Positions 1 to 64,000 are shown, numbered from the stretch's first letter. The stretch: DNA of 64,000 bases from a candidate division WOR-3 bacterium (GCA_965649295.1 CBFGKH010000008.1:77000-140999), one strand, 5' to 3'. Numbers and translations are program-made. Notes: generated by a model not told the origin, from the sequence alone.

Positions 1-448
1 TATTGAGGATGTTTCGGTCAAGACTCAACGGACACTGCGTCAGGCTGGTGGCTGAGAAGACAACCAGCCCGATACGATCGCCCTGCCGCTTGGCGACAAA
101 CTCTTTGGCCCGCTGCTTGGCAACTGCCAGCCGGTTCTGGGGCGAGAAGTCCTCTGCCTGCATCGAACCAGAGATGTCAAGACAGAGCATGATGTCAATG
201 CCGTGAGTCTCAACCTCCTGAAACTGACGGCCGCGCTGGGGCCGGGCCAAGGCAACCACCATCAGTACCAGCGCCAGGGAATAGCCGACCAGCACGAGCG
301 GCCGCGCCCAGCGGCCACGGTTCGGCGCTCCGGAAAGGAAGTCCAAACTGGCATAGCGGACTCCAGCCCGACGCTTCCGCAACTGCCACCACCAAAATAG
401 CGGCAGCAGCCCAAGCAGCGCAAAGAACCAAGGATGGGCGAAACTCAT
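1..448 (-). CDS. batA: BatA-type VWA domain membrane protein (3' end outside window)
   Basis: Not in ORF track. Manual translation from ATG at 448 (ATGA overlap with upstream stop): MSFAHPWFFALLGLLP...LARPQRG...GIDIMLCLDISGSM...DRIGLVVF, i.e. BatA N-terminus plus MIDAS DxSxS. Lies downstream of moxR/DUF58. Confidence 0.85.
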   Translation of the reverse strand, partial: MSFAHPWFFALLGLLPLFWWWQLRKRRAGVRYASLDFLSGAPNRGRWARPLVLVGYSLALVLMVVALARPQRGRQFQEVETHGIDIMLCLDISGSMQAEDFSPQNRLAVAKQRAKEFVAKRQGDRIGLVVFSATSLTQCPLSLDRNILN

Positions 449-1494
449 CGCGGCTTCTCCCCTGTTGCCGCCGGCTCTGGCGCCGGCGTTGTCGCCCGCA
501 CCAGCTCGCGCGCCGTCCCTAGCGCCGCGGTCATCTCTGCCCAAGCCGGCACAAACTTGGCATACTTGACAAGGTCGGCGTTGCGGAAGAACTCGCAGAA
601 AGCCTCCCGCTCCGGCACCTTGCGCGCCTTCAGCTCGGCAGCAATCTCGGTCGTCGTCTGGTCCGGCGCCGGGAACCCAAACCGCCGACCGAGATACCGC
701 TTCAGTATCTCCGACACGGCGTAGTAGTAACGTTTCACCTGGCCCGAGCCCAGCCAGTCGTCCACCGGAATCGCGTCAAGCGCAGCCAGCGCTTCGGTCC
801 AGGGGTCGGGCAGCACTGCACCCGCCAGCCGGATTCGCCGATAGCGGCGCACGAGCCAGCGGCCCAGTAGGGCCAGGCCAACAAGCCCGACCACGCCCAA
901 GATAATCCAAAGCGGCAGATAGTTGGGAAACTGCACCTGCGGCTTCAGGTCATTGATATCGGTCATCGAGTCGGCGATGACGCTTGCCACTTCAACTCGC
1001 AAGGTCTCTGATGCCGCAGCCAGCCGCTCGGTCGGTTCCTGCCAGACGACCAGAAACGGCGGCAGGGCCAGCTCACCGGTAGCGAAAGCGGCGAGCCGGT
1101 AACGGTGGACGTCAACGATCGTGTCGCCCTGGTAGCGGGTCTTCGTCTTACGGTCCAGAATCGCGAAGTCGCCGTCGGCCGAAAGCAGGGGTTCGGTTGT
1201 CCGCATTGACCGCGGCCGCCGGACAGTCAGCTCCAGCTCAAAACGGTCACCAACTGTCAGCTTGCCGCGCACCGGCAGCAGCCGGGCGCTCAGTCGAACC
1301 GGCCCGTCTTGGACAATCCGGTAGGCTGGCCGCGCGGCAGTATCAGCCGCAGCCGTGCTGTCGGCCGCCCCTGCCCCACCTTGGGTCTGGCCCAGACCAA
1401 CCGCCAAAAGCCCCAGCAGCCAGAGTACTGCTAAGACTCTCTGCTTAGATGCCAGTCGGTCTGCTGCCGGGCTGTGGTGACGAACCATCTTCAT
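445..1494 (-). CDS. Bat-operon membrane protein (BatD/DUF4381-like)
   Basis: Signal peptide, Ig-like region, DINDLKP motif before a TM helix, C-terminal ADLVKYAK. Sits between DUF58 and batA. Confidence 0.7.
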   Translation of the reverse strand: MKMVRHHSPAADRLASKQRVLAVLWLLGLLAVGLGQTQGGAGAADSTAAADTAARPAYRIVQDGPVRLSARLLPVRGKLTVGDRFELELTVRRPRSMRTTEPLLSADGDFAILDRKTKTRYQGDTIVDVHRYRLAAFATGELALPPFLVVWQEPTERLAAASETLRVEVASVIADSMTDINDLKPQVQFPNYLPLWIILGVVGLVGLALLGRWLVRRYRRIRLAGAVLPDPWTEALAALDAIPVDDWLGSGQVKRYYYAVSEILKRYLGRRFGFPAPDQTTTEIAAELKARKVPEREAFCEFFRNADLVKYAKFVPAWAEMTAALGTARELVRATTPAPEPAATGEKPR

Positions 1495-2411
1495 CAGCGG
1501 TAGCGCCGGGCTCGCTGCTGAAAGAAACGGTGTAGTTGGCCGGTGAAATCCTCAGCCGTCGAGATCGGAATGTGGTCAATCCCAAGCTGATGCAGTAACT
1601 GGCGCTGCTCAACCCGCGCTGCCGACCGCAGGCCAGCGAATCGCTCGCGCAGCCGCGGGTCATTTGTATCAACCAGGGCCAGCTCGCCGGTTTCGGCGTC
1701 CTCCAGTTCAACCAGCCCCAGCCGGGGCAACTCCTCTTCAGCCGGGTCATTGACCGTGACCACAACCAAGTCATGCTTGCGGGCAGCGATACCCAGCGGT
1801 TTCTTCAACACGGCGGGCGCAAAGGCCGAGCCGATGAAGTCGGAGATGAAGAAGACAATCGCCCGTCGCTTGAGGACGTGCATCAGAAATTCGAGCGCCT
1901 GCGCCGGGTCGGTACCGCGCCGCTCCGGTTCGAAGTAGAGAATGTCCCGAATCAGCCTTAGCACATGGGAACGGCCTTTGCGCGGCGGAACATACTTCTC
2001 GATGGTGTCGGTGAAAAAGACCAGGCCCACCTTGTCGTTGTTGCGGATGGCCGAGAAGGCAAGGGTCGCTGCTACTTGGGCAGCCTGGTCAAGCTTGAGC
2101 AGCCGTCGCGTGCCAAACCGGTCTGAACCGGACGCATCAACCAGCAGGATGACAACGAGCTCCCGCTCCTCGGCGAACTTCTTCACATAGGGCCGGCCGA
2201 ACCGGGCTGTCACCCGCCAGTCAATGGTTCGAACATCATCACCAGGTAGGTATTCGCGGACATCGAGGAACTCGATGCCGCGGCCCTTGAAGCTCGACTT
2301 GTAATCGCCCGAGAAGAGCGTGTTGACCAGCCGCCGCGTACGGATCTCTATTTGCCGTATGCGGCTGAAACTGGTGCTGCCGGGCCGTGCCGCCACCGAC
2401 TGCTCTGCCAT
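1494..2411 (-). CDS. DUF58 domain protein (VWA-like, MoxR partner)
   Basis: GIEFLDVREYLPGDDVRTIDWRVTAR signature; adjacent to moxR. Confidence 0.92.
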   Translation of the reverse strand: MAEQSVAARPGSTSFSRIRQIEIRTRRLVNTLFSGDYKSSFKGRGIEFLDVREYLPGDDVRTIDWRVTARFGRPYVKKFAEERELVVILLVDASGSDRFGTRRLLKLDQAAQVAATLAFSAIRNNDKVGLVFFTDTIEKYVPPRKGRSHVLRLIRDILYFEPERRGTDPAQALEFLMHVLKRRAIVFFISDFIGSAFAPAVLKKPLGIAARKHDLVVVTVNDPAEEELPRLGLVELEDAETGELALVDTNDPRLRERFAGLRSAARVEQRQLLHQLGIDHIPISTAEDFTGQLHRFFQQRARRYR

Positions 2412-2451
2412 TGCCTAAACCGTCTCGGCCAGGGCTTTCGCCCCTGCCGCC

Positions 2452-3450
2452 TTACGGAACCTCGACGCCTTCGAGCACGCGCCGAACGATGTCGTCAGTC
2501 GTCAGCTCCTCAGCCTCGGCCTCATAGGAGAGAATCAGACGGTGACGTAGCACATCCGGTGCGAGCTCCTTGATGTCTTCGGGCAGCACAAAACCGCGAC
2601 GACGCAGAAACGCCATCGCCCGAGCAGCCGTAAGCAGGTAGATCGAAGCACGCGGGCTCGCGCCGTAGCGCAGCAACGGCCCAAGCTCGCCAAGGTTGTA
2701 TTCCTTAGGCTTACGGGTCGCAAAGACAAGGTTGACGATATAGTCCTTGAGCTTCTCGTCCACGTAGATCTTCGCGCACAGCGCCCGGGCCTTGATGATT
2801 GCTCCCGGCTCAACGACCGGACTGACCACCGGTTCGGTCGCGCCGGTCATCCGGTCCACTATTTGTTTCTCCTCCTCCTTGCTCGGGTAGCCGACCCGGA
2901 GCTTGAGCAGGAACCGGTCGGTCTGTGCCTCGGGCAGCGGGTAAGTCCCTTCCTGCTCAATCGGGTTCTGGGTGGCGAGCACTAGGAACGGGTCCTCGAG
3001 CCTGAAGGTCTCCTCGCCGATCGTCACCTGCCGTTCCTGCATCGCCTCGAGCAGTGCCGACTGCACTTTTGGCGGAGCCCGGTTAATCTCGTCCGCGAGC
3101 ACGAGGTTGGCAAAAATTGGCCCCTTTCTCGCGATAAACTCGCCGGTCCGCTGGTTGAATATCTGAGTGCCAACAATGTCAGCTGGGAGCAGGTCCGGCG
3201 TGAACTGAATCCGGGCAAAACGCGTCCGAATCGCCTGTGCGAGAGTCTTTACGGCATAGGTCTTGGCAAGGCCGGGCACGCCCTCGATCAGTATGTGCCC
3301 GTTGGCTAGCAGCCCGATGAGCAGTCGCTCAACCAGATATTTCTGGCCGACTATGGCCTTGCCGACCTCGCCGGTTATCGCCTGAACAAAGAGGCTCTCG
3401 GCGGCGATCTCTTCATGCAGACGCTTGATGTCGTCTCTCAGTTCTTGCAT
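2452..3450 (-). CDS. moxR: MoxR family AAA+ ATPase
   Basis: EGVPGLAKT Walker A, RIQFTPDLLPAD, DEINRAPPKVQSALLEAM, NPIEQEGTYPLPEAQ. Start moved to ATG 3450, which follows an AGGAG RBS. Confidence 0.95.
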   Translation of the reverse strand: MQELRDDIKRLHEEIAAESLFVQAITGEVGKAIVGQKYLVERLLIGLLANGHILIEGVPGLAKTYAVKTLAQAIRTRFARIQFTPDLLPADIVGTQIFNQRTGEFIARKGPIFANLVLADEINRAPPKVQSALLEAMQERQVTIGEETFRLEDPFLVLATQNPIEQEGTYPLPEAQTDRFLLKLRVGYPSKEEEKQIVDRMTGATEPVVSPVVEPGAIIKARALCAKIYVDEKLKDYIVNLVFATRKPKEYNLGELGPLLRYGASPRASIYLLTAARAMAFLRRRGFVLPEDIKELAPDVLRHRLILSYEAEAEELTTDDIVRRVLEGVEVP

Positions 3451-3554
3451 AACGCTACTCCTTGGCGTCGAGCAAAACGCTGTATAGATAGACTCAATCC
3501 GCCTAGGCTGGGTTGCGCCTAGGCCAGCGCCGACAGACCGACCGCAGACTAAGA

Positions 3555-4133
3555 CTAGGGTCGCTGGGTGGGAACTTTCTCCGGTTCCTTTGCCAGCTCG
3601 CGCAGCGCCTCGAGTGCCACCGCATGCTTCTGGATCATCTCGCGGTTTACCGCCGGAACCTTGTCGCAAGCAGCAATCAGCGCCTCGACCTGAGCAACGG
3701 CTTTCTTGGTCTCAGTAGCGGTGTCTTTTTTCATCTCCGGCAGCATTCCCTTGAACATCTCGGCACTGGTCGCGGCCTGCGCTGCAGCTATCTTCAGCAT
3801 GGTGGAGCGGAAACTAGGCCAGTCTGTTCCTGCTGCCTGCAGTGCGGCATTGACGCCTTCAACCGCTCCCATGGCGTCAACAAAGCCGGTAATGACCTGC
3901 GCAATCTGAGCATCAGCAGCCGGCTCGGGTGGTGCAAACCCAGCCGAACGTAAGGCAGCACCGACACCAGGCAGCGCTTTAACACAACTCGCTATGGCCT
4001 CATCAGTGAGCGGCTCTATCGCCTCAGCCGGAAGCTCCACGACGGCGATAGGTTTGACTTCGTTCTTCTTGCCGCCACAGTACGCTCCGACCAGGACCAG
4101 GAGCACAAACAGCAGCGCCTTCACTCGGTTCAT
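3555..4133 (-). CDS. Putative helical lipoprotein, unknown function
   Basis: ATG 4133 with AAGGAG RBS; MNRVKALLFVLLVLVGAYC lipoprotein-like signal. Confidence 0.7.
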   Translation of the reverse strand: MNRVKALLFVLLVLVGAYCGGKKNEVKPIAVVELPAEAIEPLTDEAIASCVKALPGVGAALRSAGFAPPEPAADAQIAQVITGFVDAMGAVEGVNAALQAAGTDWPSFRSTMLKIAAAQAATSAEMFKGMLPEMKKDTATETKKAVAQVEALIAACDKVPAVNREMIQKHAVALEALRELAKEPEKVPTQRP

Positions 4134-4229
4134 TATTGGGTCTCCTTTTCGAACTTGTCCGAACAACATTTAGCCCTACCATTGGCAGCATAGTCGTGAT
4201 ACCACGAATCGCTGTCCAGATCGAGCACA

Positions 4230-4257
4230 ATCTTAGTCCACAACTAAAGACTGTCAA
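4230..4257 (-). promoter_or_regulatory. sigma70-like promoter of lipoprotein-moxR-bat operon, overlapped by a DnaA-box variant
   Basis: TTGACA-16 bp-TAAGAT on minus strand; TAGTCCACA at 4234-4242. Confidence 0.55.
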
Positions 4258-4539
4258 ATATCAGCACCAAATCTCAGACTGACAAACTGACAGACCGGCA
4301 AGACGAGCTCGTTCTATAACAGTATGGTTGTAAATAGTCTCCACCACTAGATAGATGGTAGCTCGATCTGCAGCAGATCTTTGTTCTTTGGACTAAGGAT
4401 GCTGCTGTTGTTGGTGTGTGGGTAAGTCCGTTCAATTCGTCTTGGTTTGTTGTTACGTGGCTTATGCCGCTTTTGTCATGTGGACTATCGGTTGCGGATA
4501 AGTTGGTAGTACGGCCACTGTCCCGGTGTGCACCGTTAG
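4234..4539. other. Putative oriC (downstream of dnaA)
   Basis: AT-richer non-coding stretch with DnaA-box-like 9-mers: TAGTCCACA 4234-4242, TTTGGACTA 4387-4395, TGTGGGTAA 4417-4425, TGTGGACTA 4479-4487, TGCGGATAA 4493-4501. Confidence 0.7.
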
Positions 4540-5913
4540 TCAACATCGTTGTCCACTACTTATCCGCTCCTGCAGTCTGTCAATAGTGCTTCGGATAAGT
4601 GGGTCCTCGTTTCGGAGTCGCGACATCTTTTCTATTGCATGCATGACCGTGGTGTGGTCGCGGCCGCCAAAATGGAAGCCGATCTCGTTCAACGATAGGT
4701 TCAGGCGGGCGCGGATGATGTACATTGCTGTCTGTCGGGCGAGGACAATCTGCTTAGTACGACTCTGGCCGACGATGTCGGCGACGGTGACACCAAAGCT
4801 TTCGGCGCAGGCGGCGATAATCGTCTTGGCGTCAATCGGCTCTTCCTCGCGGACAAGGTCACGTAGCGCGTCAGCCGCCGTCTCAACCGTCAACGGTCTC
4901 CCCTCCAGCGACGCGTGCGCAAGCAGACGGTTGAGGCTGCCTTCTAGTTCACGGACGCTGCGCCGGAAATGGGAAGCAATAAAGAAGGCGACATCTTCGG
5001 GCAGCACGATGTTATCCAGCGCGGCCTTGCGGGTAAGTATGGCGACGCGTGTTTCCACGTCAGGCGGCTGGATATCTACGACTAGACCGGAGCCAAGTCG
5101 CGAGGCTAGGCGGCTTTCGAGCGTGGGGATGTCCTGCGGCGGTCGGTCGCTAGTAAAGACTATCTGACTGCCACCATCGTGGAGGTTGTTGAAAATGTAG
5201 AACACCTCTTCTTGCAGTCGCTCCTTGCCGATGAGGTAGTGAATATCGTCGAGGAGCAGCAGGTCCAGGCCGCGATACTTGTTCTTGAACTCAAGTCTAG
5301 TGTTCCGTTCGATGGCTTGGATGAGTTCGATAAATAGGTTCTCGGCAGCAGTGTAATAGACACGGAGATTGGGACGGAGGGAGATAGCCAGGTTGCCGAT
5401 GGCCTGCATCAGGTGGGTCTTGCCGAGGCCGACGCCGCCGTAGATGAACAGTGGGTTGTAAGCGGCTGCTGGCCGCTCGGCCACACTGCGGGCAGCAGCC
5501 GCAGCGAGCCGGTTGCTTTCGCCAACAACAAATGAGTCAAAGGTGTAACGAGCCTGGAGCCGGTTAGTCTCGGTGCGACTTGCCGGACGGGGGGTCGGTT
5601 CATGCCAGGATGGGTTGGCGCGGCGGCCTTGGGTGGTGAGCACACATAAGGAAAAGTCGTAGCCCTCGCCGGCGACGGTGCGGAGTGCAGCACGGATGTC
5701 GGTTGCGTAGTGCTGGCTAATCCAGTCGGCGAAGAAGGGATTGGGGACGGCGACCTCGAGGGTCTTGCCGCTAAGTTGCAGTCCGCGCGTTGGTTCTAGC
5801 CAGGTTTCAAAACCCTCGCGGCTGACACTGACTTTCAGGTAGTCGAGTACCGATTGCCAGAGTCGCGTTGCTTCGTCAGCATGCTGTCTGGCCGTGCTAG
5901 TAGAAGTAGCCAC
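4540..5913 (-). CDS. dnaA: Chromosomal replication initiator DnaA
   Basis: YNPLFIYGGVGLGKTHL, LLLDDI, GGRDHTTVMHA domain IV signature. Likely GTG start at 5913 after GAAAGGGA. Confidence 0.97.
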   Translation of the reverse strand: MATSTSTARQHADEATRLWQSVLDYLKVSVSREGFETWLEPTRGLQLSGKTLEVAVPNPFFADWISQHYATDIRAALRTVAGEGYDFSLCVLTTQGRRANPSWHEPTPRPASRTETNRLQARYTFDSFVVGESNRLAAAAARSVAERPAAAYNPLFIYGGVGLGKTHLMQAIGNLAISLRPNLRVYYTAAENLFIELIQAIERNTRLEFKNKYRGLDLLLLDDIHYLIGKERLQEEVFYIFNNLHDGGSQIVFTSDRPPQDIPTLESRLASRLGSGLVVDIQPPDVETRVAILTRKAALDNIVLPEDVAFFIASHFRRSVRELEGSLNRLLAHASLEGRPLTVETAADALRDLVREEEPIDAKTIIAACAESFGVTVADIVGQSRTKQIVLARQTAMYIIRARLNLSLNEIGFHFGGRDHTTVMHAIEKMSRLRNEDPLIRSTIDRLQERISSGQRC

Positions 5914-6007
5914 AGGAGTCCCTTTCGTCTCTTGGTCTCTGGCGCGGTCGCAGCGCCAGGCCATGCCTCTCCGTTTTACCCAAGCAGTTCAACCAGAAAA
6001 ACACAAC

Positions 6008-6028
6008 TTATCCACCGACATTTCCACA
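6008..6028. promoter_or_regulatory. DnaA boxes in dnaA upstream region
   Basis: TTATCCACC 6008-6016 and ATTTCCACA 6020-6028. Confidence 0.6.
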
Positions 6029-6171
6029 AGTATCTGCTAACGATTCTGCTTTACAGAATAGGCTCAAACACCGGCAACGTTGCCGGTCGGTTGAGCGTAG
6101 AACGAATTGTCGTTATGGCTATTGTTGCCGCGGCCAGAATAGTCCAGACACGGGCAAAGTCAATACCCGTC

Positions 6172-8439
6172 TTAGGGGAGGCTGCGAGTAGTCAGGGTTG
6201 AGCGGCTCCAAGCCGCTGCGGCCGCCTGTCCCAAGGCGACGCCGCCGTCGTTGGGCGGTACCAGCCGATTGGTGATGACGTAGAGCTTCTCAGCGGTCAG
6301 ACGGCTGGTAAGGGTGGCTAGTAGCCGACAGTTCTGGAATGAACCGCCCGATATGGCGACGGTCGAGAGACGATACTTTCTGCCCAAGTGTAACGCCAAC
6401 TGGCAGATGGCTTCAGCGATCCGGTCCTGAAATAGAGCAGCAACGGCTGCCCGGTTGCCCCTGGCAGCTGTTTCACGTGAAACAGCGCTGATGATCGGTC
6501 GTGGGTCAATCAGGGCCGGCTCAGTATCAAGAATCAGAGAGCCGGTCTCATTGTGGCGCTCCACCGGGAGCGGCTCGGCAGCGCTTTCGACGGCGATGGC
6601 TGCTTCGGCGTCGTAGGTGGCACGCAGGCAGATACGGGAGATTCCAGCCGCCGCATCGAAGAGCCGGCCCAAGCTGGAGCAGAGGAGCGCTTGACTGGCA
6701 GGTCGCGGTCTCGTAGCCGTCGTCTTGGCGTGGGCTAGGTATGCGCTGCCGACTTGGCGCGGGTCGGCCAGTTCGGCGCCGGCGCCAGGCAGAGCCAATG
6801 GCAGCATTGTGCCGACCCGCCGCCAGGTTCCATTCCGGCCAATGAGCAGAAATTCACAGCCCCAACAAGTGCCGTCGGTCCCGTAACCGGTTCCATCGGC
6901 CGCGATTCCGAGCAATGGGGCAGAGGCGCTGGTTTCTGCCAGCACTGACAGGATGTGAGCGAGGTGGTGCTGGACGCGAAGGAGCGGTACGTGCCACTCT
7001 GCTGCCAGCCGCTCAGCCAGCCGGGTTGCGGCGTAGTCGGGGTGAAGGTCGCAGGCAACAACCGCTGGTCTGATACCGGTCCAAGCTTGGTAGCGGTCGA
7101 GGGTGGAGAGGAAGAACTCTTCGCCGCTGGCTGTGACCACTGAGCCGATATGAGGGCTGAGCCATGCCTTGTCACCGACTGCCAGGCAGAAGGTGTTCTT
7201 CCACTCGGGCCCGACCGCCAGGACCGGATGTTTCACGTGCAACATCGGGTTGAGCTCGATCGGTGCGGGCGCATAACCGCGGGCGCGGCGAACGATAATC
7301 GGGCTGGCTGGGGTCGGCAGAACAACCGAATCGTCAGCTCGATTGAGAATCGGCCGGTCATGGGTCAAGGCGAAATCGAATACGGCCGCGTGGGAGCGAA
7401 AGAGAGAGGCTTCGTCGTGGCTAATCGGTTCGTCTTTGGGGTTAGCGCTGGTCATTACTAGGAGCGGCTCGGTGCCGGTGATCTTGCGCAGCTCGGAAAA
7501 GAGGATGATGTGCAATGGAGTGTAGGCAAGCATCACCCCTAGCCGGGAGTTCTGCGGAGCGATGAGGTCGCCAGGTGGAATCGGGCCACGGCGGGGCATG
7601 AGTACGATCGGAGCTTGTGGTGATGAGAGTAGTTGGGCGGCGGCGCGGCTGACTGAGCAGATGCTGCGTGCCTTGGCGAGGTTTGCGCACATCAAGGCGA
7701 ACGGCTTGCGCGGGCGCTGCTTGCGCCGCCGTAGGCGGAGCAGTGCTGACCGGTTAGTTGCGTCGCAGGCGAGCTGGTACCCGCCAATACTCTTGATGGC
7801 CACTATCTTGCCGGACGCAATCGCTTTTGCTGCCAGGGTGATGGCTTCATTTCCGGCAGCGATGGTCGTGCCGTTCTTGGCGAGTAGTGTCGGTTGGGGG
7901 CCGCAGACCGGACAGGCATTGGGCTGGGCGTGGAAGCGGCGGTCAGCCGGATCGTCGTATTCTCGTTGGCAGTCGGGGCACATCTCAAACCGGCGCATTG
8001 ATGTCCGCTGGCGGTCGTAGGGGAGGTCCTCGATTATGGAGTAGCGGGGTCCGCAGTGGGTGCAGTTTGTGAAGGCATAACGGAAGCGGCGGTTGCGAGG
8101 TGATGCTATGTCGGCCCGGCAGAGTGAGCAGGTAGCGATGTCAGGCAGGACCTCGGTATTGGGCTGGCCAGCAGTCTTGCTTGCGACTATCCTGAGGCCT
8201 TCTAGCCTGGGCCGATAGGTCGTGCGGAGCGATACCGAACGGATTCTGGCGAGCGGCGGTGGGTGCCTTTGTAGCTCACGCACCATTGCCAAAGCATGTC
8301 GGCCCTGAAGCGTCAACACGGCACCCTTCTTCGAGTTACTGATGGTTCCGCGCAGCCCGTATCTCTTTGCTAACAGGTAGGCATAGGGTCTGAACCCTAT
8401 GCCCTGGACCTGCCCAGCAAAGACAACAACAGTTGTTAT
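6172..8439 (-). CDS. hypF: Carbamoyltransferase HypF ([NiFe]-hydrogenase maturation)
   Basis: GQVQGIGFRP acylphosphatase motif upstream of the called GTG, two CxxC zinc fingers, RFHAQPNAC, HHLAH, NDGGVALGQ. Start uncertain (ATA 8439 proposed). Confidence 0.93.
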   Translation of the reverse strand: MTTVVVFAGQVQGIGFRPYAYLLAKRYGLRGTISNSKKGAVLTLQGRHALAMVRELQRHPPPLARIRSVSLRTTYRPRLEGLRIVASKTAGQPNTEVLPDIATCSLCRADIASPRNRRFRYAFTNCTHCGPRYSIIEDLPYDRQRTSMRRFEMCPDCQREYDDPADRRFHAQPNACPVCGPQPTLLAKNGTTIAAGNEAITLAAKAIASGKIVAIKSIGGYQLACDATNRSALLRLRRRKQRPRKPFALMCANLAKARSICSVSRAAAQLLSSPQAPIVLMPRRGPIPPGDLIAPQNSRLGVMLAYTPLHIILFSELRKITGTEPLLVMTSANPKDEPISHDEASLFRSHAAVFDFALTHDRPILNRADDSVVLPTPASPIIVRRARGYAPAPIELNPMLHVKHPVLAVGPEWKNTFCLAVGDKAWLSPHIGSVVTASGEEFFLSTLDRYQAWTGIRPAVVACDLHPDYAATRLAERLAAEWHVPLLRVQHHLAHILSVLAETSASAPLLGIAADGTGYGTDGTCWGCEFLLIGRNGTWRRVGTMLPLALPGAGAELADPRQVGSAYLAHAKTTATRPRPASQALLCSSLGRLFDAAAGISRICLRATYDAEAAIAVESAAEPLPVERHNETGSLILDTEPALIDPRPIISAVSRETAARGNRAAVAALFQDRIAEAICQLALHLGRKYRLSTVAISGGSFQNCRLLATLTSRLTAEKLYVITNRLVPPNDGGVALGQAAAAAWSRSTLTTRSLP
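6469..6484. promoter_or_regulatory. parS site (ParB binding), perfect consensus
   Basis: TGTTTCACGTGAAACA palindrome inside hypF, about 0.6 kb from the dnaA start. Confidence 0.85.
7229..7244. promoter_or_regulatory. parS site, one mismatch
   Basis: TGTTTCACGTGCAACA inside hypF. Confidence 0.75.
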
Positions 8440-8502
8440 TACGAGGCGGCGTTCCTTGGTGTGGAGGGGCGTTTTAGTTAGATACTAGTTATTATCAGTC
8501 TT

Positions 8503-9681
8503 CTATTGGGCTGGTTCGCTCTTGCCTTGCTCTTCTTCTTGTTTGGGTGGCGGCACTACCGGCTCGATCAGTTCTTCAACTGTCTCGCTCGTTGCTTCGA
8601 GGATGTTTCTCTTGTCCTTCTTGTACGCAAGCACCGCGTAGTTCACTGTCATCCCACAGAACCAGACCGAGAAGCCAAAGCCCAAGACCATCAGGGCCGC
8701 GAGGTAGATGGTGATGCCGATGAAGAGCGAGGCGACGTCTGAGCTCCAGCCGATGGCGATGTACTCTCCGGGCAGATAGACCTGCGGGATTCCGTAGAGG
8801 TTTGCCTGAACAAGGAGCAACCGCTGGACAAATGGCGGGCACCAATCAGGCAGGCTCAGTCGGAAATAGAACAGTCCGTTGGCCATGGCGTCGGCGAGCT
8901 TGTCGCCCATGAAGGCGAGTAGAATCGAGTAACCTATTCTACCGGCGATACTTGTCGCCCAGCCGAATAGGAAGAGGCCAAGTTTGCCCAATAGGGCCAC
9001 CGTTGCGGAATACCAGACCAGCCGGCCTGGTTGCTCGTTTACACAGGAGAAGACCTCGAACAGGGTATCAAAGGTGTCGCTGCGGCTTGCACCGACCACG
9101 CTCGGTGCCAGGAGCAGGGTCGCGGCAGTGGCGATTAGGAGATAGACGATAAATAGCGAGGCGACGAGGGCAATCGGGCTGAGGATACCGACAATAACCT
9201 CGCCGACATAGGGAATCGCGCCGAGGCCGCTCACACCAAGCCCGAGGACAACGATGGCCGCGACAAACGCAATTATCAGTAGCGGGCTGAAGAGGACTGA
9301 GCCAGCGTATTTGAAGGCAAAGCGGAATGCCTCGCGGGACTCGTAGAACTCGTCACCCTTCAGTTGCTCATAGCAGACTCGGGAGACGGCGGTGCCGGTA
9401 ATCAGGACTGCGCAGACCAAAAAGGCAGCACCAATCCCGTAAATGACCCAGGCGAACCAAGGGAACGGATAGTCAAAAGGGAGTGGGAATGGCACGAGTC
9501 GGAACGTCTGCCAGACGGTAATGATGTCCACGCCCGCAGCGAGATAGGCCAAATAGCTCATGATGGCATAGCCGGCAAGGCCGACAAACAGGCCCAGCGA
9601 CATCATCCAGATTTTCTTGGCCGAGAAACCGAGCCTGAGGGCGCGGAAGGTATCCTTGTAGTTCATGTGCAGCTTTGTCAC
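8503..9681 (-). CDS. Polytopic membrane protein, unknown function
   Basis: Multiple hydrophobic segments; GTG 9681 preceded by AAAGGAG. Confidence 0.75.
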   Translation of the reverse strand: MTKLHMNYKDTFRALRLGFSAKKIWMMSLGLFVGLAGYAIMSYLAYLAAGVDIITVWQTFRLVPFPLPFDYPFPWFAWVIYGIGAAFLVCAVLITGTAVSRVCYEQLKGDEFYESREAFRFAFKYAGSVLFSPLLIIAFVAAIVVLGLGVSGLGAIPYVGEVIVGILSPIALVASLFIVYLLIATAATLLLAPSVVGASRSDTFDTLFEVFSCVNEQPGRLVWYSATVALLGKLGLFLFGWATSIAGRIGYSILLAFMGDKLADAMANGLFYFRLSLPDWCPPFVQRLLLVQANLYGIPQVYLPGEYIAIGWSSDVASLFIGITIYLAALMVLGFGFSVWFCGMTVNYAVLAYKKDKRNILEATSETVEELIEPVVPPPKQEEEQGKSEPAQ

Positions 9682-9694
9682 CTGCCAACTCCTT

Positions 9695-9823
9695 TCATTG
9701 GGCAAAGGCCCGCAAGAACAGGAAAAGGCCGATCGCCAACACCGCGGCGGCGCCCCAGATCACCCAGCGCAGGCGCAAGTGGTAGTGCCGGGCTGGGAAG
9801 AAACGGCGCTCAAAGCGTACCAT
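9695..9823 (-). CDS. Small 42-aa single-TM protein
   Basis: Below ORF-track cutoff. MVRFERRFFPARHYHLRLRWVIWGAAAVLAIGLFLFLRAFAQ; its stop abuts the RBS of the next gene. Confidence 0.55.
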   Translation of the reverse strand: MVRFERRFFPARHYHLRLRWVIWGAAAVLAIGLFLFLRAFAQ

Positions 9824-9897
9824 CGGCAGCAGTGTTATTTCGCCAACTCTTTTTTCGAGCAGCAGCAACTACTGACAGCGCCGGCTGCCCGCGGTTT

Positions 9898-9925
9898 ATC
9901 CTATCGGTCTAGGGCGGTTTGTCAA
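9898..9925 (-). promoter_or_regulatory. sigma70-like promoter
   Basis: TTGACA-16 bp-TAGGAT. Confidence 0.55.
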
Positions 9926-9948
9926 TGCTGCGGGACAGTGGGGGCAGG

Positions 9949-11382
9949 CTAGGGCAGACCGACCAGGCGCAGCCGACAGCCGTCGGCCATTGCCATGTAA
10001 GCACCCGGTTCGAGGCGGATTGCGACCCGCTCGCCCGTGATGGTGCTGGTCAGGACCAGCCGACCAAGAGCGTCAAAGACGTGCACGACCGTACCCGGCT
10101 GGCCAGCTAGGGTGAGCCGACCCCGAAACGGGTTGGGAAAGGCGCGCAGGGCCGCTGGGCCAGTGGTGCTGACAGCAGCCATGCCCGTGGCACCGACATA
10201 GAAACTGTCAAGGGACGTCTCGACGGTGGCGCGGCCGTCGCTGAAGCGAAAGTAGAATCGGTGCCAGCCGTTGGCAAAGCCGGTGAGGAACTCGCTAAAC
10301 TGCGCACCGGCCCAGTAACGGTGGTCGCCATTGACAAGCGCGTAGGGAGTTGAATCAATGAAGCAGCTACGCTCGATCGGCAGGTTTGAGTCGGCATCGG
10401 TGTAGGTGACGTTGAAGCCAAAGCGCGTACCGGGCAGGCCCGAGCGGGGCGAGACAGTGGCTTGGCTTAGCAGCGGCTGACGGTTGAGGTCGGCAGGGAC
10501 AAAGGGTGTGCGGTCGGCGTAGAAGCGGGCCGGCGGAGTGGTGTCGCGGAGGTGGTTGCCGCCGATCGGGAGTATTGTCTGGGTCGTGGCGGCCGCGGCC
10601 AGCCAGCCCACCGAATTGGGCCAGGGGCCGAAGCGCTCGTCTGCGGTGAAGCTTGCAATCGGGCAGCGAAAGTAGAGCCGGTTGCCGCTTGTCTGGGCTT
10701 CGATGTTGGCGATGCGGGTGAAGGCCGACGTGTAGCGGTTGATGAGAAAGAGTCCGGTCGTGAAGACCGCGGGAATGTCGGCGTAAGCCATGGCAAAGAC
10801 CCAGGAGTCGCTGGGTGCTTGAGGATTGACAAACCCAAGCGAGTAGGCAAAGAACGACTGGGGAAAACGGTAGGTGGGCCAGCTCGGATGGTTGTTGGTT
10901 AGCACCGCGTAGAAGTGGCTGGCCGAACGACCGACATAGGCGCCGGTCAGATCAAGCCAGTTGCCTTCAGGGTCAATCGCGTCGCCAATCGGGTCAGGCG
11001 CGGCCAGGGCGAGCAGGTTGTCGGTGGGGGGCCAGGCGTTCTGCTGATTGAGCGGTGACCCGGTGGCAAGGTTGGTGCCGTTACTGGCCTGGATGTAGTA
11101 GTAGCTGCCGAACTGACCGTTCGGAAACTCTGCCTGATAGGTGCTGTCATAGCCCGGGGCCGCGATCGGTGTCATCGGCAGTGCTGTCCAGGTAAGTTGA
11201 CTGTCGCTGGAGAAGAAGAGCAGGGCGGCGGTTGGTCGGTCGCCAGGTCGGTCAGCGATGTCGGCATTGACGGTCACGGTCTGGGCTAGCGCGGCGGCTG
11301 AGTTGCAGATATTCGTCATCACCGGCGCATTCCAGGCAAAAAGCGCCAATAGGGCCGCGCTGAGTAACGGGCCGGTGGCCAT
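9949..11382 (-). CDS. Secreted protein with C-terminal T9SS type-A-like sorting domain
   Basis: Signal peptide; C-terminal AFPNPF...VFDALGRLV...LEPGAY. Confidence 0.75.
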   Translation of the reverse strand: MATGPLLSAALLALFAWNAPVMTNICNSAAALAQTVTVNADIADRPGDRPTAALLFFSSDSQLTWTALPMTPIAAPGYDSTYQAEFPNGQFGSYYYIQASNGTNLATGSPLNQQNAWPPTDNLLALAAPDPIGDAIDPEGNWLDLTGAYVGRSASHFYAVLTNNHPSWPTYRFPQSFFAYSLGFVNPQAPSDSWVFAMAYADIPAVFTTGLFLINRYTSAFTRIANIEAQTSGNRLYFRCPIASFTADERFGPWPNSVGWLAAAATTQTILPIGGNHLRDTTPPARFYADRTPFVPADLNRQPLLSQATVSPRSGLPGTRFGFNVTYTDADSNLPIERSCFIDSTPYALVNGDHRYWAGAQFSEFLTGFANGWHRFYFRFSDGRATVETSLDSFYVGATGMAAVSTTGPAALRAFPNPFRGRLTLAGQPGTVVHVFDALGRLVLTSTITGERVAIRLEPGAYMAMADGCRLRLVGLP

Positions 11383-11513
11383 GGTAGTTCACTCTAGCAC
11401 GGTCGCTCGACAGGCGCAAGCCTTGACCAGTTGTCGTTTGGTAGTAACTTTAGGCGGCCTGCGCCACTTGTCGGGCAGCGGTGCAGGCCGTAACCACTAA
11501 GGAGCAGCAACGC

Positions 11514-12227
11514 GTGAAAAGATTACGATTGCTCGCCGCCATCGGTCTTCTTGCTCAACTGGCGATGGCTGTTGCCTACTTGCCGTCGGCACGGGTTGGG
11601 TTTCGCCACGAACCAGGAGTCGAGACCAATCTTGTGCTCGGTGCTGGCATCGCAGTAATGCCGGGTGCCGGCATCACGCTCGACGGCAATATCGGCTTTG
11701 CCCTGCTAGAGCAGATGGGAATCGCCCACTACCGTCTGGGCGCAACTGCCTATCCGCTGTGGGCCGAACGGCTCGGGCTGGAGCTTGCCTTTGAGCATGA
11801 CCAGTGGGTCGAGTGGTATGCGGGCGAGAATCGAGCCGTTGGCATGGTGCGAGTGCGACCACGACCAGGTTTTGAGTTTGGGCTGGGCGCGGCCTGGCGG
11901 GCACCGGTCTATGGCGACAGTGCCAATCCTGATTCCTATAGCTCGCCCTTCAACTGGCAAAGCGACTGGCCAGAATGGAACCTGCTTTACGAGCTAAGCT
12001 GGCGGTTTGTCAGCAGCCCGCGCTTTGGGCTTGGCGCATACCTGGCCAATCACGATGGGTGGTATCTGCGCAATCCGCAGCAGTTCCCGTTCGGGTTCGA
12101 TGCCGACTACCGGAACGGCGATTATCTTTTCGCTGCTAGGCTCGGCTCAAACATCAAGGGGCTGTCTGGCCTGCTCTTCAGTCTTGGTGAGTTGCGACTC
12201 GACTTGGGGGTGAAGCGTGTGTTCTAG
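11514..12227 (+). CDS. Putative outer-membrane beta-barrel protein
   Basis: GTG after AAGGAG, signal peptide, alternating aromatic/Gly strands, C-terminal Phe. Confidence 0.55.
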   Translation: MKRLRLLAAIGLLAQLAMAVAYLPSARVGFRHEPGVETNLVLGAGIAVMPGAGITLDGNIGFALLEQMGIAHYRLGATAYPLWAERLGLELAFEHDQWVEWYAGENRAVGMVRVRPRPGFEFGLGAAWRAPVYGDSANPDSYSSPFNWQSDWPEWNLLYELSWRFVSSPRFGLGAYLANHDGWYLRNPQQFPFGFDADYRNGDYLFAARLGSNIKGLSGLLFSLGELRLDLGVKRVF

Positions 12228-13074
12228 GGCAAGCTGGCTTTGGAGGAGCGGCCTACTACTGCTGGCTGGATTGCTGCTGGCTGGCTGCGAATACGAGACC
12301 CGGCAGTTCTTCTGCCGGCCACCAGTTGACGGGCGTGTCGCCGCTAGCGAGACGACAGCTCTTCAGACCGGGCCCGCAAGCCTCGCGCTGCCGGACAGCT
12401 TCCGTTTCGCCGTTATCAGCGACCTCCACTTCTACAAAGAATCACATCCAGTGCGGCTGCCATTTTTCCGCGATACCGTGCCCGGTCTGGGCATCGCCTT
12501 CTTCTGCGTCACCGGCGACATCACCGACCACGGCCTTGACAGCGAGTACGTTGCTGCCCGGGCCGCGCTCGATTCAATTGGCCTGCCCTACTATGTTACG
12601 ACCGGCAATCACGACCTCTACGCGGCTGGGAGCTGGGAGCGGTTCCGGCAGACCTTTGGACCAAGCTGCTATGCGGTGGTTGTGGCCGACCGGCTCAAGC
12701 TCATCTTTCTCGACACGGCCGATGGTCTAGTTGGTCAGCGGCAGTTTGACTGGCTTGAAGCCCAGCTCAACGACAACGACGCGACGGTCAAGATTGTGCT
12801 CACCCACTTTCCCAGCTACGACGGGGCAGTGCCGATAATGTGGCGGCTGGCGAGCGGCGCCGAGCGGTACAAGCTTCAGTATTACCTTGACTCATTTGGG
12901 GTGAAAGCCTACATTGCCGGCCACACCCATGGCTGGCGCCACTCGACCATCGGCAACGTCGAGCACTTTACCAACTCCCTGGCGCCCGGCGTGCCTGACT
13001 ACGGCACCCACGGCATCCTTGTCTTCACCTTTGCCGACGACTCGCTTTCCTGGGAGCGCGTCAGGGTCGAGTAG
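12217..13074 (+). CDS. Metallophosphoesterase (calcineurin-like) lipoprotein
   Basis: LLAGC lipobox; SDLH, TGDITD, GNHD, GHTH motifs. Confidence 0.88.
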   Translation: MCSRASWLWRSGLLLLAGLLLAGCEYETRQFFCRPPVDGRVAASETTALQTGPASLALPDSFRFAVISDLHFYKESHPVRLPFFRDTVPGLGIAFFCVTGDITDHGLDSEYVAARAALDSIGLPYYVTTGNHDLYAAGSWERFRQTFGPSCYAVVVADRLKLIFLDTADGLVGQRQFDWLEAQLNDNDATVKIVLTHFPSYDGAVPIMWRLASGAERYKLQYYLDSFGVKAYIAGHTHGWRHSTIGNVEHFTNSLAPGVPDYGTHGILVFTFADDSLSWERVRVE

Positions 13075-13138
13075 TACAGTCCCAACGATAGAAGACAAAG
13101 AGAATTAAGCCGCAAACAGCCGCCTCACAATACTTCTA

Positions 13139-13170
13139 TTGACATTGCGACAGTAAAACTGTATTATAAT
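13139..13170 (+). promoter_or_regulatory. MerR-type promoter/operator
   Basis: TTGACA-20 bp-TATAAT with dyad ACAGT-AAA-ACTGT (13150-13162) in the spacer. Confidence 0.7.
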
Positions 13171-13176
13171 GGCGCA

Positions 13177-13629
13177 ATGAGCCAAATACCTGGCCGTTAC
13201 AGTATCGACGAGTTGGCGCTTCTGACCGGTCTGACCAAGCGCACAATCCGGTACTACATCCAAATCGGCTTGGTCGAACGACCGGAAGGCGTCCGGCGGG
13301 GCGCGTTCTACACCGATCGGCATCTTGAGCAGCTCATCAATGCGAGTGGGCTCAGGCAGGCTGGGTTGACGCTCGATGGCGTGCGCCGTCAACTTGCTGC
13401 CACGCCGGTGCTGCCGGCGCGGCCGGTCGGGGCCGGCGTAGAGGTGTGGAGCCGCATCACCGTCCGCGATGGCATCGAACTAAACATCGAGCCGCACCGT
13501 GCCGGGCTGCGGCCGGAACAAGTCCGTGAACTCTGCCACACGATAGTCCGCGCGGTCGAGGCGCTCGCGGCCGAGAACGAGGGGGGCTTGATGGTGGCAG
13601 ATCGTCCGTCCGACAGCAAAGGAGAATAG
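13177..13629 (+). CDS. MerR family HTH transcriptional regulator
   Basis: YSIDELALLTGLTKRTIRYYIQIGLV...YTDRHLEQL. Confidence 0.88.
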   Translation: MSQIPGRYSIDELALLTGLTKRTIRYYIQIGLVERPEGVRRGAFYTDRHLEQLINASGLRQAGLTLDGVRRQLAATPVLPARPVGAGVEVWSRITVRDGIELNIEPHRAGLRPEQVRELCHTIVRAVEALAAENEGGLMVADRPSDSKGE

Positions 13630-13632
13630 GAG

Positions 13633-15849
13633 ATGAGCATTGCAAGACAGGCCCCAGAACTGATTGGCACCGGGCAGGAACAGGCCGTGTTGGTTGGCGT
13701 CAGCGTTGCCGCTAGGCTGCGCGACCTGCTGTCCGAGGTGACGATCGAGCAGACCTACCGTAACAGCGGCAAGCGCAACATTGAAGCGGTCTATACTTTT
13801 CCGCTGCCGGCCAACGCCGAACTGCTGGCGCTGGAAGTGGAACTAGGCGAGCGTCGGTTGCGCGGCAAGGCGGTGAAGAAGTCCGAGGCGCAGGAGCGGT
13901 ACGAGGACGCGATTACCGACGGCGATGCCGCGGTGATGCTCGAACAGACCCAGCCCGGCATCTTCACGATGAACGTCGGCAACCTGCTGCCGGGCGAAAC
14001 CTGTCGTATCCGGTTTCGCTACGCGGAGCTACTTGCCTGGCAGGGCGACACGCTTCGGTTCCTGCTACCAACGGTCATCGCTCCGCGCTATGGTGACGCC
14101 TGGCGTGCGGGCGTGCAGCCCCACGCCGCGCCTGAAACCGACCCGACTGGCGACCTGCGCCACGAGTACGCCTTGCGAGTCGAAGTCGAGGGGCTGCTCG
14201 CGGGGGCCGACATCACGTCGCCATCCCACGAGGTTGTGGTGACGCGCGCTGGTGACCGAACCGTGGTTGTGCCGAAGGCGGAACGCGTGGTGATGGACCG
14301 CGACTTCGTCCTCAACCTGAAGAGCAGCGACGCCAACCGCTCGGCTGCGACCTACGGCCCGGACCGGGATGGCTACGTCGTGCTTGCGTCGTTCAACCCG
14401 AACCTGCCCGTAGTCGAAACCGCACCGCGCCGCATCAAGATCGTCGTGGATTGCTCCGGCTCGATGGGCGGCGACTCGATTGCCCAGGCCCGCGAGGCCC
14501 TGCTCCTCATTCTCGACAGGCTCCGGCCGCAGGACGAGTTCGACATCATCATGTTCGGTAGCACTTACCGGTCCCTGTTCGGCCGGTGCCTGCCCGCCAC
14601 GCCCGAGAACGTCGAGCAAGCGCGCTCGGCCTGCGCGCGCCTCGACGCCAATATGGGCGGCACGGAAATCGGCCAAGCCCTGCTGGCCGCGTTCAGGACC
14701 AGCGGCACCGCCGACATCAAGGGCGGCGACGTCCTACTTATCACCGACGGCGAGGTCTGGCAGTCAGCCGAGGCAATCGCGGCTGCGCGCGGGTCCGGCC
14801 ACCGCGTCTTCACGGTCGGCGTTGGCAACTCGGTTGCCGAAGCGGTCGTGCGCGGTTTGGCCGAACAGACCGGCGGTGCCTGCGAACTCGTCGCCCCGAA
14901 CGAACAGATGGCCGAGAAAATCGTCCGCCACTTCTGCCGCATCTACGCGGTGCGGACCTGCCGTGCCACCGTCGTCTGGCCGGGGAAACCGAACTCAGTC
15001 GTGCCCGAGCGGCTGAGCGCGGTGTACGACGGCGACACAGTTCACGTCTTCGCCCGGTTCAGCGAGAAACCCGCTGGCGAAGTGGTGTTCAAGGCGTGGC
15101 TCGAGGACGGGACCGAACTGGGCCAACGCGTGCCCCTGCAGTCGGAAGCCGACGCTGCGAACCCAAGCACGATTGCTCGGCTCGCGGCCGCGACCGAGAT
15201 TCGTGGTATCACTGCCGGTCGCAGCGCCGATGAGTGTACGCTAAAAGAGCAGCAACGCGCGGTAGAACTGGCCGAGGCCTACGACCTCGTCACCGATTTC
15301 ACCAACTACCTCGTGGTGGAGACGCGGGCCGAGGACAAAAAAGCCGGCGACCTGCCCGATCTCTATAAGGTCAAGCAGATGCGTCCAGCTGGGATGGCTA
15401 TGTTTGCGGCACGACCGATGGAGTACATGGCGTTTAATTACGTGTGCCGCTTGGACGAGCCAATGTTCTGCTTGAGACAGATGGATATGCCGACATTCGT
15501 GCGTTGCGAGCGGAACACAGACCAACATGGCTGGCGAGTCCGACTTGCAGCCAGGCTTGACGCACTGCACCCGGACCAGCGCGGCCTGTCGCTGCAGGTC
15601 AGCACCATCGCCGAGCTGGAAATGCTCGGCCTGCCGAGAAGGCTGGCCGACGAACTGCGTCGGCTTGTCCGGCAGGGCGTGAGCGAAGAACAGGTTGTGG
15701 TTAGCTTCCTCTACGAGCTCAGCGACATGGCGGTGTTTGGCCGGTCAACGCGCCGCGCGATACGTCAGGCGCACAAAGCTCATCCGGCTCCGGAAGCACT
15801 GGTGCGACTAGTCCGCTCCATCCTTGCCGCAGACAACGGGTCTGCCTGA
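13633..15849 (+). CDS. VIT + VWA domain protein
   Basis: VIT (QTYRN...EAVYTFPLP...AQERYEDAI...NVGNL) and VWA (VVDCSGSM, GGTEI, LITDG). Confidence 0.92.
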   Translation: MSIARQAPELIGTGQEQAVLVGVSVAARLRDLLSEVTIEQTYRNSGKRNIEAVYTFPLPANAELLALEVELGERRLRGKAVKKSEAQERYEDAITDGDAAVMLEQTQPGIFTMNVGNLLPGETCRIRFRYAELLAWQGDTLRFLLPTVIAPRYGDAWRAGVQPHAAPETDPTGDLRHEYALRVEVEGLLAGADITSPSHEVVVTRAGDRTVVVPKAERVVMDRDFVLNLKSSDANRSAATYGPDRDGYVVLASFNPNLPVVETAPRRIKIVVDCSGSMGGDSIAQAREALLLILDRLRPQDEFDIIMFGSTYRSLFGRCLPATPENVEQARSACARLDANMGGTEIGQALLAAFRTSGTADIKGGDVLLITDGEVWQSAEAIAAARGSGHRVFTVGVGNSVAEAVVRGLAEQTGGACELVAPNEQMAEKIVRHFCRIYAVRTCRATVVWPGKPNSVVPERLSAVYDGDTVHVFARFSEKPAGEVVFKAWLEDGTELGQRVPLQSEADAANPSTIARLAAATEIRGITAGRSADECTLKEQQRAVELAEAYDLVTDFTNYLVVETRAEDKKAGDLPDLYKVKQMRPAGMAMFAARPMEYMAFNYVCRLDEPMFCLRQMDMPTFVRCERNTDQHGWRVRLAARLDALHPDQRGLSLQVSTIAELEMLGLPRRLADELRRLVRQGVSEEQVVVSFLYELSDMAVFGRSTRRAIRQAHKAHPAPEALVRLVRSILAADNGSA

Positions 15850-15878
15850 CCGGCCGGGCGCACCAACGGTCAGCTTAG

Positions 15879-15912
15879 GCCAAGAACCCGCCGCATCGGG
15901 CGGGTTCTTGGC
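15879..15912. terminator. Hairpin between convergent genes
   Basis: GCCAAGAACCCGCC-6 nt-GGCGGGTTCTTGGC, 14-bp perfect stem. Confidence 0.7.
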
Positions 15913-15922
15913 TCCCGAGTCA

Positions 15923-16642
15923 TTAGTCCAGCCTGCCGCGCTCGGACATCTCTGCGAAGAGCGCGAGTACGGCTTGCTTGGTTCGGGCAAAGGGAGCAGG
16001 TGGTAAGTTGTGCTGTTCGGCCCAGTGGGCGAGTGCGGCGAGTTGGCGCTCGCGCACTGCCGGTCTTGAGTTGCGGGTGCGGCGGAGAATGGAGAAGAGC
16101 TTGCGAGCATAGGCCTTGATGTTGATGGCGAGCGGGTCGCGGACACCGATCCGTAGCTCGTCGAGCACGCTGACGACGACCTTCATCAGTTCCTTGTCTT
16201 GGCGCACGGCCGCGGCCTGTCGCACCGCTGCTCTAGCCAGCCGCTCAAGCTTTTCTGGCTTATTGGTCTTGGCCAGTAGCCCATCATAGTAGTTCAGGGC
16301 GCGGCGGCGCTCGTCCTCAGGGGCGCTCGCCAGCATCTCGAGCAGGCGCTGGCGAAGGGCAGGGCTCGGCTTGGTTGCAGTATCGAAGATGTCTGCTAAC
16401 GCGGTGATGCTCTGCTGGGTTGCGCGTAGATAGTCCACGACCGAATTGATAGTCAGATAGGGCAGGTTGCCGCGCTCAATCTGCGATACGTGAGACTTGC
16501 CGCCCGGCCCGGTCTTGCCCATGAGCAGGGCGACTTGGGTTTGGGTAAGTCCGGCCTGCTTGCGCAGTTCGCGCAGGCGCTGGCCGAGCGATAGGACGAA
16601 CGCTCGGGCGGCTGGGTCGCTTGAGTAGCGTCGCCGGCTCAC
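15923..16642 (-). CDS. XRE family HTH regulator with helical C-terminal extension
   Basis: LGQRLRELRKQAGLTQTQVA...HVSQIERG; promoter TTGCTG-17-TATACT ends 6 nt before the GTG. Confidence 0.85.
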   Translation of the reverse strand: MSRRRYSSDPAARAFVLSLGQRLRELRKQAGLTQTQVALLMGKTGPGGKSHVSQIERGNLPYLTINSVVDYLRATQQSITALADIFDTATKPSPALRQRLLEMLASAPEDERRRALNYYDGLLAKTNKPEKLERLARAAVRQAAAVRQDKELMKVVVSVLDELRIGVRDPLAINIKAYARKLFSILRRTRNSRPAVRERQLAALAHWAEQHNLPPAPFARTKQAVLALFAEMSERGRLD

Positions 16643-16731
16643 GCCTCAAGTATAAAGTTAGTACACACCTCCAGCAAGGGTCTTGCAGTCATAACTGGTT
16701 GGCAGAATTACCGTTAGGCCGCGTTCGCCAA

Positions 16732-17043
16732 TCTGCCCCAGGGCGTCCCGGGGACGGCCCCAGGAGTCTCTCGCCGAGTCACTGGTTCGGTTGTCTCTTA
16801 CGCGGTTCCTGCGGCTGTTCCTCGAGACGTCCGAGGGGCCGTTATCCGTGGGGCTTGCTAAGCTGCCCGGCGAGAGGTCGTCCGAGGTGCCCGGCGAGGA
16901 GTCGGTTACGCTGTTCCGGGCTGGGTTGGGAAGACGGCTTGGGGCAGAGCTTGCCCGAGTCTCGGCCGCGGTGCTGGGGGAGCTACTTGTCGGGCTGCTT
17001 TGCAGGCTGCGGCCCGAACCGCTCGCCGGTACCTGCTTGGTGC
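16732..17043. repeat. Degenerate 12-bp-periodic tract 1
   Basis: About 26 consecutive 12-mers, most fitting NGYY at the start. Seen as a 4-residue period in translation (RPGD GPRS ... CPAR GRPR CPAR SRLR). Confidence 0.6.
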
Positions 17044-17052
17044 TGGCTTACC

Positions 17053-18258
17053 CTAGCGGCCGAGGAAGGTGCGGATGAACCCGTCGCCGCGGAGTTCGCC
17101 GAGCAGGCCGGCTTTGACCGATTCCTCGTCGTAGCGCTGGACCGAGTCGGCTGGGAACGCCCGGCCCATTATCGCCACGGGCACGGCGCCGTGGACGTGG
17201 GTGCCGGTTGATACCGGGGTCGGATGGTCAGGCAGGACCGCGACCGTGGCCTCGATGCCTTTCTCTTCAAGACCGCGCATCACCCGGCTGATGAGTCGCC
17301 GGTCAAGGAACTCGATGGCCTGAATTTTCTCTTTCACGTTCTTGGAATGGCCGGCCTCGTCCGGGGCCTCGACGTGGACATAGACAAAGTCGTGGTCAGC
17401 AAGAGCAGCGAGGCAGGCATCGGCCTTGCCTTCGAAGTTGGTGTCAATCAGTCCGGTCGCACCTTCGACCGGAATCGAATCGAGCCCGGCATATCTGCCG
17501 ACACCGTGAATCAGGTCAACTGCCGAGATGACGGCGCCGGTCAGACCGAACATCTCCTGATAGGTTGCCATCTTGGGCCGGTGGCCGGCAGACCAGGGCC
17601 AGATTGAGTTGGCCGGATCCTTGCCCTTGGCAACCCGCTGCTGGTTGACCGCGTGTCCGGGCAGTATCTCCCAGGATTTGTGAATCAGTCGGGTCAACAG
17701 TTCAGCGGTTGGCTCGGCTGCGGCAGTTCTTGCCTTGGGCAGCAGCGCGGCAGCGGGCTCGCCGACGTGGTCGTGGGGCGGTGCCAGTTCGAGTTCGGCA
17801 GAGCCGGAACTGAGCACGAGTAGGTGGCGGTAGGAGATGCCGGGGAAGAAGTGGACGTTCTCGTTGCCGAGGTGGCGGTCAATTGTGCGAATCAGTTCTG
17901 CGCCTTCCGGGGTTGAGATGTGGCCGGCAGAGTGGTTCTTGATGCGGCCGTCTTGCAGGCAGATGAGGTTACAGCGCATCGCCACATCGTTTGGCCGGAT
18001 TTCGACGCCCATACTGGCGGCTTCGAGCACACCGCGGCCCTGGTGGCACTGCTTTGGGTCGTAGCCGAGCACGGTCAGGTTGGCAACCTCAGAGCCGGGC
18101 GGCATGTCGTCTTCGACCGTGACAAATGTGCCGCACCGGCCCAATCGGGCGATTCCGTCCATTGTCGGCTTCTGCGCTACCTGAAGCGGAGTCTTGTGGC
18201 CAAGCTCCGGTACCGGATAGTCGGCCATTCCGTCGCCAAGGAAGATGATGTACTTCAT
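17053..18258 (-). CDS. apgM: ApgM-family cofactor-independent phosphoglycerate mutase-like protein (proposed homoserine kinase subgroup)
   Basis: GDGMAD, PPGSEVANL, GRGVLEAAS, HVEAPDEAGH, PDHPTP; follows thrC. Confidence 0.85.
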   Translation of the reverse strand: MKYIIFLGDGMADYPVPELGHKTPLQVAQKPTMDGIARLGRCGTFVTVEDDMPPGSEVANLTVLGYDPKQCHQGRGVLEAASMGVEIRPNDVAMRCNLICLQDGRIKNHSAGHISTPEGAELIRTIDRHLGNENVHFFPGISYRHLLVLSSGSAELELAPPHDHVGEPAAALLPKARTAAAEPTAELLTRLIHKSWEILPGHAVNQQRVAKGKDPANSIWPWSAGHRPKMATYQEMFGLTGAVISAVDLIHGVGRYAGLDSIPVEGATGLIDTNFEGKADACLAALADHDFVYVHVEAPDEAGHSKNVKEKIQAIEFLDRRLISRVMRGLEEKGIEATVAVLPDHPTPVSTGTHVHGAVPVAIMGRAFPADSVQRYDEESVKAGLLGELRGDGFIRTFLGR

Positions 18259-18312
18259 TGGGAAGTGAACGAGTGGGCTAGTCGGTGTCGGCCAATGGTG
18301 ACCACGTGCGAC

Positions 18313-19668
18313 CTAGAGGGCTTTTTGCAGGTAGTCCTTGAACCAGCGATAGTCGTTTGGGCCCTGGTCGTAGTGCTCGGGCTTGTGGTCGAGGCCGGCG
18401 AGTGCCGGCGGCAGTTCGGGTTCGATGCCAAGCAGCCGGCTAATCTCCTCAGGAAACTTGGCCGGGTGGGCAGTTTCGAGGGAGACGGCAAAGCCGGACT
18501 GGTCAAGCGGTGAGCTGGCGAGATACTCTTCCAGCGCGGCCCAGCCGACAGCGCCGTGGGGTTCGAGCATGACCCGGTGGTTTTGCCAGGTGCGGACGAT
18601 TGCCTGACGGGTGGCGTCCTCAGAGATGCTGGTTGAGTACATGTCGCGGCGCATGGCCGCAAAGTCGGGTTGGACCTTGACATTGCCCTGCTCGTCCATC
18701 TGGCCGCCATAGAGCGCAACCAGCCGGGGCAGGTTGGACGGATGGCCGACGTTCATCGCCGAGGAGATGCAGACGCGGGACGGCACAACCTTCTCGTAGC
18801 GGCCAGTGGCAAGGAAGCGGGGAAACTCGTCGTTGGCGTTGGTGGCAATGATGAACCGCTCGGCAGGCAGCCCCATTTTGAATGCAAACATCCCGCCGCA
18901 CATGTCGCCGAAGTTGCCCGAGGGAACCGAGAACAACGCCGGCTCGCCCCGCTCCTGCAGCTTTGCCCAGGCGTAGAAGTAATAGACTGACTGGGGCAAT
19001 AGCCGGCCGATGTTGATCGAGTTGGCGGAGGAGAAGGGGATGTTTTTGAGGTCGGGGTCGGCAAAGGCCTGCTTGACCAGGGCTTGGCAGTCGTCGAACT
19101 TGCCGTCAATGCTGATGATGGTGACATTGCCACCAAGGGTGGTCATCTGCTTGCGCTGGCGGGAGGTTACTTCCTTTTCGGGAAAGAGGACAATGACGCG
19201 GATGCGTTCGACATTGTGGAACGCGGCGGCAACCGCCGAGCCGGTGTCGCCAGAAGTGGCGGTGAGGATGACGATTTCGCCGCCCTGTTGCTTGAGAAAG
19301 TAGCGCATCATCCTGGCCATTGCCCGGGCGGCAAAGTCTTTGAAGCTGGCAGTCGGCCCTTGGTCGAGGCGGAGCACATAGAGCCCATCCCGCACCGGTT
19401 CGAGCGGCACCGGATAGTCGTAGCACTCCTGGCAGATGCGGCCAAGCTCGTCGTCGGGTATCAGGCCGGCAGTGAACCGGCGCAAAACCGCAAAGGCAAT
19501 CTCGTGGTAGGGCTTGTCCCGGAACCCCAATATCTCCTCGCGCGGGATTACCGGCAGCTCGCGCGGCATATACAGGCCTTTGTCCGGAGCCTGGCCGGTC
19601 AGCAGGGCGGTGCGGAGATTGACATCGGGCGAGGACAGGTTAGTGGAGAACAGGCTAGTGGAGGACAT
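18313..19668 (-). CDS. thrC: Threonine synthase
   Basis: GPTASFKDF (PLP Lys), TATSGDTG, NSINIGRL, VPSGNFG, TAHPAKF. Confidence 0.95.
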   Translation of the reverse strand: MSSTSLFSTNLSSPDVNLRTALLTGQAPDKGLYMPRELPVIPREEILGFRDKPYHEIAFAVLRRFTAGLIPDDELGRICQECYDYPVPLEPVRDGLYVLRLDQGPTASFKDFAARAMARMMRYFLKQQGGEIVILTATSGDTGSAVAAAFHNVERIRVIVLFPEKEVTSRQRKQMTTLGGNVTIISIDGKFDDCQALVKQAFADPDLKNIPFSSANSINIGRLLPQSVYYFYAWAKLQERGEPALFSVPSGNFGDMCGGMFAFKMGLPAERFIIATNANDEFPRFLATGRYEKVVPSRVCISSAMNVGHPSNLPRLVALYGGQMDEQGNVKVQPDFAAMRRDMYSTSISEDATRQAIVRTWQNHRVMLEPHGAVGWAALEEYLASSPLDQSGFAVSLETAHPAKFPEEISRLLGIEPELPPALAGLDHKPEHYDQGPNDYRWFKDYLQKAL

Positions 19669-19740
19669 GGCTAGTGAAGGATGCGACCAGTGGTTAGGTT
19701 AGTGACGGACAGGGCGAGCGAGAAGTACGAAAGAAGCAAG

Positions 19741-20112
19741 TTAGGCATAGGCACGTTTCCTCTCAAGGGACTTGATGAGCGCCTTGCAGAGGCGGTCCAC
19801 ATCGCCGAGCGACTGCAGCAGCTCGTTGACCTGCTTGTCGGCCAGGAAGCCAAGGTTGCCGGCAAGCAGAATGTGGGTCTCAAGCTCGCAGATGGAGCCA
19901 TAGGCGATGTATAGCGAGCGCAGGAAGTCGGAAGTGGTGCGGCGGCCATAGCCTTCGGCGATGTTCGCCGGGATCGAAACAGCAGCGCGGCGAAGTTGGC
20001 TGGTAAGGCCGTACAGTTCCGATGTCGGGAACTTTCGAGTGTGGCGGTAGGCGGCAACAGAAAGGCTGAACGCCTGCTGCCAGACCTTCAGGTCACGGTA
20101 ACTCTTGACCAC
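19741..20112 (-). CDS. Four helix bundle protein (23S rRNA IVP / bAvd-like family)
   Basis: SYRDLKVWQ...FPTSELYGLTSQLRRAAVSIPANIAEG...GSICELETH. Start may be 20112 or 20148. Confidence 0.92.
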   Translation of the reverse strand: MVKSYRDLKVWQQAFSLSVAAYRHTRKFPTSELYGLTSQLRRAAVSIPANIAEGYGRRTTSDFLRSLYIAYGSICELETHILLAGNLGFLADKQVNELLQSLGDVDRLCKALIKSLERKRAYA

Positions 20113-20196
20113 TGCTCGCCGCACTTGGCCGTTCGTCGATTCCGCCACTAGTGCTGTCCCTTACTGGCCGTTTTCACTAGTCGAACCACTAGTCTC

Positions 20197-21606
20197 CTAC
20201 TTTGCTACTGTCAGCGCTTGGTCTAGGTCGTTGATGACGTCGTCAGGGTGCTCGCCGCCGACCGAGAGACGGATGAGGTCCGGTGGAATGGCGGCCATAT
20301 CGCGGGCGGCCTCGCCCTGCAGCAGGTGGGTCGAGATTGCCGGAATGGTGGCTACGGTTTTGACCCGGCCAAGGTCGGTGGCGCGCCAGATCATTCCCAA
20401 CCGGTCGAACACGGCCCGCGCCGACTTGGGCCCGCCCTTGACGCGGAACGAGAGCAGGTGGGTGTAGCGGTTCACCTTCTGCCGGTACCGGTCGTCATAC
20501 TCGGCGTCAACAAGCCAGAGATACTTGCTGGCCACCGGATGGAGCGGATTGTCCTCAAGGCCGAGGTAGTTCACCGCCGCTACCGCCGGATGGCGGGCGA
20601 GGAACCGGGCAACTTTCATTGCGTTCTGGCTCCAGATGTCAACCCGGGTGCGCAGGGTGCGAATGTCGTTGAGGCTGGAGGTTGCTTGGAACGGATGGAG
20701 GCAGCCGCCCTGGTCGCGCTGCGGCCAACGTTTGAGATAGAGGGCGAAGTCGGCCTTCATCTCATCGTTGTCAATGTTGGAGACGATCGGCTTGCGACAT
20801 ATAACCGCGCCGGCAATGCCGGTGCCGGACGAGCTCATCACCTTGGTGACCGACTGAATCACGATATCCGCACCATGGGCAAGCGGCCGGAACAAGGCGG
20901 GCGAGGCAACAGTTGAGTCGGCAACCATCGGGATGCCGTGCTCGTGGGCCAGGGCCGCGACCTTGGCGATGTCAAAGAACGCAAGCCCCGGATTGGAGGG
21001 CAGCTCGCCGTAGAGGAAGCGGGTGTCCCTATCAATCTTGCTGCGCCATTCGTCAATATCGTTCGAGTTGACAATCCAGCGGACGTCAATGCCACGCTCC
21101 TTCAGCTTGCGGGTGGCGAATTGCTGGAACGTGCCGCCATAGACTTGGCAGGTGGCAACAAAGTTGCCGATGCGGCCGTGCTGCTGGACGAGCAGCGTAT
21201 CGGTGACGTTTTCGATGGCCGCCATGCCTGAGGAGTAGGAGCAGCAGCTCGTCTCAAAGTCGCAGCCGTAGCCTTCGAGCAGGGCAAGCGTGTCTTCCAG
21301 GTAGCCAAGAGTCGGGTTGTGGATGCGGGAGTAGCACCAGGTTGGAATCTGGTAGGAAAGAGCTGCTTCCATTTCATCGGAGTCCCGGTAGGCCTGCGCG
21401 GCAGCAAGGAAGGTCGGCTCCATGGTCGCGCCCTGGCAGTTGGTGAGCGCTTCTTCAACCGTATAGAGGCCGTGGACCGCAATCGTATCGAAGCGTAGCT
21501 TGCGGGCGCGCTGAATCCGACGGTCGCGTTCGGCCAGGAGCTTCTTGGCCTGTTCGAGATAGCGGCGGACGCCTTCACTGGGGGATGGTTCACGAACACT
21601 GCTCAC
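20197..21606 (-). CDS. Cys/Met metabolism PLP enzyme (O-acylhomoserine sulfhydrylase-like)
   Basis: YSRIHNPT, SSGMAA, YGGT, DSTVASP, SVTK (PLP Lys), IRLSVGGE. Confidence 0.85.
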   Translation of the reverse strand: MSSVREPSPSEGVRRYLEQAKKLLAERDRRIQRARKLRFDTIAVHGLYTVEEALTNCQGATMEPTFLAAAQAYRDSDEMEAALSYQIPTWCYSRIHNPTLGYLEDTLALLEGYGCDFETSCCSYSSGMAAIENVTDTLLVQQHGRIGNFVATCQVYGGTFQQFATRKLKERGIDVRWIVNSNDIDEWRSKIDRDTRFLYGELPSNPGLAFFDIAKVAALAHEHGIPMVADSTVASPALFRPLAHGADIVIQSVTKVMSSSGTGIAGAVICRKPIVSNIDNDEMKADFALYLKRWPQRDQGGCLHPFQATSSLNDIRTLRTRVDIWSQNAMKVARFLARHPAVAAVNYLGLEDNPLHPVASKYLWLVDAEYDDRYRQKVNRYTHLLSFRVKGGPKSARAVFDRLGMIWRATDLGRVKTVATIPAISTHLLQGEAARDMAAIPPDLIRLSVGGEHPDDVINDLDQALTVAK

Positions 21607-21716
21607 ACTAGCTCCTTTCGCTTAGTCACAAGGTAATATTCGCCTTAGTGAGAGCAAAGTCAAGCCGGCAAGAGACCAAGAGCACCAAATACGCGCTGGG
21701 CTGAACCGGACAGGTT

Positions 21717-22898
21717 TCAGGCGCCGGCCAGGGCCTGGTCGAGGTCGGCAATCAGGTCCTGCGCGTCCTCGATGCCGGTTGAGTAGCGGACAAGACCGTC
21801 GGTGATGCCAGCGGCAAGCCGCGATTCGCGCGGCACGCCGGCGTGAGTCATCGAGGCGGGGTGCTCGATGAGGGTCTCGACCCCACCGAGCGAGACTGCG
21901 AGCGTTGCCACCCGAACACTGTCCATCACATGCCGACCAGCCGCAATACCGCCCTTGAGCTCGAAGCTGAAGACTGCACCGGGCCCGCGCATCTGGCGGC
22001 GGCCGAGTTCATACTGCGGATGGGACGGAAGGCCGATATGGCGCACCCAGGCGACTTTGGGGTGCTGTTCGAGCCAAGCGGCAATCTTGGTGGCATTCTC
22101 CTGGGCGCGCTCGATGCGCAGGGCCAGGGTCTTGAGGCCGCGGATGGTCAGGAATGCCTGGTGGGGGTCCATATTGCAGCCGAAGTTGACCATCATCGGT
22201 CGGATGCGGTGGTAGAGTTCTTCGGTCTTGGTGACGATGACGCCGCCAACAACGTCGGCGTGGCCGTTGATGAACTTCGTTACTGAGTGGAGTACGATGT
22301 CGGCCCCGAGTTCGAGCGGCTGCTGCAGGTAGGGGCTGGCAAAGGTGCTGTCCACTGCCAAAAGGCAGTTATGCTTGTGCGCCAGTTCGGCAGCGGCAGC
22401 CAGGTCGGTGAGCAGCATCGCCGGATTGGATGGCGTCTCGACATAGAGGAGGCGGGTGTTCGGGCGCAGTGCAGCCCGGACCTGCGTAAGGTCGGCGGTG
22501 TCAACAAATGTCGCGGTCACACCGAAGCGGGAAAGGTGGTTCTCCAGCAGACCGCGCGATGGGCCATAGACCGAGGCAGTGCTGACAACATGAGCGCCGG
22601 CTGCGAGCAGGCCGAGGAAGACCGATGCGACTGCGCCCATGCCTGAGCTGGTGGCGATGCCGCCGTAGCCATTCTCGAGCACCGCCATCCCGTCTTCAAG
22701 CGCCTTGATGGTTGGGTTGGCGATGCGAGTGTAGATGTAGCCCTTGTCCTCGCCGGCAAAACGACTGGCGCCCTGGGCCGCATTGTCAAAGGCAAAGGTC
22801 GAGTTTTGATAGATGGGGACATTGACCGCGCCGAACTGGTCCTTCGGCAGGGTGGCATGAACGAGTTTGGTATTGAACCGGTGCTTGGGATTGGTCAT
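21717..22898 (-). CDS. Methionine gamma-lyase / cystathionine gamma-synthase family PLP enzyme
   Basis: YIYTRIANPT, ETPSNP, HSVTKFINGHADV, AVSLGGVETLIEHPASMTH; ATG 22898 with AAGGAG RBS. Confidence 0.9.
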   Translation of the reverse strand: MTNPKHRFNTKLVHATLPKDQFGAVNVPIYQNSTFAFDNAAQGASRFAGEDKGYIYTRIANPTIKALEDGMAVLENGYGGIATSSGMGAVASVFLGLLAAGAHVVSTASVYGPSRGLLENHLSRFGVTATFVDTADLTQVRAALRPNTRLLYVETPSNPAMLLTDLAAAAELAHKHNCLLAVDSTFASPYLQQPLELGADIVLHSVTKFINGHADVVGGVIVTKTEELYHRIRPMMVNFGCNMDPHQAFLTIRGLKTLALRIERAQENATKIAAWLEQHPKVAWVRHIGLPSHPQYELGRRQMRGPGAVFSFELKGGIAAGRHVMDSVRVATLAVSLGGVETLIEHPASMTHAGVPRESRLAAGITDGLVRYSTGIEDAQDLIADLDQALAGA

Positions 22899-23007
22899 GG
22901 GGTTGTGCTCCTTTTGCCGGGCAATCTTCCCCGAATCGGCAAGGGAAGTCAAGCCGCTGGTCCGCGCCGGCAGTTGCATTGGGAATGGCGATGGATTACA
23001 ATTAGCT

Positions 23008-24255
23008 ATGGCAGAGTCTTTCCCGCGCCGGGCTGGTAACAGACGGGACCGTTCGCCGCTGGCCGCTGGTATCAACGAGCCGGGTTCGGCCTCCCAGCTA
23101 CTGCGGCGGGCGCAAGCAGCCTTCTATCGCGAGGACGATCACGAGGCGCTGGACCTGTTACTGGAGGTGCTGCGGCTTGCGCCGAATAACCTCCACGCCC
23201 ACTACCTAGCTGCGCTCTGTGCCCATCTGGTGAGCGATGAGGCAACGATTGACGAGGTGACCGCCCACGCGCTGGCGATTGACCGGCGCCATCCTTTCAC
23301 GATTGCCTGCGAGGCGGTGCGGTTTCTCTTCCTTGACAACTACTCTCGTGCCGATGACCTGTTCAGTAAGGCACTCTCCTATCTGCCCGATGACCTTGAC
23401 CTCTGCATTGGCTGGGGGATTCTCCACGAGTACTCGGGCGACGAGGCGCGGAGTGTCGAGGCGTTTCAGCGGGCAATAGAGATTGATCCAAACAATGTTC
23501 GGGCGCGGGTCTCGCTGGGCATTGCCTACGCGATGAGCGGTGAGTATCAGAGCGCGCTGGAGGAGTATCAGCGGGCCAAGGCGATTGACCCGACCATCGA
23601 GAATCCCCACCAGCGGCTGGGCCGCGACTACTACCTTGACGGTGCGTTTGAGGAGGCGGCAAGTGAGTTTGCCCAGGCGACTGCTGAGGAGCCGGAGGAG
23701 GCCGCAGCCTATTTCTACCTGATGGACTGCTATAACCGGCTGGGCCGGTGCGACGACGCGCTTGATGTCTATGACCAGATTCGCCAGCGGTTTGACGATG
23801 ACCCCGAGACGACGAGCGGTTTCTATGAGTACTTTCATATGCACAAGGAGGCGATTGGTGCGCTGGAGAAGCTGGTTGAGCAGGACCCAGAAGATGCCGA
23901 GGTCCGGTTCCGATTGAGCATGGCCTATGCTGAGGCGGGACGGGTAGAGGATGCCATCAAGGCGATGGAGTGCGGGATTGACATGGACCCCGACAACGCC
24001 GTGGCTCAGGCACAGTTTGGTCGGCTGCTCTTTGAGCACGGTGAGTTTCATCGGGCAGTGACCGCGTGCCGGCGGGCGATCAGGCTCAACCCTTATGACC
24101 AGAACGCGCACGTGACCTTGGCCGATGCGCTGCTCTTTTTGGGTCGGGATGAGGAGTCGCGGCAGACTATTGAGGAGATGGAGCGAACGCGCGAGGAGGC
24201 TTGGCGGCGCTACCGGGACAAGTTCTCGGGCGGTACCGGAGATAGCGAGGAGTAG
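23008..24255 (+). CDS. Tetratricopeptide repeat protein
   Basis: Repeated TPR motifs (AFQRAIEIDPNN, ACRRAIRLNP); start at ATG 23008 after TTGCAT-17-TACAAT. Confidence 0.88.
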   Translation: MAESFPRRAGNRRDRSPLAAGINEPGSASQLLRRAQAAFYREDDHEALDLLLEVLRLAPNNLHAHYLAALCAHLVSDEATIDEVTAHALAIDRRHPFTIACEAVRFLFLDNYSRADDLFSKALSYLPDDLDLCIGWGILHEYSGDEARSVEAFQRAIEIDPNNVRARVSLGIAYAMSGEYQSALEEYQRAKAIDPTIENPHQRLGRDYYLDGAFEEAASEFAQATAEEPEEAAAYFYLMDCYNRLGRCDDALDVYDQIRQRFDDDPETTSGFYEYFHMHKEAIGALEKLVEQDPEDAEVRFRLSMAYAEAGRVEDAIKAMECGIDMDPDNAVAQAQFGRLLFEHGEFHRAVTACRRAIRLNPYDQNAHVTLADALLFLGRDEESRQTIEEMERTREEAWRRYRDKFSGGTGDSEE

Positions 24256-24275
24256 CGGCCGTCGGTCGCAGCGCC

Positions 24276-24304
24276 AAGACCGGCTTGCCGGTCTTTTGTT
24301 TTTG
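24276..24304 (+). terminator. Intrinsic terminator
   Basis: AAGACCGGC-TT-GCCGGTCTT followed by a T-rich tract. Confidence 0.7.
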
Positions 24305-24361
24305 TTGGCGGTGGCCCAGTGATTATTGACACGACTAGGTCGAAGGTTACACTCTGCCAAG

Positions 24362-26518
24362 ATGCTAGTGGTCTTGCTGCTGGTTGGGCTGGTGCCGGCA
24401 GATTCGAGCCGGCCGGCGATTGCGGCGAGATTCACAACGGTTGCGCCCGTGATTGACGGCGAGCTGGAGGAGGTCTGGCAACAGGCTGACCCGGCCACGA
24501 ACTTCACTCAGCTCACCCCGAACTGGGACTCGGCGGCTACCGACCTGACTACTGCCTGTGTGCTCTACGACCGGCAAAATATCTACGTCGCGTTCCGCTG
24601 CTTTGTCCACGACCCCAAAACCATTCGCGCCCGGCTTTCGGATACGCCGGACGGCGTCCGGCTGTTCTTCGACACATTTGAGGACCACAACAGTTGTTAT
24701 CAGTTCGTAGTCAACGCCTCTGGCACCGAGCAGGGCTACCGGTTGACCGAGAACGGTACGATGGTAGCGAAATGGGATGGTGTCTGGCGCTCGGCAGTAA
24801 AGGTAGCTGACTGGGGCTATGCGGTAGAGCTGGCGATACCGTTCAAGACATTGCGCTATCCGCCAACGAAGACCACCTGGGGGGTTGATTTCGGTCGCTA
24901 TACGGTCTCACGGGGTGAGAAGAGCTTCTGGTGCCGTCACCAGCAGACCGGGTTCAGAGTCGAGAATATGGGCCGGCTAACCGGCATCACCCCGCCGCCG
25001 CCAGGACTGCATCTGGAGGTCTATCCGGTCGCGCTCGGCCGCGCTGCTAAGACCGGCGAACCGTGGCGCGATTCGCTCTCAGCCGCTGCCGGCCTGGACA
25101 TGTCGTGGTTGCCGACGCCGTCTGCCAATGTCCAGCTCACAGTGCTGCCTGATTTTGCCCAGATTGAGGCTGATCCATATCAGCTCAATCTGACCAAGTA
25201 TGAACTCTGGCTTGCCGAGCGCCGACCGTTCTTTACCGAGGCGCAGGAGAACTTCGGCAGCGCAGTCGGGACTGCCCGGATGTTCTACTCGCGCCGCATT
25301 GGCAAGGCGTTGCCGGACGGCAGCGTGGTGCCGATTCTCGGTGGGCTGAAGTACACCGACCGCTGGGGCCGATATCAGGTCGGTGCGCTCGCTGCCCTGA
25401 CCGGCAAGACTGATTACGACTACTATGGCAGCCGCTTGACTGAACCCCAGAGCTGGTTCAGTGTGGCGTCCTTGCGGCGCGGCATTTTTGAGAACTCAGA
25501 GGTCGGTTTGCTCTACGCTGGCAAGGATAACGCTTACGGTCACAACAATGGGCTGCGGGCTGATGCCACGTTGCGGTTTGGCGAGCTGACTGCCGGGCTC
25601 GTCGGCGCTGCCAGCCTGCGCTACGATACGCTGCATGACTTCGCCAGCTTGATAAGGCCCGGAACAAGCGACAGTTTTGATTGGGCTACGGGAGCCGGCC
25701 TGAGCTACGAGACTTCAACCTTCACCGGGTCGGTCGCGCTGCGCCATGTCGGTCCTGAGTTTGATATGAATGGGCCTGGTTTCACGACTTGGCGCGGGCA
25801 GGAGCTGAGCCTCAATGCCGGTCCGGTCGTCTATAACCGCGGCCCGTTTCGTTATGCGATGCTGACCTTTTCGGCCAATGCGAACCGGGAATGGGATTAC
25901 AAGGAGCCAGGGCCGGACTGGGGGGTGACGACCAATCCTTATGCGATCTTTCAGAATCGCTGCGGCCTTGCGTTATGGGGTGGGTTTAGCCGTAGTCGGT
26001 ACCAGGACCAAGGCGGCACCGAGCACCGGTACTCTGGGGCTAACCTGGGTTGCCATATCTTTACTGATGAGAGTCAGCCAGTATCGGGATGGGTCTGGGC
26101 CGACTTCAACACCCAGACCTACAACTACAACCGTCAGGTGTTGGCACCAAGCGGTTCCGGCGGCGGCTATCTGATGGTGCAGGTCGGCGATCGAGCCCAG
26201 GTCTCGACCGAGGCCAATCTGACGCTGGAGTTTCCTGAGCGGGGAGGGGTTAGTTGGCAGCGAGACGTGACCGTCGTGTTGCGGCCTAGGCTTGACTATG
26301 CGCTCAGCCCCAAGATGACAGTTGGTATTGGTAACGAGATAGTGGACGCGGCAGTTGGCGACGGCATGCGCGCCTGGACGTACCGCCTGACTGGCCTCTA
26401 CTCCTATACGTTTCTACCACGGAGCACAGTTTACTTTGCCTGGAATATGAATCTGGGCGAGGACAAGCCAACCGAACTGGTGCAGGTAATCAAGCTGCGC
26501 TATCTCTTCGTGTTCTGA
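24362..26518 (+). CDS. CBM9-like / DUF5916 outer-membrane protein
   Basis: PVIDGELEEVW, VELAIPFKTLRY, PDFAQIEAD, ERRPFFTE, FYSRRIG; C-terminal beta-signal ending in F. Confidence 0.8.
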   Translation: MLVVLLLVGLVPADSSRPAIAARFTTVAPVIDGELEEVWQQADPATNFTQLTPNWDSAATDLTTACVLYDRQNIYVAFRCFVHDPKTIRARLSDTPDGVRLFFDTFEDHNSCYQFVVNASGTEQGYRLTENGTMVAKWDGVWRSAVKVADWGYAVELAIPFKTLRYPPTKTTWGVDFGRYTVSRGEKSFWCRHQQTGFRVENMGRLTGITPPPPGLHLEVYPVALGRAAKTGEPWRDSLSAAAGLDMSWLPTPSANVQLTVLPDFAQIEADPYQLNLTKYELWLAERRPFFTEAQENFGSAVGTARMFYSRRIGKALPDGSVVPILGGLKYTDRWGRYQVGALAALTGKTDYDYYGSRLTEPQSWFSVASLRRGIFENSEVGLLYAGKDNAYGHNNGLRADATLRFGELTAGLVGAASLRYDTLHDFASLIRPGTSDSFDWATGAGLSYETSTFTGSVALRHVGPEFDMNGPGFTTWRGQELSLNAGPVVYNRGPFRYAMLTFSANANREWDYKEPGPDWGVTTNPYAIFQNRCGLALWGGFSRSRYQDQGGTEHRYSGANLGCHIFTDESQPVSGWVWADFNTQTYNYNRQVLAPSGSGGGYLMVQVGDRAQVSTEANLTLEFPERGGVSWQRDVTVVLRPRLDYALSPKMTVGIGNEIVDAAVGDGMRAWTYRLTGLYSYTFLPRSTVYFAWNMNLGEDKPTELVQVIKLRYLFVF

Positions 26519-26571
26519 ACAGGGAGGGGACGCTTCTGTCCAGCGGTGGGCGAGTTGCGGACGGACGCCGG

Positions 26572-27234
26572 TCAGGGTACGACAGTAACCACTAGCACCG
26601 GCGACCAGCCACTAGCGGCGCCGAGCGTGTCCTGGGCCCTGACCCGGACCCAATACTCGCCAGGAGCAGACCAGGAATAGAGCAGTCGGGCAGTGTCGCC
26701 GCTAGCGTAACCGCTAGCGGTCGTGGTCCGGCCATCACCCCAGTCAAAGCAGTAGCTGATGATGTCGGCCTCAGGGTCGGTTGTTGCCGCGCGAAACTCG
26801 GCAGCCGAGTCAGCCGGCAGGGTGTCCCGTCCGAGCACAGCTGTTGGCGGTAGCGGCGGCGCGTTGATTACGGTCACCTGTTTTGGCTCTGACCAGGCTG
26901 ATGCCGGTCGGTCGGCAGCCACAGCGATGACTCGACAGCGGACAGTGAAGTGGCCGGTGTCGAGCCAAGTATGGACTAGGGTCACAGTATCACCGAGCCG
27001 CAGCGGCCCAGTAGTCTCGGTGGCAACGTTGCTCCAGACTATCACATAGCAGATACGGGCGACGACGTCGGGCTGATTGTAGAATCGAAACGTGCCCGGT
27101 TCATGATGGTGAAGGGTGTCGGGACCGGCTGGGGTTTCGGGCATGGGCAGGTCATTGCGGCCGCAGCAGAAAATGAGGAGTGCCGCCAGCAAAGGCGGCA
27201 CTCCTCCTAACAGGTGTTTCAGACCAGCCCTCAA
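26572..27234 (-). CDS. PKD-domain lipoprotein
   Basis: Signal ending IFCC; TDPEADIISYCFDWGDG PKD motif. Confidence 0.75.
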   Translation of the reverse strand: MRAGLKHLLGGVPPLLAALLIFCCGRNDLPMPETPAGPDTLHHHEPGTFRFYNQPDVVARICYVIVWSNVATETTGPLRLGDTVTLVHTWLDTGHFTVRCRVIAVAADRPASAWSEPKQVTVINAPPLPPTAVLGRDTLPADSAAEFRAATTDPEADIISYCFDWGDGRTTTASGYASGDTARLLYSWSAPGEYWVRVRAQDTLGAASGWSPVLVVTVVP

Positions 27235-29364
27235 CTAGCGAGCGCCATACCGACCGGTGTGGCGGGCGTCGTGGTGGAACATCGGCCAGGGCGTTGTTGC
27301 CAGACGCCGGTTGGCCGCTGGGCCGGCAACGGCAAACAGGCCGCTCTGAGTGGCGACATAGATGATGCCGTATTCGTCAAGTACTGGCGATGGTTGCTCG
27401 CTGAAGCCAAACCGACGGGCGCCCGATGGCGGAAGCAGGTCGAGGTACCAGCGGACAAAGCCGAACCGATCGAGCGAGAAGAGCCGTTCGTCATCATCAA
27501 CAAGATAGAAGCCGTCCTGATACACGACCGGCGTGGCAGAGAATGCGTAGGTCGAAATCGGCTTCGGCCAGCCAGGCTCAGACTGGCGGGTCTGGATGTT
27601 GATGTTGTGGAACCGGCCGTTCTCGTCGGCAATATAAATATTGCCGTCGGTGCCGAAGACGGGTGACGATGTGAAAGCAGTTGACTCGGCAGTGTAGGTC
27701 CACTGGATGGCGCCGTCCTTGACGGCGTGCAGGCGACCAGCCTCAGTGGCGACATAGGCGGTGCCGTCGGGACCAATCGCCGGGCTGGCAGTGATGCCAA
27801 CCGGGTCGGTGGCTACGGTCCAGACAACGGCGCCGGCCGGAGTAACCTTGTACACGAAGCCGGAGTCGTCGGCGACGATGACATTGCCGGCTCCGTCAAT
27901 TACCGGCGATGAGGATGCCTCATAGCGCAGGTCAACAGCCCAGTTGTGGGTGTAGGTCGAGCCGTTGTCGGTTATCTTGTGGAGCTTGCGGTCGTCGCCA
28001 GCAAAGTAGATGGCGTTGCCGTCAATTGCCGGCGTGGTGGTGATGTCAATCCCGGTTGCCGAGTCAGGATAGTGCCAGACCAAGGAACAGTTGGGGGCGA
28101 TTGCAAAGAGCGTACCATTGTCGTTGCCGATGTAGATTGTGCCGTTGGTGTTGATGGCGGGGGACGAACTGAAGCCTTCGAGGTCGTCGCCAAGCGTGCC
28201 GCGGTCGAGCAGCCGTCGTGCGGTCGGGCCGAGGTGGGCATCAATACAGACAATCGCCTCGTCTTCGTTGCCGAAGCTCTTGCTGCCGATGACGAGCGCG
28301 GTCTGATTGCCGCCGCGATAGGGCATGGTGCTGATAGCCGGAGAGCTGATGAATTCGCCACTAATCGCCCAAATCTGCTGTCCCTCGCCGACAACGCGGA
28401 AGGTAGTAGCACGTTCGGCCGAACGGGCACCATAAGGGTCAATTGCGACGACTCGGATGTTGAACGTGCCGGTATCGGTAGGAGTCCAGGTGGCAAAACC
28501 AGTGCTGCCACTGCGGAAGTAGCTGGTAGTCACACTGTCACTTGCGCCGAAATAGAAGCGGTAGCAGATACTGTCGCCATCGTCGTCAATCGCCCAGACA
28601 TAGAAGCGATAGGCCGGGCCGTTGGCCATGCCTTGGGACGGGGCAGCATCAAACGTTGGCGTGCCTGGGGCGCGATTGCCGCCCGGAACCTGGATGGTGA
28701 TGACGGTCGGCGGTGAGGCCGGTGAAGTGTCGCCGCGGACATCAATTGCCCAAGCAGTGATGGTCTTCTGGCCGGCGCTGGGATAGCGGACATAAGCAGT
28801 GGCAGTGCCACCGCTGGGGAGGGTTGGGCTCTCGTAAGGGTTGAGGCCGGGGTCGCCAAAAGTAATCAGGACGCGCAGCGAGTCGTTGTCCGGGTCGGTT
28901 GCCGAGGTGGTAATGGTCAGCAGCGAGTCCTTGAAAAGCGGCCCAGACACAGCCGGCTGAGTTGGCGCATTGGGACGCTGGTTCGGCGGTGGATTGGCCG
29001 AATCGTAATAGACCCGCACTCGGAGCGTATCTGACCAGTCCGGGCTGTACAGGCCCTTTTCGTCTTTGGCTTTGACGCGAATGTAGTAAACGCCAAGTGA
29101 ACGCCAGGCGTGGCTGGCGGTTACGGTCTGGCCGGATTTGACCAGGTCGGTTACGGTTGAATCGCCGTCGCGCCAGTCAAAGATGTACAGTATGCGATCG
29201 CGATTGGGGTCGGTGGTAACAGCGGTATAGGCGGCGGTGTCGCCGAGCGCTACCGAGTCTGGCCCAGTCGGCCGAGCCGGGACTCGCGGCGCCTTATTAC
29301 GACAGCCGGCTGCGAGCAGCAGAATCATTGCGGCCAGCAGCGTACAGACCAGGTTTCGTTTCAC
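27235..29364 (-). CDS. Lipoprotein with PKD-like domains and PQQ-type beta-propeller
   Basis: GTG 29364 with AGGAGG; LAAGC lipobox; TDPNRD/TDPDND repeats; SSPAI...GTIY propeller repeats; WPMFHHDARHTG. Confidence 0.82.
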   Translation of the reverse strand: MKRNLVCTLLAAMILLLAAGCRNKAPRVPARPTGPDSVALGDTAAYTAVTTDPNRDRILYIFDWRDGDSTVTDLVKSGQTVTASHAWRSLGVYYIRVKAKDEKGLYSPDWSDTLRVRVYYDSANPPPNQRPNAPTQPAVSGPLFKDSLLTITTSATDPDNDSLRVLITFGDPGLNPYESPTLPSGGTATAYVRYPSAGQKTITAWAIDVRGDTSPASPPTVITIQVPGGNRAPGTPTFDAAPSQGMANGPAYRFYVWAIDDDGDSICYRFYFGASDSVTTSYFRSGSTGFATWTPTDTGTFNIRVVAIDPYGARSAERATTFRVVGEGQQIWAISGEFISSPAISTMPYRGGNQTALVIGSKSFGNEDEAIVCIDAHLGPTARRLLDRGTLGDDLEGFSSSPAINTNGTIYIGNDNGTLFAIAPNCSLVWHYPDSATGIDITTTPAIDGNAIYFAGDDRKLHKITDNGSTYTHNWAVDLRYEASSSPVIDGAGNVIVADDSGFVYKVTPAGAVVWTVATDPVGITASPAIGPDGTAYVATEAGRLHAVKDGAIQWTYTAESTAFTSSPVFGTDGNIYIADENGRFHNINIQTRQSEPGWPKPISTYAFSATPVVYQDGFYLVDDDERLFSLDRFGFVRWYLDLLPPSGARRFGFSEQPSPVLDEYGIIYVATQSGLFAVAGPAANRRLATTPWPMFHHDARHTGRYGAR

Positions 29365-29412
29365 AACTCCTCCTAAAGATCGGTGGCTTCCTGCAAGATA
29401 AAGCAACATAAG

Positions 29413-29440
29413 AGGATAGCCAAAATCGCGTGCGCGTCAA
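29413..29440 (-). promoter_or_regulatory. sigma70-like promoter of PKD/PQQ lipoprotein operon
   Basis: TTGACG-16 bp-TATCCT. Confidence 0.5.
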
Positions 29441-29469
29441 TACTCAGGATGTTTCAGAGCTGTGGGGAG

Positions 29470-29661
29470 ATAAAGTGGTGCGCGGTGCGCCTTGGGCTTA
29501 GGCGCACCGCGCTGGTGTTGGTCCCCGTCGAGATTTGATTGACTGGTGAAGGAAGGAGGGGACACTTGTGAGCGCAAAACCCTCCCTTGAGACAGTTGGA
29601 GAGAACCTCAGCTTGGCTCGGTCTAAAACTCTCCAAGGCCCACCACGTTACTACCCCAGCG
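29470..29661 (-). ncRNA. Candidate sigma54-dependent structured RNA (~190 nt)
   Basis: Begins at the predicted +1 of a -24/-12 promoter, has several stems, ends in a 13-bp GC hairpin (29480-29512); no convincing ORF. Confidence 0.55.
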
Positions 29662-29671
29662 TTTCCCTTAC

Positions 29672-29687
29672 TGCAACTCCTGTTCCA
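29672..29687 (-). promoter_or_regulatory. sigma54 (-24/-12) promoter
   Basis: TGGAAC-AGGAG-TTGCA, one mismatch to TGGCAC-N5-TTGCW with exact GG-N10-GC spacing. Confidence 0.7.
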
Positions 29688-29712
29688 GCAGCCAAGGTTT
29701 CCATTGTCTTCT

Positions 29713-29766
29713 GTAAGTGTCACACTTACGCATCTTGTGGGAAGGTATGCGACCAATAATGTCGCA
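29713..29766. promoter_or_regulatory. Palindromic sites upstream of sigma54 promoter (putative enhancer)
   Basis: TGCGAC-N7-GTCGCA 29748-29766 (about -96) and GTAAGTGT-C-ACACTTAC 29713-29729 (about -60). Confidence 0.55.
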
Positions 29767-29815
29767 CTAGCTTAGAAAGTGCCGTATTCTTCTGCTTTAG
29801 AACAGCAGAAAACGG

Positions 29816-31411
29816 CTATAGATTGTATTCGTCGAGCTTGCGCCGCAGGGTGTCGCGGTGGATTCCGAGTAGTTCTGCGGCCTTGGTCTGGTTGTTACCA
29901 GTCTTGGCCAGGGCTTCCTTGATCGCCAGTCGTTCTAGCTGCTGTAGATTGAGGGTGCCGGTGATCTTTTCAATTGAGACGGACTGTCCGGTCGGAGCAC
30001 TGGCGCTGGGCGGGTGGAGGAGGCTGGCCATGGCCAGGGTTGACATTATGTGACCGAGGCCGAGCTGTTTGCTACCGTCGTATTGGGCGCGTTCGTAGGC
30101 CCGTTCGATTACGTTGCACAGTGTCCGGATGTTGCTGACGAAGATCTGGTTGCCGCCATCGATGTGTTCCTGAACGAGCTGGGTCAGGAACTTGACTGCA
30201 GCCGGTTCGGCGGTGAGTTTATTCGGATGGCGCGGACTGGCGTTCATTTGATTGATGATGTACTCAAAGTAGTCGCCGATGTCGGCAGCCACGACCTGCG
30301 GCGACTCAGACTGCCAGCGTTCGCGCAGGGACGGAACAATTATGCAGTGCTGGACAAGACGGGCGTAGAAGTCGGGCCGGAAGCGAACTTGAAGTTCGGC
30401 AATAGTGCGGTTGGTAGCGGCGATAATCCGCATGTCCACCACGGTCTCAGTGGATGAACCGAGTCGTTTGATGCGGTGGTGTTCAATCGCCCGGAGGAGT
30501 TTGACCTGAACTTCTTGGTCAACATCACCGATTTCGTCGAGGAGAACAGTCGAGCCCTGGGCGGCCTCGAAGATACCCGCTCGCTCGCCGGTAGCGCCGG
30601 TGAAGGCGCCTCTTTCATGGCCGAACAGTTCGTCCTCGATAAGGCTACGTTCGAGCGAGGCCATGTTGACGGTGCAGGGATACTCACGGAGCCGGTCCTG
30701 GGCACGATAGCGACTACTACAGCGGTGCAGGGCGTTGGCCACCAGTTCCTTGCCAGAGCCAGTCGGACCAAGCAGGATGACTGCCGCATCGGAGGGGCCG
30801 ATTCGTTCAATCTCGTAGGCGAGGAGCGCCATTTTGCGGGCCCGGCCGATGACCATGTGATGGTCATCCAGCCAGCGCTGGCGCCGGTTTTCGTCGAGTG
30901 GCCGCAGGGCCAGGGTATCAATGCTTTCGCAGATATGGGGATAGTAGTTCTCGCCGGCTGCCCGTTCCGGCACAAAATTACAGATTCCGTATCCGGGATG
31001 GACAATGAACTCGGCGAACTCGCTAAGTGATTCGGTGCCGATGCGGCCAGAGACAAACAGTACTGGTGCTACTCGATCGATATCATCGTGGCGAAGGTGG
31101 GCATAGATAATGAATCCCTGCAATGCCTGGTTGTCGAACGGCCGCGAGCTGGGCCGCAACGAGGCTGGTCGCGCGGCGAGCTTGCGTTCGTCCTTGATGT
31201 GCGAGAAGTCAATATCCTGGACAATTAGCGACACAAAACGACCGGTGTTGTGGCGATACCAATCGCGAAGCGCGGCGAGACAGTCGATGTGTTCGAAGTC
31301 GAACTCGGCCGCCAGCCGGCCGCCAGCATAGCTACGGGCATGGCTGACTAGGGTGTCGAAGCTGGTTTTCAGGTCATCGATGACGAGGATAACGGGTTTA
31401 GGGTCGGGCAT
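29816..31411 (-). CDS. sigma54-dependent enhancer-binding protein with atypical receiver domain and Fis HTH
   Basis: GPTGSGKE, ELFGHERGAFTGA, LLDEIGD, RIIAATN, GNNQTKAAELLGIHRDTLRRKL; N-terminal VILVIDD...QDID. Confidence 0.92.
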   Translation of the reverse strand: MPDPKPVILVIDDLKTSFDTLVSHARSYAGGRLAAEFDFEHIDCLAALRDWYRHNTGRFVSLIVQDIDFSHIKDERKLAARPASLRPSSRPFDNQALQGFIIYAHLRHDDIDRVAPVLFVSGRIGTESLSEFAEFIVHPGYGICNFVPERAAGENYYPHICESIDTLALRPLDENRRQRWLDDHHMVIGRARKMALLAYEIERIGPSDAAVILLGPTGSGKELVANALHRCSSRYRAQDRLREYPCTVNMASLERSLIEDELFGHERGAFTGATGERAGIFEAAQGSTVLLDEIGDVDQEVQVKLLRAIEHHRIKRLGSSTETVVDMRIIAATNRTIAELQVRFRPDFYARLVQHCIIVPSLRERWQSESPQVVAADIGDYFEYIINQMNASPRHPNKLTAEPAAVKFLTQLVQEHIDGGNQIFVSNIRTLCNVIERAYERAQYDGSKQLGLGHIMSTLAMASLLHPPSASAPTGQSVSIEKITGTLNLQQLERLAIKEALAKTGNNQTKAAELLGIHRDTLRRKLDEYNL

Positions 31412-31413
31412 CG

Positions 31414-33627
31414 CTATTGTGATTGTAGGCTTTGGGGTTGGGTTTGCAAGCGGTTATGGGCCTCCTGCAACACCGAGATGAGGTCGGTGATGCGGAGCCA
31501 GAGTTTTTCTTCGGGGTGGGCTGGTTGCCAGTCTGGGCCGGGCGCGTCGAGGGCGGGGCGCAAGTTGGTAACGAGCTCGGTGAGCTCACTGACGAGGTGT
31601 CCCTGGCGCTGACCGAGATCAATCCTCTCGGTCGAGTCGGAGTAAAGGGTGATGAGGAGCTTGCGGTTCCACTGGGTGCTGACGATGTAATCGAGGACGA
31701 TTGCGCCCTTGTTGTGGGCGTAGCTGAAGTGGTCGATCAGCAGGTGCTCAAACACGCTGCGCAGCCGTGGGCTGGAGAACCAGCGCAATTGGCCGTAGAT
31801 GTCGGGGTACTCCCGGTTGCGAACGCAGAGAATCCTGAAACCGGGCTGGGCCAGTTCTTGGTCTAGCTGTTCACGGCTGATGGTTGCAACGCTAGTTTCG
31901 GGCCGGATATGTAGCGCGGTCTTGGTAATGAAATCAAGAGCCAGGTCGGTCGGGGTCCTTTCGATGAGCCGGGTGACAGCAGCAGAGTAGTGTGGTTCGA
32001 TGCGGGTTCGAATCTGCCCCAGGTCATAATCGTCCTTCAGTCCAGCGCGGTCGCGTATATCGATAAGCCGATCCAGCGCGGCCGGCCAGTTGCCCTTGGA
32101 GATGAAGTTGTGTTCGAGAGCGACAAAATCGACTGCCAAGCCGGTGCGAACCGATAGTGGCAGACTTTCGATGAGCTGACGGGTTGTCTTTCGTCGTCGT
32201 AGCAGGATAAGCGCTAGACTGATAACGAGACCTAGACCTAGGGCGGAGATTAGCAAGGTGGGCAACAGGCGCCGGACTGAGAAAGGAGTTCGTCGCAGCC
32301 GGGGTGTTGGAAGCTGACGGTTGGGGTCGAGGCTGGCATTGAGCAGTTCGAGCCGACGCAGGGCCCGTTGGAGACCGGTTTCGTCGCCGGCCAGGGCAGC
32401 GGCATTTGCCCTCGCTTCGGCCTCGACAATGGCCTGCCGCAGGTGATGGAGGTTGTTCTTGAACAGGTCAATCCGATAGGGTGAGTCGGCCGCGGTGCGA
32501 ACGACTACCAGATCGGGAAAGGTGTCAGCGCCAAGTTGGGCAGTGAGCAGGTGCCGGAAGGTGACGCCGTTGTAGCCGGGCGAGTAGTCAACCGCATCGG
32601 CTAGGTTGGCGGGTAGTAGGTGGAATGTTTCCGGCCCAGACGGCTTTCGCCAGATTACGAGTAACCGACCAGCAACGGGCGCAAGCAGGACTGGTCGGCC
32701 CAAAGTGGGAGCGAACAGATGTTTCGCACACTGCCGTCCGGAATCGTCGAACGCGGCGATGAATCCCTGGTTATCAGGAGCGAGAGTACCAGCAACATAG
32801 CAGGCGCCGGTTGTGGCCAGCACAGCCAGGCCGCTCGCCGGGCTTCCGTCAATCACCAGCGGGGCAGACCAGCGAACCTGGGCGGTGGTGCCGCCAAGAC
32901 AGGTGAGGATCGAGGACGAACTGCCGTCGGTCGTCGGGCCGGCCAAGCCGACGATTTCGGGCTCGCCGTCCTGATCAATGTCAGCGCAGGAGAACTTGCT
33001 GATGGCCGGTACACGAATGACCAGCTCGCGGCGGCCGCCGAGGTCAGCTACCAGCAGTCCATCTGGACCAGCGGCGACAAACTCGGGGATTCCGTCGCCG
33101 TCGAGCTCACAGAGCAGCGATTGGTTTGAGGCGTGGCCGGGTCGCAGCCGGTTGCTGGTAGCGGTGTTTTGGGTCAGGGCAATCAGCCAGGCGGTGTCGC
33201 CAGCCCAGGCGCAGCAGTGCAGTGTCTCACCGCGGCCCGGCGAGACGAAGGTGAGGCTGTCAACATTAGTGGGCAGGATTTTCGCCGATTGCCAGCGCCA
33301 CTGACCGAAGATGTTGGTGCTGACTATTGTGCCCTGGGTGGCAAAGTAGAGAGAAGAATCGACCCCAGCCAGTGCAGTAGCGCCGGCCGGAGCTTGGCCG
33401 ACAATCCGCAGGGTGTCGGCCAGCGAGACGGTGGCAAGCCGACCGTCGGCGAGCAGCAGATAGACGACGTCACCGCCAGGTTGGTGAAGGACCGTCACTG
33501 CTCGGGGTCGAGCCGCGAGCTTGAAGGATTGCAGCGGCGACAGGAGGCCGGCCTCGGCGGGCAGCACCAACGCCAAGAGGGTCAGCAACGGAAGCAGGCG
33601 ATGATGGGGCGTGGGTGCCAGGACCAC
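31414..33627 (-). CDS. Membrane sensor-like protein: FG-GAP/beta-propeller ectodomain, TM, degenerate histidine-kinase-like cytoplasmic region
   Basis: Signal peptide; LDGDGIPE, DIDQDGEPEIV, DTFPDLVV repeats; TM followed by RRRK; stop lies 2 nt before the activator start. Confidence 0.7.
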   Translation of the reverse strand: MVLAPTPHHRLLPLLTLLALVLPAEAGLLSPLQSFKLAARPRAVTVLHQPGGDVVYLLLADGRLATVSLADTLRIVGQAPAGATALAGVDSSLYFATQGTIVSTNIFGQWRWQSAKILPTNVDSLTFVSPGRGETLHCCAWAGDTAWLIALTQNTATSNRLRPGHASNQSLLCELDGDGIPEFVAAGPDGLLVADLGGRRELVIRVPAISKFSCADIDQDGEPEIVGLAGPTTDGSSSSILTCLGGTTAQVRWSAPLVIDGSPASGLAVLATTGACYVAGTLAPDNQGFIAAFDDSGRQCAKHLFAPTLGRPVLLAPVAGRLLVIWRKPSGPETFHLLPANLADAVDYSPGYNGVTFRHLLTAQLGADTFPDLVVVRTAADSPYRIDLFKNNLHHLRQAIVEAEARANAAALAGDETGLQRALRRLELLNASLDPNRQLPTPRLRRTPFSVRRLLPTLLISALGLGLVISLALILLRRRKTTRQLIESLPLSVRTGLAVDFVALEHNFISKGNWPAALDRLIDIRDRAGLKDDYDLGQIRTRIEPHYSAAVTRLIERTPTDLALDFITKTALHIRPETSVATISREQLDQELAQPGFRILCVRNREYPDIYGQLRWFSSPRLRSVFEHLLIDHFSYAHNKGAIVLDYIVSTQWNRKLLITLYSDSTERIDLGQRQGHLVSELTELVTNLRPALDAPGPDWQPAHPEEKLWLRITDLISVLQEAHNRLQTQPQSLQSQ

Positions 33628-33678
33628 CGCCTAACTGTAGCCCGGTGGTGAGAACTGTCAACCGGGCCGAGTCGCCAA

Positions 33679-34836
33679 CTAGCGGTTGGCGGCGCCGTCC
33701 TGAACTGCGGCGACGACAGTAGCAAACTCCTTTTCTGACATCAATGGCTCCATTGGCAGCGAGACAACTTCGGCAGCAGCTTGCTCGGTCTCAAGTAGCG
33801 GGCCAGCAACTCGGGCGCGGCTGGCAAAAGCCTTCATCTTGTGGAGCGGCAGACCGTAACGTACCGCGCAGGCGACGTTGCGGTCGCAAAGATACTGAAT
33901 GAGCCGGTCGCGGTTGGTGCTGCGCAGGGTGTAGCCGTTATAGACATGCTCGCCGTTTTGGGGGAATGGCGGCGGGGTGATGCCGGGGATGCGACCAAAG
34001 GTACGGGTGTATTGGATCGCAATCTGCCGGCGCAGACCGTTGAATGCCTCAATGTGGTTGAGCTTGGCGAGGAGGACAGCGGCCTGCAGCGTGTCCAGCC
34101 GGCTGTTGTAGCCGAGGAGGTCGGCCGACTCGGTACCATTGGTGCCGTGCCGGCGCAGACTGTCAATGATGCGAACCAGCTCGGGGTCATCGGTTGTCAC
34201 CATTCCGCCCTCGCCGAAGCCACTCAGGTTGCTCTCCGGGCCGAAACTGAAAGCGGCCGCGTCGCCAAACGAACCGCAACGTCGGCTGCCGCAGCGGGCG
34301 CCAAACGCCTGAGCGGTATCCTCGACAACAAAGAGCTGGTGATCGCGGGCGATGGCAATGATTTCGTCAAGGCAGCAGGCCTGACCATAGAGATGAACCG
34401 GCACGATTCCCACGGTTCGGCTGGTGATGGCGGCGTGGATTTGGGCGGGCGCGATGTTGAACGAAGTGCGGTCGATATCAACGAACACCGGCGTTGCGCC
34501 TGCTCGGACGATCGCATCAGCCGTTGCCGGGTGACTGAAGGCGGTGGTGATTATCTCATCTTCGAAACGGAAGTACTCCCGGCCGGTCCGCTGCTGCGCA
34601 AGCGCTCGCAGCGCCAGTAGTAACGCATCGGTGCCCGAGGCACACCCGACAGCGTGTTTCGTACCGACATACTCGGCGACGCGAGTCTCAAGCTCCCGAA
34701 CCTCGGGGCCATTGACCCAGCCCTGATGATTCAGGGCACGACTGATGGCGGTGTCAATGTCGTCACGAAGAAAGTCATATTGACGCTTGGGGTCGAAGAG
34801 CGGAACCCGAAAGCGCGGTTTGTTTGAGCCGGTCAT
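33679..34836 (-). CDS. DegT/DnrJ/EryC1/StrS aminotransferase homologue lacking the PLP lysine
   Basis: ASGTDAL, PVHLYGQ, EDTAQA, NSRLDTLQAA; SFGPESNLSG where the family has SF.P.K.LG. Confidence 0.88.
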   Translation of the reverse strand: MTGSNKPRFRVPLFDPKRQYDFLRDDIDTAISRALNHQGWVNGPEVRELETRVAEYVGTKHAVGCASGTDALLLALRALAQQRTGREYFRFEDEIITTAFSHPATADAIVRAGATPVFVDIDRTSFNIAPAQIHAAITSRTVGIVPVHLYGQACCLDEIIAIARDHQLFVVEDTAQAFGARCGSRRCGSFGDAAAFSFGPESNLSGFGEGGMVTTDDPELVRIIDSLRRHGTNGTESADLLGYNSRLDTLQAAVLLAKLNHIEAFNGLRRQIAIQYTRTFGRIPGITPPPFPQNGEHVYNGYTLRSTNRDRLIQYLCDRNVACAVRYGLPLHKMKAFASRARVAGPLLETEQAAAEVVSLPMEPLMSEKEFATVVAAVQDGAANR

Positions 34837-34884
34837 TCATCCCTCCCACAGTCTTAGAACTCAGAGCATCATAATCTTGTTTCT

Positions 34885-36423
34885 TTACACCGTTCGCTGC
34901 TGGTCACAAGGCCGCGGCCGGTCTTCAACCAGTTCGTATTCACCGCCACAGCCGGGGCAGCGGGTTCTAGCAGCAACAAAAGCAAGGCTAACACCGCAGG
35001 CGCAGGCCCAGCCCTGAAAACGGGCTGGTGTGCCGGCGACTACGGCATAGTCAGGAACATCAGTAGTGACAACCGCGCCGTCACCAACGCGGCAATACTG
35101 ACCGAGTGTACAACCGGCGGCAATGGTCGCTCGGTGGCCAATGACCGCACCGCGCCGAATACGGGTGGTTACTACCGACCGTGAATCGCCCACGGCTGCG
35201 CCGTTGCCACAGCTAACGTTGTCGCCGATTTCAACTCCCGCGCCGATGATGGCGCCGGTGCCAATCCGGCAACCCGCACCAATCCGGGCATCACTGGCTA
35301 CCAGCGCGCCGGCAGCTACCACCGTGTCAGGGCCGAGCCGCGGGTTAGCGCTAATGACGTTGGCAACTGGAACTAGCTGCGGCGGCGGGTTCTTGGCAAC
35401 GGTTGTCGGTGACGCCATTGCCTGAGACACAGTTAGTGGCCAGGGTTCGGCGCTGGTCGCGCCGGCGGGTTCCTCGTCCGGGACTAGGTCGGGATGGGCC
35501 TCGCCGATGGAGACAAGCTGACCTTGGGCCAGCAGCGATTCCTCGGCAGCAGCCAGTACCCGTAGGAGCTTCAGGTATTCGTGACCGTCGGTTCGCGAGG
35601 GCAGACGGTTGGTGCAGCAGTCGAGGAAATGCTCGCATTCGACCAGCAGCGGGTCGCGGTTGAGATAGGGAACGAGTTCCTCAGCGGCGCTGGCGACACC
35701 GGTCGGCTTGGGCCCAGGAGCGGGGCGGACGAGCTTGATGCCAGGCAGAGCGTCGTCAAGAACAGCCAGTCCGCGCGAGCCGATAACGACGAGCTGGGCA
35801 GCGGCCAGCGGATGAAGCCAGGATACAAAAGTATGGGCGATGATGCCGCCCGAAAATGTAATCGCTGTCAGGGTGACATCGGAAGCGGCGAAACCGAGAA
35901 ACGGCGAGCCGTGCGCGGCCACCCGTACCGGCTGGTCTTCGAGCAGACCGAGAATGACGGCCAGGTCATCGGGAGCAAAGCTGGTCCTCAGCTCTTCGTC
36001 CGGCCGTAGCTGGCCAGGGCAGAAGCGATGGACGTAGATATGCTCGATGCGGCCGAGCACGCCCAGGCCAACTAGTTCCTGAAGCTTGAGTACTGCCGGG
36101 TGATAGCGCCGAGCACAGCCGACCTGCAGAATCCGCGATTGGCTGTCAGCCAAGGCAACCAGTTCCTCGGCAGCGGCAATGTCGGCGGCCAACGGTGGCT
36201 CAACAAAGACATCTCTGCCGGCGGTAAGCGCTGCGCGGCAGATCTCGAGTTGTGCCGCAGGCTCTGTCGCTACGACTAGGCCGTCAATGGTCGGGTCGGC
36301 AAGGAGTTGGGTTGGTTCTGGTCTTTCGGTGCCAAGGCGCAGGGCACCAAGGCGGGCGAACTCCCGCGCCAAGGCTGCGGCGCGACCGCGACTGCCGACA
36401 ACAGCGAGACGCCGCCGGGTCAT
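34885..36423 (-). CDS. Gfo/Idh/MocA oxidoreductase + hexapeptide acyltransferase fusion homologue (WbpB/WbpD-like), degenerate
   Basis: VFVEPPLA, SFAPDDL, FVSWLHP, ECEHFLDC; left-handed beta-helix repeats, VTTDVPDYAVVAGTPAR, CACG...CPGCG tail. Confidence 0.82.
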   Translation of the reverse strand: MTRRRLAVVGSRGRAAALAREFARLGALRLGTERPEPTQLLADPTIDGLVVATEPAAQLEICRAALTAGRDVFVEPPLAADIAAAEELVALADSQSRILQVGCARRYHPAVLKLQELVGLGVLGRIEHIYVHRFCPGQLRPDEELRTSFAPDDLAVILGLLEDQPVRVAAHGSPFLGFAASDVTLTAITFSGGIIAHTFVSWLHPLAAAQLVVIGSRGLAVLDDALPGIKLVRPAPGPKPTGVASAAEELVPYLNRDPLLVECEHFLDCCTNRLPSRTDGHEYLKLLRVLAAAEESLLAQGQLVSIGEAHPDLVPDEEPAGATSAEPWPLTVSQAMASPTTVAKNPPPQLVPVANVISANPRLGPDTVVAAGALVASDARIGAGCRIGTGAIIGAGVEIGDNVSCGNGAAVGDSRSVVTTRIRRGAVIGHRATIAAGCTLGQYCRVGDGAVVTTDVPDYAVVAGTPARFQGWACACGVSLAFVAARTRCPGCGGEYELVEDRPRPCDQQRTV

Positions 36424-36608
36424 GGGTTGGTCAGGTCTTGTCGGCTGCCCGACAATTGGCCCTTGCTTTTTCGGAAGTCAGCAGTCAGTTTCACCCTCCC
36501 GGCCAGAATGGCCATCAGGACCGCAGTGCGGTCAGTTCACGGGCGCGTCACATTGTCGCCGGGTTTCTGCTGCTAGTGGTTCGCCGGTGCCCAAATCGGG
36601 CACGGAAG

Positions 36609-36637
36609 ATTATAGCCAAAACGATAGGATTGGTCAA
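36609..36637 (-). promoter_or_regulatory. sigma70-like promoter
   Basis: TTGACC-17 bp-TATAAT, about 185 nt upstream of the 36423 start. Confidence 0.65.
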
Positions 36638-37164
36638 TTGCCGGCAGGCGGCGATGGCCCAAACTGGTCGGTGATTGGTTTGAGAAGCAAGATCACTAGG
36701 ACTGAAGCCGGAGCCAGGGCAATGAGTAATCCTAGGATGAGGCTGAGAAGACCCGCGCGGTCAGGCTCGAGCAGGCTGAGAACTGGCAGTAGCAGTGTTG
36801 AGCCCCAGACGACAGCGACGACCGCGGCCAAAAGATGAAGCAGGGTTACGAGATACCAGCCCCAGCGGCGCCGGCGGAGCAAGCCGACTGAACCGGCGAG
36901 CAGCAGCCCATTGGCCACGACGGCGATGCGGTTGAGCAGGGTCAACTGGCCAAGCAGCCGGTCCAGGGCCAGACTGCTCGTGCTGCCCAACAGCGAGCCG
37001 AGTCCACCGAGCACGGAGTCGGCCGAGAAACTGGCGTACAGGCCGAGTGCTAGCAGGCCAAAGAGCAGTCCTAGTCCGGACTGGATAATCAGCAGCCAGG
37101 CGCCGATTGTCAGTAGAACGCGCCAGCGCCGGAGATTCCGATTCTCTCCGGCGCTGGCAGCCAA
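36634..37164 (-). CDS. Small polytopic membrane protein
   Basis: About four Leu-rich TM segments. Confidence 0.65.
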   Translation of the reverse strand: MAASAGENRNLRRWRVLLTIGAWLLIIQSGLGLLFGLLALGLYASFSADSVLGGLGSLLGSTSSLALDRLLGQLTLLNRIAVVANGLLLAGSVGLLRRRRWGWYLVTLLHLLAAVVAVVWGSTLLLPVLSLLEPDRAGLLSLILGLLIALAPASVLVILLLKPITDQFGPSPPAGN

Positions 37165-37188
37165 GGTGTCGCGGCTAGTTGGTCGTTC

Positions 37189-38538
37189 CTACCGAACGAC
37201 GCCTTTCCTCTTGAGCATTGCCGTGACCAGCTCCTCGAGGTCGGGCTTGGACTTCTCGTGCAGCCGGTAGCGCACGCGCACTATCGGCTTGGCGGAGCTG
37301 ATGATACGGCTGAGGTCAATCGGCGTCCCGGAGACGACGACGTCGCAGTCGGTCCGGTTAATCGTGGCTTCGAGCTCGCGCAGCTGCTGGCTAGAGTAGC
37401 CCATTGCCGGCAGCACATTTTCGAGGTGGGGAAACTCGACAAACGTCTTCGCCAGTGAGCCGACCGCATAGGGCCGCGGGTCCACGATCGCCTTGGCGCC
37501 GAACTGCTCGGCCGCAATCTTGCCAGCGCCATAGCCCATGCCGCCATGGGTGACAGTTGGGCCGTCTTCAACGACGAGCACCCGTTTACCCTTGATTGCT
37601 GCCGGGTCGGTAACGGTCAGCGGTGAATCGGCGTCAATGATGACGGCATTGGGGTTGGCCTTGCGGACGTTGCGGCGGACCTGCTCAATCGCTTCCGCCG
37701 TGGCCGAGTCCTCTTTGTTGATGATGACCGCATCGGCCAGCCGGAGATTGACCTCACCGGGGTGATAGAGCAGCTCGTGGCCGGCACGGAGCGGGTCGGC
37801 AATCACAGCAAGGAAGTCGGGCCGGAAGAAGGCGATTTCGTTGTTGCCGCCGTCCCAGACAATCACATCGGCCTCGGCCTCAGCATGCTTGAGGATTTCG
37901 GCGTAATCGCAGCCGGCATAGATTACCATGCCGTGCTCGATGTAGGGCTCGTATTCCTCACGTTCCTCGATTGTCACCTTGGCGCGGTCGAGGTCGTCGT
38001 AAGTTGCGAAGCGCTGCCAGACCTGCTGCTCGAGGTCGCCATAGGGCATCGGCTCGCGCACCGCCACTACCCGCAGGCCATGGTTCCGGATTATTTCATA
38101 GACGCGGCGCGAGGTTTGCGACTTGCCGCAGCCGGTGCGAACCGCACAGACCGCTGCTACCGGCTTGTGCGCCTGGAGCTGTACCCGGCGCGGCGAGATG
38201 AGCCGAAAGTCGGCGCCGGCAACCAGCACCCGCGAGGCCAGGTTCATCACATAGACATGAGCGACGTCAGAGTAGGCAAAGACGACCTGGTCAACTTTCA
38301 GTTCGGGGATGAGCCGGTCGAGGTCGTGCTCGTAGTAGGTGGGAATGCCGTTGGGGTAGAGCTTGCCGGCAAGGCTGGCAGGATAGGGTCGAAGTCCACC
38401 GGTCGTGCCCAGGTTCTGCTCGGCGGCCATCGTGAAGCCGACAACATCGTAGTCAGGATTGTCGCGGAAGCAGGTGTTGAAGACGTGGTAGTCCATGCCG
38501 ACCGCGCCGACAATGATGACCCGTTTCTTAGTAGCCAC
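37189..38538 (-). CDS. P-loop protein of the cyclic 2,3-diphosphoglycerate synthetase / arginine synthetase (ArcE)-like family
   Basis: AVRTGCGKSQ, PMPYGDL, TIEEREEYEP, WDGGNN, EDGPTVTHGGM, LPAMGYS. Confidence 0.8.
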   Translation of the reverse strand: MATKKRVIIVGAVGMDYHVFNTCFRDNPDYDVVGFTMAAEQNLGTTGGLRPYPASLAGKLYPNGIPTYYEHDLDRLIPELKVDQVVFAYSDVAHVYVMNLASRVLVAGADFRLISPRRVQLQAHKPVAAVCAVRTGCGKSQTSRRVYEIIRNHGLRVVAVREPMPYGDLEQQVWQRFATYDDLDRAKVTIEEREEYEPYIEHGMVIYAGCDYAEILKHAEAEADVIVWDGGNNEIAFFRPDFLAVIADPLRAGHELLYHPGEVNLRLADAVIINKEDSATAEAIEQVRRNVRKANPNAVIIDADSPLTVTDPAAIKGKRVLVVEDGPTVTHGGMGYGAGKIAAEQFGAKAIVDPRPYAVGSLAKTFVEFPHLENVLPAMGYSSQQLRELEATINRTDCDVVVSGTPIDLSRIISSAKPIVRVRYRLHEKSKPDLEELVTAMLKRKGVVR

Positions 38539-38574
38539 AGGTTCCTCCGCTCACAGGTCGGGTTCGACCCATTG

Positions 38575-40119
<1,545 letters not shown>

Positions 40120-40303
40120 GATGCCTCCTGCAATAAGTAGTAAAGGACACTTGGCTTATCGCAACGGCTATTATTGATCCGGGCTGTGCTGGCAAAAGCA
40201 CGCGCGGCCGCGGTTTCAGAGCGACCGCCGTTGCCGGGTACAAAACTCTGAAGCGACGACTTGCCGACAAGTCGTTGGGCCGTCTCTTCGGCCCCCTCAA
40301 GAC
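40120..40303 (-). promoter_or_regulatory. Structured 5' leader (candidate cis-regulatory RNA) of pruA operon
   Basis: Promoter TTGACT-16-TATGCT (40309-40336) followed by about 185 nt with several perfect stems. Confidence 0.5.
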
Positions 40304-40374
40304 CCGATAGCATAGCCAGCGGAGGGCCAAAGTCAAACCGGGCCAGGATGGTGGCTAGCGTTGGCAGGCAGGGG

Positions 40375-43326
40375 CTAGCGGAGGACCAGTTTGGCGGTCT
40401 GGCGAACCGGACCGGCCTGAAGCTGGCAGAAGTAGGTTCCAGGACTGACAGGCCGGCCAAGCCGGTCGCGCCGGTCCCATGTGATAGCATGGTGACCAGC
40501 CAGCCGTGTGCCGTGTGCAAGGACGCGCACCAGCCGACCAAGCGGGTCGTAAATCGTGATGGTTACTGGCCCGGACGCGAGCAGCTCGAACTGGACGGTC
40601 AGCTCGAGCCGGGCCGGGTTGGGGAATGTCATAAGCCGGCCCAGGCGCGGCCAGGACTTGCTGCCACTAGCAACACCGGCCAGCGGCTGATAGCTGTTCT
40701 CAACATAAGTGACCGTAGCGCCTGTCAGCAGGCTTGGGGTGCGCAACTGAATCCAGTAGTAATCGTTCGGGGCGGTAATCGCTACCGGCCCGGTTAGCGG
40801 CTGCCAGGGTTCCCAGCAAACAAGACTGATGTCGTCAAACCAGGCTCGACTGATGACCGCCGCGCTAGGTGCCTGACTGGCCAGCTCGACGTTGAAGAAA
40901 CCGGTGTCGGTTCCGAGAGCCAGGTCGCGATAGTAGAACTGCCAGTCGGTTGTACCAGTATCGGCACTGAGGGCGCTCGTAGCAATCGGTGTCGAGCCTG
41001 TGCGGGTAGCATAGAACTTTGCGGTCACGGTAGCGGCGGCAGTACTCTCGGTTCTAACCCAAGCGCAGATTGAGAACTGGGCCGCGTCGGCGCTGAATGT
41101 CGGCCGTTCCTCAAGCCCAGTCACAATCTTTGTGGTATCGTGGGTGCGGCGGTGGCCAAGCGAGCGGCTGCCACGGTGTGAGACCGTGTCATAGAACTCG
41201 TCCGGCTCACCCAGCGACCACATTGTCGCGCCCTCATCTTCGCAGTTGCCCCAGGGCAGCAGCTCGCGGCCAAGTCGGAACTGCCAGTTACCAGCGGGCG
41301 TAACCGACTCGATTCGGGCGATACTGCCAGCGCGTCTTAGCCGGGTTGGCCGCGACAGCGACCAACCGGCCGCGGTATCGAGTGGTAAGGTTGCAGTCAC
41401 GGTCACCGGTGCGGGAATGAGCCCGGCTGTGTCGAGGAGTAGCTTTCCGACCACACTTTCGGGTTGGGTAATGAGATAAGTGCCGAGGTCGCGTGAACGC
41501 CGGGCTAGGTCGTCGAGAATGTGCCGGCCGAGCTCGCCCGTGGCCCGGCGCGGGATATAGTCGTCAATATAGACCGGCACGACGCGATAGTCGTAGAAGC
41601 CGCGTCGGTCCCAATAGCCGGTGAGAATCGCTGACCGATAGGTCTCTGGATAGTCGAGGTCAAAGGCGAAGTTTCCGAGCGAGTGGGCAATCAGCTTGCC
41701 CTGATAGACCTCGAACCCCTGCAGGACGTGCGGGTGATGGCAGATGACCGCGTCGGCACCATACTCAATCAGCCGGTGCCGCTCAGCAGTATCGCCCGGG
41801 GCCAAAGGTCGCGGCCAGGGGCAGTACATCTCATCTTCACTGTCCAGTTCTCCGGGCGCGGGATTGTACTCCTCGCCGGTGTGCAACTCGCAGATGACAA
41901 TATCAGCTCGGTCGCGCACCAGTTCAATCTGCTCGCGCAGGTGGAAGCTGTCGAGATAGGCAAAACCCGGCTTGTTGTAGCCGGCGTCGAGATAGGGTTG
42001 ATAGTTGTCATACTGGCCGTTCCGGTCAGAGGCAGCAAGAAACGCGATGCTCTGGCCGCGTGCCTGCCAGAACAGGGGCAGATACGCCTCGTAGGAGTTC
42101 GCGCCAGCACCAGAATAGGCGATGCCGACCGAATCACACATCCGCTGGGTCTTGCGCATGCCGACCAGGCCATAGTCAATGATGTGGTTATTGGCGAGCG
42201 AAACGACATCAATGCCGGCATAGGCAAGGCCGGTGACATTGGTCGGCCGACCGCGAAAGACAATCGGCTTGGTCGGGTGGCGCGTGCCGGAGTCGGTCAG
42301 CGGCGATTCAAGGTTGGCAACGGTGATGTCGGCGCTATCAAGCCACGGTTTGATTGGCGCAAACACCCCTTCGGGACCGATCGAGTCAATGATGCCGCCC
42401 GGCTGGTCATAGCGTCGGGCCAGCATGATGTCGCCGACAAAGCTGATGGTGAGCGGAAAGGTCGTCGGCCCAGGGTCAACCTCGACTCGGCAGGTTGCCC
42501 GGCCGCGGCGGCCAGTACTGTCGGTTACCTCGAGCAGCACTGTGTAGGCGTGGTCGTCAAAGACCGTATAGGTGTGCACCGGTGCCGAGTCGGTGCTCGA
42601 ACTGCCATCACCAAAGAGCCAGCGATAGGAGTGCCAGGGGCTGTCAGGGTCGAGCACTCGCGAATGAAAGCGCACGGTCACAGCCCAGGCCGGGCCATGC
42701 TCTCCTTTGCCAGTTGCCTTTGCCCTGCTGGCAGCGGACTGCTCATACCATATCTCGACAACCGGTGCTATTGGCAGGTCAGCGGTGATGCACTCAATGT
42801 CGTCGTAATAGACAACGCCGCGCGCGCCCGCATCCCGGTCGCTCACAAAGACCAAGCTGGTGATTGTCGGCAGATAGCCGAACCGGCAGAGCCAGTCTTG
42901 GGCCACGGGCAACTGATAGTTGTTCCAGCGCCGGTAGGTGAATGCACCCTGATAGACCGGTACCCACGAATCTGGGTTTACCTCTTCATTGCCGGAGAGC
43001 GAGTAGAGCAGGGTGTTGGCCGAGTCAGCCAGTCCGAATCCCTGAATCTCGCAGACGCTGTTGACATAGGCCCAGACCTGCCAGACATCGCCGGAGTCGA
43101 GCCGCACCGGCGCGATTGACTCGGTCTTCCAGGTGTTACCAAAGAGCGCAAGCGAGTAATGGGAGCTATCGTGCGTCACCAGCGTATCAAGGATCCACGA
43201 ATCCGGCTCGGCGTCCTCGCCGGCAAACGAGCCGAGCGCCACCCGGCCCGACTCGAAATTCTCGATTATCACCCCTGGCCGGCCCACTGCCAGCACAATG
43301 AGCAGTAATAACAACATCTTCTTCAT
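40375..43326 (-). CDS. Secreted CapA-family metallophosphatase-fold protein with PKD and FlgD-Ig/T9SS-like C-terminal domain
   Basis: WLFGDG PKD; VGDIML, NLESPL, SLANNHIIDYG, HHPHVLQ, HSLGNF; C-terminal PNP...YDPLGRLVR...WD...GTYF. Confidence 0.85.
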   Translation of the reverse strand: MKKMLLLLLIVLAVGRPGVIIENFESGRVALGSFAGEDAEPDSWILDTLVTHDSSHYSLALFGNTWKTESIAPVRLDSGDVWQVWAYVNSVCEIQGFGLADSANTLLYSLSGNEEVNPDSWVPVYQGAFTYRRWNNYQLPVAQDWLCRFGYLPTITSLVFVSDRDAGARGVVYYDDIECITADLPIAPVVEIWYEQSAASRAKATGKGEHGPAWAVTVRFHSRVLDPDSPWHSYRWLFGDGSSSTDSAPVHTYTVFDDHAYTVLLEVTDSTGRRGRATCRVEVDPGPTTFPLTISFVGDIMLARRYDQPGGIIDSIGPEGVFAPIKPWLDSADITVANLESPLTDSGTRHPTKPIVFRGRPTNVTGLAYAGIDVVSLANNHIIDYGLVGMRKTQRMCDSVGIAYSGAGANSYEAYLPLFWQARGQSIAFLAASDRNGQYDNYQPYLDAGYNKPGFAYLDSFHLREQIELVRDRADIVICELHTGEEYNPAPGELDSEDEMYCPWPRPLAPGDTAERHRLIEYGADAVICHHPHVLQGFEVYQGKLIAHSLGNFAFDLDYPETYRSAILTGYWDRRGFYDYRVVPVYIDDYIPRRATGELGRHILDDLARRSRDLGTYLITQPESVVGKLLLDTAGLIPAPVTVTATLPLDTAAGWSLSRPTRLRRAGSIARIESVTPAGNWQFRLGRELLPWGNCEDEGATMWSLGEPDEFYDTVSHRGSRSLGHRRTHDTTKIVTGLEERPTFSADAAQFSICAWVRTESTAAATVTAKFYATRTGSTPIATSALSADTGTTDWQFYYRDLALGTDTGFFNVELASQAPSAAVISRAWFDDISLVCWEPWQPLTGPVAITAPNDYYWIQLRTPSLLTGATVTYVENSYQPLAGVASGSKSWPRLGRLMTFPNPARLELTVQFELLASGPVTITIYDPLGRLVRVLAHGTRLAGHHAITWDRRDRLGRPVSPGTYFCQLQAGPVRQTAKLVLR

Positions 43327-43393
43327 CGGCGCTGCTGGGCAAGGCTGGTAGCCAGTTGCCCACGTTCCATTCTCGGCCCACTGCCGAACTCTG

Positions 43394-43642
43394 TCAACGG
43401 CTGGTCGGGAAGCACTTGTTAGAACCTGGTGGGAAGCGCCAGCCGTGGCAGGTGGGAGATGACCAGCGGAAAGTAGCTTGCAGGCGGCACGAGAAAGGGA
43501 AGAAGCTGCTCAGTCGCAGGCGCTGGTTAGGAGAGTAGCAGCGGCAGGAGCAGAGACTTTGCCGCAAAGAACCTAAGGAGCGCAGTCGCCAAGACACTTG
43601 GGAGCTTTCTTGGGGGTACTTTAGGAGACCATCCCGGGGACG
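43394..43642 (-). repeat. Degenerate 12-bp-periodic tract 2
   Basis: About 21 12-mers with the same NGYY-biased pattern (RPRD GLLK ... SLRQ SLCS ... GSNK CFPT). Begins CGTCCCCGGGATGG, versus CGTCCCGGGGACGG in tract 1. Confidence 0.55.
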
Positions 43643-44174
43643 ATGGGGTGGGGGCGGGCAGAAATGCGATAGCCGATTGAAGAGCTTGGGGTTAGCTTGA
43701 CTGGCCGTACGCCGGGCCTGTGGCCTAAGTCTATACTTCGGCCAGCCTGGTCGAAGATGGCACTTTTCTGCTGGCTTCTACTTTCGCGCTCATTGCCGGG
43801 CGCTGGCGCGTATAACTAACTTAGAGCGTTGGCTCAGTCACATCGACGTGCTGCGTCGGACGCAGTCGGAGATATCGCGGCAAACCCGGGTAACCTCGAT
43901 TGGTTGCCGGGTCTCGCGGTCGGAACCGGATTCTCCTTACCGGCTGATGATGTCTCTGGTCCTGCAGCTGCCGATACCCAGTAGTGCTATGGGCCTGCCA
44001 AATCGCAGTCTCTCCCTCGCTTCTGCGTATCGGTCAGCCTGGCAATTCCACGTTCGCCGGTTTCTGACCGGTTGACACTGTTCGACACAGACATATAGTG
44101 TAGTCGTGAGCCACAGAAAACTGGCGTGGGGTGATTGTCCCATAGTGGCATCCCATTCAGCTCAGGAGGTCGTT

Positions 44175-45230
44175 ATGTTTCGGGTCATTGGCAGCAAGAA
44201 CCAAGTCGCTGCAGCGCTGCTCGTTACTGCGCTCGCAATGACGGTTGGGGAGGCATACTCGGCGCCAGCGCACAAGTCAGGGGTCCCGCTCAGCCACAGC
44301 GGGGGACCGGACTCGGCAGGATACCGTTGGATTGACTCCGACACAACTGGTGGGCCGCAGTTCGATTGGATTGACACCACTGGTTTTTACCGGGTGCCCT
44401 ATCTCGGAGATGAGGGACGAATCAATATCCCCACTTTCTTCGAGTACCCGTACTATGACAGCACCTACAACTATGTTTGCGTCTCGGCCAATGGCTGGCT
44501 ATCTGCGGGCTGGAACCCTGGGGGAGTTGGGGATTCACTACCAAGGCGTCTGCCCGACACGGGACTTCCGAATAACATCATCTGCCCCTACTGGGACAAT
44601 CTTGCCGGCGGGCCGGGGTTCGGCGGCGGGCGCCTTTACTACGGCTACGATTCGGCGACAGTACCGCGTGTGACGATCACGTGGCTGAATGTCAATCGCG
44701 TTGGCACGGACACGACCGACCTGTTGTCCTTCCAGGTCACCATCGGCGCGGACGGCACTATCGTTTTCCAGTATGCCGACGTGTCTACGGGAGATACATT
44801 GCACGACTTCGGGCGAACCGCCTCGGTTGGCATTGAGAACCGAGCCGGTACCGTCGGTTTGCAGTACTTGCGTGGCCACCCGGATTCGTCAGTCAACTGG
44901 CCCTGCAACCAGCTGCGCCCGGGTCGGGCAATAAGGTTCTGGAGAAGCCTCCCGGGGATAGCGGAGCTGTCTGGAGGATTCAGTGAGCGTGTCCTGTTGG
45001 AACTAGAACCGGCTGTCGCCAAGAACTCCTGTACCATCAGGTACGGCCAGCCCGACCGTGCCTGTGCAACACTAGAGGTGCACGACGTCTCGGGGCGGAA
45101 CATAATGCGTATGCGGGTGCTGGGCGGCGCACAGAGACGTCTGGAAGAGCTGCGACCGGGCCTCTACTACTGCACGCTATCGTCTGCTACCGGGGGACGG
45201 CAGGCGCGCAAGCTCATCGTGGTTGACTAG
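44175..45230 (+). CDS. Secreted protein with T9SS type-A-like C-terminal domain
   Basis: ATG after AGGAGG; GGPDSAGYRWIDSD, ICPYWDNL, SVGIEN; C-terminal LRPGLYY...RKLIVVD. Confidence 0.78.
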   Translation: MFRVIGSKNQVAAALLVTALAMTVGEAYSAPAHKSGVPLSHSGGPDSAGYRWIDSDTTGGPQFDWIDTTGFYRVPYLGDEGRINIPTFFEYPYYDSTYNYVCVSANGWLSAGWNPGGVGDSLPRRLPDTGLPNNIICPYWDNLAGGPGFGGGRLYYGYDSATVPRVTITWLNVNRVGTDTTDLLSFQVTIGADGTIVFQYADVSTGDTLHDFGRTASVGIENRAGTVGLQYLRGHPDSSVNWPCNQLRPGRAIRFWRSLPGIAELSGGFSERVLLELEPAVAKNSCTIRYGQPDRACATLEVHDVSGRNIMRMRVLGGAQRRLEELRPGLYYCTLSSATGGRQARKLIVVD

Positions 45231-45367
45231 ACCGATACTCTCCGGTCGAACCGCCACCGGACGATAACGGAAGTCATAGTCACGCCCAGACGCTAGCCCT
45301 TCACTGACCGCCCGGAATAGGCACGCCTTGCGTATGTGTCAACCGTCTCGCCCGGCCCGGTTCTAGC

Positions 45368-45937
45368 TCACCCGGTCGGGCAGGCGCCGCCGTGCTTTTG
45401 GTGATACTTCTGATGGTACTCCTCGGCCGGCCAGAAGTCGCTGGCTGGCACTATCTCGGTGACAATCGGCCGGCGGAACTGGCCTGATTTGGCAAGGCTA
45501 TCGCGCACGGCTGTGGCTATTGCCTGTTGCTCGGGTGAGAAATAGAAGATGGCGGAGCGATACTGGGAGCCGGTGTCTGGTCCCTGCCGATTGAGCGTGG
45601 TCGGGTCGTGGATGCGGAAGAAGTATTCAACCAGTTGGCGGTAGCTTACCTTGGCCGGATCAAACTCCACCAGCACTGCCTCGGCATGGCCGGTGGTATC
45701 GGTACAGACATCGCGATAGGTCGGGTTTGGAGTGTGGCCGCCGGTGTAGCCAACCGTGGTGCGGACAACGCCGCTAACTCGGTCAAAAGCAGCCTGAACG
45801 CCCCAGAAGCAGCCGGCTGCGAAAACTGCCTTTGTCGTTGGTGTCATTGTCTTATCCTCCGCCAGTCTCTGCGTTCGTGGCGAATAGCAGCCCGCCAGCA
45901 AGGAGAAGGCCAGCAGCGCTAGTGAGAATCTTGTCAT
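45368..45937 (-). CDS. msrA: Peptide-methionine (S)-S-oxide reductase with lipoprotein signal
   Basis: [38 protein letters not shown] lipobox. Confidence 0.93.
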
Positions 45938-45982
45938 AGTTATTGGACGCGGTGATGGTGCGGACCGGAGCAACCAGCCGAA

Positions 45983-46897
45983 CTAGACCGAAAGCTGGAC
46001 TAGCAACTCCTTCGCCTTGGCGATGGCCGACAGTTCTTTGGCCTTGAGCGTAAGGGCCAGTGCCTGTTTCTCGGTTGCGGCCAGGTCGCGGGCGGCCAGT
46101 CTTTCGAGGCCGGCAGCGATGTCGCCATACGCGGCAGCCAGACTCTTTGCCGGGCTAGCGTAGCGGGGCAGTTTTGCCGCAATCTCGGTGAAGTAGCTGG
46201 CAGCCATGCGGCGGCACTCAGACCAGACCATGCCGTTCCACCAGTTGCCGTGGGAGTCGCCGTGCTGGGCAGCAGCGGCTGCCCAGTTGTCGTAGGCATC
46301 AGGGCCAATGCCATAGCCTTGTTTGGCGTAGCGGTGTGGTTCTTCAAACAGGCTGACAGCGTAGCTGAGGCTGGCCCGGACGACGACGCTGGTGCTTGTT
46401 GGCTGGGAGCGGCGGAAGGTGAAGAAGTTGGCGTGTAACTCGCGCCCGAACTCGCGCCACGAGCCGTAGCTCAATCGCGAAGGAGTTAGTTCGGGTGCGC
46501 AGTCCCAGGGCCGGCAGAGGAGAAACGCCTGCTCGTCGTAGCCGTAGATGAGCTGGTTCTCCATGTTGACGACCGAACAGGCCTGGCCGGAGTCGAGCAG
46601 ACCGCGCAGTTCCTTCTCTAGGGCGGTTCGTTCTTCGGGCAGGCTGCCTTTGTGAAAGAAGCCAAGGTCAATCATTTCGAGGCCGAGGTTGCGCAGGAGT
46701 TGACAGAACCCGTCGTACTTCCAGCAATAGGGACTGCTCGGGCAAAGCTCTTTGTGGATGTTGATGAGGAAGGCATGGCCGGTGCCACCAAAGGCCCAGG
46801 CCGGGCTGGCGACGATCCCGTAGTAGTCAAGCGCTCCTTTGACGACGCCAAGGAGCGTGGTATTGAACGGCGGCTGCTTCAGACCTTCGAGCTCCAT
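45983..46897 (-). CDS. Conserved hypothetical protein
   Basis: 304-aa ORF with GGAGG RBS and protein-like composition; family not confidently recognised. Confidence 0.65.
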   Translation of the reverse strand: MELEGLKQPPFNTTLLGVVKGALDYYGIVASPAWAFGGTGHAFLINIHKELCPSSPYCWKYDGFCQLLRNLGLEMIDLGFFHKGSLPEERTALEKELRGLLDSGQACSVVNMENQLIYGYDEQAFLLCRPWDCAPELTPSRLSYGSWREFGRELHANFFTFRRSQPTSTSVVVRASLSYAVSLFEEPHRYAKQGYGIGPDAYDNWAAAAAQHGDSHGNWWNGMVWSECRRMAASYFTEIAAKLPRYASPAKSLAAAYGDIAAGLERLAARDLAATEKQALALTLKAKELSAIAKAKELLVQLSV

Positions 46898-47011
46898 TTT
46901 TGCCTCCGGGGATGGGTTGGCGACATAAGAGCATCGGTCGCCAGCCGCCGGCTGTCAAGAGGGCGGCTGGTGGGTGACGGTTTGCGCTGCTAGCCCGGTG
47001 ACCGGGCAGCG

Positions 47012-49195
47012 CTAGTGTGACTTGACCAGTTTGTAGCTGTGCTGCTCGGTGCCGTAGCTAACTCTTGCTAGGTAGATGCCCGCTGGCAGCAGTCGGCCAG
47101 CGTCATCCCGCCCGTCCCAGATGGTGTTTTGAGCGGTGGCCGAGACCGTTAGTCGCCGCACTAGTCGGCCGCCGGCGTCAACAATCCGAACGACGCTGGT
47201 GCCGGTCTGGTTCGGGGCGAGGCAGATGGTTGTCCAGCCGCGGAACGGATTGGGAGAAGCGGTGATGGCATTGCCTGCGGCGACCGGCACACCCGGCTGG
47301 CTAGCGCCGGTCAAGTGCCAGCGAATCTCGGCGATTCCCTCGCTTGCGCAACTCACCCACGGGTTGTTGTCCCAGTCAATGGCGATGTCGTATATCTGCT
47401 CGTGCGGCAGGGGTGAGTTCTCGCGGTCAAAACGTAGCCAGCTCGGCCCGTCGAACCGCAGCAGCGCTCCTCGGTACGGGTAGATGTCACCGCGGAAGAA
47501 TGCGTGCCAGAGCACGCCGTTTTGGTCAACTGCCGAGATACCGCCGGCTTTGACCGGTGAGTTGGTCGAGTCGTATAGGGTCCAGGTTGTGTCGCGGCGG
47601 TCGAATCGGGCCAAGCCGCTGCGCGGGTCCGGGTCGGTCAGGTCAACCGATAGCCAGAGAGTGCCGTCGGGCGAGCGCGCCGGCGCCCAGCAGCGACCGG
47701 TGCCGGGCATCCCGGCTGTCAGGGTGTCGTAGATTTCCCAGCGCGTGCCGTCGGTGCGGATGAGCCCAGCTAGCGTTGCCACCCAGACATAGCCGCCTTC
47801 ATCGGCGCAGATGCCCTGCACATAACTGGTGATGGGCGAGTTGGTATAGTCGAACTTTCTCACGACGCCGTTGGCAATGCGGTAGAGCCCGCGGGTACTG
47901 AAGTCCTCATATGCCCAGATGACGCCGGTGCTGTCACGGATTACATCCTTGATAACTTCACCGTCAATGTACTGCTCAACCCAGTTTGTGCCATCCCAGA
48001 CCACTACGCCCGCAGCATAGGTTGCAACCCACATTTTGCCATCCGGACCCTCGACCGCAGCGTTCACGATGTCAGTGGGGTATGGCCACGGTTGGGTGCC
48101 GCCATAGCGGTTGAAGTTGCGCCAGACCTGGCCGTCAAACGTGCAGATGCCGTAGCCGGTGCCCATCCAGACGCGGCGATGGCTGTCAAAGGCGATGCCG
48201 TTGACCCAGTAGTCGTTCAGGCCGGTGCGGGAGATGTTATAGCCATCCCAGTTGCTGCCGACCTTGTGCGCCACTCCGCCGATGCCGCACGCCCACAAGC
48301 TGCCGTCCGGTGCCTCAGCCGCCAGGTAGCAGAAGCCGCCCGGCCAGCCCTGTTCGGTCCAGAAATTGTTCTCGACCGCGAATAGGCCGTTTGGGCACCC
48401 GGCCCAGAGCCCACCTGCGCGGCGCAGGGCCAGCCCGAGCACCGGCAGGGCCCCAGACGAGCCGTGGTTGCGCCACGTGCCGTTGTCGTAGCTGATGAGA
48501 TAGGTCTGGGCAATCCAGACCACACCGTTTGAGTCGATGACAATATCGTCAACCCCATATTGGAGGGTATCGAAGTACAGCCAGCTTCCACCGCGGAATC
48601 GGGCCAGTCCGACTGAGGTAGCCCCGGCCCAGACATCGCCGTTCGGAGCGCAAGCAATGGCCCGTACTGGGTTCCACGGGGCGGGAAACGGGTGTCCTTG
48701 GCCGCGTCGCCAGAAAGTCCAACTGGTGCCGTCGAAGCGGCCAACCCCGCCGTTATTGCCGTTGAAGTTCTCCATTGCAAACCAAATGTTGCCGGTCGCA
48801 TCAATGTCCACGTCGCTGACGGTGTCACAGGGAAAACCGGGTACCGTGTTCGAGTTGTAGGCGATGAAGTTGGTGCCGTCGAACTTCAGCAGGCCGGCGA
48901 TTGAGCCGCACCAGATGTTGCCAGCACGGTCCATTTTGAATGACCCGATGTCATAGGTCGGACAGCGGCCGTCCACGTTTGACCAGTTGTGCCAGCGGTT
49001 ACCGTCGAACATCGCCAGTCCCCCCTGTCGCCAGCTCGGCTGGTAGCCGTGGGTCCACACTCGGCCGGTTGAGTCAACGAGGAGCGCAAACGAGTAATCG
49101 CCCATCGTGCCAGTGTTGCCTGGTGTCCAGAGCTTCCATTCGGGGTTCTGGGCCGCTGCCACGGCAGCGACAAATAGCAGGGTCATTGATTTCAT
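47012..49195 (-). CDS. Secreted Reg_prop beta-propeller repeat protein with FlgD-Ig/T9SS-like C-terminal domain
   Basis: Repeated D..G.IW...GL..FDG..W..Y...NS units; C-terminal PNPF...WDGRDDAGRLLPAGIY. Confidence 0.82.
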   Translation of the reverse strand: MKSMTLLFVAAVAAAQNPEWKLWTPGNTGTMGDYSFALLVDSTGRVWTHGYQPSWRQGGLAMFDGNRWHNWSNVDGRCPTYDIGSFKMDRAGNIWCGSIAGLLKFDGTNFIAYNSNTVPGFPCDTVSDVDIDATGNIWFAMENFNGNNGGVGRFDGTSWTFWRRGQGHPFPAPWNPVRAIACAPNGDVWAGATSVGLARFRGGSWLYFDTLQYGVDDIVIDSNGVVWIAQTYLISYDNGTWRNHGSSGALPVLGLALRRAGGLWAGCPNGLFAVENNFWTEQGWPGGFCYLAAEAPDGSLWACGIGGVAHKVGSNWDGYNISRTGLNDYWVNGIAFDSHRRVWMGTGYGICTFDGQVWRNFNRYGGTQPWPYPTDIVNAAVEGPDGKMWVATYAAGVVVWDGTNWVEQYIDGEVIKDVIRDSTGVIWAYEDFSTRGLYRIANGVVRKFDYTNSPITSYVQGICADEGGYVWVATLAGLIRTDGTRWEIYDTLTAGMPGTGRCWAPARSPDGTLWLSVDLTDPDPRSGLARFDRRDTTWTLYDSTNSPVKAGGISAVDQNGVLWHAFFRGDIYPYRGALLRFDGPSWLRFDRENSPLPHEQIYDIAIDWDNNPWVSCASEGIAEIRWHLTGASQPGVPVAAGNAITASPNPFRGWTTICLAPNQTGTSVVRIVDAGGRLVRRLTVSATAQNTIWDGRDDAGRLLPAGIYLARVSYGTEQHSYKLVKSH

Positions 49196-49279
49196 GCCTG
49201 TCTCCGTTCGGGCTAGCAACGTTTTGCCCGCTAGATTATATGATAATCGCTATAATCCTGTCAACTGCGTCTGCCTGGG

Positions 49280-50674
49280 CTAGATGCGCAGCATCAGCTT
49301 GGCGGTGGTGAAGAAGATGAGTAGGCCGGTGATGTCAACAATTGTGGTCAGGGCCGGACTGGCGACGACGGCCGGGTCAATGCGCAGGCGGGCCGAAACC
49401 AAGGGCAGCAGGGCGCCGATGAGGGTGGAGGTGATAACCTGCAGCCCCAGGGCGCAGGCAATGGTAAATCCAAGCCAGAGCGGGGTGACGCCCGGCGGCA
49501 AGCCGCGACCGGCCTGGAAGAGCATTACCCGCAGGAAGGCGAAGAGGCCGAGGACTGTGGCCAGGAGCAAGGCGGTCAGTAGCTCGCGGCCAAGGACGCG
49601 CAGCGAGTCGCGGGGCGCAATCTCACCCAAGGCCAGGGCCCGGATGACGAGCGTGGCTGACTGGCTGCCGGTGTTGCCGCCGGTGTCGGCCAGCATCGGC
49701 ATGAACGTCGCCAGCAGGGCAACCTGGGCGAGCAGGGCTTCGAAGCGCTGGACGATGAAGCCAGAAATGAGCCCGAGCGCGGCGAGGACAACAATCCAGC
49801 CGACGCGGTTGCGGAAGTGCTGAACCGGCGAGGTGCGCATGTAGGCGTAGGACTCGTGCTCACCACTGATACCCATCAGCTTCTCGACGTCCTCGGTCTG
49901 CTCCTGAGTGATGACGTCAGCGGCGTCGTCGTGGGTGATGATGCCGACGAGAGCGCCATTCTCGTCCAGCACCGGCAGGGCAATGAGGTCGTATTTGAGA
50001 ATCGTCCGCGCGGCGGCTTCCTGGTCGTCGGTGACGCGGGCCGAGATGGTGTCGGTGCGCATAATCTCGCTGACCTTTGCCTCGGGCCGAGCGAGAATCA
50101 GTGACTTCAGGGAGACGTCGCCAAGCAACTGCCGATTGCTGTCAACGACATAGGAGTAGTAGATCGTCTCCTTGTCCGGGGCTTCGCGGCGCAGCCGCGC
50201 GAGCGCGTCAGCCACGGTCTCGTCCGGCGAGAGGGTGGCGTAATCTGAGGTCATGATTGCGCCGGCCGTGCCTTCGGGATAGGACATCAGCCGCCGCACA
50301 TCCTCCCGTTCGGCCTGGGCCATTGCCGGCAGGATCGCCTCGCGCCGGTCCTCGGGTATCTCGCGCAGAAGGTCAACGCGGTCGTCCGGCGCCATGTCGG
50401 AGAGCAGCCGGCCGAGCTCGTCGCGCGGCAGAATCTCAATCAGAGCGAGCTGTTCATCAATGTCAAGGTGGCTGAAGATTTCGGCGCGGGTCTGGGGCGG
50501 AGCGAGGCGCAGGGCGGCAACGATTTCGACCGGTTCGAGTGCCGAGAGAAAGTCGGCAATGGTCTGCGGGTGCATGTTGGTGAGAAATTCGCGCAGCTCG
50601 GCCGGGTCCTGGCTGGCGATTGCCTCGCGCAGCTCAGGAACGAGCAATGGGTTGCGCTGCGTGTGTCGCTGCAT
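49280..50674 (-). CDS. mgtE: Magnesium transporter MgtE
   Basis: N domain, CBS pair (YPEGTAGAIMT), PMLADTGGNTGSQS, DPAVVASPALTTIVD. Confidence 0.95.
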   Translation of the reverse strand: MQRHTQRNPLLVPELREAIASQDPAELREFLTNMHPQTIADFLSALEPVEIVAALRLAPPQTRAEIFSHLDIDEQLALIEILPRDELGRLLSDMAPDDRVDLLREIPEDRREAILPAMAQAEREDVRRLMSYPEGTAGAIMTSDYATLSPDETVADALARLRREAPDKETIYYSYVVDSNRQLLGDVSLKSLILARPEAKVSEIMRTDTISARVTDDQEAAARTILKYDLIALPVLDENGALVGIITHDDAADVITQEQTEDVEKLMGISGEHESYAYMRTSPVQHFRNRVGWIVVLAALGLISGFIVQRFEALLAQVALLATFMPMLADTGGNTGSQSATLVIRALALGEIAPRDSLRVLGRELLTALLLATVLGLFAFLRVMLFQAGRGLPPGVTPLWLGFTIACALGLQVITSTLIGALLPLVSARLRIDPAVVASPALTTIVDITGLLIFFTTAKLMLRI

Positions 50675-50756
50675 CGTCGTTTACCTTGGTGCGGGACAAC
50701 GATAGCACGAGCAGTCGGTGAGTGCAACTCTGACTAGGCTTGCCAGTGCGAATAGC

Positions 50757-50784
50757 AAGTGGGGCGGCCAAAGCCGCCCCACTT
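50757..50784. terminator. Hairpin terminator after peroxiredoxin
   Basis: AAGTGGGGCGGC-CAAA-GCCGCCCCACTT, 12-bp stem. Confidence 0.7.
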
Positions 50785-50803
50785 CTCCTAGGATTCTTGG
50801 CGG

Positions 50804-51448
50804 TTAGCCGAGCTTTTTATGGCAGAACCACCAGTCGTAGCACTCGAACTGCTTGGGTCGCTCAGCCGCGGTCTTCTCGTCCCGGGCCGGCGGGATGATA
50901 ACGTGGTCGCCGACGAGTTCGTTATGCGGCCAGTTTGCCGGCATCGCCACCTTGTTCGCATCAGATACGTGCAACGCTTTGACCATCCGCAGCAGTTCGT
51001 CCATGTTTCGGCCCAGCTCCTGCGGATAGTAAAGAATCGTGCGGATAATGCCGGCCGGGTCAACGAGGAAGACAGCGCGAACCGTGCTCGTTCCCTTGCC
51101 AGGATGGATCAGACCAAGACGGGTTGCAACCTTGCCGACGTCGTCGGCGATGATGGGGAACTTGATTTCGACGCCCAGCTTCTCTTTGATCCACTGGGTC
51201 CACTTGATGTGCGAGAAGACCTGGTCAATGCTCAGGCCGATGAGTTCGCAACCGAGTTTCTGGAACTCGTCCCAACGTTTCTGAAATGCGACAAACTCAG
51301 TGGTGCAGACCGGCGTGAAGTCGGCCGGATGACTGAAGAGGAGAAACCACTTGCCCTTGTAGTCGCCGGGCAGGTTCTTCGGGCCGTGGGTGGTGTGCAC
51401 CTCGACATCGGGGAATCGGTCACCAATCAACGGCATTCTTTCTTCCAT
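50804..51448 (-). CDS. Peroxiredoxin (Prx6 type)
   Basis: [27 protein letters not shown]-terminal CYDWWFC. Confidence 0.93.
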
Positions 51449-51555
51449 CGTGTAGCTCCTTTCGTTTGTGTCCGCAGCCTCGCAGTTGAGCAGCATCAGG
51501 CGGTAACTGCAATCCCGAATTGGGCAGCGGCGCTCGGTTGGTTAGTTCGGTAGGC

Positions 51556-52485
51556 CTAGTCTGGTTCATAGCCAGGATTGATGATTAGCGAATCAAGGTC
51601 GCGGACAGTGGCGTAGGGCACATAGCCCCGACTTCTTGCCTTAGTATAGAAGTCGGCGATGTGTGCGGGCTGCCGTACATAGTCAATTACCAGTACGAGC
51701 TTGCCGGCCCGCCGAAAAACATCGAGGTCAGCGAGCGCGGCCGCGGTTTCGTCGGGCGGTTGGCGGTCGTCGTCGTTATACCAGACATCCTCGCGGCCGA
51801 TGCCGGTGACGATACTGACGTAGTCAGGATGGCTGGCCAGTGCCTCGGCGTTCTGGGGAAAGATGCCAAACCCAGCCATACCCGGCCCGCTCCGGCTGCG
51901 GGCGGCAATCGCTTTTACAAACTGAACCATCTCCGCTTCGGCGGTCGGCCGGTTCAGTCCGCTTTCGCCGCCCGGGCCCCAGTACTCATAGGCATCAACG
52001 ATGTCAAGATAGACGCCGTCGAACCCGGCAGCAGTAATCTTGTCCAGGTAGCTAAAGACGAGCGCCTGCCAAGCCGGGTCCCAGTAGTGGACGCTGTAGT
52101 TACCAGGCCAGTCTGGATTCGACTGGCCAAGCCATTCGGGAGCCCCGGGATCAGGTTCGCCGTCGTGGTCAGCATCCCACTCCTCCTGCCAATACCAGCG
52201 GTAGTCTTCGGCCTCGCCGACGCTCAGGTAGGCCAGGACCAGTTTCGGTCCACCCGGACCATTCTTCAGCGCCGCAACCTGCGCGGGTGTGAGCCGCTGC
52301 TCCTCGCTGCCGTCGAGCGAGTAGTCAACGATGCAGAGGTCGAAACGGCTGGCAGCCATGGCCGTGATGTCAAGGTTCTGAAGTTGACAGGCGAAGTCGT
52401 TCACGTCCTGCCAGCTAATCGTATTCGGTTCAGTGCGGCAGGAGAGGAGCAGGGCGGCGAAGAGCAGTCCACCTAGCAGTCGCAT
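51556..52485 (-). CDS. GH114 / MJ1477-TM1410-like glycoside hydrolase lipoprotein
   Basis: LLLSC lipobox; AYLSVGEAEDYRWYW, GFDGVYLDIVDAY. Confidence 0.85.
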   Translation of the reverse strand: MRLLGGLLFAALLLSCRTEPNTISWQDVNDFACQLQNLDITAMAASRFDLCIVDYSLDGSEEQRLTPAQVAALKNGPGGPKLVLAYLSVGEAEDYRWYWQEEWDADHDGEPDPGAPEWLGQSNPDWPGNYSVHYWDPAWQALVFSYLDKITAAGFDGVYLDIVDAYEYWGPGGESGLNRPTAEAEMVQFVKAIAARSRSGPGMAGFGIFPQNAEALASHPDYVSIVTGIGREDVWYNDDDRQPPDETAAALADLDVFRRAGKLVLVIDYVRQPAHIADFYTKARSRGYVPYATVRDLDSLIINPGYEPD

Positions 52486-52488
52486 CAG

Positions 52489-53403
52489 TCAGTCCTCCTT
52501 TGGGGTTGGTTTATTAGGGCGGCCGACGGCAAGGACCAGCAGGTTCAGAACAACCAGCACGATGAAGCCAGCGAGGCCAGAGACGCCGACTAATAGGTCG
52601 CTGCCGCCGGTGGTCATAATCAGGGCAAGGCCACGAAAGGCGTTGAATGAGCCGTGGAAGATGGCGGCCCCGATAACAGAACCGGTCCTGAGCCGGATGT
52701 AGCTAAACAGCGGTGAGAGCAGAATGCACCAGGCAGTCATCATGCCAACGCCGGCAATTGGGTTAGAGCGGTAGTTCAGCCCCTGTAGCACCAACGGTAG
52801 GTGCCAGATGCCCCAGATGAGCCCGGTGAACATGGATGCCCTCCAGAACCCGAATCCCCGCAGTTCGCGCCAGAGAAGCCCCCGCCAGCCGAGTTCCTCG
52901 CCGAATCCGGCCACAGCATTGACAGTGATGCTGGCGAAGAGGCCTTGGGCTACAAGCAGCCAGAACGGGTGCACCGGCAGGCGCGAAACCGCGGCCCGCA
53001 TCTCCTCGGCCCGGGCTGCAGGCATCAGGCCTTCGAAGCGCTCGAACAACCCGGCCATCTCGGTCGAGAACCGGATGCCCGGCAGAAGCAGACTGACTCC
53101 GAGGGCAGCAAGGGTGATGCCGAGCGGCCCGAGCCAGGCAGCCAGCCACCACCAGTTAAGCTTGAAGCTGATGCCCAGTGGCCCGGCAACTGGCTCGCGC
53201 TTAGTGCGTTTCTGAACGACGTAGGCCGCGGCCATTGGCACGAGCATGTAGGGCACGCCGACCGCAGCCGACAGCACATCGCCGGTCAGCTTGCCGCCAA
53301 GTAGTCGGAAAAGACCGGCAATTAGCCAGCTTCCGCCGAAAGCAATCAGCAGAAAGAGTCTCACTGCTCGCCAGTCGGTCGCCTGCGCCGCCGCGGCTTT
53401 CAT
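52489..53403 (-). CDS. CPBP (CAAX/Abi) intramembrane metalloprotease
   Basis: GEELGWRG, WGIWH, AIFHGSFN. Confidence 0.9.
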   Translation of the reverse strand: MKAAAAQATDWRAVRLFLLIAFGGSWLIAGLFRLLGGKLTGDVLSAAVGVPYMLVPMAAAYVVQKRTKREPVAGPLGISFKLNWWWLAAWLGPLGITLAALGVSLLLPGIRFSTEMAGLFERFEGLMPAARAEEMRAAVSRLPVHPFWLLVAQGLFASITVNAVAGFGEELGWRGLLWRELRGFGFWRASMFTGLIWGIWHLPLVLQGLNYRSNPIAGVGMMTAWCILLSPLFSYIRLRTGSVIGAAIFHGSFNAFRGLALIMTTGGSDLLVGVSGLAGFIVLVVLNLLVLAVGRPNKPTPKED

Positions 53404-55061
53404 GTCTTCGGCGGCCGTGGTTGTGAACCCTTACCGGTGGCTGGCAAAGGGCGTTCAATACCGCGCAGTGGAGTTTTCCCTAGTGCGCTCGATTCGGCGG
53501 CGGTCATCGGTTCCAGCGAGCCGACGCGCCAACCAGTGTGTTTGATGCAGCCGTCGGCGATCGTCAGGGTCGCGGTCGGCTGGTCCCTGGTCGGTATCAA
53601 GCCGGGTGCCCAGTAGCCGAGCGTTCCGGAGTACCGGCCCGATATCAGCTCGGCGTTATACCGGCCGATGTCAATGGTACCGCTTGTGCCCACATAGCCC
53701 CGGACGGCGTAGTAGGCCCGCGACTCACGGTTGTCAACGAGGCAGAGGAAAGCATCATCGCAGGTCTCGATGTTGTAACTGCCGGTATTGCCCGGGCAGG
53801 CGACCGTCACCTGCCAACTGGGCTCGGAGTCGCCCTCAGCCACCATCGCTCCCTGCAGGTTCACCTGACCACCAGCAGTGGCAATCACTGCGCCGGCGCG
53901 AAACGGTCTGCCGTCGCGTCTGCCGTCGAGCACGTGGCGTAGCATCACCAGTGTGTCGCCGCTCATTCGAAAGGAGGCGTTGCGACCATACACGGGGTCC
54001 GGGTCAGTGACACTGCCCAACTGCGCCAGCGCCTCGATTGGCAGGCAGGTATCGGTCATCGCCCGGATGAAAGTGGTGTCGAGGTTATAGGCGAACATAT
54101 CGTTCACTGCCCAGTCATAGCCGCAGAATAGGTCGGCACCGGCATCGTGAAAGGCCTGCTCCAGCTCGGGGTTGGTCTGATAGGCACTGAAACAGGCGGT
54201 GATGTATGCCATCGTCTTCCAGTAAGGCTCGGAGTTGTCGAACCGGCCGTAGGCACGCACGAACTCCGGCAGAATCACCGGATAGAACCGACGGCCGTGG
54301 GCAGCAAACGCCAGACGCGGGCCACTAGGCCCTGGTTTGGTATCGTCGCGGAACTCGGTGGCGATGGCTGCTGCCATTTCACCTTGCGAGTAGCTCTTAC
54401 CGGTCAGCAGCGCAGCGCAAGGCGGCGCGCCAGGAAAAGGCGAAACCAGGCAGCCGTGTCCGGTCCAGAAGAAGAGCGAGCGGGCATCCTGCAATTGGGC
54501 CCGGACGCACTGAACCGTTACCGCGCTGTTGACCCAGAACTCGGCGCGGCGCAGACCGTAGCAACCTCGACACATCTCCCAGACATCATAGGTTTCAAGC
54601 GCGGTTCCCAATAGCTCCTCGGCAAATGGGGCGAAGATGCGCGGGCTGGGCGCGACTACACCGCCACTGCTAACGACCGGTTGCTGTTCCAGGTCTGGCC
54701 AGTTTCGGGCTGGGACGGGACGGCGTTGGGCAGTGGTGTCGAAAGTCTGTTCGCAGATGCCGGCCACAAGCCCATTATCGAAGATGACCCAGACCGTGCT
54801 GTCGGGCGAGATTGTTGCGGTGTCAACTCCGGGTTGGCCGAGCAGGTTGGCCAGTGCCTCCTGGGCCGCGGCCGAGATGTTGCCACTGGCCAATTGGCTC
54901 AGATAGGCATCTTCAGCGGTTCGGAGTGAGCCGAGGTTCCGTTCCACGGTCTGCTCGTTTAGTGCGGACCAGTCAATCTGCTTGTGACAAGATAGCAGCA
55001 GCCCGAGCAGGCCGACTAAGACCGCTGTTCTGTTGGCCGGACGTTGCATCGGCTGATGCAT
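53400..55061 (-). CDS. Hypothetical lipoprotein
   Basis: AGGAGG RBS; LLLSC lipobox; family not recognised. Confidence 0.7.
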   Translation of the reverse strand: MHQPMQRPANRTAVLVGLLGLLLSCHKQIDWSALNEQTVERNLGSLRTAEDAYLSQLASGNISAAAQEALANLLGQPGVDTATISPDSTVWVIFDNGLVAGICEQTFDTTAQRRPVPARNWPDLEQQPVVSSGGVVAPSPRIFAPFAEELLGTALETYDVWEMCRGCYGLRRAEFWVNSAVTVQCVRAQLQDARSLFFWTGHGCLVSPFPGAPPCAALLTGKSYSQGEMAAAIATEFRDDTKPGPSGPRLAFAAHGRRFYPVILPEFVRAYGRFDNSEPYWKTMAYITACFSAYQTNPELEQAFHDAGADLFCGYDWAVNDMFAYNLDTTFIRAMTDTCLPIEALAQLGSVTDPDPVYGRNASFRMSGDTLVMLRHVLDGRRDGRPFRAGAVIATAGGQVNLQGAMVAEGDSEPSWQVTVACPGNTGSYNIETCDDAFLCLVDNRESRAYYAVRGYVGTSGTIDIGRYNAELISGRYSGTLGYWAPGLIPTRDQPTATLTIADGCIKHTGWRVGSLEPMTAAESSALGKTPLRGIERPLPATGKGSQPRPPKT

Positions 55062-55205
55062 GGATACACCTCCTGGCAACTGAGCTGACTACCGGTCGGC
55101 AGCGCTGCGCGCGCAGATTCCATCGCCCCAGTATAGGGCGGTCCTTATTACAGTTCCAGTGTCAGCTGCTTGACTGGTGAGGGGGCGATGCCTACTATCG
55201 GGCCG

Positions 55206-56468
55206 ATGTTGCAACTGCGACTACGGCTGGTGCTGTTACTGGGCCTACTTGGTCTTGCCTGTCTGCCCGCACGGGTTAGGGTCGCACCTGGGGAAGATGT
55301 GGTGCGGGGTTATGTCGCTCCGGGGTTCGAGGAAGTGGCCCAGGTCTTTCGCGAGAACTTTGAGCGCTATGGTGAATACGGCGCTGCCTGCTGTGCCTAT
55401 TGGCGCGGGGAGAAAGTGGTTGATATCTGGGGCGGCTACCGTGATATCAGAACCCGCGCGCCTTGGGATGAGCATACCTTGGTGCCGGTCTATTCTACCA
55501 CCAAGGGACTGGCGGCCATGTGCCTAGCCCTGCTCCATTCGCGGGGCCTGCTCGACTATGATAGGCCGGTTGCCTACTACTGGCCGGAGTTCGCGGTTGG
55601 CGGCAAAGAGAGCATTACTGTCCGTCAGCTCCTTGACCATGAAGCTGGTCTTTGTTGTCTTGATCAGCCGCTTCGGGTGCGGGACATTGCCGACCTTGAC
55701 AAACTTGCTGTGATTCTTGCCCGGCAGCGTCCGGCCTGGCCACCAGGCGAACGGCGGGGCTACCACACAACCACGCTCGGCCTGTATATGAATGAACTAG
55801 TGCGCCGGGTTGACCCCAAGCATCGCAGCCTGGGCCGGTTCCTCTGCGATGAGATTGCCGAGCCGCTGGGTGGTGAGTTCTATATCGGGCTACCTGATTC
55901 GATTCCCGATTCGCGGATTGCCCGAGTTGTGCTGTACAACCCGCCGCTGGTGAGCGTTCCGCGACGGATGCTGGCCGGGATTTTGAACCCGCGCTCGCTG
56001 TTTGCGCGTTCGCTGCCGTATCCGCGCGACGGCAACATCAACGCCCGTGAGTATCAGCGTGTCGAGCAACCGTCGGTCAACGGTATCGGCGAAGTCCGGC
56101 TCGTTGCCCGCGCCTATGCCGAGTTCGCGACCGGCGGCAAGACGCTCGGTCTTGCGCGTCGCACCCTTGACGAACTTGAGGCGGCGCCGGTTGACCCGCC
56201 AGCCGGGCCGATTGATGCCGTGCTCCGCGAGAGCAGCTACTTTCGGCTGGGATTCGCTAAGCCCGGGCCGCGCGGCGGGTTTGGTTCGAGCGCGAGGGCC
56301 TACGGAATGCCCGGGCTTGGTGGTTCGGTTGGATTCGCTGACCCAGACAAGGAACTCGGGTTCGCCTACGCGCCCAATCGGCTTGGTTACAACTTGGGTG
56401 GCGACAATCGGCGTCGCAACCTGGCCGCAGCGGTCTATCGCTGCATCGCTCGGCGCGAGCAGCAGTGA
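55206..56468 (+). CDS. Serine hydrolase, beta-lactamase/esterase family lipoprotein
   Basis: STTK (SxxK), LLDHEAGL, RRGYH, GMPGLGGS; LGLAC lipobox. Confidence 0.9.
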   Translation: MLQLRLRLVLLLGLLGLACLPARVRVAPGEDVVRGYVAPGFEEVAQVFRENFERYGEYGAACCAYWRGEKVVDIWGGYRDIRTRAPWDEHTLVPVYSTTKGLAAMCLALLHSRGLLDYDRPVAYYWPEFAVGGKESITVRQLLDHEAGLCCLDQPLRVRDIADLDKLAVILARQRPAWPPGERRGYHTTTLGLYMNELVRRVDPKHRSLGRFLCDEIAEPLGGEFYIGLPDSIPDSRIARVVLYNPPLVSVPRRMLAGILNPRSLFARSLPYPRDGNINAREYQRVEQPSVNGIGEVRLVARAYAEFATGGKTLGLARRTLDELEAAPVDPPAGPIDAVLRESSYFRLGFAKPGPRGGFGSSARAYGMPGLGGSVGFADPDKELGFAYAPNRLGYNLGGDNRRRNLAAAVYRCIARREQQ

Positions 56469-56999
56469 CTAGATTCGGCGGCTGTCGTAGGCCCAGTTGA
56501 GCAGGGCTTGGCGCTGGCGCGGCCGGCAGGTCCAATCACCTTTACGGCAGTGCTTCTGGAGCTGGGCAATGTGGCGGCGCATCGCCCGCCAGCGGCGAAT
56601 CTGGCGCTCGTCGTCAGGATGGCGACGGCCAGAGTAGTAGCGACAGTACCACTGAAACCAGCCGCGCGGGTCATCAGGATGAATCCAGCCTTTTGCCCGC
56701 CAGACCGCAAGCGGTTGGGAAGCGTTGACCCCAAAGAAGTTCTTCTTCGGGTCGTGCCAGCCGGGCGAGAGCTTGGCGCGGCGAAACCAGCTCTTCGGAA
56801 ACTCGTTCTGGCAGTCGGTCAGATAGCAGCCGCCGAAGACGCCTAGTTCGAGCATCTGCTTGGGCGTCAGTTCTGGCTTGAAGTCGGGATGGAAATTGCG
56901 GCCGGCCGGCTCAGTCCGATAGTAAACATAGCCCTGCTGCATCAGGTCGTTGACGACCACCCGCTGTGCCGAGCGCGATTGGGGACGCAAGGTTGCCAC
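56469..56999 (-). CDS. Conserved hypothetical protein (GWFQWYCRY family)
   Basis: LTPKQMLELGVFGG, DPRGWFQWYCRYY, RQRQALLNWAYD. Confidence 0.8.
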   Translation of the reverse strand: MATLRPQSRSAQRVVVNDLMQQGYVYYRTEPAGRNFHPDFKPELTPKQMLELGVFGGCYLTDCQNEFPKSWFRRAKLSPGWHDPKKNFFGVNASQPLAVWRAKGWIHPDDPRGWFQWYCRYYSGRRHPDDERQIRRWRAMRRHIAQLQKHCRKGDWTCRPRQRQALLNWAYDSRRI

Positions 57000-57041
57000 A
57001 AGGCAGGATACCAGCTATGGGGCGGCTGGCAAGCCGCCAAG

Positions 57042-57674
57042 TCAAGCCGGCTCGCGCACCATCCCGACTAGCGTATGGCCGGCAAGGGAGAGAGGAATCT
57101 CCTGGCAGCGGTAGAACCCGAAGTGCTCGTATAACTGGACATTGGTTCCGGTCTCGGTCTCAAGATAGACCGGCCGCTGCTGGGAGTCGGCCTGAGCAAG
57201 TAGTAGTCGCAGCAGTTTGCCAGCTAGTCCCTGGCCCTGGTAGGCAGGAGCGGTGCCGATAACCAGCAGGTAGAGATAGCGGCGGTTGGCCAGTTGTTGC
57301 CGACGGCTGGCAGCCAGTTGATCAAACAGCGGCTGCATACGTTTGGCCGCTGCCATTCCCATTCGCCGCGCTGGCCAGAGCGCGCCACTCAGGAGCATTC
57401 GGCCGACGGTCATGTCGGCAAGCTCACCTGGTACCCAGGCGGCGACCCCGGCCGGCTCGGGCAGCACTGCCCAGAGTTCGCCGTAACGGTGGCAGTAACG
57501 GAGGGGTACTTCAAACGCCGCCTGCCAGACCGCCTCCTTGCTGTCGCCGATAATCCAGTTCCACAACCGGTCAGCGCGGAACGCCGCCGCCAGTGTTGCT
57601 GCCGCAGCCGGGATGTCTTGCTGGGCAGGACGGTATGGCTGACCGCTAGGCGGTTTTTCAGGGCTGCCAGTCAT
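57042..57674 (-). CDS. GNAT family N-acetyltransferase
   Basis: YQGQGLAGKLL acetyl-CoA motif; YLET...NVQLYEHFGF. Confidence 0.88.
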   Translation of the reverse strand: MTGSPEKPPSGQPYRPAQQDIPAAAATLAAAFRADRLWNWIIGDSKEAVWQAAFEVPLRYCHRYGELWAVLPEPAGVAAWVPGELADMTVGRMLLSGALWPARRMGMAAAKRMQPLFDQLAASRRQQLANRRYLYLLVIGTAPAYQGQGLAGKLLRLLLAQADSQQRPVYLETETGTNVQLYEHFGFYRCQEIPLSLAGHTLVGMVREPA

Positions 57675-57833
57675 TGAGCCGTTCTGGTGAACAGAGATAC
57701 TTCTTCTTAGCGGCAACGCGCAGGCACTTGCGGCAGATATACTTGGGCTGGCGGACAGCCTGGAGTATCTCTTCCCGAAGTTCGGAATGATGCGACTTCT
57801 TTGTTTTGCAGAGCGACTTCAATTCTTTTTCAT
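57658..57833 (-). CDS. Small basic Cys-rich protein; start disrupted or recoded
   Basis: KSLCK...PKYICRKCLRVAAKKKYLCSP; the RBS-preceded ATG at 57833 is out of frame (see findings). Confidence 0.6.
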
Positions 57834-57872
57834 GTCTTTCACCTCGCTTAGGCTTGCAGCCAGGCAGAGTAG

Positions 57873-59210
57873 TCAAAGTAGGGCCAGGCCCAGTGCGCTG
57901 GCAATGCTACGGGCAATAGCGGTGTTGTCCATTAGGCCGGTTGGCCGACCCGGGCCGAATGACCAAAGCGGTACATCTTCACCGGTATGGCCGTGGCTGG
58001 TCCAGCCCAGCGGCGTGTAGTAGCGCGAGTAGGTTTCGGCTAGGGCGTAGTCGAGGTCCATTCCTCTCTCAACCAGTCGCCCAATCTCGGCGAGCTCGCT
58101 ATCGGTAAGAACAACGCCCCACCACTGCCAGACCTTTTCGCGGAGGGCCGCAGGGGAGGGGTTCGAGCCGAGTTCGCGGATGATTCCGGCCGAGGTGAGT
58201 TTCATTCGGCGCAAGGGGGCGAGCAGGTCATCCTCGGTTGTAGCGTCGTATTTGACTGGGCTGGTGCTGCTGCCAAGGGAGAGGCCGCCACAGTTATGGT
58301 CAGGACAGGCTACGACCAGCGTGTGACTGTCGCGGATCGCAAAATCTACCGCCACCCCGACGGCCGAGTCAAAGGCCAAAAACTCGGATACGACATAGAT
58401 CGGGTCGTTGGCATGGGCGCCCCAGTCAATCTGGCTGCCTTCGACGAGTAAGAAGAAGCCGTCGGGATCACGGGAAAGGAGTTCGATGGCTTTGGCGGTC
58501 ATCGCGACCAAGGACGGTTCGGTGGGTGCGTGTCGCCAGCGGTCAATAGCGGGCCGGAGGTGCTCGTCGGCAAATAGTCCCCAGACCGGAGTGGTGTTGA
58601 CGCTGGTGAGTTCTTGGGCGGTGCGGACAAGCTGGTAGCCGCGGGCTTGGAGCATGGCCAGCAAGTCCAGGCTATCCTTGCGGCGGCCGCCGCGGGAGCG
58701 CGGTAGTAACTGGCTATAGCCGCCGCCGAAGGCGACGTCGAGGTCCTGTTGGACTAGTTGGCGCATAATCTCATCGGTCATGTCGCGATGAGGGACGTGG
58801 GCGGCAAACGCAGCTGGGGTAGCGTGGCTCAGCGCACAGGTGACAACGAGACCAACCGCCTTACCACTGGTGCGGGCAGCTTCGAGCAGGGTCAGGAGCG
58901 AGCGCGAATCTGGACCCGGTGTCATTGCGAGCATACCGTTGTCAGTCTTGTGGCCGGTGGCGCAGGCGGTAGCAGCAGCGGCAGAGCAGCTAATGATGGA
59001 GTTGGCAGCGTGGGTGCGCACCGCTCCGCCCAATAACGCGTCGAGCCGCAGCGCCCGGCCCAAGTACCAGCGAGCCAGGGTGGCGGTGGCGAAACCGCAG
59101 CCATCAGGAATCATCAAAATGGCACTGCGGGCGAGCGGTCGGCCAAATCCAATGGCAAAGAGGAGCAACAGACCGAGGAGGAGACCGTAATACCGTTGAG
59201 GGTGCTTCAC
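57873..59210 (-). CDS. phoA: Alkaline phosphatase
   Basis: IPDG, SCSAAAATA (catalytic Ser), HATPAAF, EGSQIDWGAH, PDH, HTGEDV; GTGA overlap with upstream stop. Confidence 0.88.
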   Translation of the reverse strand: MKHPQRYYGLLLGLLLLFAIGFGRPLARSAILMIPDGCGFATATLARWYLGRALRLDALLGGAVRTHAANSIISCSAAAATACATGHKTDNGMLAMTPGPDSRSLLTLLEAARTSGKAVGLVVTCALSHATPAAFAAHVPHRDMTDEIMRQLVQQDLDVAFGGGYSQLLPRSRGGRRKDSLDLLAMLQARGYQLVRTAQELTSVNTTPVWGLFADEHLRPAIDRWRHAPTEPSLVAMTAKAIELLSRDPDGFFLLVEGSQIDWGAHANDPIYVVSEFLAFDSAVGVAVDFAIRDSHTLVVACPDHNCGGLSLGSSTSPVKYDATTEDDLLAPLRRMKLTSAGIIRELGSNPSPAALREKVWQWWGVVLTDSELAEIGRLVERGMDLDYALAETYSRYYTPLGWTSHGHTGEDVPLWSFGPGRPTGLMDNTAIARSIASALGLALL

Positions 59211-60682
59211 GCCTTCCGGCCAGAGACAATTGGGCGGCAACCCGGCATGGCAGCCGCCGACCGCCAAGAGACGGCTGGTTTGGCCGCCAGTTGCTCGAAC
59301 TGGCCGAGCACTAGCCCGTTGTTAGGACCGAACTTGTGTTCCCATTCCAGCACGAGCTTGCGACCAAAGACTTCTTCAAACAGATAGCCTTTCTCGAATA
59401 CTCGTTGGCGCATTTCTTCGTAGAGCCCATAGACTACACAGTGGATCGTAGCGCGGCGGGCGGTCATGGTGCAGGTCAGGTCGTGCACCAAACTGCGGTG
59501 GCTGCTGTCGAGCGAATCAACAAGACTGAGGATGGCGGCCAGAATCCGCACCCGGCGCCGGTCATCGGAATCGAGTTGGGCGTAGTGTTTGTGCCGGGTG
59601 CTCGGTTCGGCCTTGCGATGATAGCGAGCGATCGAACCGATTATCAGTCGCTCTCGCCGCTTGAATGGCAGCAGGTCGGATTGCATGATCATCTTGAGGG
59701 CTTGCTTGTGATGGCCTTTGGTCCCGTTGACATAGCCGATGTCGTGAAGGAGGCCGGCGCACTGGAGCCAGAATCGTTCCTGTGGCCCAAGCCGGTGGAC
59801 CGGCTGGGTCTGATTGAAGAGGGCGATGGCCAGGCGCGTCACTTGGTGCGAATGTTCGACTTCGTAATCGCAAGCCCGGGCAAGGGCGAGCACCGCCTCA
59901 AGTCGGGTGTCGCCGCCGTTGGCGGCGGAGTCAAACGGTTGGGTGTACTCATCGGTGTTGCCCAGCAGGCGGTCAATGCTAGCGCCGCGCAGTAGCATCC
60001 GGGCATAGATTTCCGGCAGTTCGCGGCGCCGAATCTCACCTACTGTCTTGTTGACATCGTAACGGAGGCGGTGGTGGGTTACTCGAAACAGCCGTGGACT
60101 GATTTCGAGCACTGCATAGGCGGCGCGGGCATTGCCATCGTCGGGCCGACCGACACTACCGGGATTGATAAAGGTGACACCGTAGTGTTCGCGGAACGCC
60201 GGGCGATGAGAATGGCCGGAGATGATGACGTCGGCTCCGGCAATCGCTGCCAGTTCGGTGAGGCGACGTTCAGAGGTGCGCTCGTCAACATACTCTTCGG
60301 GATGGGCTGGGCTGCCGTGGGTAAGGAGGAGGCGTTTGCCCTCCAGTTCGAACCGCTCTTCCTCGGCCAGACTAGCCACCCAGTGGCGGCTACCGGCAGA
60401 AAGATGACGCCAGGCCCAGAGCACGGCCAGTTTCTTCTCATGGGTTCGTGTCTTCGGCCGCTTGCCTTCGCCAACGGCGAGCACCTTGCGGTCAAAGTTG
60501 CCGGCAATCGAGACAACGTTCTCGCGCCGCAGCCGTTTTATTACCTCGTCGGGCTGGGGGCCGTAACCGGTGAGGTCGCCAGCGCACCAGATTGCGTCAA
60601 CACCGCGGCGGTGCGCGTCGCTGAGCACAGCTTCGAGCGCAGCGAGGTTGCCATGGACATCGCTGATTAGAGCTACCTTCAC
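59207..60682 (-). CDS. YfcE-type metallophosphoesterase fused to Ppx-like HD domain
   Basis: SDVHGN, GDLTGYGP, GNFD, GHSH, NPGSVG; C-terminal LLHDIG...ARYHRK...DSLD. Confidence 0.87.
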   Translation of the reverse strand: MKVALISDVHGNLAALEAVLSDAHRRGVDAIWCAGDLTGYGPQPDEVIKRLRRENVVSIAGNFDRKVLAVGEGKRPKTRTHEKKLAVLWAWRHLSAGSRHWVASLAEEERFELEGKRLLLTHGSPAHPEEYVDERTSERRLTELAAIAGADVIISGHSHRPAFREHYGVTFINPGSVGRPDDGNARAAYAVLEISPRLFRVTHHRLRYDVNKTVGEIRRRELPEIYARMLLRGASIDRLLGNTDEYTQPFDSAANGGDTRLEAVLALARACDYEVEHSHQVTRLAIALFNQTQPVHRLGPQERFWLQCAGLLHDIGYVNGTKGHHKQALKMIMQSDLLPFKRRERLIIGSIARYHRKAEPSTRHKHYAQLDSDDRRRVRILAAILSLVDSLDSSHRSLVHDLTCTMTARRATIHCVVYGLYEEMRQRVFEKGYLFEEVFGRKLVLEWEHKFGPNNGLVLGQFEQLAAKPAVSWRSAAAMPGCRPIVSGRKA

Positions 60683-61647
60683 GGGCGGGTCCTAATCGTC
60701 TGCAGCAGTTGTTCCCAGAGGTGGGTTGACTCGTAGTTGTGCCAGGTAGCGGTGAAGGCGCGGTAGTGGGAACGGCGGAGGGCAACGACGCGACGCTGCA
60801 ACCACTTGATGCCGGGCAGTAGTCGGCCGAAGGAGCGGGCGTTACCAAAGTAGCGAATCGTACGCCGGCGTTCCTTCTCGATAAACGCCGGCAGCAGTTC
60901 GCGCCAGACATCGGCGTCGTGAAGCTCACCAAGCTGCTGCTGGATTACCTTGATGGCGTTGATGTAGTGGTCAAGGCGCTCGCCAAAGAGTGGACGAAAG
61001 AGTTCGAGCGAGTAACGTAGATGTTTGGCCGCGATGCGCATTTGATGAAGCTCCTGCACCCGGTTGGGGTCGTCAACGTAGGTGCGAAAACTGAGTAGCT
61101 CTTCAAGATGGGCGGTGATTTCTTTCTCGGCGCGGCGGAACAGGGCCGGTGAACTGGCAGTGGCGTCGGCCAGGGCTGCTAGGTGGTCGCGCAGCGAGTC
61201 GGCAATGCCCAGCGACTCAAACTCGTCGAGGCGGCGAATGACCCGTTGTTGCAGTTTTGCGCGGCGCTGGCTCAGCCGCAGGCGGAGCCGGGCGATTCCC
61301 GGCCGGTAACCGGGCTGAGTGGCGGGCGGGTTGCAGGCGGCAAGGAATTCAAGCTGGACATCGAGGTCGCGGGCGTCGCCGAGCGCCCGGGTTATGCGGC
61401 GCACCTCGCGTTGCCAGACTGGCAGTGGACGGGGCGGCAGGCATTGGGCAAAGACGCGCAGGGCGGTGCGCAAGCGACGGGAGGCAACGCGCATACGGTG
61501 CAGGTGTTCGATATCGTCACCGGCGCGAACGCCGGCGGTCTCCTTTTCAAGGGCGGCCAGCCGTTCGAGTACGGCCGCAGCGGCGTAGGCAAGCTCGGCC
61601 GGGTCGGCCAGGGCACGGTAGATTTGCCGGTCAGGTTTGCGCGGCAT
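60679..61647 (-). CDS. CHAD domain protein (polyphosphate binding)
   Basis: LHRMRVASRRLR, RDLDV, LHQMRIAAKHLRY, LGELHD. Confidence 0.92.
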   Translation of the reverse strand: MPRKPDRQIYRALADPAELAYAAAAVLERLAALEKETAGVRAGDDIEHLHRMRVASRRLRTALRVFAQCLPPRPLPVWQREVRRITRALGDARDLDVQLEFLAACNPPATQPGYRPGIARLRLRLSQRRAKLQQRVIRRLDEFESLGIADSLRDHLAALADATASSPALFRRAEKEITAHLEELLSFRTYVDDPNRVQELHQMRIAAKHLRYSLELFRPLFGERLDHYINAIKVIQQQLGELHDADVWRELLPAFIEKERRRTIRYFGNARSFGRLLPGIKWLQRRVVALRRSHYRAFTATWHNYESTHLWEQLLQTIRTRP

Positions 61648-63694
61648 AGCGGCGAATCAGTTCCTCCTGAGCGTTGTGCAGCGGTGGCGTTGGCTTGACA
61701 CGGTGGTAGCTGCCATCAGACTGGAGGACCCGGGCTTTGACGTTGTCACGCCAGAGCAGCTCGAGCAGCTCGTGCAGCTCCTGCTGGAGGGCCGGGTTCT
61801 CAATCGGAAATAGTAGTTCAATCCGGCGGTCCATATTGCGTTTCATCCAGTCAGCCGAAGACAGATAGACGGCTGGGCTTCCGCCATTACCAAACCAGTA
61901 GACGCGCGAGTGTTCCAGAAAGCGTCCGACGATGCTGCGGACTTCGATGGTTTCGCTGCGACCGGGTAATCCGGGCCGCAGGCAGCAGATGCCGCGCACC
62001 AGTAGCCGCATACTGACGCCGGCTGCGCCCGCCTCATAGAGTTTATCAATGATGCGCCGGTCGTGTAGTGAATTGAACTTGGCGAAAATGAAGCCGTTGC
62101 CGGTACGGCGCTGGTGCTCAATCTCGCGGTCAATGAGTCGGAGAAAGGCGTTGCGCAGGTCGTGGGGCGCGCAGACCAGCTTGCCCCAGCGTGGGGGCAA
62201 TGAGTAGCCGGAGATGACATTGAACACATCGGAGACATCGCGGCCAAACGTTTCGGCACAGGTCAAAAGGTGCAGGTCAGTATAAACCCGGGCGGTTGCC
62301 TCGTTGTAGTTGCCAGTGCCGAGATGGACATAACGACGGATGCCGTCTTCTTCGCGACGGATAACAAGACAGAGCTTGGCGTGAATCTTCATGCCCGGTA
62401 TGCCATAGACGACATGGCAGCCGGCCTGCTCAAGTTGTCGGGCCCAGCGGATGTTCCGTTCCTCATCAAAGCTGGCCTTAATCTCGACGAGAACGGTGAC
62501 GTGCTTGCCATTGAGGGCGGCTTGTTTTAGGGCTTGGACAAAGGCCGACTGCTCATAGGTACGATACAATGTCATCTTGATGCCGAGCACGTCTTGGTCA
62601 CTGGCGGCGCGTTCGACCAGGTCAATGACCGGCTGGAACGATTGATAGGGCACGTGGACCAGTATATCGGATTCGCGGATGCGGGCGAAAATGTCGTTGT
62701 ATTCGATCCGGCCCGGTGAAAAGGGCCGGTCCTGCAGTTCAGGTCGTTCGACAGCGGCGATGAGGCCGTAGAGAAATGAAAGGTCAATGCGGCCGTCAAT
62801 TAGCTTGACCCGGTCGGGAAGCACGCCAATGCGTTCGGTCACTCCGGCAAGGAGCTCAGCAGAAACGTTGCTTTCGATTTCCAAAGCAACCGGCTTAGCC
62901 CGAGGTCGGTTGCGGACCCGTTCCTCGACCGCCCCCAGTAGGTCTGATACTTCATCTTCGTCAATGTTCAGCTCGCTGTCACGCATCACCCGAAAGAGAA
63001 CACTCTCACGGACCGCGAAGCCGCGAAACAGGCGTTCAAGATGGAGGCGCAGGACGTCACCAAGTAGCGCAAAGCGGTATTCACCGGCAGGGGCCGGCAG
63101 CCGGAACACCCGCGACAGTGCGGTCGGCAGTGGCACTATTGCCAGCGCTGGCTCACCGTCGCGGTCGAGCCGGACCGCCAGGCTGAGGGTCTTTGAGGGG
63201 AGAATTGGGAAAGGGTGGGCTTGGTCAACGGCCATCGGTGTTACCAGTGGCAGCAGGGTTGTCTCAAAGTAGCGGCGAATCGCCTCCCGGTCGCGCTGAG
63301 TTAGTTCGTCGAGAGCGACAAGTTTGACGCGGTTACGGGCCAGTTCGGCGACAACCTGCCGAAAGGCGTCTTGATGGCGCAGGCGCAACTGGCCAACAAT
63401 CGTCTCGATTCCCCGATAAACTTCTTGGGGGGTATAGCCGAAGCTGTCGGGAACCGCCTCACCTTCGTCAATGACGGCGAGTAGCGCCGCGACGCGTTTC
63501 ATATAGAACTCGTCGAGATTGGAGGCGAAGATGGCAACGAACTTGGCTCGCTCGAGCAGCGGGTTACTACGGTCTTCCGCCTCTTCGAGGACGCGTTCGT
63601 TGAAGGCAAGCCAGCTCCATTCGCGGTTGAAATAGGGCAGCTTGTAGACTTGGTGTGCTTCACAATCAGCAGTTTTCGACAATGTGTGCTTCAC
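61631..63694 (-). CDS. ppk1: Polyphosphate kinase 1
   Basis: NREWSWLAFNERVL, SNLDEFYM, IKMTLYR, KIHAK, GTGNYN, GRFLEHSR, SADWMKRN. Start is GTG 63694 or TTG 63682. Confidence 0.97.
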   Translation of the reverse strand: MKHTLSKTADCEAHQVYKLPYFNREWSWLAFNERVLEEAEDRSNPLLERAKFVAIFASNLDEFYMKRVAALLAVIDEGEAVPDSFGYTPQEVYRGIETIVGQLRLRHQDAFRQVVAELARNRVKLVALDELTQRDREAIRRYFETTLLPLVTPMAVDQAHPFPILPSKTLSLAVRLDRDGEPALAIVPLPTALSRVFRLPAPAGEYRFALLGDVLRLHLERLFRGFAVRESVLFRVMRDSELNIDEDEVSDLLGAVEERVRNRPRAKPVALEIESNVSAELLAGVTERIGVLPDRVKLIDGRIDLSFLYGLIAAVERPELQDRPFSPGRIEYNDIFARIRESDILVHVPYQSFQPVIDLVERAASDQDVLGIKMTLYRTYEQSAFVQALKQAALNGKHVTVLVEIKASFDEERNIRWARQLEQAGCHVVYGIPGMKIHAKLCLVIRREEDGIRRYVHLGTGNYNEATARVYTDLHLLTCAETFGRDVSDVFNVISGYSLPPRWGKLVCAPHDLRNAFLRLIDREIEHQRRTGNGFIFAKFNSLHDRRIIDKLYEAGAAGVSMRLLVRGICCLRPGLPGRSETIEVRSIVGRFLEHSRVYWFGNGGSPAVYLSSADWMKRNMDRRIELLFPIENPALQQELHELLELLWRDNVKARVLQSDGSYHRVKPTPPLHNAQEELIRRYAAQT

Positions 63695-63745
63695 AATCAG
63701 CAGTTTTCGACAATGTGTGCTTCACAATCAGCAGTTTTCGACAAT
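63653..63745. repeat. Perfect tandem repeat, 3 x 31 bp
   Basis: GTGTGCTTCACAATCAGCAGTTTTCGACAAT at 63653, 63684 and 63715, with no spacers. Confidence 0.95.
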
Positions 63746-64000
63746 CAATCGGATATCAGCACCGGCAATCTCACAGAAGAGGTCCTTCTTCTCTTCAAAG
63801 GCGAGGCGCTCAAGCAGTGGCTCGGCAAGGACTCGTACTCGGACCTCGGCGGTTCCGTCAGCTAGGGTTCGGGCCTGAAGAGTCTGGACGCGGCCGGTTT
63901 GGGAGCGGTCGAGCGCGTCAGCGAGGCGGAGTAGGGCCGCCAGCTTCTGGACTCGTGCCCGGGCCGGGGTTGAGAGCGATGCGTAGAGCGGGTGGGTTGG
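63728..64000 (-). CDS. ppx: C-terminus of Ppx/GppA-type exopolyphosphatase (5' end outside window)
   Basis: Manual translation ...KLAALLRLADALDRS...FEEKKDLFCEIAGADIRLIVENC*; directly upstream of ppk1. Confidence 0.7.
   Translation of the reverse strand, partial: PTHPLYASLSTPARARVQKLAALLRLADALDRSQTGRVQTLQARTLADGTAEVRVRVLAEPLLERLAFEEKKDLFCEIAGADIRLIVENC

Follow-up and report, generated by a model that had tools for sequence, protein, structure and literature searches.

A divergent sensor, a sigma-54 activator and a predicted small RNA: a new version of a two-component design in a candidate division WOR-3 bacterium

Introduction

The closest described systems combine a sensor, a sigma-54 activator and a small RNA (sRNA). 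In Escherichia coli, one locus encodes the membrane sensor GlrK, the receiver-AAA+-HTH activator GlrR and the terminated sRNA GlmY, with tandem dyads and a sigma-54 promoter. In the LuxO-Qrr system of Vibrio and the CbrA/CbrB-CrcZ system of Pseudomonas, a phosphorylation-controlled sigma-54 activator (bEBP) drives one or more sibling sRNAs from sigma-54 promoters. Two further points of reference are RetS and DivL, which are not known to show normal autokinase activity, and WbpB, WbpE and WbpD, the enzymes for UDP-2,3-diacetamido sugars. In Desulfovibrio vulgaris, DVU0653 and DVU0679, both EBPs of the response-regulator type, are listed with an ‘ncRNA downstream of’ the respective gene (PMC4641369).

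Here we analyse a locus within a window of 64 kb from an uncultured candidate division WOR-3 bacterium (the whole stretch of DNA that was analysed). Its sensor, activator and RNA are a new version of this known two-component, sigma-54 and small-RNA design. The same parts are encoded at one locus in GlrK/GlrR-GlmY; however, GlmY lies upstream of its kinase, whereas the window RNA follows the activator gene and has no counterpart in Rfam, the window sensor lacks HisKA/HATPase_c signatures, and the window receiver lacks the Lys. The gene order is the one cited for D. vulgaris, in which a response-regulator-type EBP gene is followed by its sigma-54-dependent ncRNA, but the phylum and the RNA and protein families differ, and the likeness is one of gene order, not of compared sequence.

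Results

The locus comprises four intact, co-oriented ORFs separated, in order, by 48, 51 and 2 bp (Table 1), followed by palindromes, a -24/-12 promoter and a structured, terminated RNA. The sequence thus confirms the four ORFs, enhancer-like palindrome, promoter and structured RNA of the original prediction. Of its interpretation, the layout of sensor, sigma-54 activator and sigma-54-driven RNA is supported, being conserved in the relatives' loci. The sensor gene adjoins the activator gene in 10/10 relatives' loci examined, from four families of the order, and in 15 of 16 further loci an activator orthologue is followed directly by the RNA. Of the class's 132 genomes, 37 gave a covariance-model match to the RNA; these are the window's own genome and 36 of 43, and every one belongs to the window's family. 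Sequence comparison shows both genes of the pair to be conserved, and with them the enhancer, promoter, RNA and terminator. The unit that comparison backs, namely the activator gene, tandem TGCCG-N7-CGGCA sites, sigma-54 promoter and RNA, is smaller than the one first claimed.

Table 1 Features of the locus, with positions counted from the first letter of the window
Feature	Position	Strand	Size and basis
Gfo/Idh/MocA and hexapeptide fusion, degenerate	34885..36423	-	512 aa, frame intact; Pfam, NCBIfam
DegT/WbpE-like aminotransferase homologue	33679..34836	-	385 aa; Pfam 345 bits; alignment to 7b0d, WbpE
Membrane sensor	31414..33627	-	737 aa; AF2, Foldseek, VIA
Sigma-54 activator (bEBP)	29816..31411	-	531 aa; Pfam, alignment
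Enhancer (UAS), predicted	29780..29817	-	Two 17-bp dyad sites
Two further palindromes	29713..29766	-	Palindrome search
Sigma-54 (-24/-12) promoter, predicted, TGGAACAGGAGTTGCA	29672..29687	-	Consensus match, kept in relatives
Small RNA, predicted, ~190 nt	29470..29661	-	Covariance-model match 29471-29667; 5' end predicted
Terminator hairpin	29480..29512	-	Fold and compensatory changes
Sigma-70-like promoter 5' of fusion gene	36609..36637	-	11/12 consensus positions, consensus match only
Sigma-70-like promoter in gap 5' of sensor gene	33661..33634	-	10/12 consensus positions, consensus match only

A sigma-54 promoter was called from a GG-N10-GC core near TGGCAC-N5-TTGCW, together with an upstream activator site and rpoN, which the genome contains (161.7 bits). 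The promoter TGGAACAGGAGTTGCA is the only match to TGGMAYN5TTGCW in the window, where 0.28 would be expected by chance and 25 of 100 shuffles held at least one, so that the single site is not significant alone. What counts is its conservation: the window's promoter matches 10 of 11 consensus positions, and at least 8 of 11 are matched in 26 of 28 loci. Upstream, the predicted enhancer consists of two dyads of the type TGCCG-N7-CGGCA, 21 bp apart, the proximal being AGCAGAAGAATACGGCA at -109 and the distal a degenerate site that overlaps the activator stop codon. Allowing two mismatches at most, 21 of 28 loci have such a dyad within -90 to -137, where shuffles would give 0.6. The interval from the activator stop codon to the promoter contains three perfect palindromes: the inner palindrome of the enhancer, TTCTGCT-N7-AGCAGAA, and two more, TGCGAC-N7-GTCGCA and GTAAGTGT-N1-ACACTTAC. 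Half-sites of the GTCGCA type were also seen by eye in the g8 relatives.

The two genes upstream of the sensor encode proteins that are catalytically degenerate but keep their frames, orthologues of a WbpB/WbpD-like fusion and a WbpE-like aminotransferase. The first joins a domain of the Gfo/Idh/MocA sugar 3-dehydrogenase type to a hexapeptide (LbH) N-acetyltransferase domain (Pfam GFO_IDH_MocA and Hexapep), the Gfo/Idh/MocA match being limited to profile positions 52-119. Here GSRGRAAA stands in place of GxGxWGKN, and EPP in place of EKP, where GxGxWG and EKP are kept in 8/8 orthologues; ATPxxTH is also lost, and an 18-aa gap follows beta-2. The hexapeptide repeats are present (Pfam, 55 bits), but many orthologue-invariant positions differ, among them an H that is V356 here and QNNVS, which reads GTGAI. 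The second protein is a full-length DegT_DnrJ_EryC1 member (PF01041, 345 bits) that matches WbpE with E = 2e-71 in a PDB search, the WbpE structures 3nys, 3nyu and 3nu7 being among the top matches. At the position of its PLP Schiff-base Lys is Ser202 (FSFGPESNL, versus fsfyptknl of 7b0d).

This degeneration, judged by the homologues compared, is confined to the present lineage. The orthologous pair keeps the catalytic Lys in 29/29 relatives' loci, and 118 of the 120 best database homologues keep the PLP Lys. In the fusion, 72 of 185 columns invariant in eight orthologues are altered; otherwise-invariant positions are changed at 38.9% in the fusion and 16.5% in the aminotransferase, versus 2.6% in the adjacent activator, so the window copies have lost far more than their neighbour. 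The relatives' fusion orthologues resemble a fused 3-dehydrogenase/N-acetyltransferase, and their partner a 3-aminotransferase, as in the WbpB/WbpE/WbpD pathway; their best NCBIfam models are UDP-GlcNAc 3-dehydrogenase and the NeuD/PglB/VioB acetyltransferase family, all with scores below the curated cut-offs. Unlike the enzymes of that pathway, the window copies no longer have the PLP Lys, the GxGxxG motif or the Lys of EKP.

The original prediction had tentatively cast these proteins as dead UDP-sugar pathway paralogues acting as ligand sensors or scaffolds, a role that the comparison does not support. The window fusion is the only fused copy in its genome, so ‘paralogues’ was a misnomer. 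The enzyme-sensor gene order, whose conservation had been set beforehand as a test, is not kept: the enzyme genes adjoin the sensor in 0/10 relatives' sensor loci, where the upstream neighbour is variously a PEMT-like gene, an FG-GAP protein or a divergent BNR/FlgD_ig gene, and intact pairs occur in genera without the sensor. A second test set beforehand likewise went against the link, the homologues retaining catalytic residues that this far more altered copy has lost. By this comparison the arrangement is peculiar to this genome and the adjacency is positional only, as an accompanying caveat had anticipated.

The two genes might instead be plain decaying pseudogenes with no function left. 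Such decay would explain the loss of catalytic and cofactor motifs in both, the excess of changed invariant positions over the activator and the restriction of change to one lineage. We nevertheless consider it somewhat unlikely, because both frames are intact, about ten window-specific indels in the fusion gene are all in frame, and the sole other Ser at the PLP-Lys position among the best 120 homologues belongs to a full-length protein, 97% identical, in another assembly. Probably the enzyme-like proteins still serve some purpose, non-catalytic or altered, that has nothing to do with the switch; the sole reason to suppose a retained function is a frame that stays intact despite those indels and heavy substitution.

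The membrane sensor has a signal peptide, a periplasmic FG-GAP-like region (an assignment that we offer as a lead only), one transmembrane helix (~455-478) and a cytoplasmic DHp and CA-like domain (482-737). It had no Pfam family above threshold and no NCBIfam match, HisKA and HATPase_c included, and hhalign of its cytoplasmic domain against six canonical kinases of the same genome gave a probability of 1.9%. The domain had only 36 relatives among 1.84 billion representatives. Its predicted structure (AF2 pLDDT 92) is one in which an alpha/beta CA (Bergerat) domain follows a two-helix DHp hairpin, with Foldseek probability 1.0 to the DHp+CA kinases EL346, CpxA and YycG and a VIA Z of 10.3 to kinase CA domains (rmsd 3.2, 126 residues aligned). 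H506, H628, D632 and D664 are kept in 28 to 29 of 29 proteins, at pairwise identities down to 19%. H506, present in 28 of the 29, lies in predicted helix 10-28 of the domain (DHp helix 1) and would be the phospho-acceptor. The N, G1, F and G2 box signatures were not found, and no G1 or G2 glycine box is visible; judged by eye against the predicted succession of helices and strands, HxxxD may correspond to an N box and D664 to the G1 Asp. The claim that each upstream protein lacks its family's catalytic residues thus held for the GFO domain, the PLP Lys and the receiver Lys (below), and for the kinase motifs that went unmatched in the sensor, but not for its invariant His.

The adjacent activator comprises an atypical receiver (residues 1-185), an AAA+ domain with GAFTGA and a Fis-type HTH. 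Pfam assigned Sigma54_activat (PF00158, 160 bits) and HTH_8 (54.7 bits), and Walker A (GPTGSGKE), GAFTGA and the HTH are intact; Pfam and alignment agree here with the output domains first described. The receiver gave no Pfam Response_reg match at E <= 0.01 and no receiver at E <= 1 in a PDB profile search. Its predicted structure (AF2 pLDDT 84) has a CheY-like (beta/alpha)5 fold, with a ~30-residue insertion after beta-3 and Foldseek probability 1.0 to the ARR1, FleR, CheY and PhoP receivers. D12, D13, D66 and S121, assigned to CheY positions by predicted strand order, are invariant in 11/11 alignment members, as is R123. No Lys in the aligned domain is invariant or close to it; the missing residue was equated with CheY K109 from the predicted beta-5 strand, and Pro148, itself invariant, follows a Val, Ala or Ile.

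The position of Asp66 is kept in 11/11 family genomes with a sensor versus 5/19 in which none was found, a contrast that covers 30 of 40 matches, takes sensor presence from a profile search and overstates independence, the compared genomes being kin. The sensor-less genomes G009, G018 and G029 retain the full acidic pocket. A phosphorylation-independent system, as originally proposed, is disfavoured because the phospho-acceptor Asp and acidic pocket are invariant with the sensor and degenerate in most sensor-less relatives; the invariant His on the first helix of the kinase-like fold points the same way. Complex prediction for the sensor cytoplasmic dimer with the receiver gave a score of 0.54 (best of three controls 0.00), with at least 60% of contacts agreeing between runs and a partner pLDDT of at least 77. 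Of 157 solved complexes, 116 also reach the mark that it reached, as do 2 of 215 mismatched pairs; with a score of 0.60 or below, only 18 of the 157 reach it, together with both passing mismatches. The predicted complex lends weak support to an interaction, and its score may reflect likeness, because kinase-regulator complexes are among the solved structures.

Could the sensor instead be a true pseudokinase, controlling the activator by binding the receiver-like domain without phosphotransfer, the enzymes being uninvolved? No kinase motif is detectable in it by sequence, only a short stretch follows the G1-like Asp (model residues 183-195), a conserved Lys is missing from the receiver, and RetS (Z 10.2) and DivL (Z 9.2), kinase-fold proteins not known to autophosphorylate, are among the structural matches. 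These two share with the sensor a DHp+CA fold with a degenerate catalytic apparatus, but they are still recognised as HisKA/HATPase_c, whereas the window domain is unrecognised by Pfam or NCBIfam. We regard a pseudokinase as unlikely: the invariant His lies on DHp helix 1, conserved polar residues occupy the by-eye N box and G1 Asp, and D12, D13, D66 and S121 are invariant only with the sensor. Pure docking would need no acidic pocket. Less probable again is a lineage-restricted sensor-receiver pair with non-canonical chemistry, in which the kinase fold would work without the usual ATP lid and glycine boxes, Arg123 would replace the Lys and, in this one genome, the dead but frame-preserved sugar-nucleotide enzymes would perhaps now serve the sensor as ligand-binding partners.

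The RNA has a predicted folding energy of -75.6 kcal/mol (z = -2.93; 2 of 200 shuffles fold as well) and carries the conserved blocks GACCGAGCC, GCGCUC, CACCAGUC and GGGGACC. It is taken to be non-coding because the lengths of the indels between its copies are not divisible by three. Searches of the window region and eight relatives' loci gave no Rfam match better than E = 0.73, the Qrr, GlmY/GlmZ and CrcZ families included. The terminator consists of a 13-bp GC-rich stem and, in the window genome, a weak U tract (CACCACUUUAUCU); a simple terminator scan did not flag the window hairpin, but across 29 copies compensatory changes occur at 9 of the 15 predicted pairs.

The window's promoter (TGGAAC), distal enhancer site and U tract are all weaker than the relatives', so read-through into the downstream PKD/PQQ beta-propeller gene (29409..27235) is possible. 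The RNA might then be a sigma-54-driven leader or attenuator of that gene, which is co-oriented and begins ~60 bp on, and not a free sRNA; downstream genes are likewise co-oriented in G025 (glycosyltransferase) and in G010 and G035 (aldehyde dehydrogenase). This is very unlikely, however, given that the downstream gene varies by genome and is convergent in G008, G016, G007 and G037, that relatives' copies have strong terminators with U runs, and that one sigma-70-like promoter match, at 29440..29413, belongs to the PKD/PQQ gene itself.

Discussion

We think it rather likely that the locus is a two-component-like switch for a small RNA, with both enzyme-like genes outside the working unit. The membrane sensor would combine a periplasmic FG-GAP-like domain with a highly divergent cytoplasmic domain of histidine-kinase fold and would pass its signal to Asp66 in the adjacent activator's atypical receiver, His-to-Asp phosphotransfer being the most likely route. 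The activator would then bind the two TGCCG-N7-CGGCA dyads, which start at the stop codon of the activator's gene, and open the sigma-54 promoter ~110 bp downstream, giving a terminated non-coding RNA of ~190 nt that would act in trans. We infer this order of events throughout. Searches of the genome gave neither CsrA nor Hfq. The RNA therefore probably pairs with mRNAs, and neither Hfq-dependent pairing nor sequestration of a protein is likely.

The least probable of the readings is the original one, in which dead UDP-sugar enzymes sense envelope status, or serve as scaffolds for it, and pass it to a pseudokinase and then to the activator independently of phosphorylation: it fits four co-oriented genes with short gaps, enzymes that lack catalytic residues in frames intact enough to suggest a retained non-catalytic role, a sensor without canonical ATP-binding boxes and a receiver without Lys, but the enzymes are absent beside the sensor in 10/10 relatives' loci with varied upstream neighbours, intact pairs occur in sensor-less genera with degeneration confined to one lineage, and the receiver phospho-site tracks sensor presence.

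For a two-component-like switch, LuxO-Qrr and CbrA/CbrB-CrcZ offer a further comparison. They differ from the window in that its RNA has no sequence relation to theirs and its genome yielded neither Hfq nor CsrA. The likeness extends to RNA number: two g8 genomes hold a second, sibling copy of the RNA, with the same enhancer and promoter.

A putative switch of sensor, sigma-54 activator and small RNA

Four co-oriented, intact ORFs lie on the reverse strand of the window, followed in order by three perfect palindromes, a match to the sigma-54 promoter consensus and a structured stretch of ~190 nt, and the observation behind the original prediction is confirmed. Its interpretation survives in part. 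Comparison with related genomes suggests that a switch made of a sensor, a sigma-54 activator and a small RNA is real and a variant on a known design; the proposed link to pseudo-enzymes is positional only, and the proposed independence from phosphorylation is unlikely. The genome (2.28 Mb in 19 contigs, rated 100% complete) contains rpoN, five strong matches to bEBPs, the family of the activator, and eleven HATPase_c matches that pass the cut-off. NCBI labels the proteins of relatives 'candidate division WOR-3', and the related-locus search returned five loci only.

Features of the window and of the related loci discussed in the text
Feature	Coordinates	Strand	Description
Fusion ORF	36423..34885	-	512 aa; Gfo/Idh/MocA domain and hexapeptide repeats
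DegT-family ORF	34836..33679	-	385 aa; 345 bits
Sensor ORF	33627..31414	-	737 aa; below threshold for every Pfam and NCBIfam family
Activator ORF	31411..29816	-	531 aa; Sigma54_activat (160 bits) and HTH_8
Candidate sigma-70-like promoter before sensor gene	33634-33661	-	consensus match; in 51-bp gap
Candidate sigma-54 promoter	29687..29672	-	TGGAACAGGAGTTGCA; sole window match to relaxed sigma-54 consensus
Small RNA	29661..29470	-	putative RNA; 5' end predicted
Candidate sigma-70-like promoter before PKD/PQQ gene	29413-29440	-	consensus match
Two PKD-domain protein genes	26572-29409	-	3' of the RNA
CBM9 and DUF5916 protein gene	24326-26518	+	faces the two PKD-domain genes
ORFs of 176 and 449 aa	36634-38538	-	5' of the fusion gene
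Aldehyde dehydrogenase gene	38575-40119		~7 kb upstream of the RNA
Shorter RNA of second family	L020, ~11389-11510 in locus		~80 nt; strong terminator
Receiver region in G010	L130 (G010:C8), ~6291-7864 in locus		matches in two pieces
Divergent BNR/FlgD_ig-type genes	L013:4862-6355, L017:4312-5811, L128:2249-3871, L129:2093-3556, L133:4673-6055, L135:2147-3901		

A conserved candidate RNA lies 3' of the activator gene

The ~190-nt stretch folds at -75.6 kcal/mol (z = -2.93; equalled by 2 of 200 shuffles), and its 3' end is a 13-bp GC-rich hairpin. Seven loci of the window's family have, 3' of the activator gene, a sigma-54 promoter and then an RNA that is clearly homologous and has a terminator. 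A covariance model of 15 copies, all from this family, matched 37 of the 132 genomes of the class, every one of them in the family (36 of 43, plus the window's own genome); given the origin of the model, absence elsewhere may reflect divergence. The RNA lies just 3' of the activator orthologue in 15 of 16 newly found loci, and the sixteenth is at a contig start. Across 29 copies, 9 of the 15 predicted pairs of the terminator stem show compensatory changes. Copies differ by indels of 1, 2, 5 and 7 nt, as befits an RNA without a conserved reading frame. Rfam gave zero family matches for the window region and for the loci of eight relatives.

At a locus from a second family of the order (L020, G037:C69), the sensor-activator pair precedes a sigma-54 promoter, TGGCATAATTTTTGC, and an RNA that is different and shorter; the covariance model did not match it. 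A second copy of the window-type RNA, a shorter sibling, is present in two genomes of genus g8 (L069, G016:C145; L070, G024:C27). Each of these copies has a sigma-54 promoter of its own and a pair of near-perfect TGCCG-N7-CGGCA dyads; the outer stem of the middle hairpin is kept and a short loop replaces its inner part.

Because the gene 3' of the RNA differs among genomes and is convergent in four of them (G008, G016, G007 and G037), the RNA is most likely a free-standing small RNA and not a leader. The U tract in the window is weak and a simple terminator scan raised no flag there, and some read-through into the PKD/PQQ gene is possible. Folding defines the internal structure of the RNA only in part: when the 29 copies are folded one by one, just 5 show the conserved GCGCUC strictly as a hairpin loop, and RNAalifold on a wider alignment recovered the terminator and one short helix only.

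When the RNA was folded as a duplex with each of 1738 putative start regions, no credible target emerged. The naive scan was dominated by whole-length duplexes (mean -35.9 kcal/mol), with local genes ranking 328 to 1609. Sequestration of CsrA by the RNA is unlikely, since CsrA was not found in the genome.

Promoter and enhancer elements

The sigma-54 promoter matches at least 8 of 11 consensus positions in 26 of 28 loci. A TGCCG-N7-CGGCA dyad with an AT-rich spacer (at most two mismatches) occurs at -90 to -137 in 21 of 28 loci, against 0.6 expected from shuffles, and dyads are frequently paired, at about -109 and about -130. The palindrome originally read as enhancer-like forms the inner part of such a pair; in the window the proximal dyad is AGCAGAAGAATACGGCA, and the distal one is degenerate and overlaps the activator stop codon.

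The dyad alone is uninformative for a regulon scan, because it is too common in a 60% GC genome (512 sites with at most one mismatch). A genome scan for the dyad, its AT-rich spacer and a downstream sigma-54-like site left three combinations, with the TTGC of the -12 element only at the RNA promoter and GTGC and ATGC at the other two; so crude a scan leaves room for further targets of the activator.

Two contigs of one assembly (L057, G036:C262; L068, G036:C43) overlap in near-identical RNA promoter regions, one of which reads TTTGTCAAGACTCTTGC, with TGT instead of TGG in the -24 element. The difference is strain variation or an assembly artefact. The predicted promoter that had been assigned to the sensor gene itself was recovered as a sigma-70-like match. 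Both sigma-70-like matches end 3 to 6 nt before the annotated starts, so the PKD/PQQ and sensor genes have either leaderless mRNAs or miscalled start codons.

The sensor has a predicted histidine-kinase fold outside recognised families

The sensor was found in 21 of the 61 related genomes searched, and at each of the ten loci retrieved, which come from four families of the order, its gene lies directly 5' of the activator orthologue. It consists of a signal peptide, a ~420-residue periplasmic part, one transmembrane helix and a ~255-residue cytoplasmic domain. For the periplasmic part we obtained leads only, namely a weak FG-GAP_3 match (E = 0.0021) and protein-atlas look-alikes (0.88 at most) among FG-GAP and BamB-like propellers.

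A word-based search with the cytoplasmic domain returned 11 proteins, all of them uninformatively named and lacking Pfam domains, and an exhaustive profile search found 36 relatives among 1.84 billion representatives; Pfam and NCBIfam did not detect the domain. Its AF2 model (pLDDT 92) has a histidine-kinase fold, with Foldseek probability 1.0 against EL346, CpxA and YycG, and VIA aligned 126 residues with kinase CA domains (Z 10.3, rmsd 3.2). Compared by profile-profile alignment with six canonical kinases from the window's genome, the domain gave a probability of 1.9%, that is, no sequence-level relation. Of 29 family members, with pairwise identities down to 19%, 28 to 29 retain H506 (in the first helix), H628, D632 and D664. 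Read from predicted secondary structure instead of a residue-level structural alignment, the helix with H628 and D632 would take the position of the N-box, and D664, at a strand end, that of the G1 Asp.

In genera g9, g3, g2, g12 and g11, the gene divergent from the sensor/activator genes encodes a 460- to 584-aa protein that matches BNR and/or FlgD_ig weakly. The window's locus lacks this recurring neighbour.

The receiver phospho-site tracks the sensor

Residues 1-185 of the activator are predicted to adopt a CheY-like fold with an insertion after beta-3 (AF2 pLDDT 84), and the region matched many receivers at Foldseek probability 1.0; it has no Pfam family, and a profile search matched no solved receiver by sequence. 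All 11 proteins with an adjacent sensor share D12, D13, D66 and S121. Receiver domains otherwise carry a conserved Lys, but in this domain Lys is conserved at no position, and a hydrophobic residue precedes the invariant Pro148. Two residues past S121 sits Arg123, also invariant, which, we speculate, compensates for the missing Lys.

Within the window's family, the sensor-domain profile found 12 of 44 genomes, in genera g1, g8 (3 of 3) and g9 (8 of 11), and the receiver profile found the activator in 39 of 44. At eight sensor-less loci from seven genera, tblastn found the activator and no sensor gene; the immediately upstream ORFs covered by a Pfam scan are on the other strand. Among the best 30 of 40 receiver matches, all 11 genomes with the sensor have Asp at the position of Asp66, against 5 of the 19 in which no sensor was found, a contrast between kin that does not amount to a statistical test. 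The others have Gly, His, Ala, Asn or Glu, and these differing replacements argue for repeated decay of the phospho-site in sensor-less lineages. Most sensor-less genomes have lost the acidic pair and the Ser too; the whole pocket is kept without a sensor in G009, G018 (g10) and G029 (g9), the last with a divergent upstream gene.

Such tracking would be expected if the sensor acts through the phospho-site, and not under pure docking. Judged from these alignments, real phosphotransfer from sensor to receiver is the reading we lean towards, and the phosphorylation-independent system first proposed is unlikely. That the sensor is a pseudokinase which docks without phosphotransfer is improbable, as the co-occurrence of sensor and phospho-site would then not be expected.

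Modelling lends weak support to a complex of the sensor cytoplasmic dimer with the receiver. The predicted complex scored 0.54 (best of three controls, 0.00), with runs agreeing in at least 60% of contacts and partner pLDDT of at least 77. Of 157 solved complexes, 116 attained the mark for such scores, as did 2 of 215 mismatched pairs; only 18 of those 157, and both passing mismatches, scored between the mark and 0.60. The pass may stem from likeness to solved complexes, because kinase-regulator complexes are among those solved.

In most lineages that gave no match to the sensor, the phospho-site is lost but the activator, promoter and RNA persist. This natural experiment makes the route from receiver to pseudo-receiver, and the activity of the odd kinase fold, testable. 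In G010, the receiver region matches in different frames and the long ORF begins after it; the activator there has a frameshifted receiver or lacks one.

The enzyme-like genes are degenerate and adjoin the sensor in one genome

WbpE and 7b0d align with the DegT-like protein along its entire length, and at their PLP Lys it has Ser202. That Lys is present in 29 of 29 relatives' aminotransferases; of the best 120 database homologues, 118 have Lys and one has Thr, which leaves one, a 97%-identical protein, that also has Ser. In the fusion protein, motifs kept in eight of eight orthologues are altered (GxGxWGKN to GSRGRAAA, ATPxxTH to ATEPAAQ, EKP to EPP), 18 residues are missing after beta-2, and many invariant residues of the hexapeptide domain are lost. 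The earlier statement that the oxidoreductase and the aminotransferase lack catalytic residues was accurate. The description of these genes as paralogues was not: the best match of the intact G002 orthologue in the window's genome is the window gene itself, and no other fused copy turned up there.

Otherwise invariant columns are changed at 72 of 185 positions in the fusion (38.9%) and 17 of 103 in the aminotransferase (16.5%), far more than in the adjacent activator (3 of 114, 2.6%). Both frames are nevertheless intact, and the ~10 lineage-specific indels of the fusion are all in-frame, which favours, on balance, a retained non-catalytic or altered role; plain decay is the less probable account. 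These enzymes are a clean case of catalytic function lost while the frame stayed intact.

As far as the compared genomes tell, nothing links these genes, retained or decaying, to the sensor or the switch. The fusion and aminotransferase genes are adjacent in 19 of 29 relatives' loci (a twentieth by a weak match), the intact pair occurs in genera without the sensor, and enzyme-like genes stand at none of the ten relatives' sensor loci fetched. Their adjacency to the sensor is unique to the window's genome, so the tie originally proposed is positional only.

Comparison with known systems

The sensor, sigma-54 activator and small RNA design is known from proteobacteria, in GlrK/GlrR-GlmY, LuxO-Qrr and CbrA/CbrB-CrcZ, whose regulatory logic we take to be that of the window's system. 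In PMC4641369, DVU0653 and DVU0679 of Desulfovibrio vulgaris are each listed with 'ncRNA downstream of' their own gene, an order that matches the window's activator and RNA. Unlike known systems, the window combines an RNA family outside Rfam, a kinase-fold domain beyond recognised families and a receiver without Lys, in a genome where, at a rated completeness of 100%, neither Hfq nor CsrA was found. All parts of the switch come from uncatalogued families, in an uncultured lineage. Within the library searched, no paper joined 'WOR-3' with 'sigma-54', none of the papers listed by a broader search mentioned 'WOR-3', and 'lacks the conserved lysine' was not found alongside receiver domain and response regulator.

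Flanking genes

The 176- and 449-aa ORFs match no Pfam or NCBIfam family except for one weak cobW match, and were not found adjoining the enzyme pair in relatives. One of the two PKD-domain proteins has a PQQ/BamB-like beta-propeller; both, like the CBM9 and DUF5916 protein, are probably secreted or surface proteins, and their genes are not conserved downstream of the RNA in relatives. The aldehyde dehydrogenase gene lies directly 3' of the RNA in two other genera (L109, G010; L115, G035; 75 to 78% protein identity) but not in the window, indicating that the window's locus has been rearranged.
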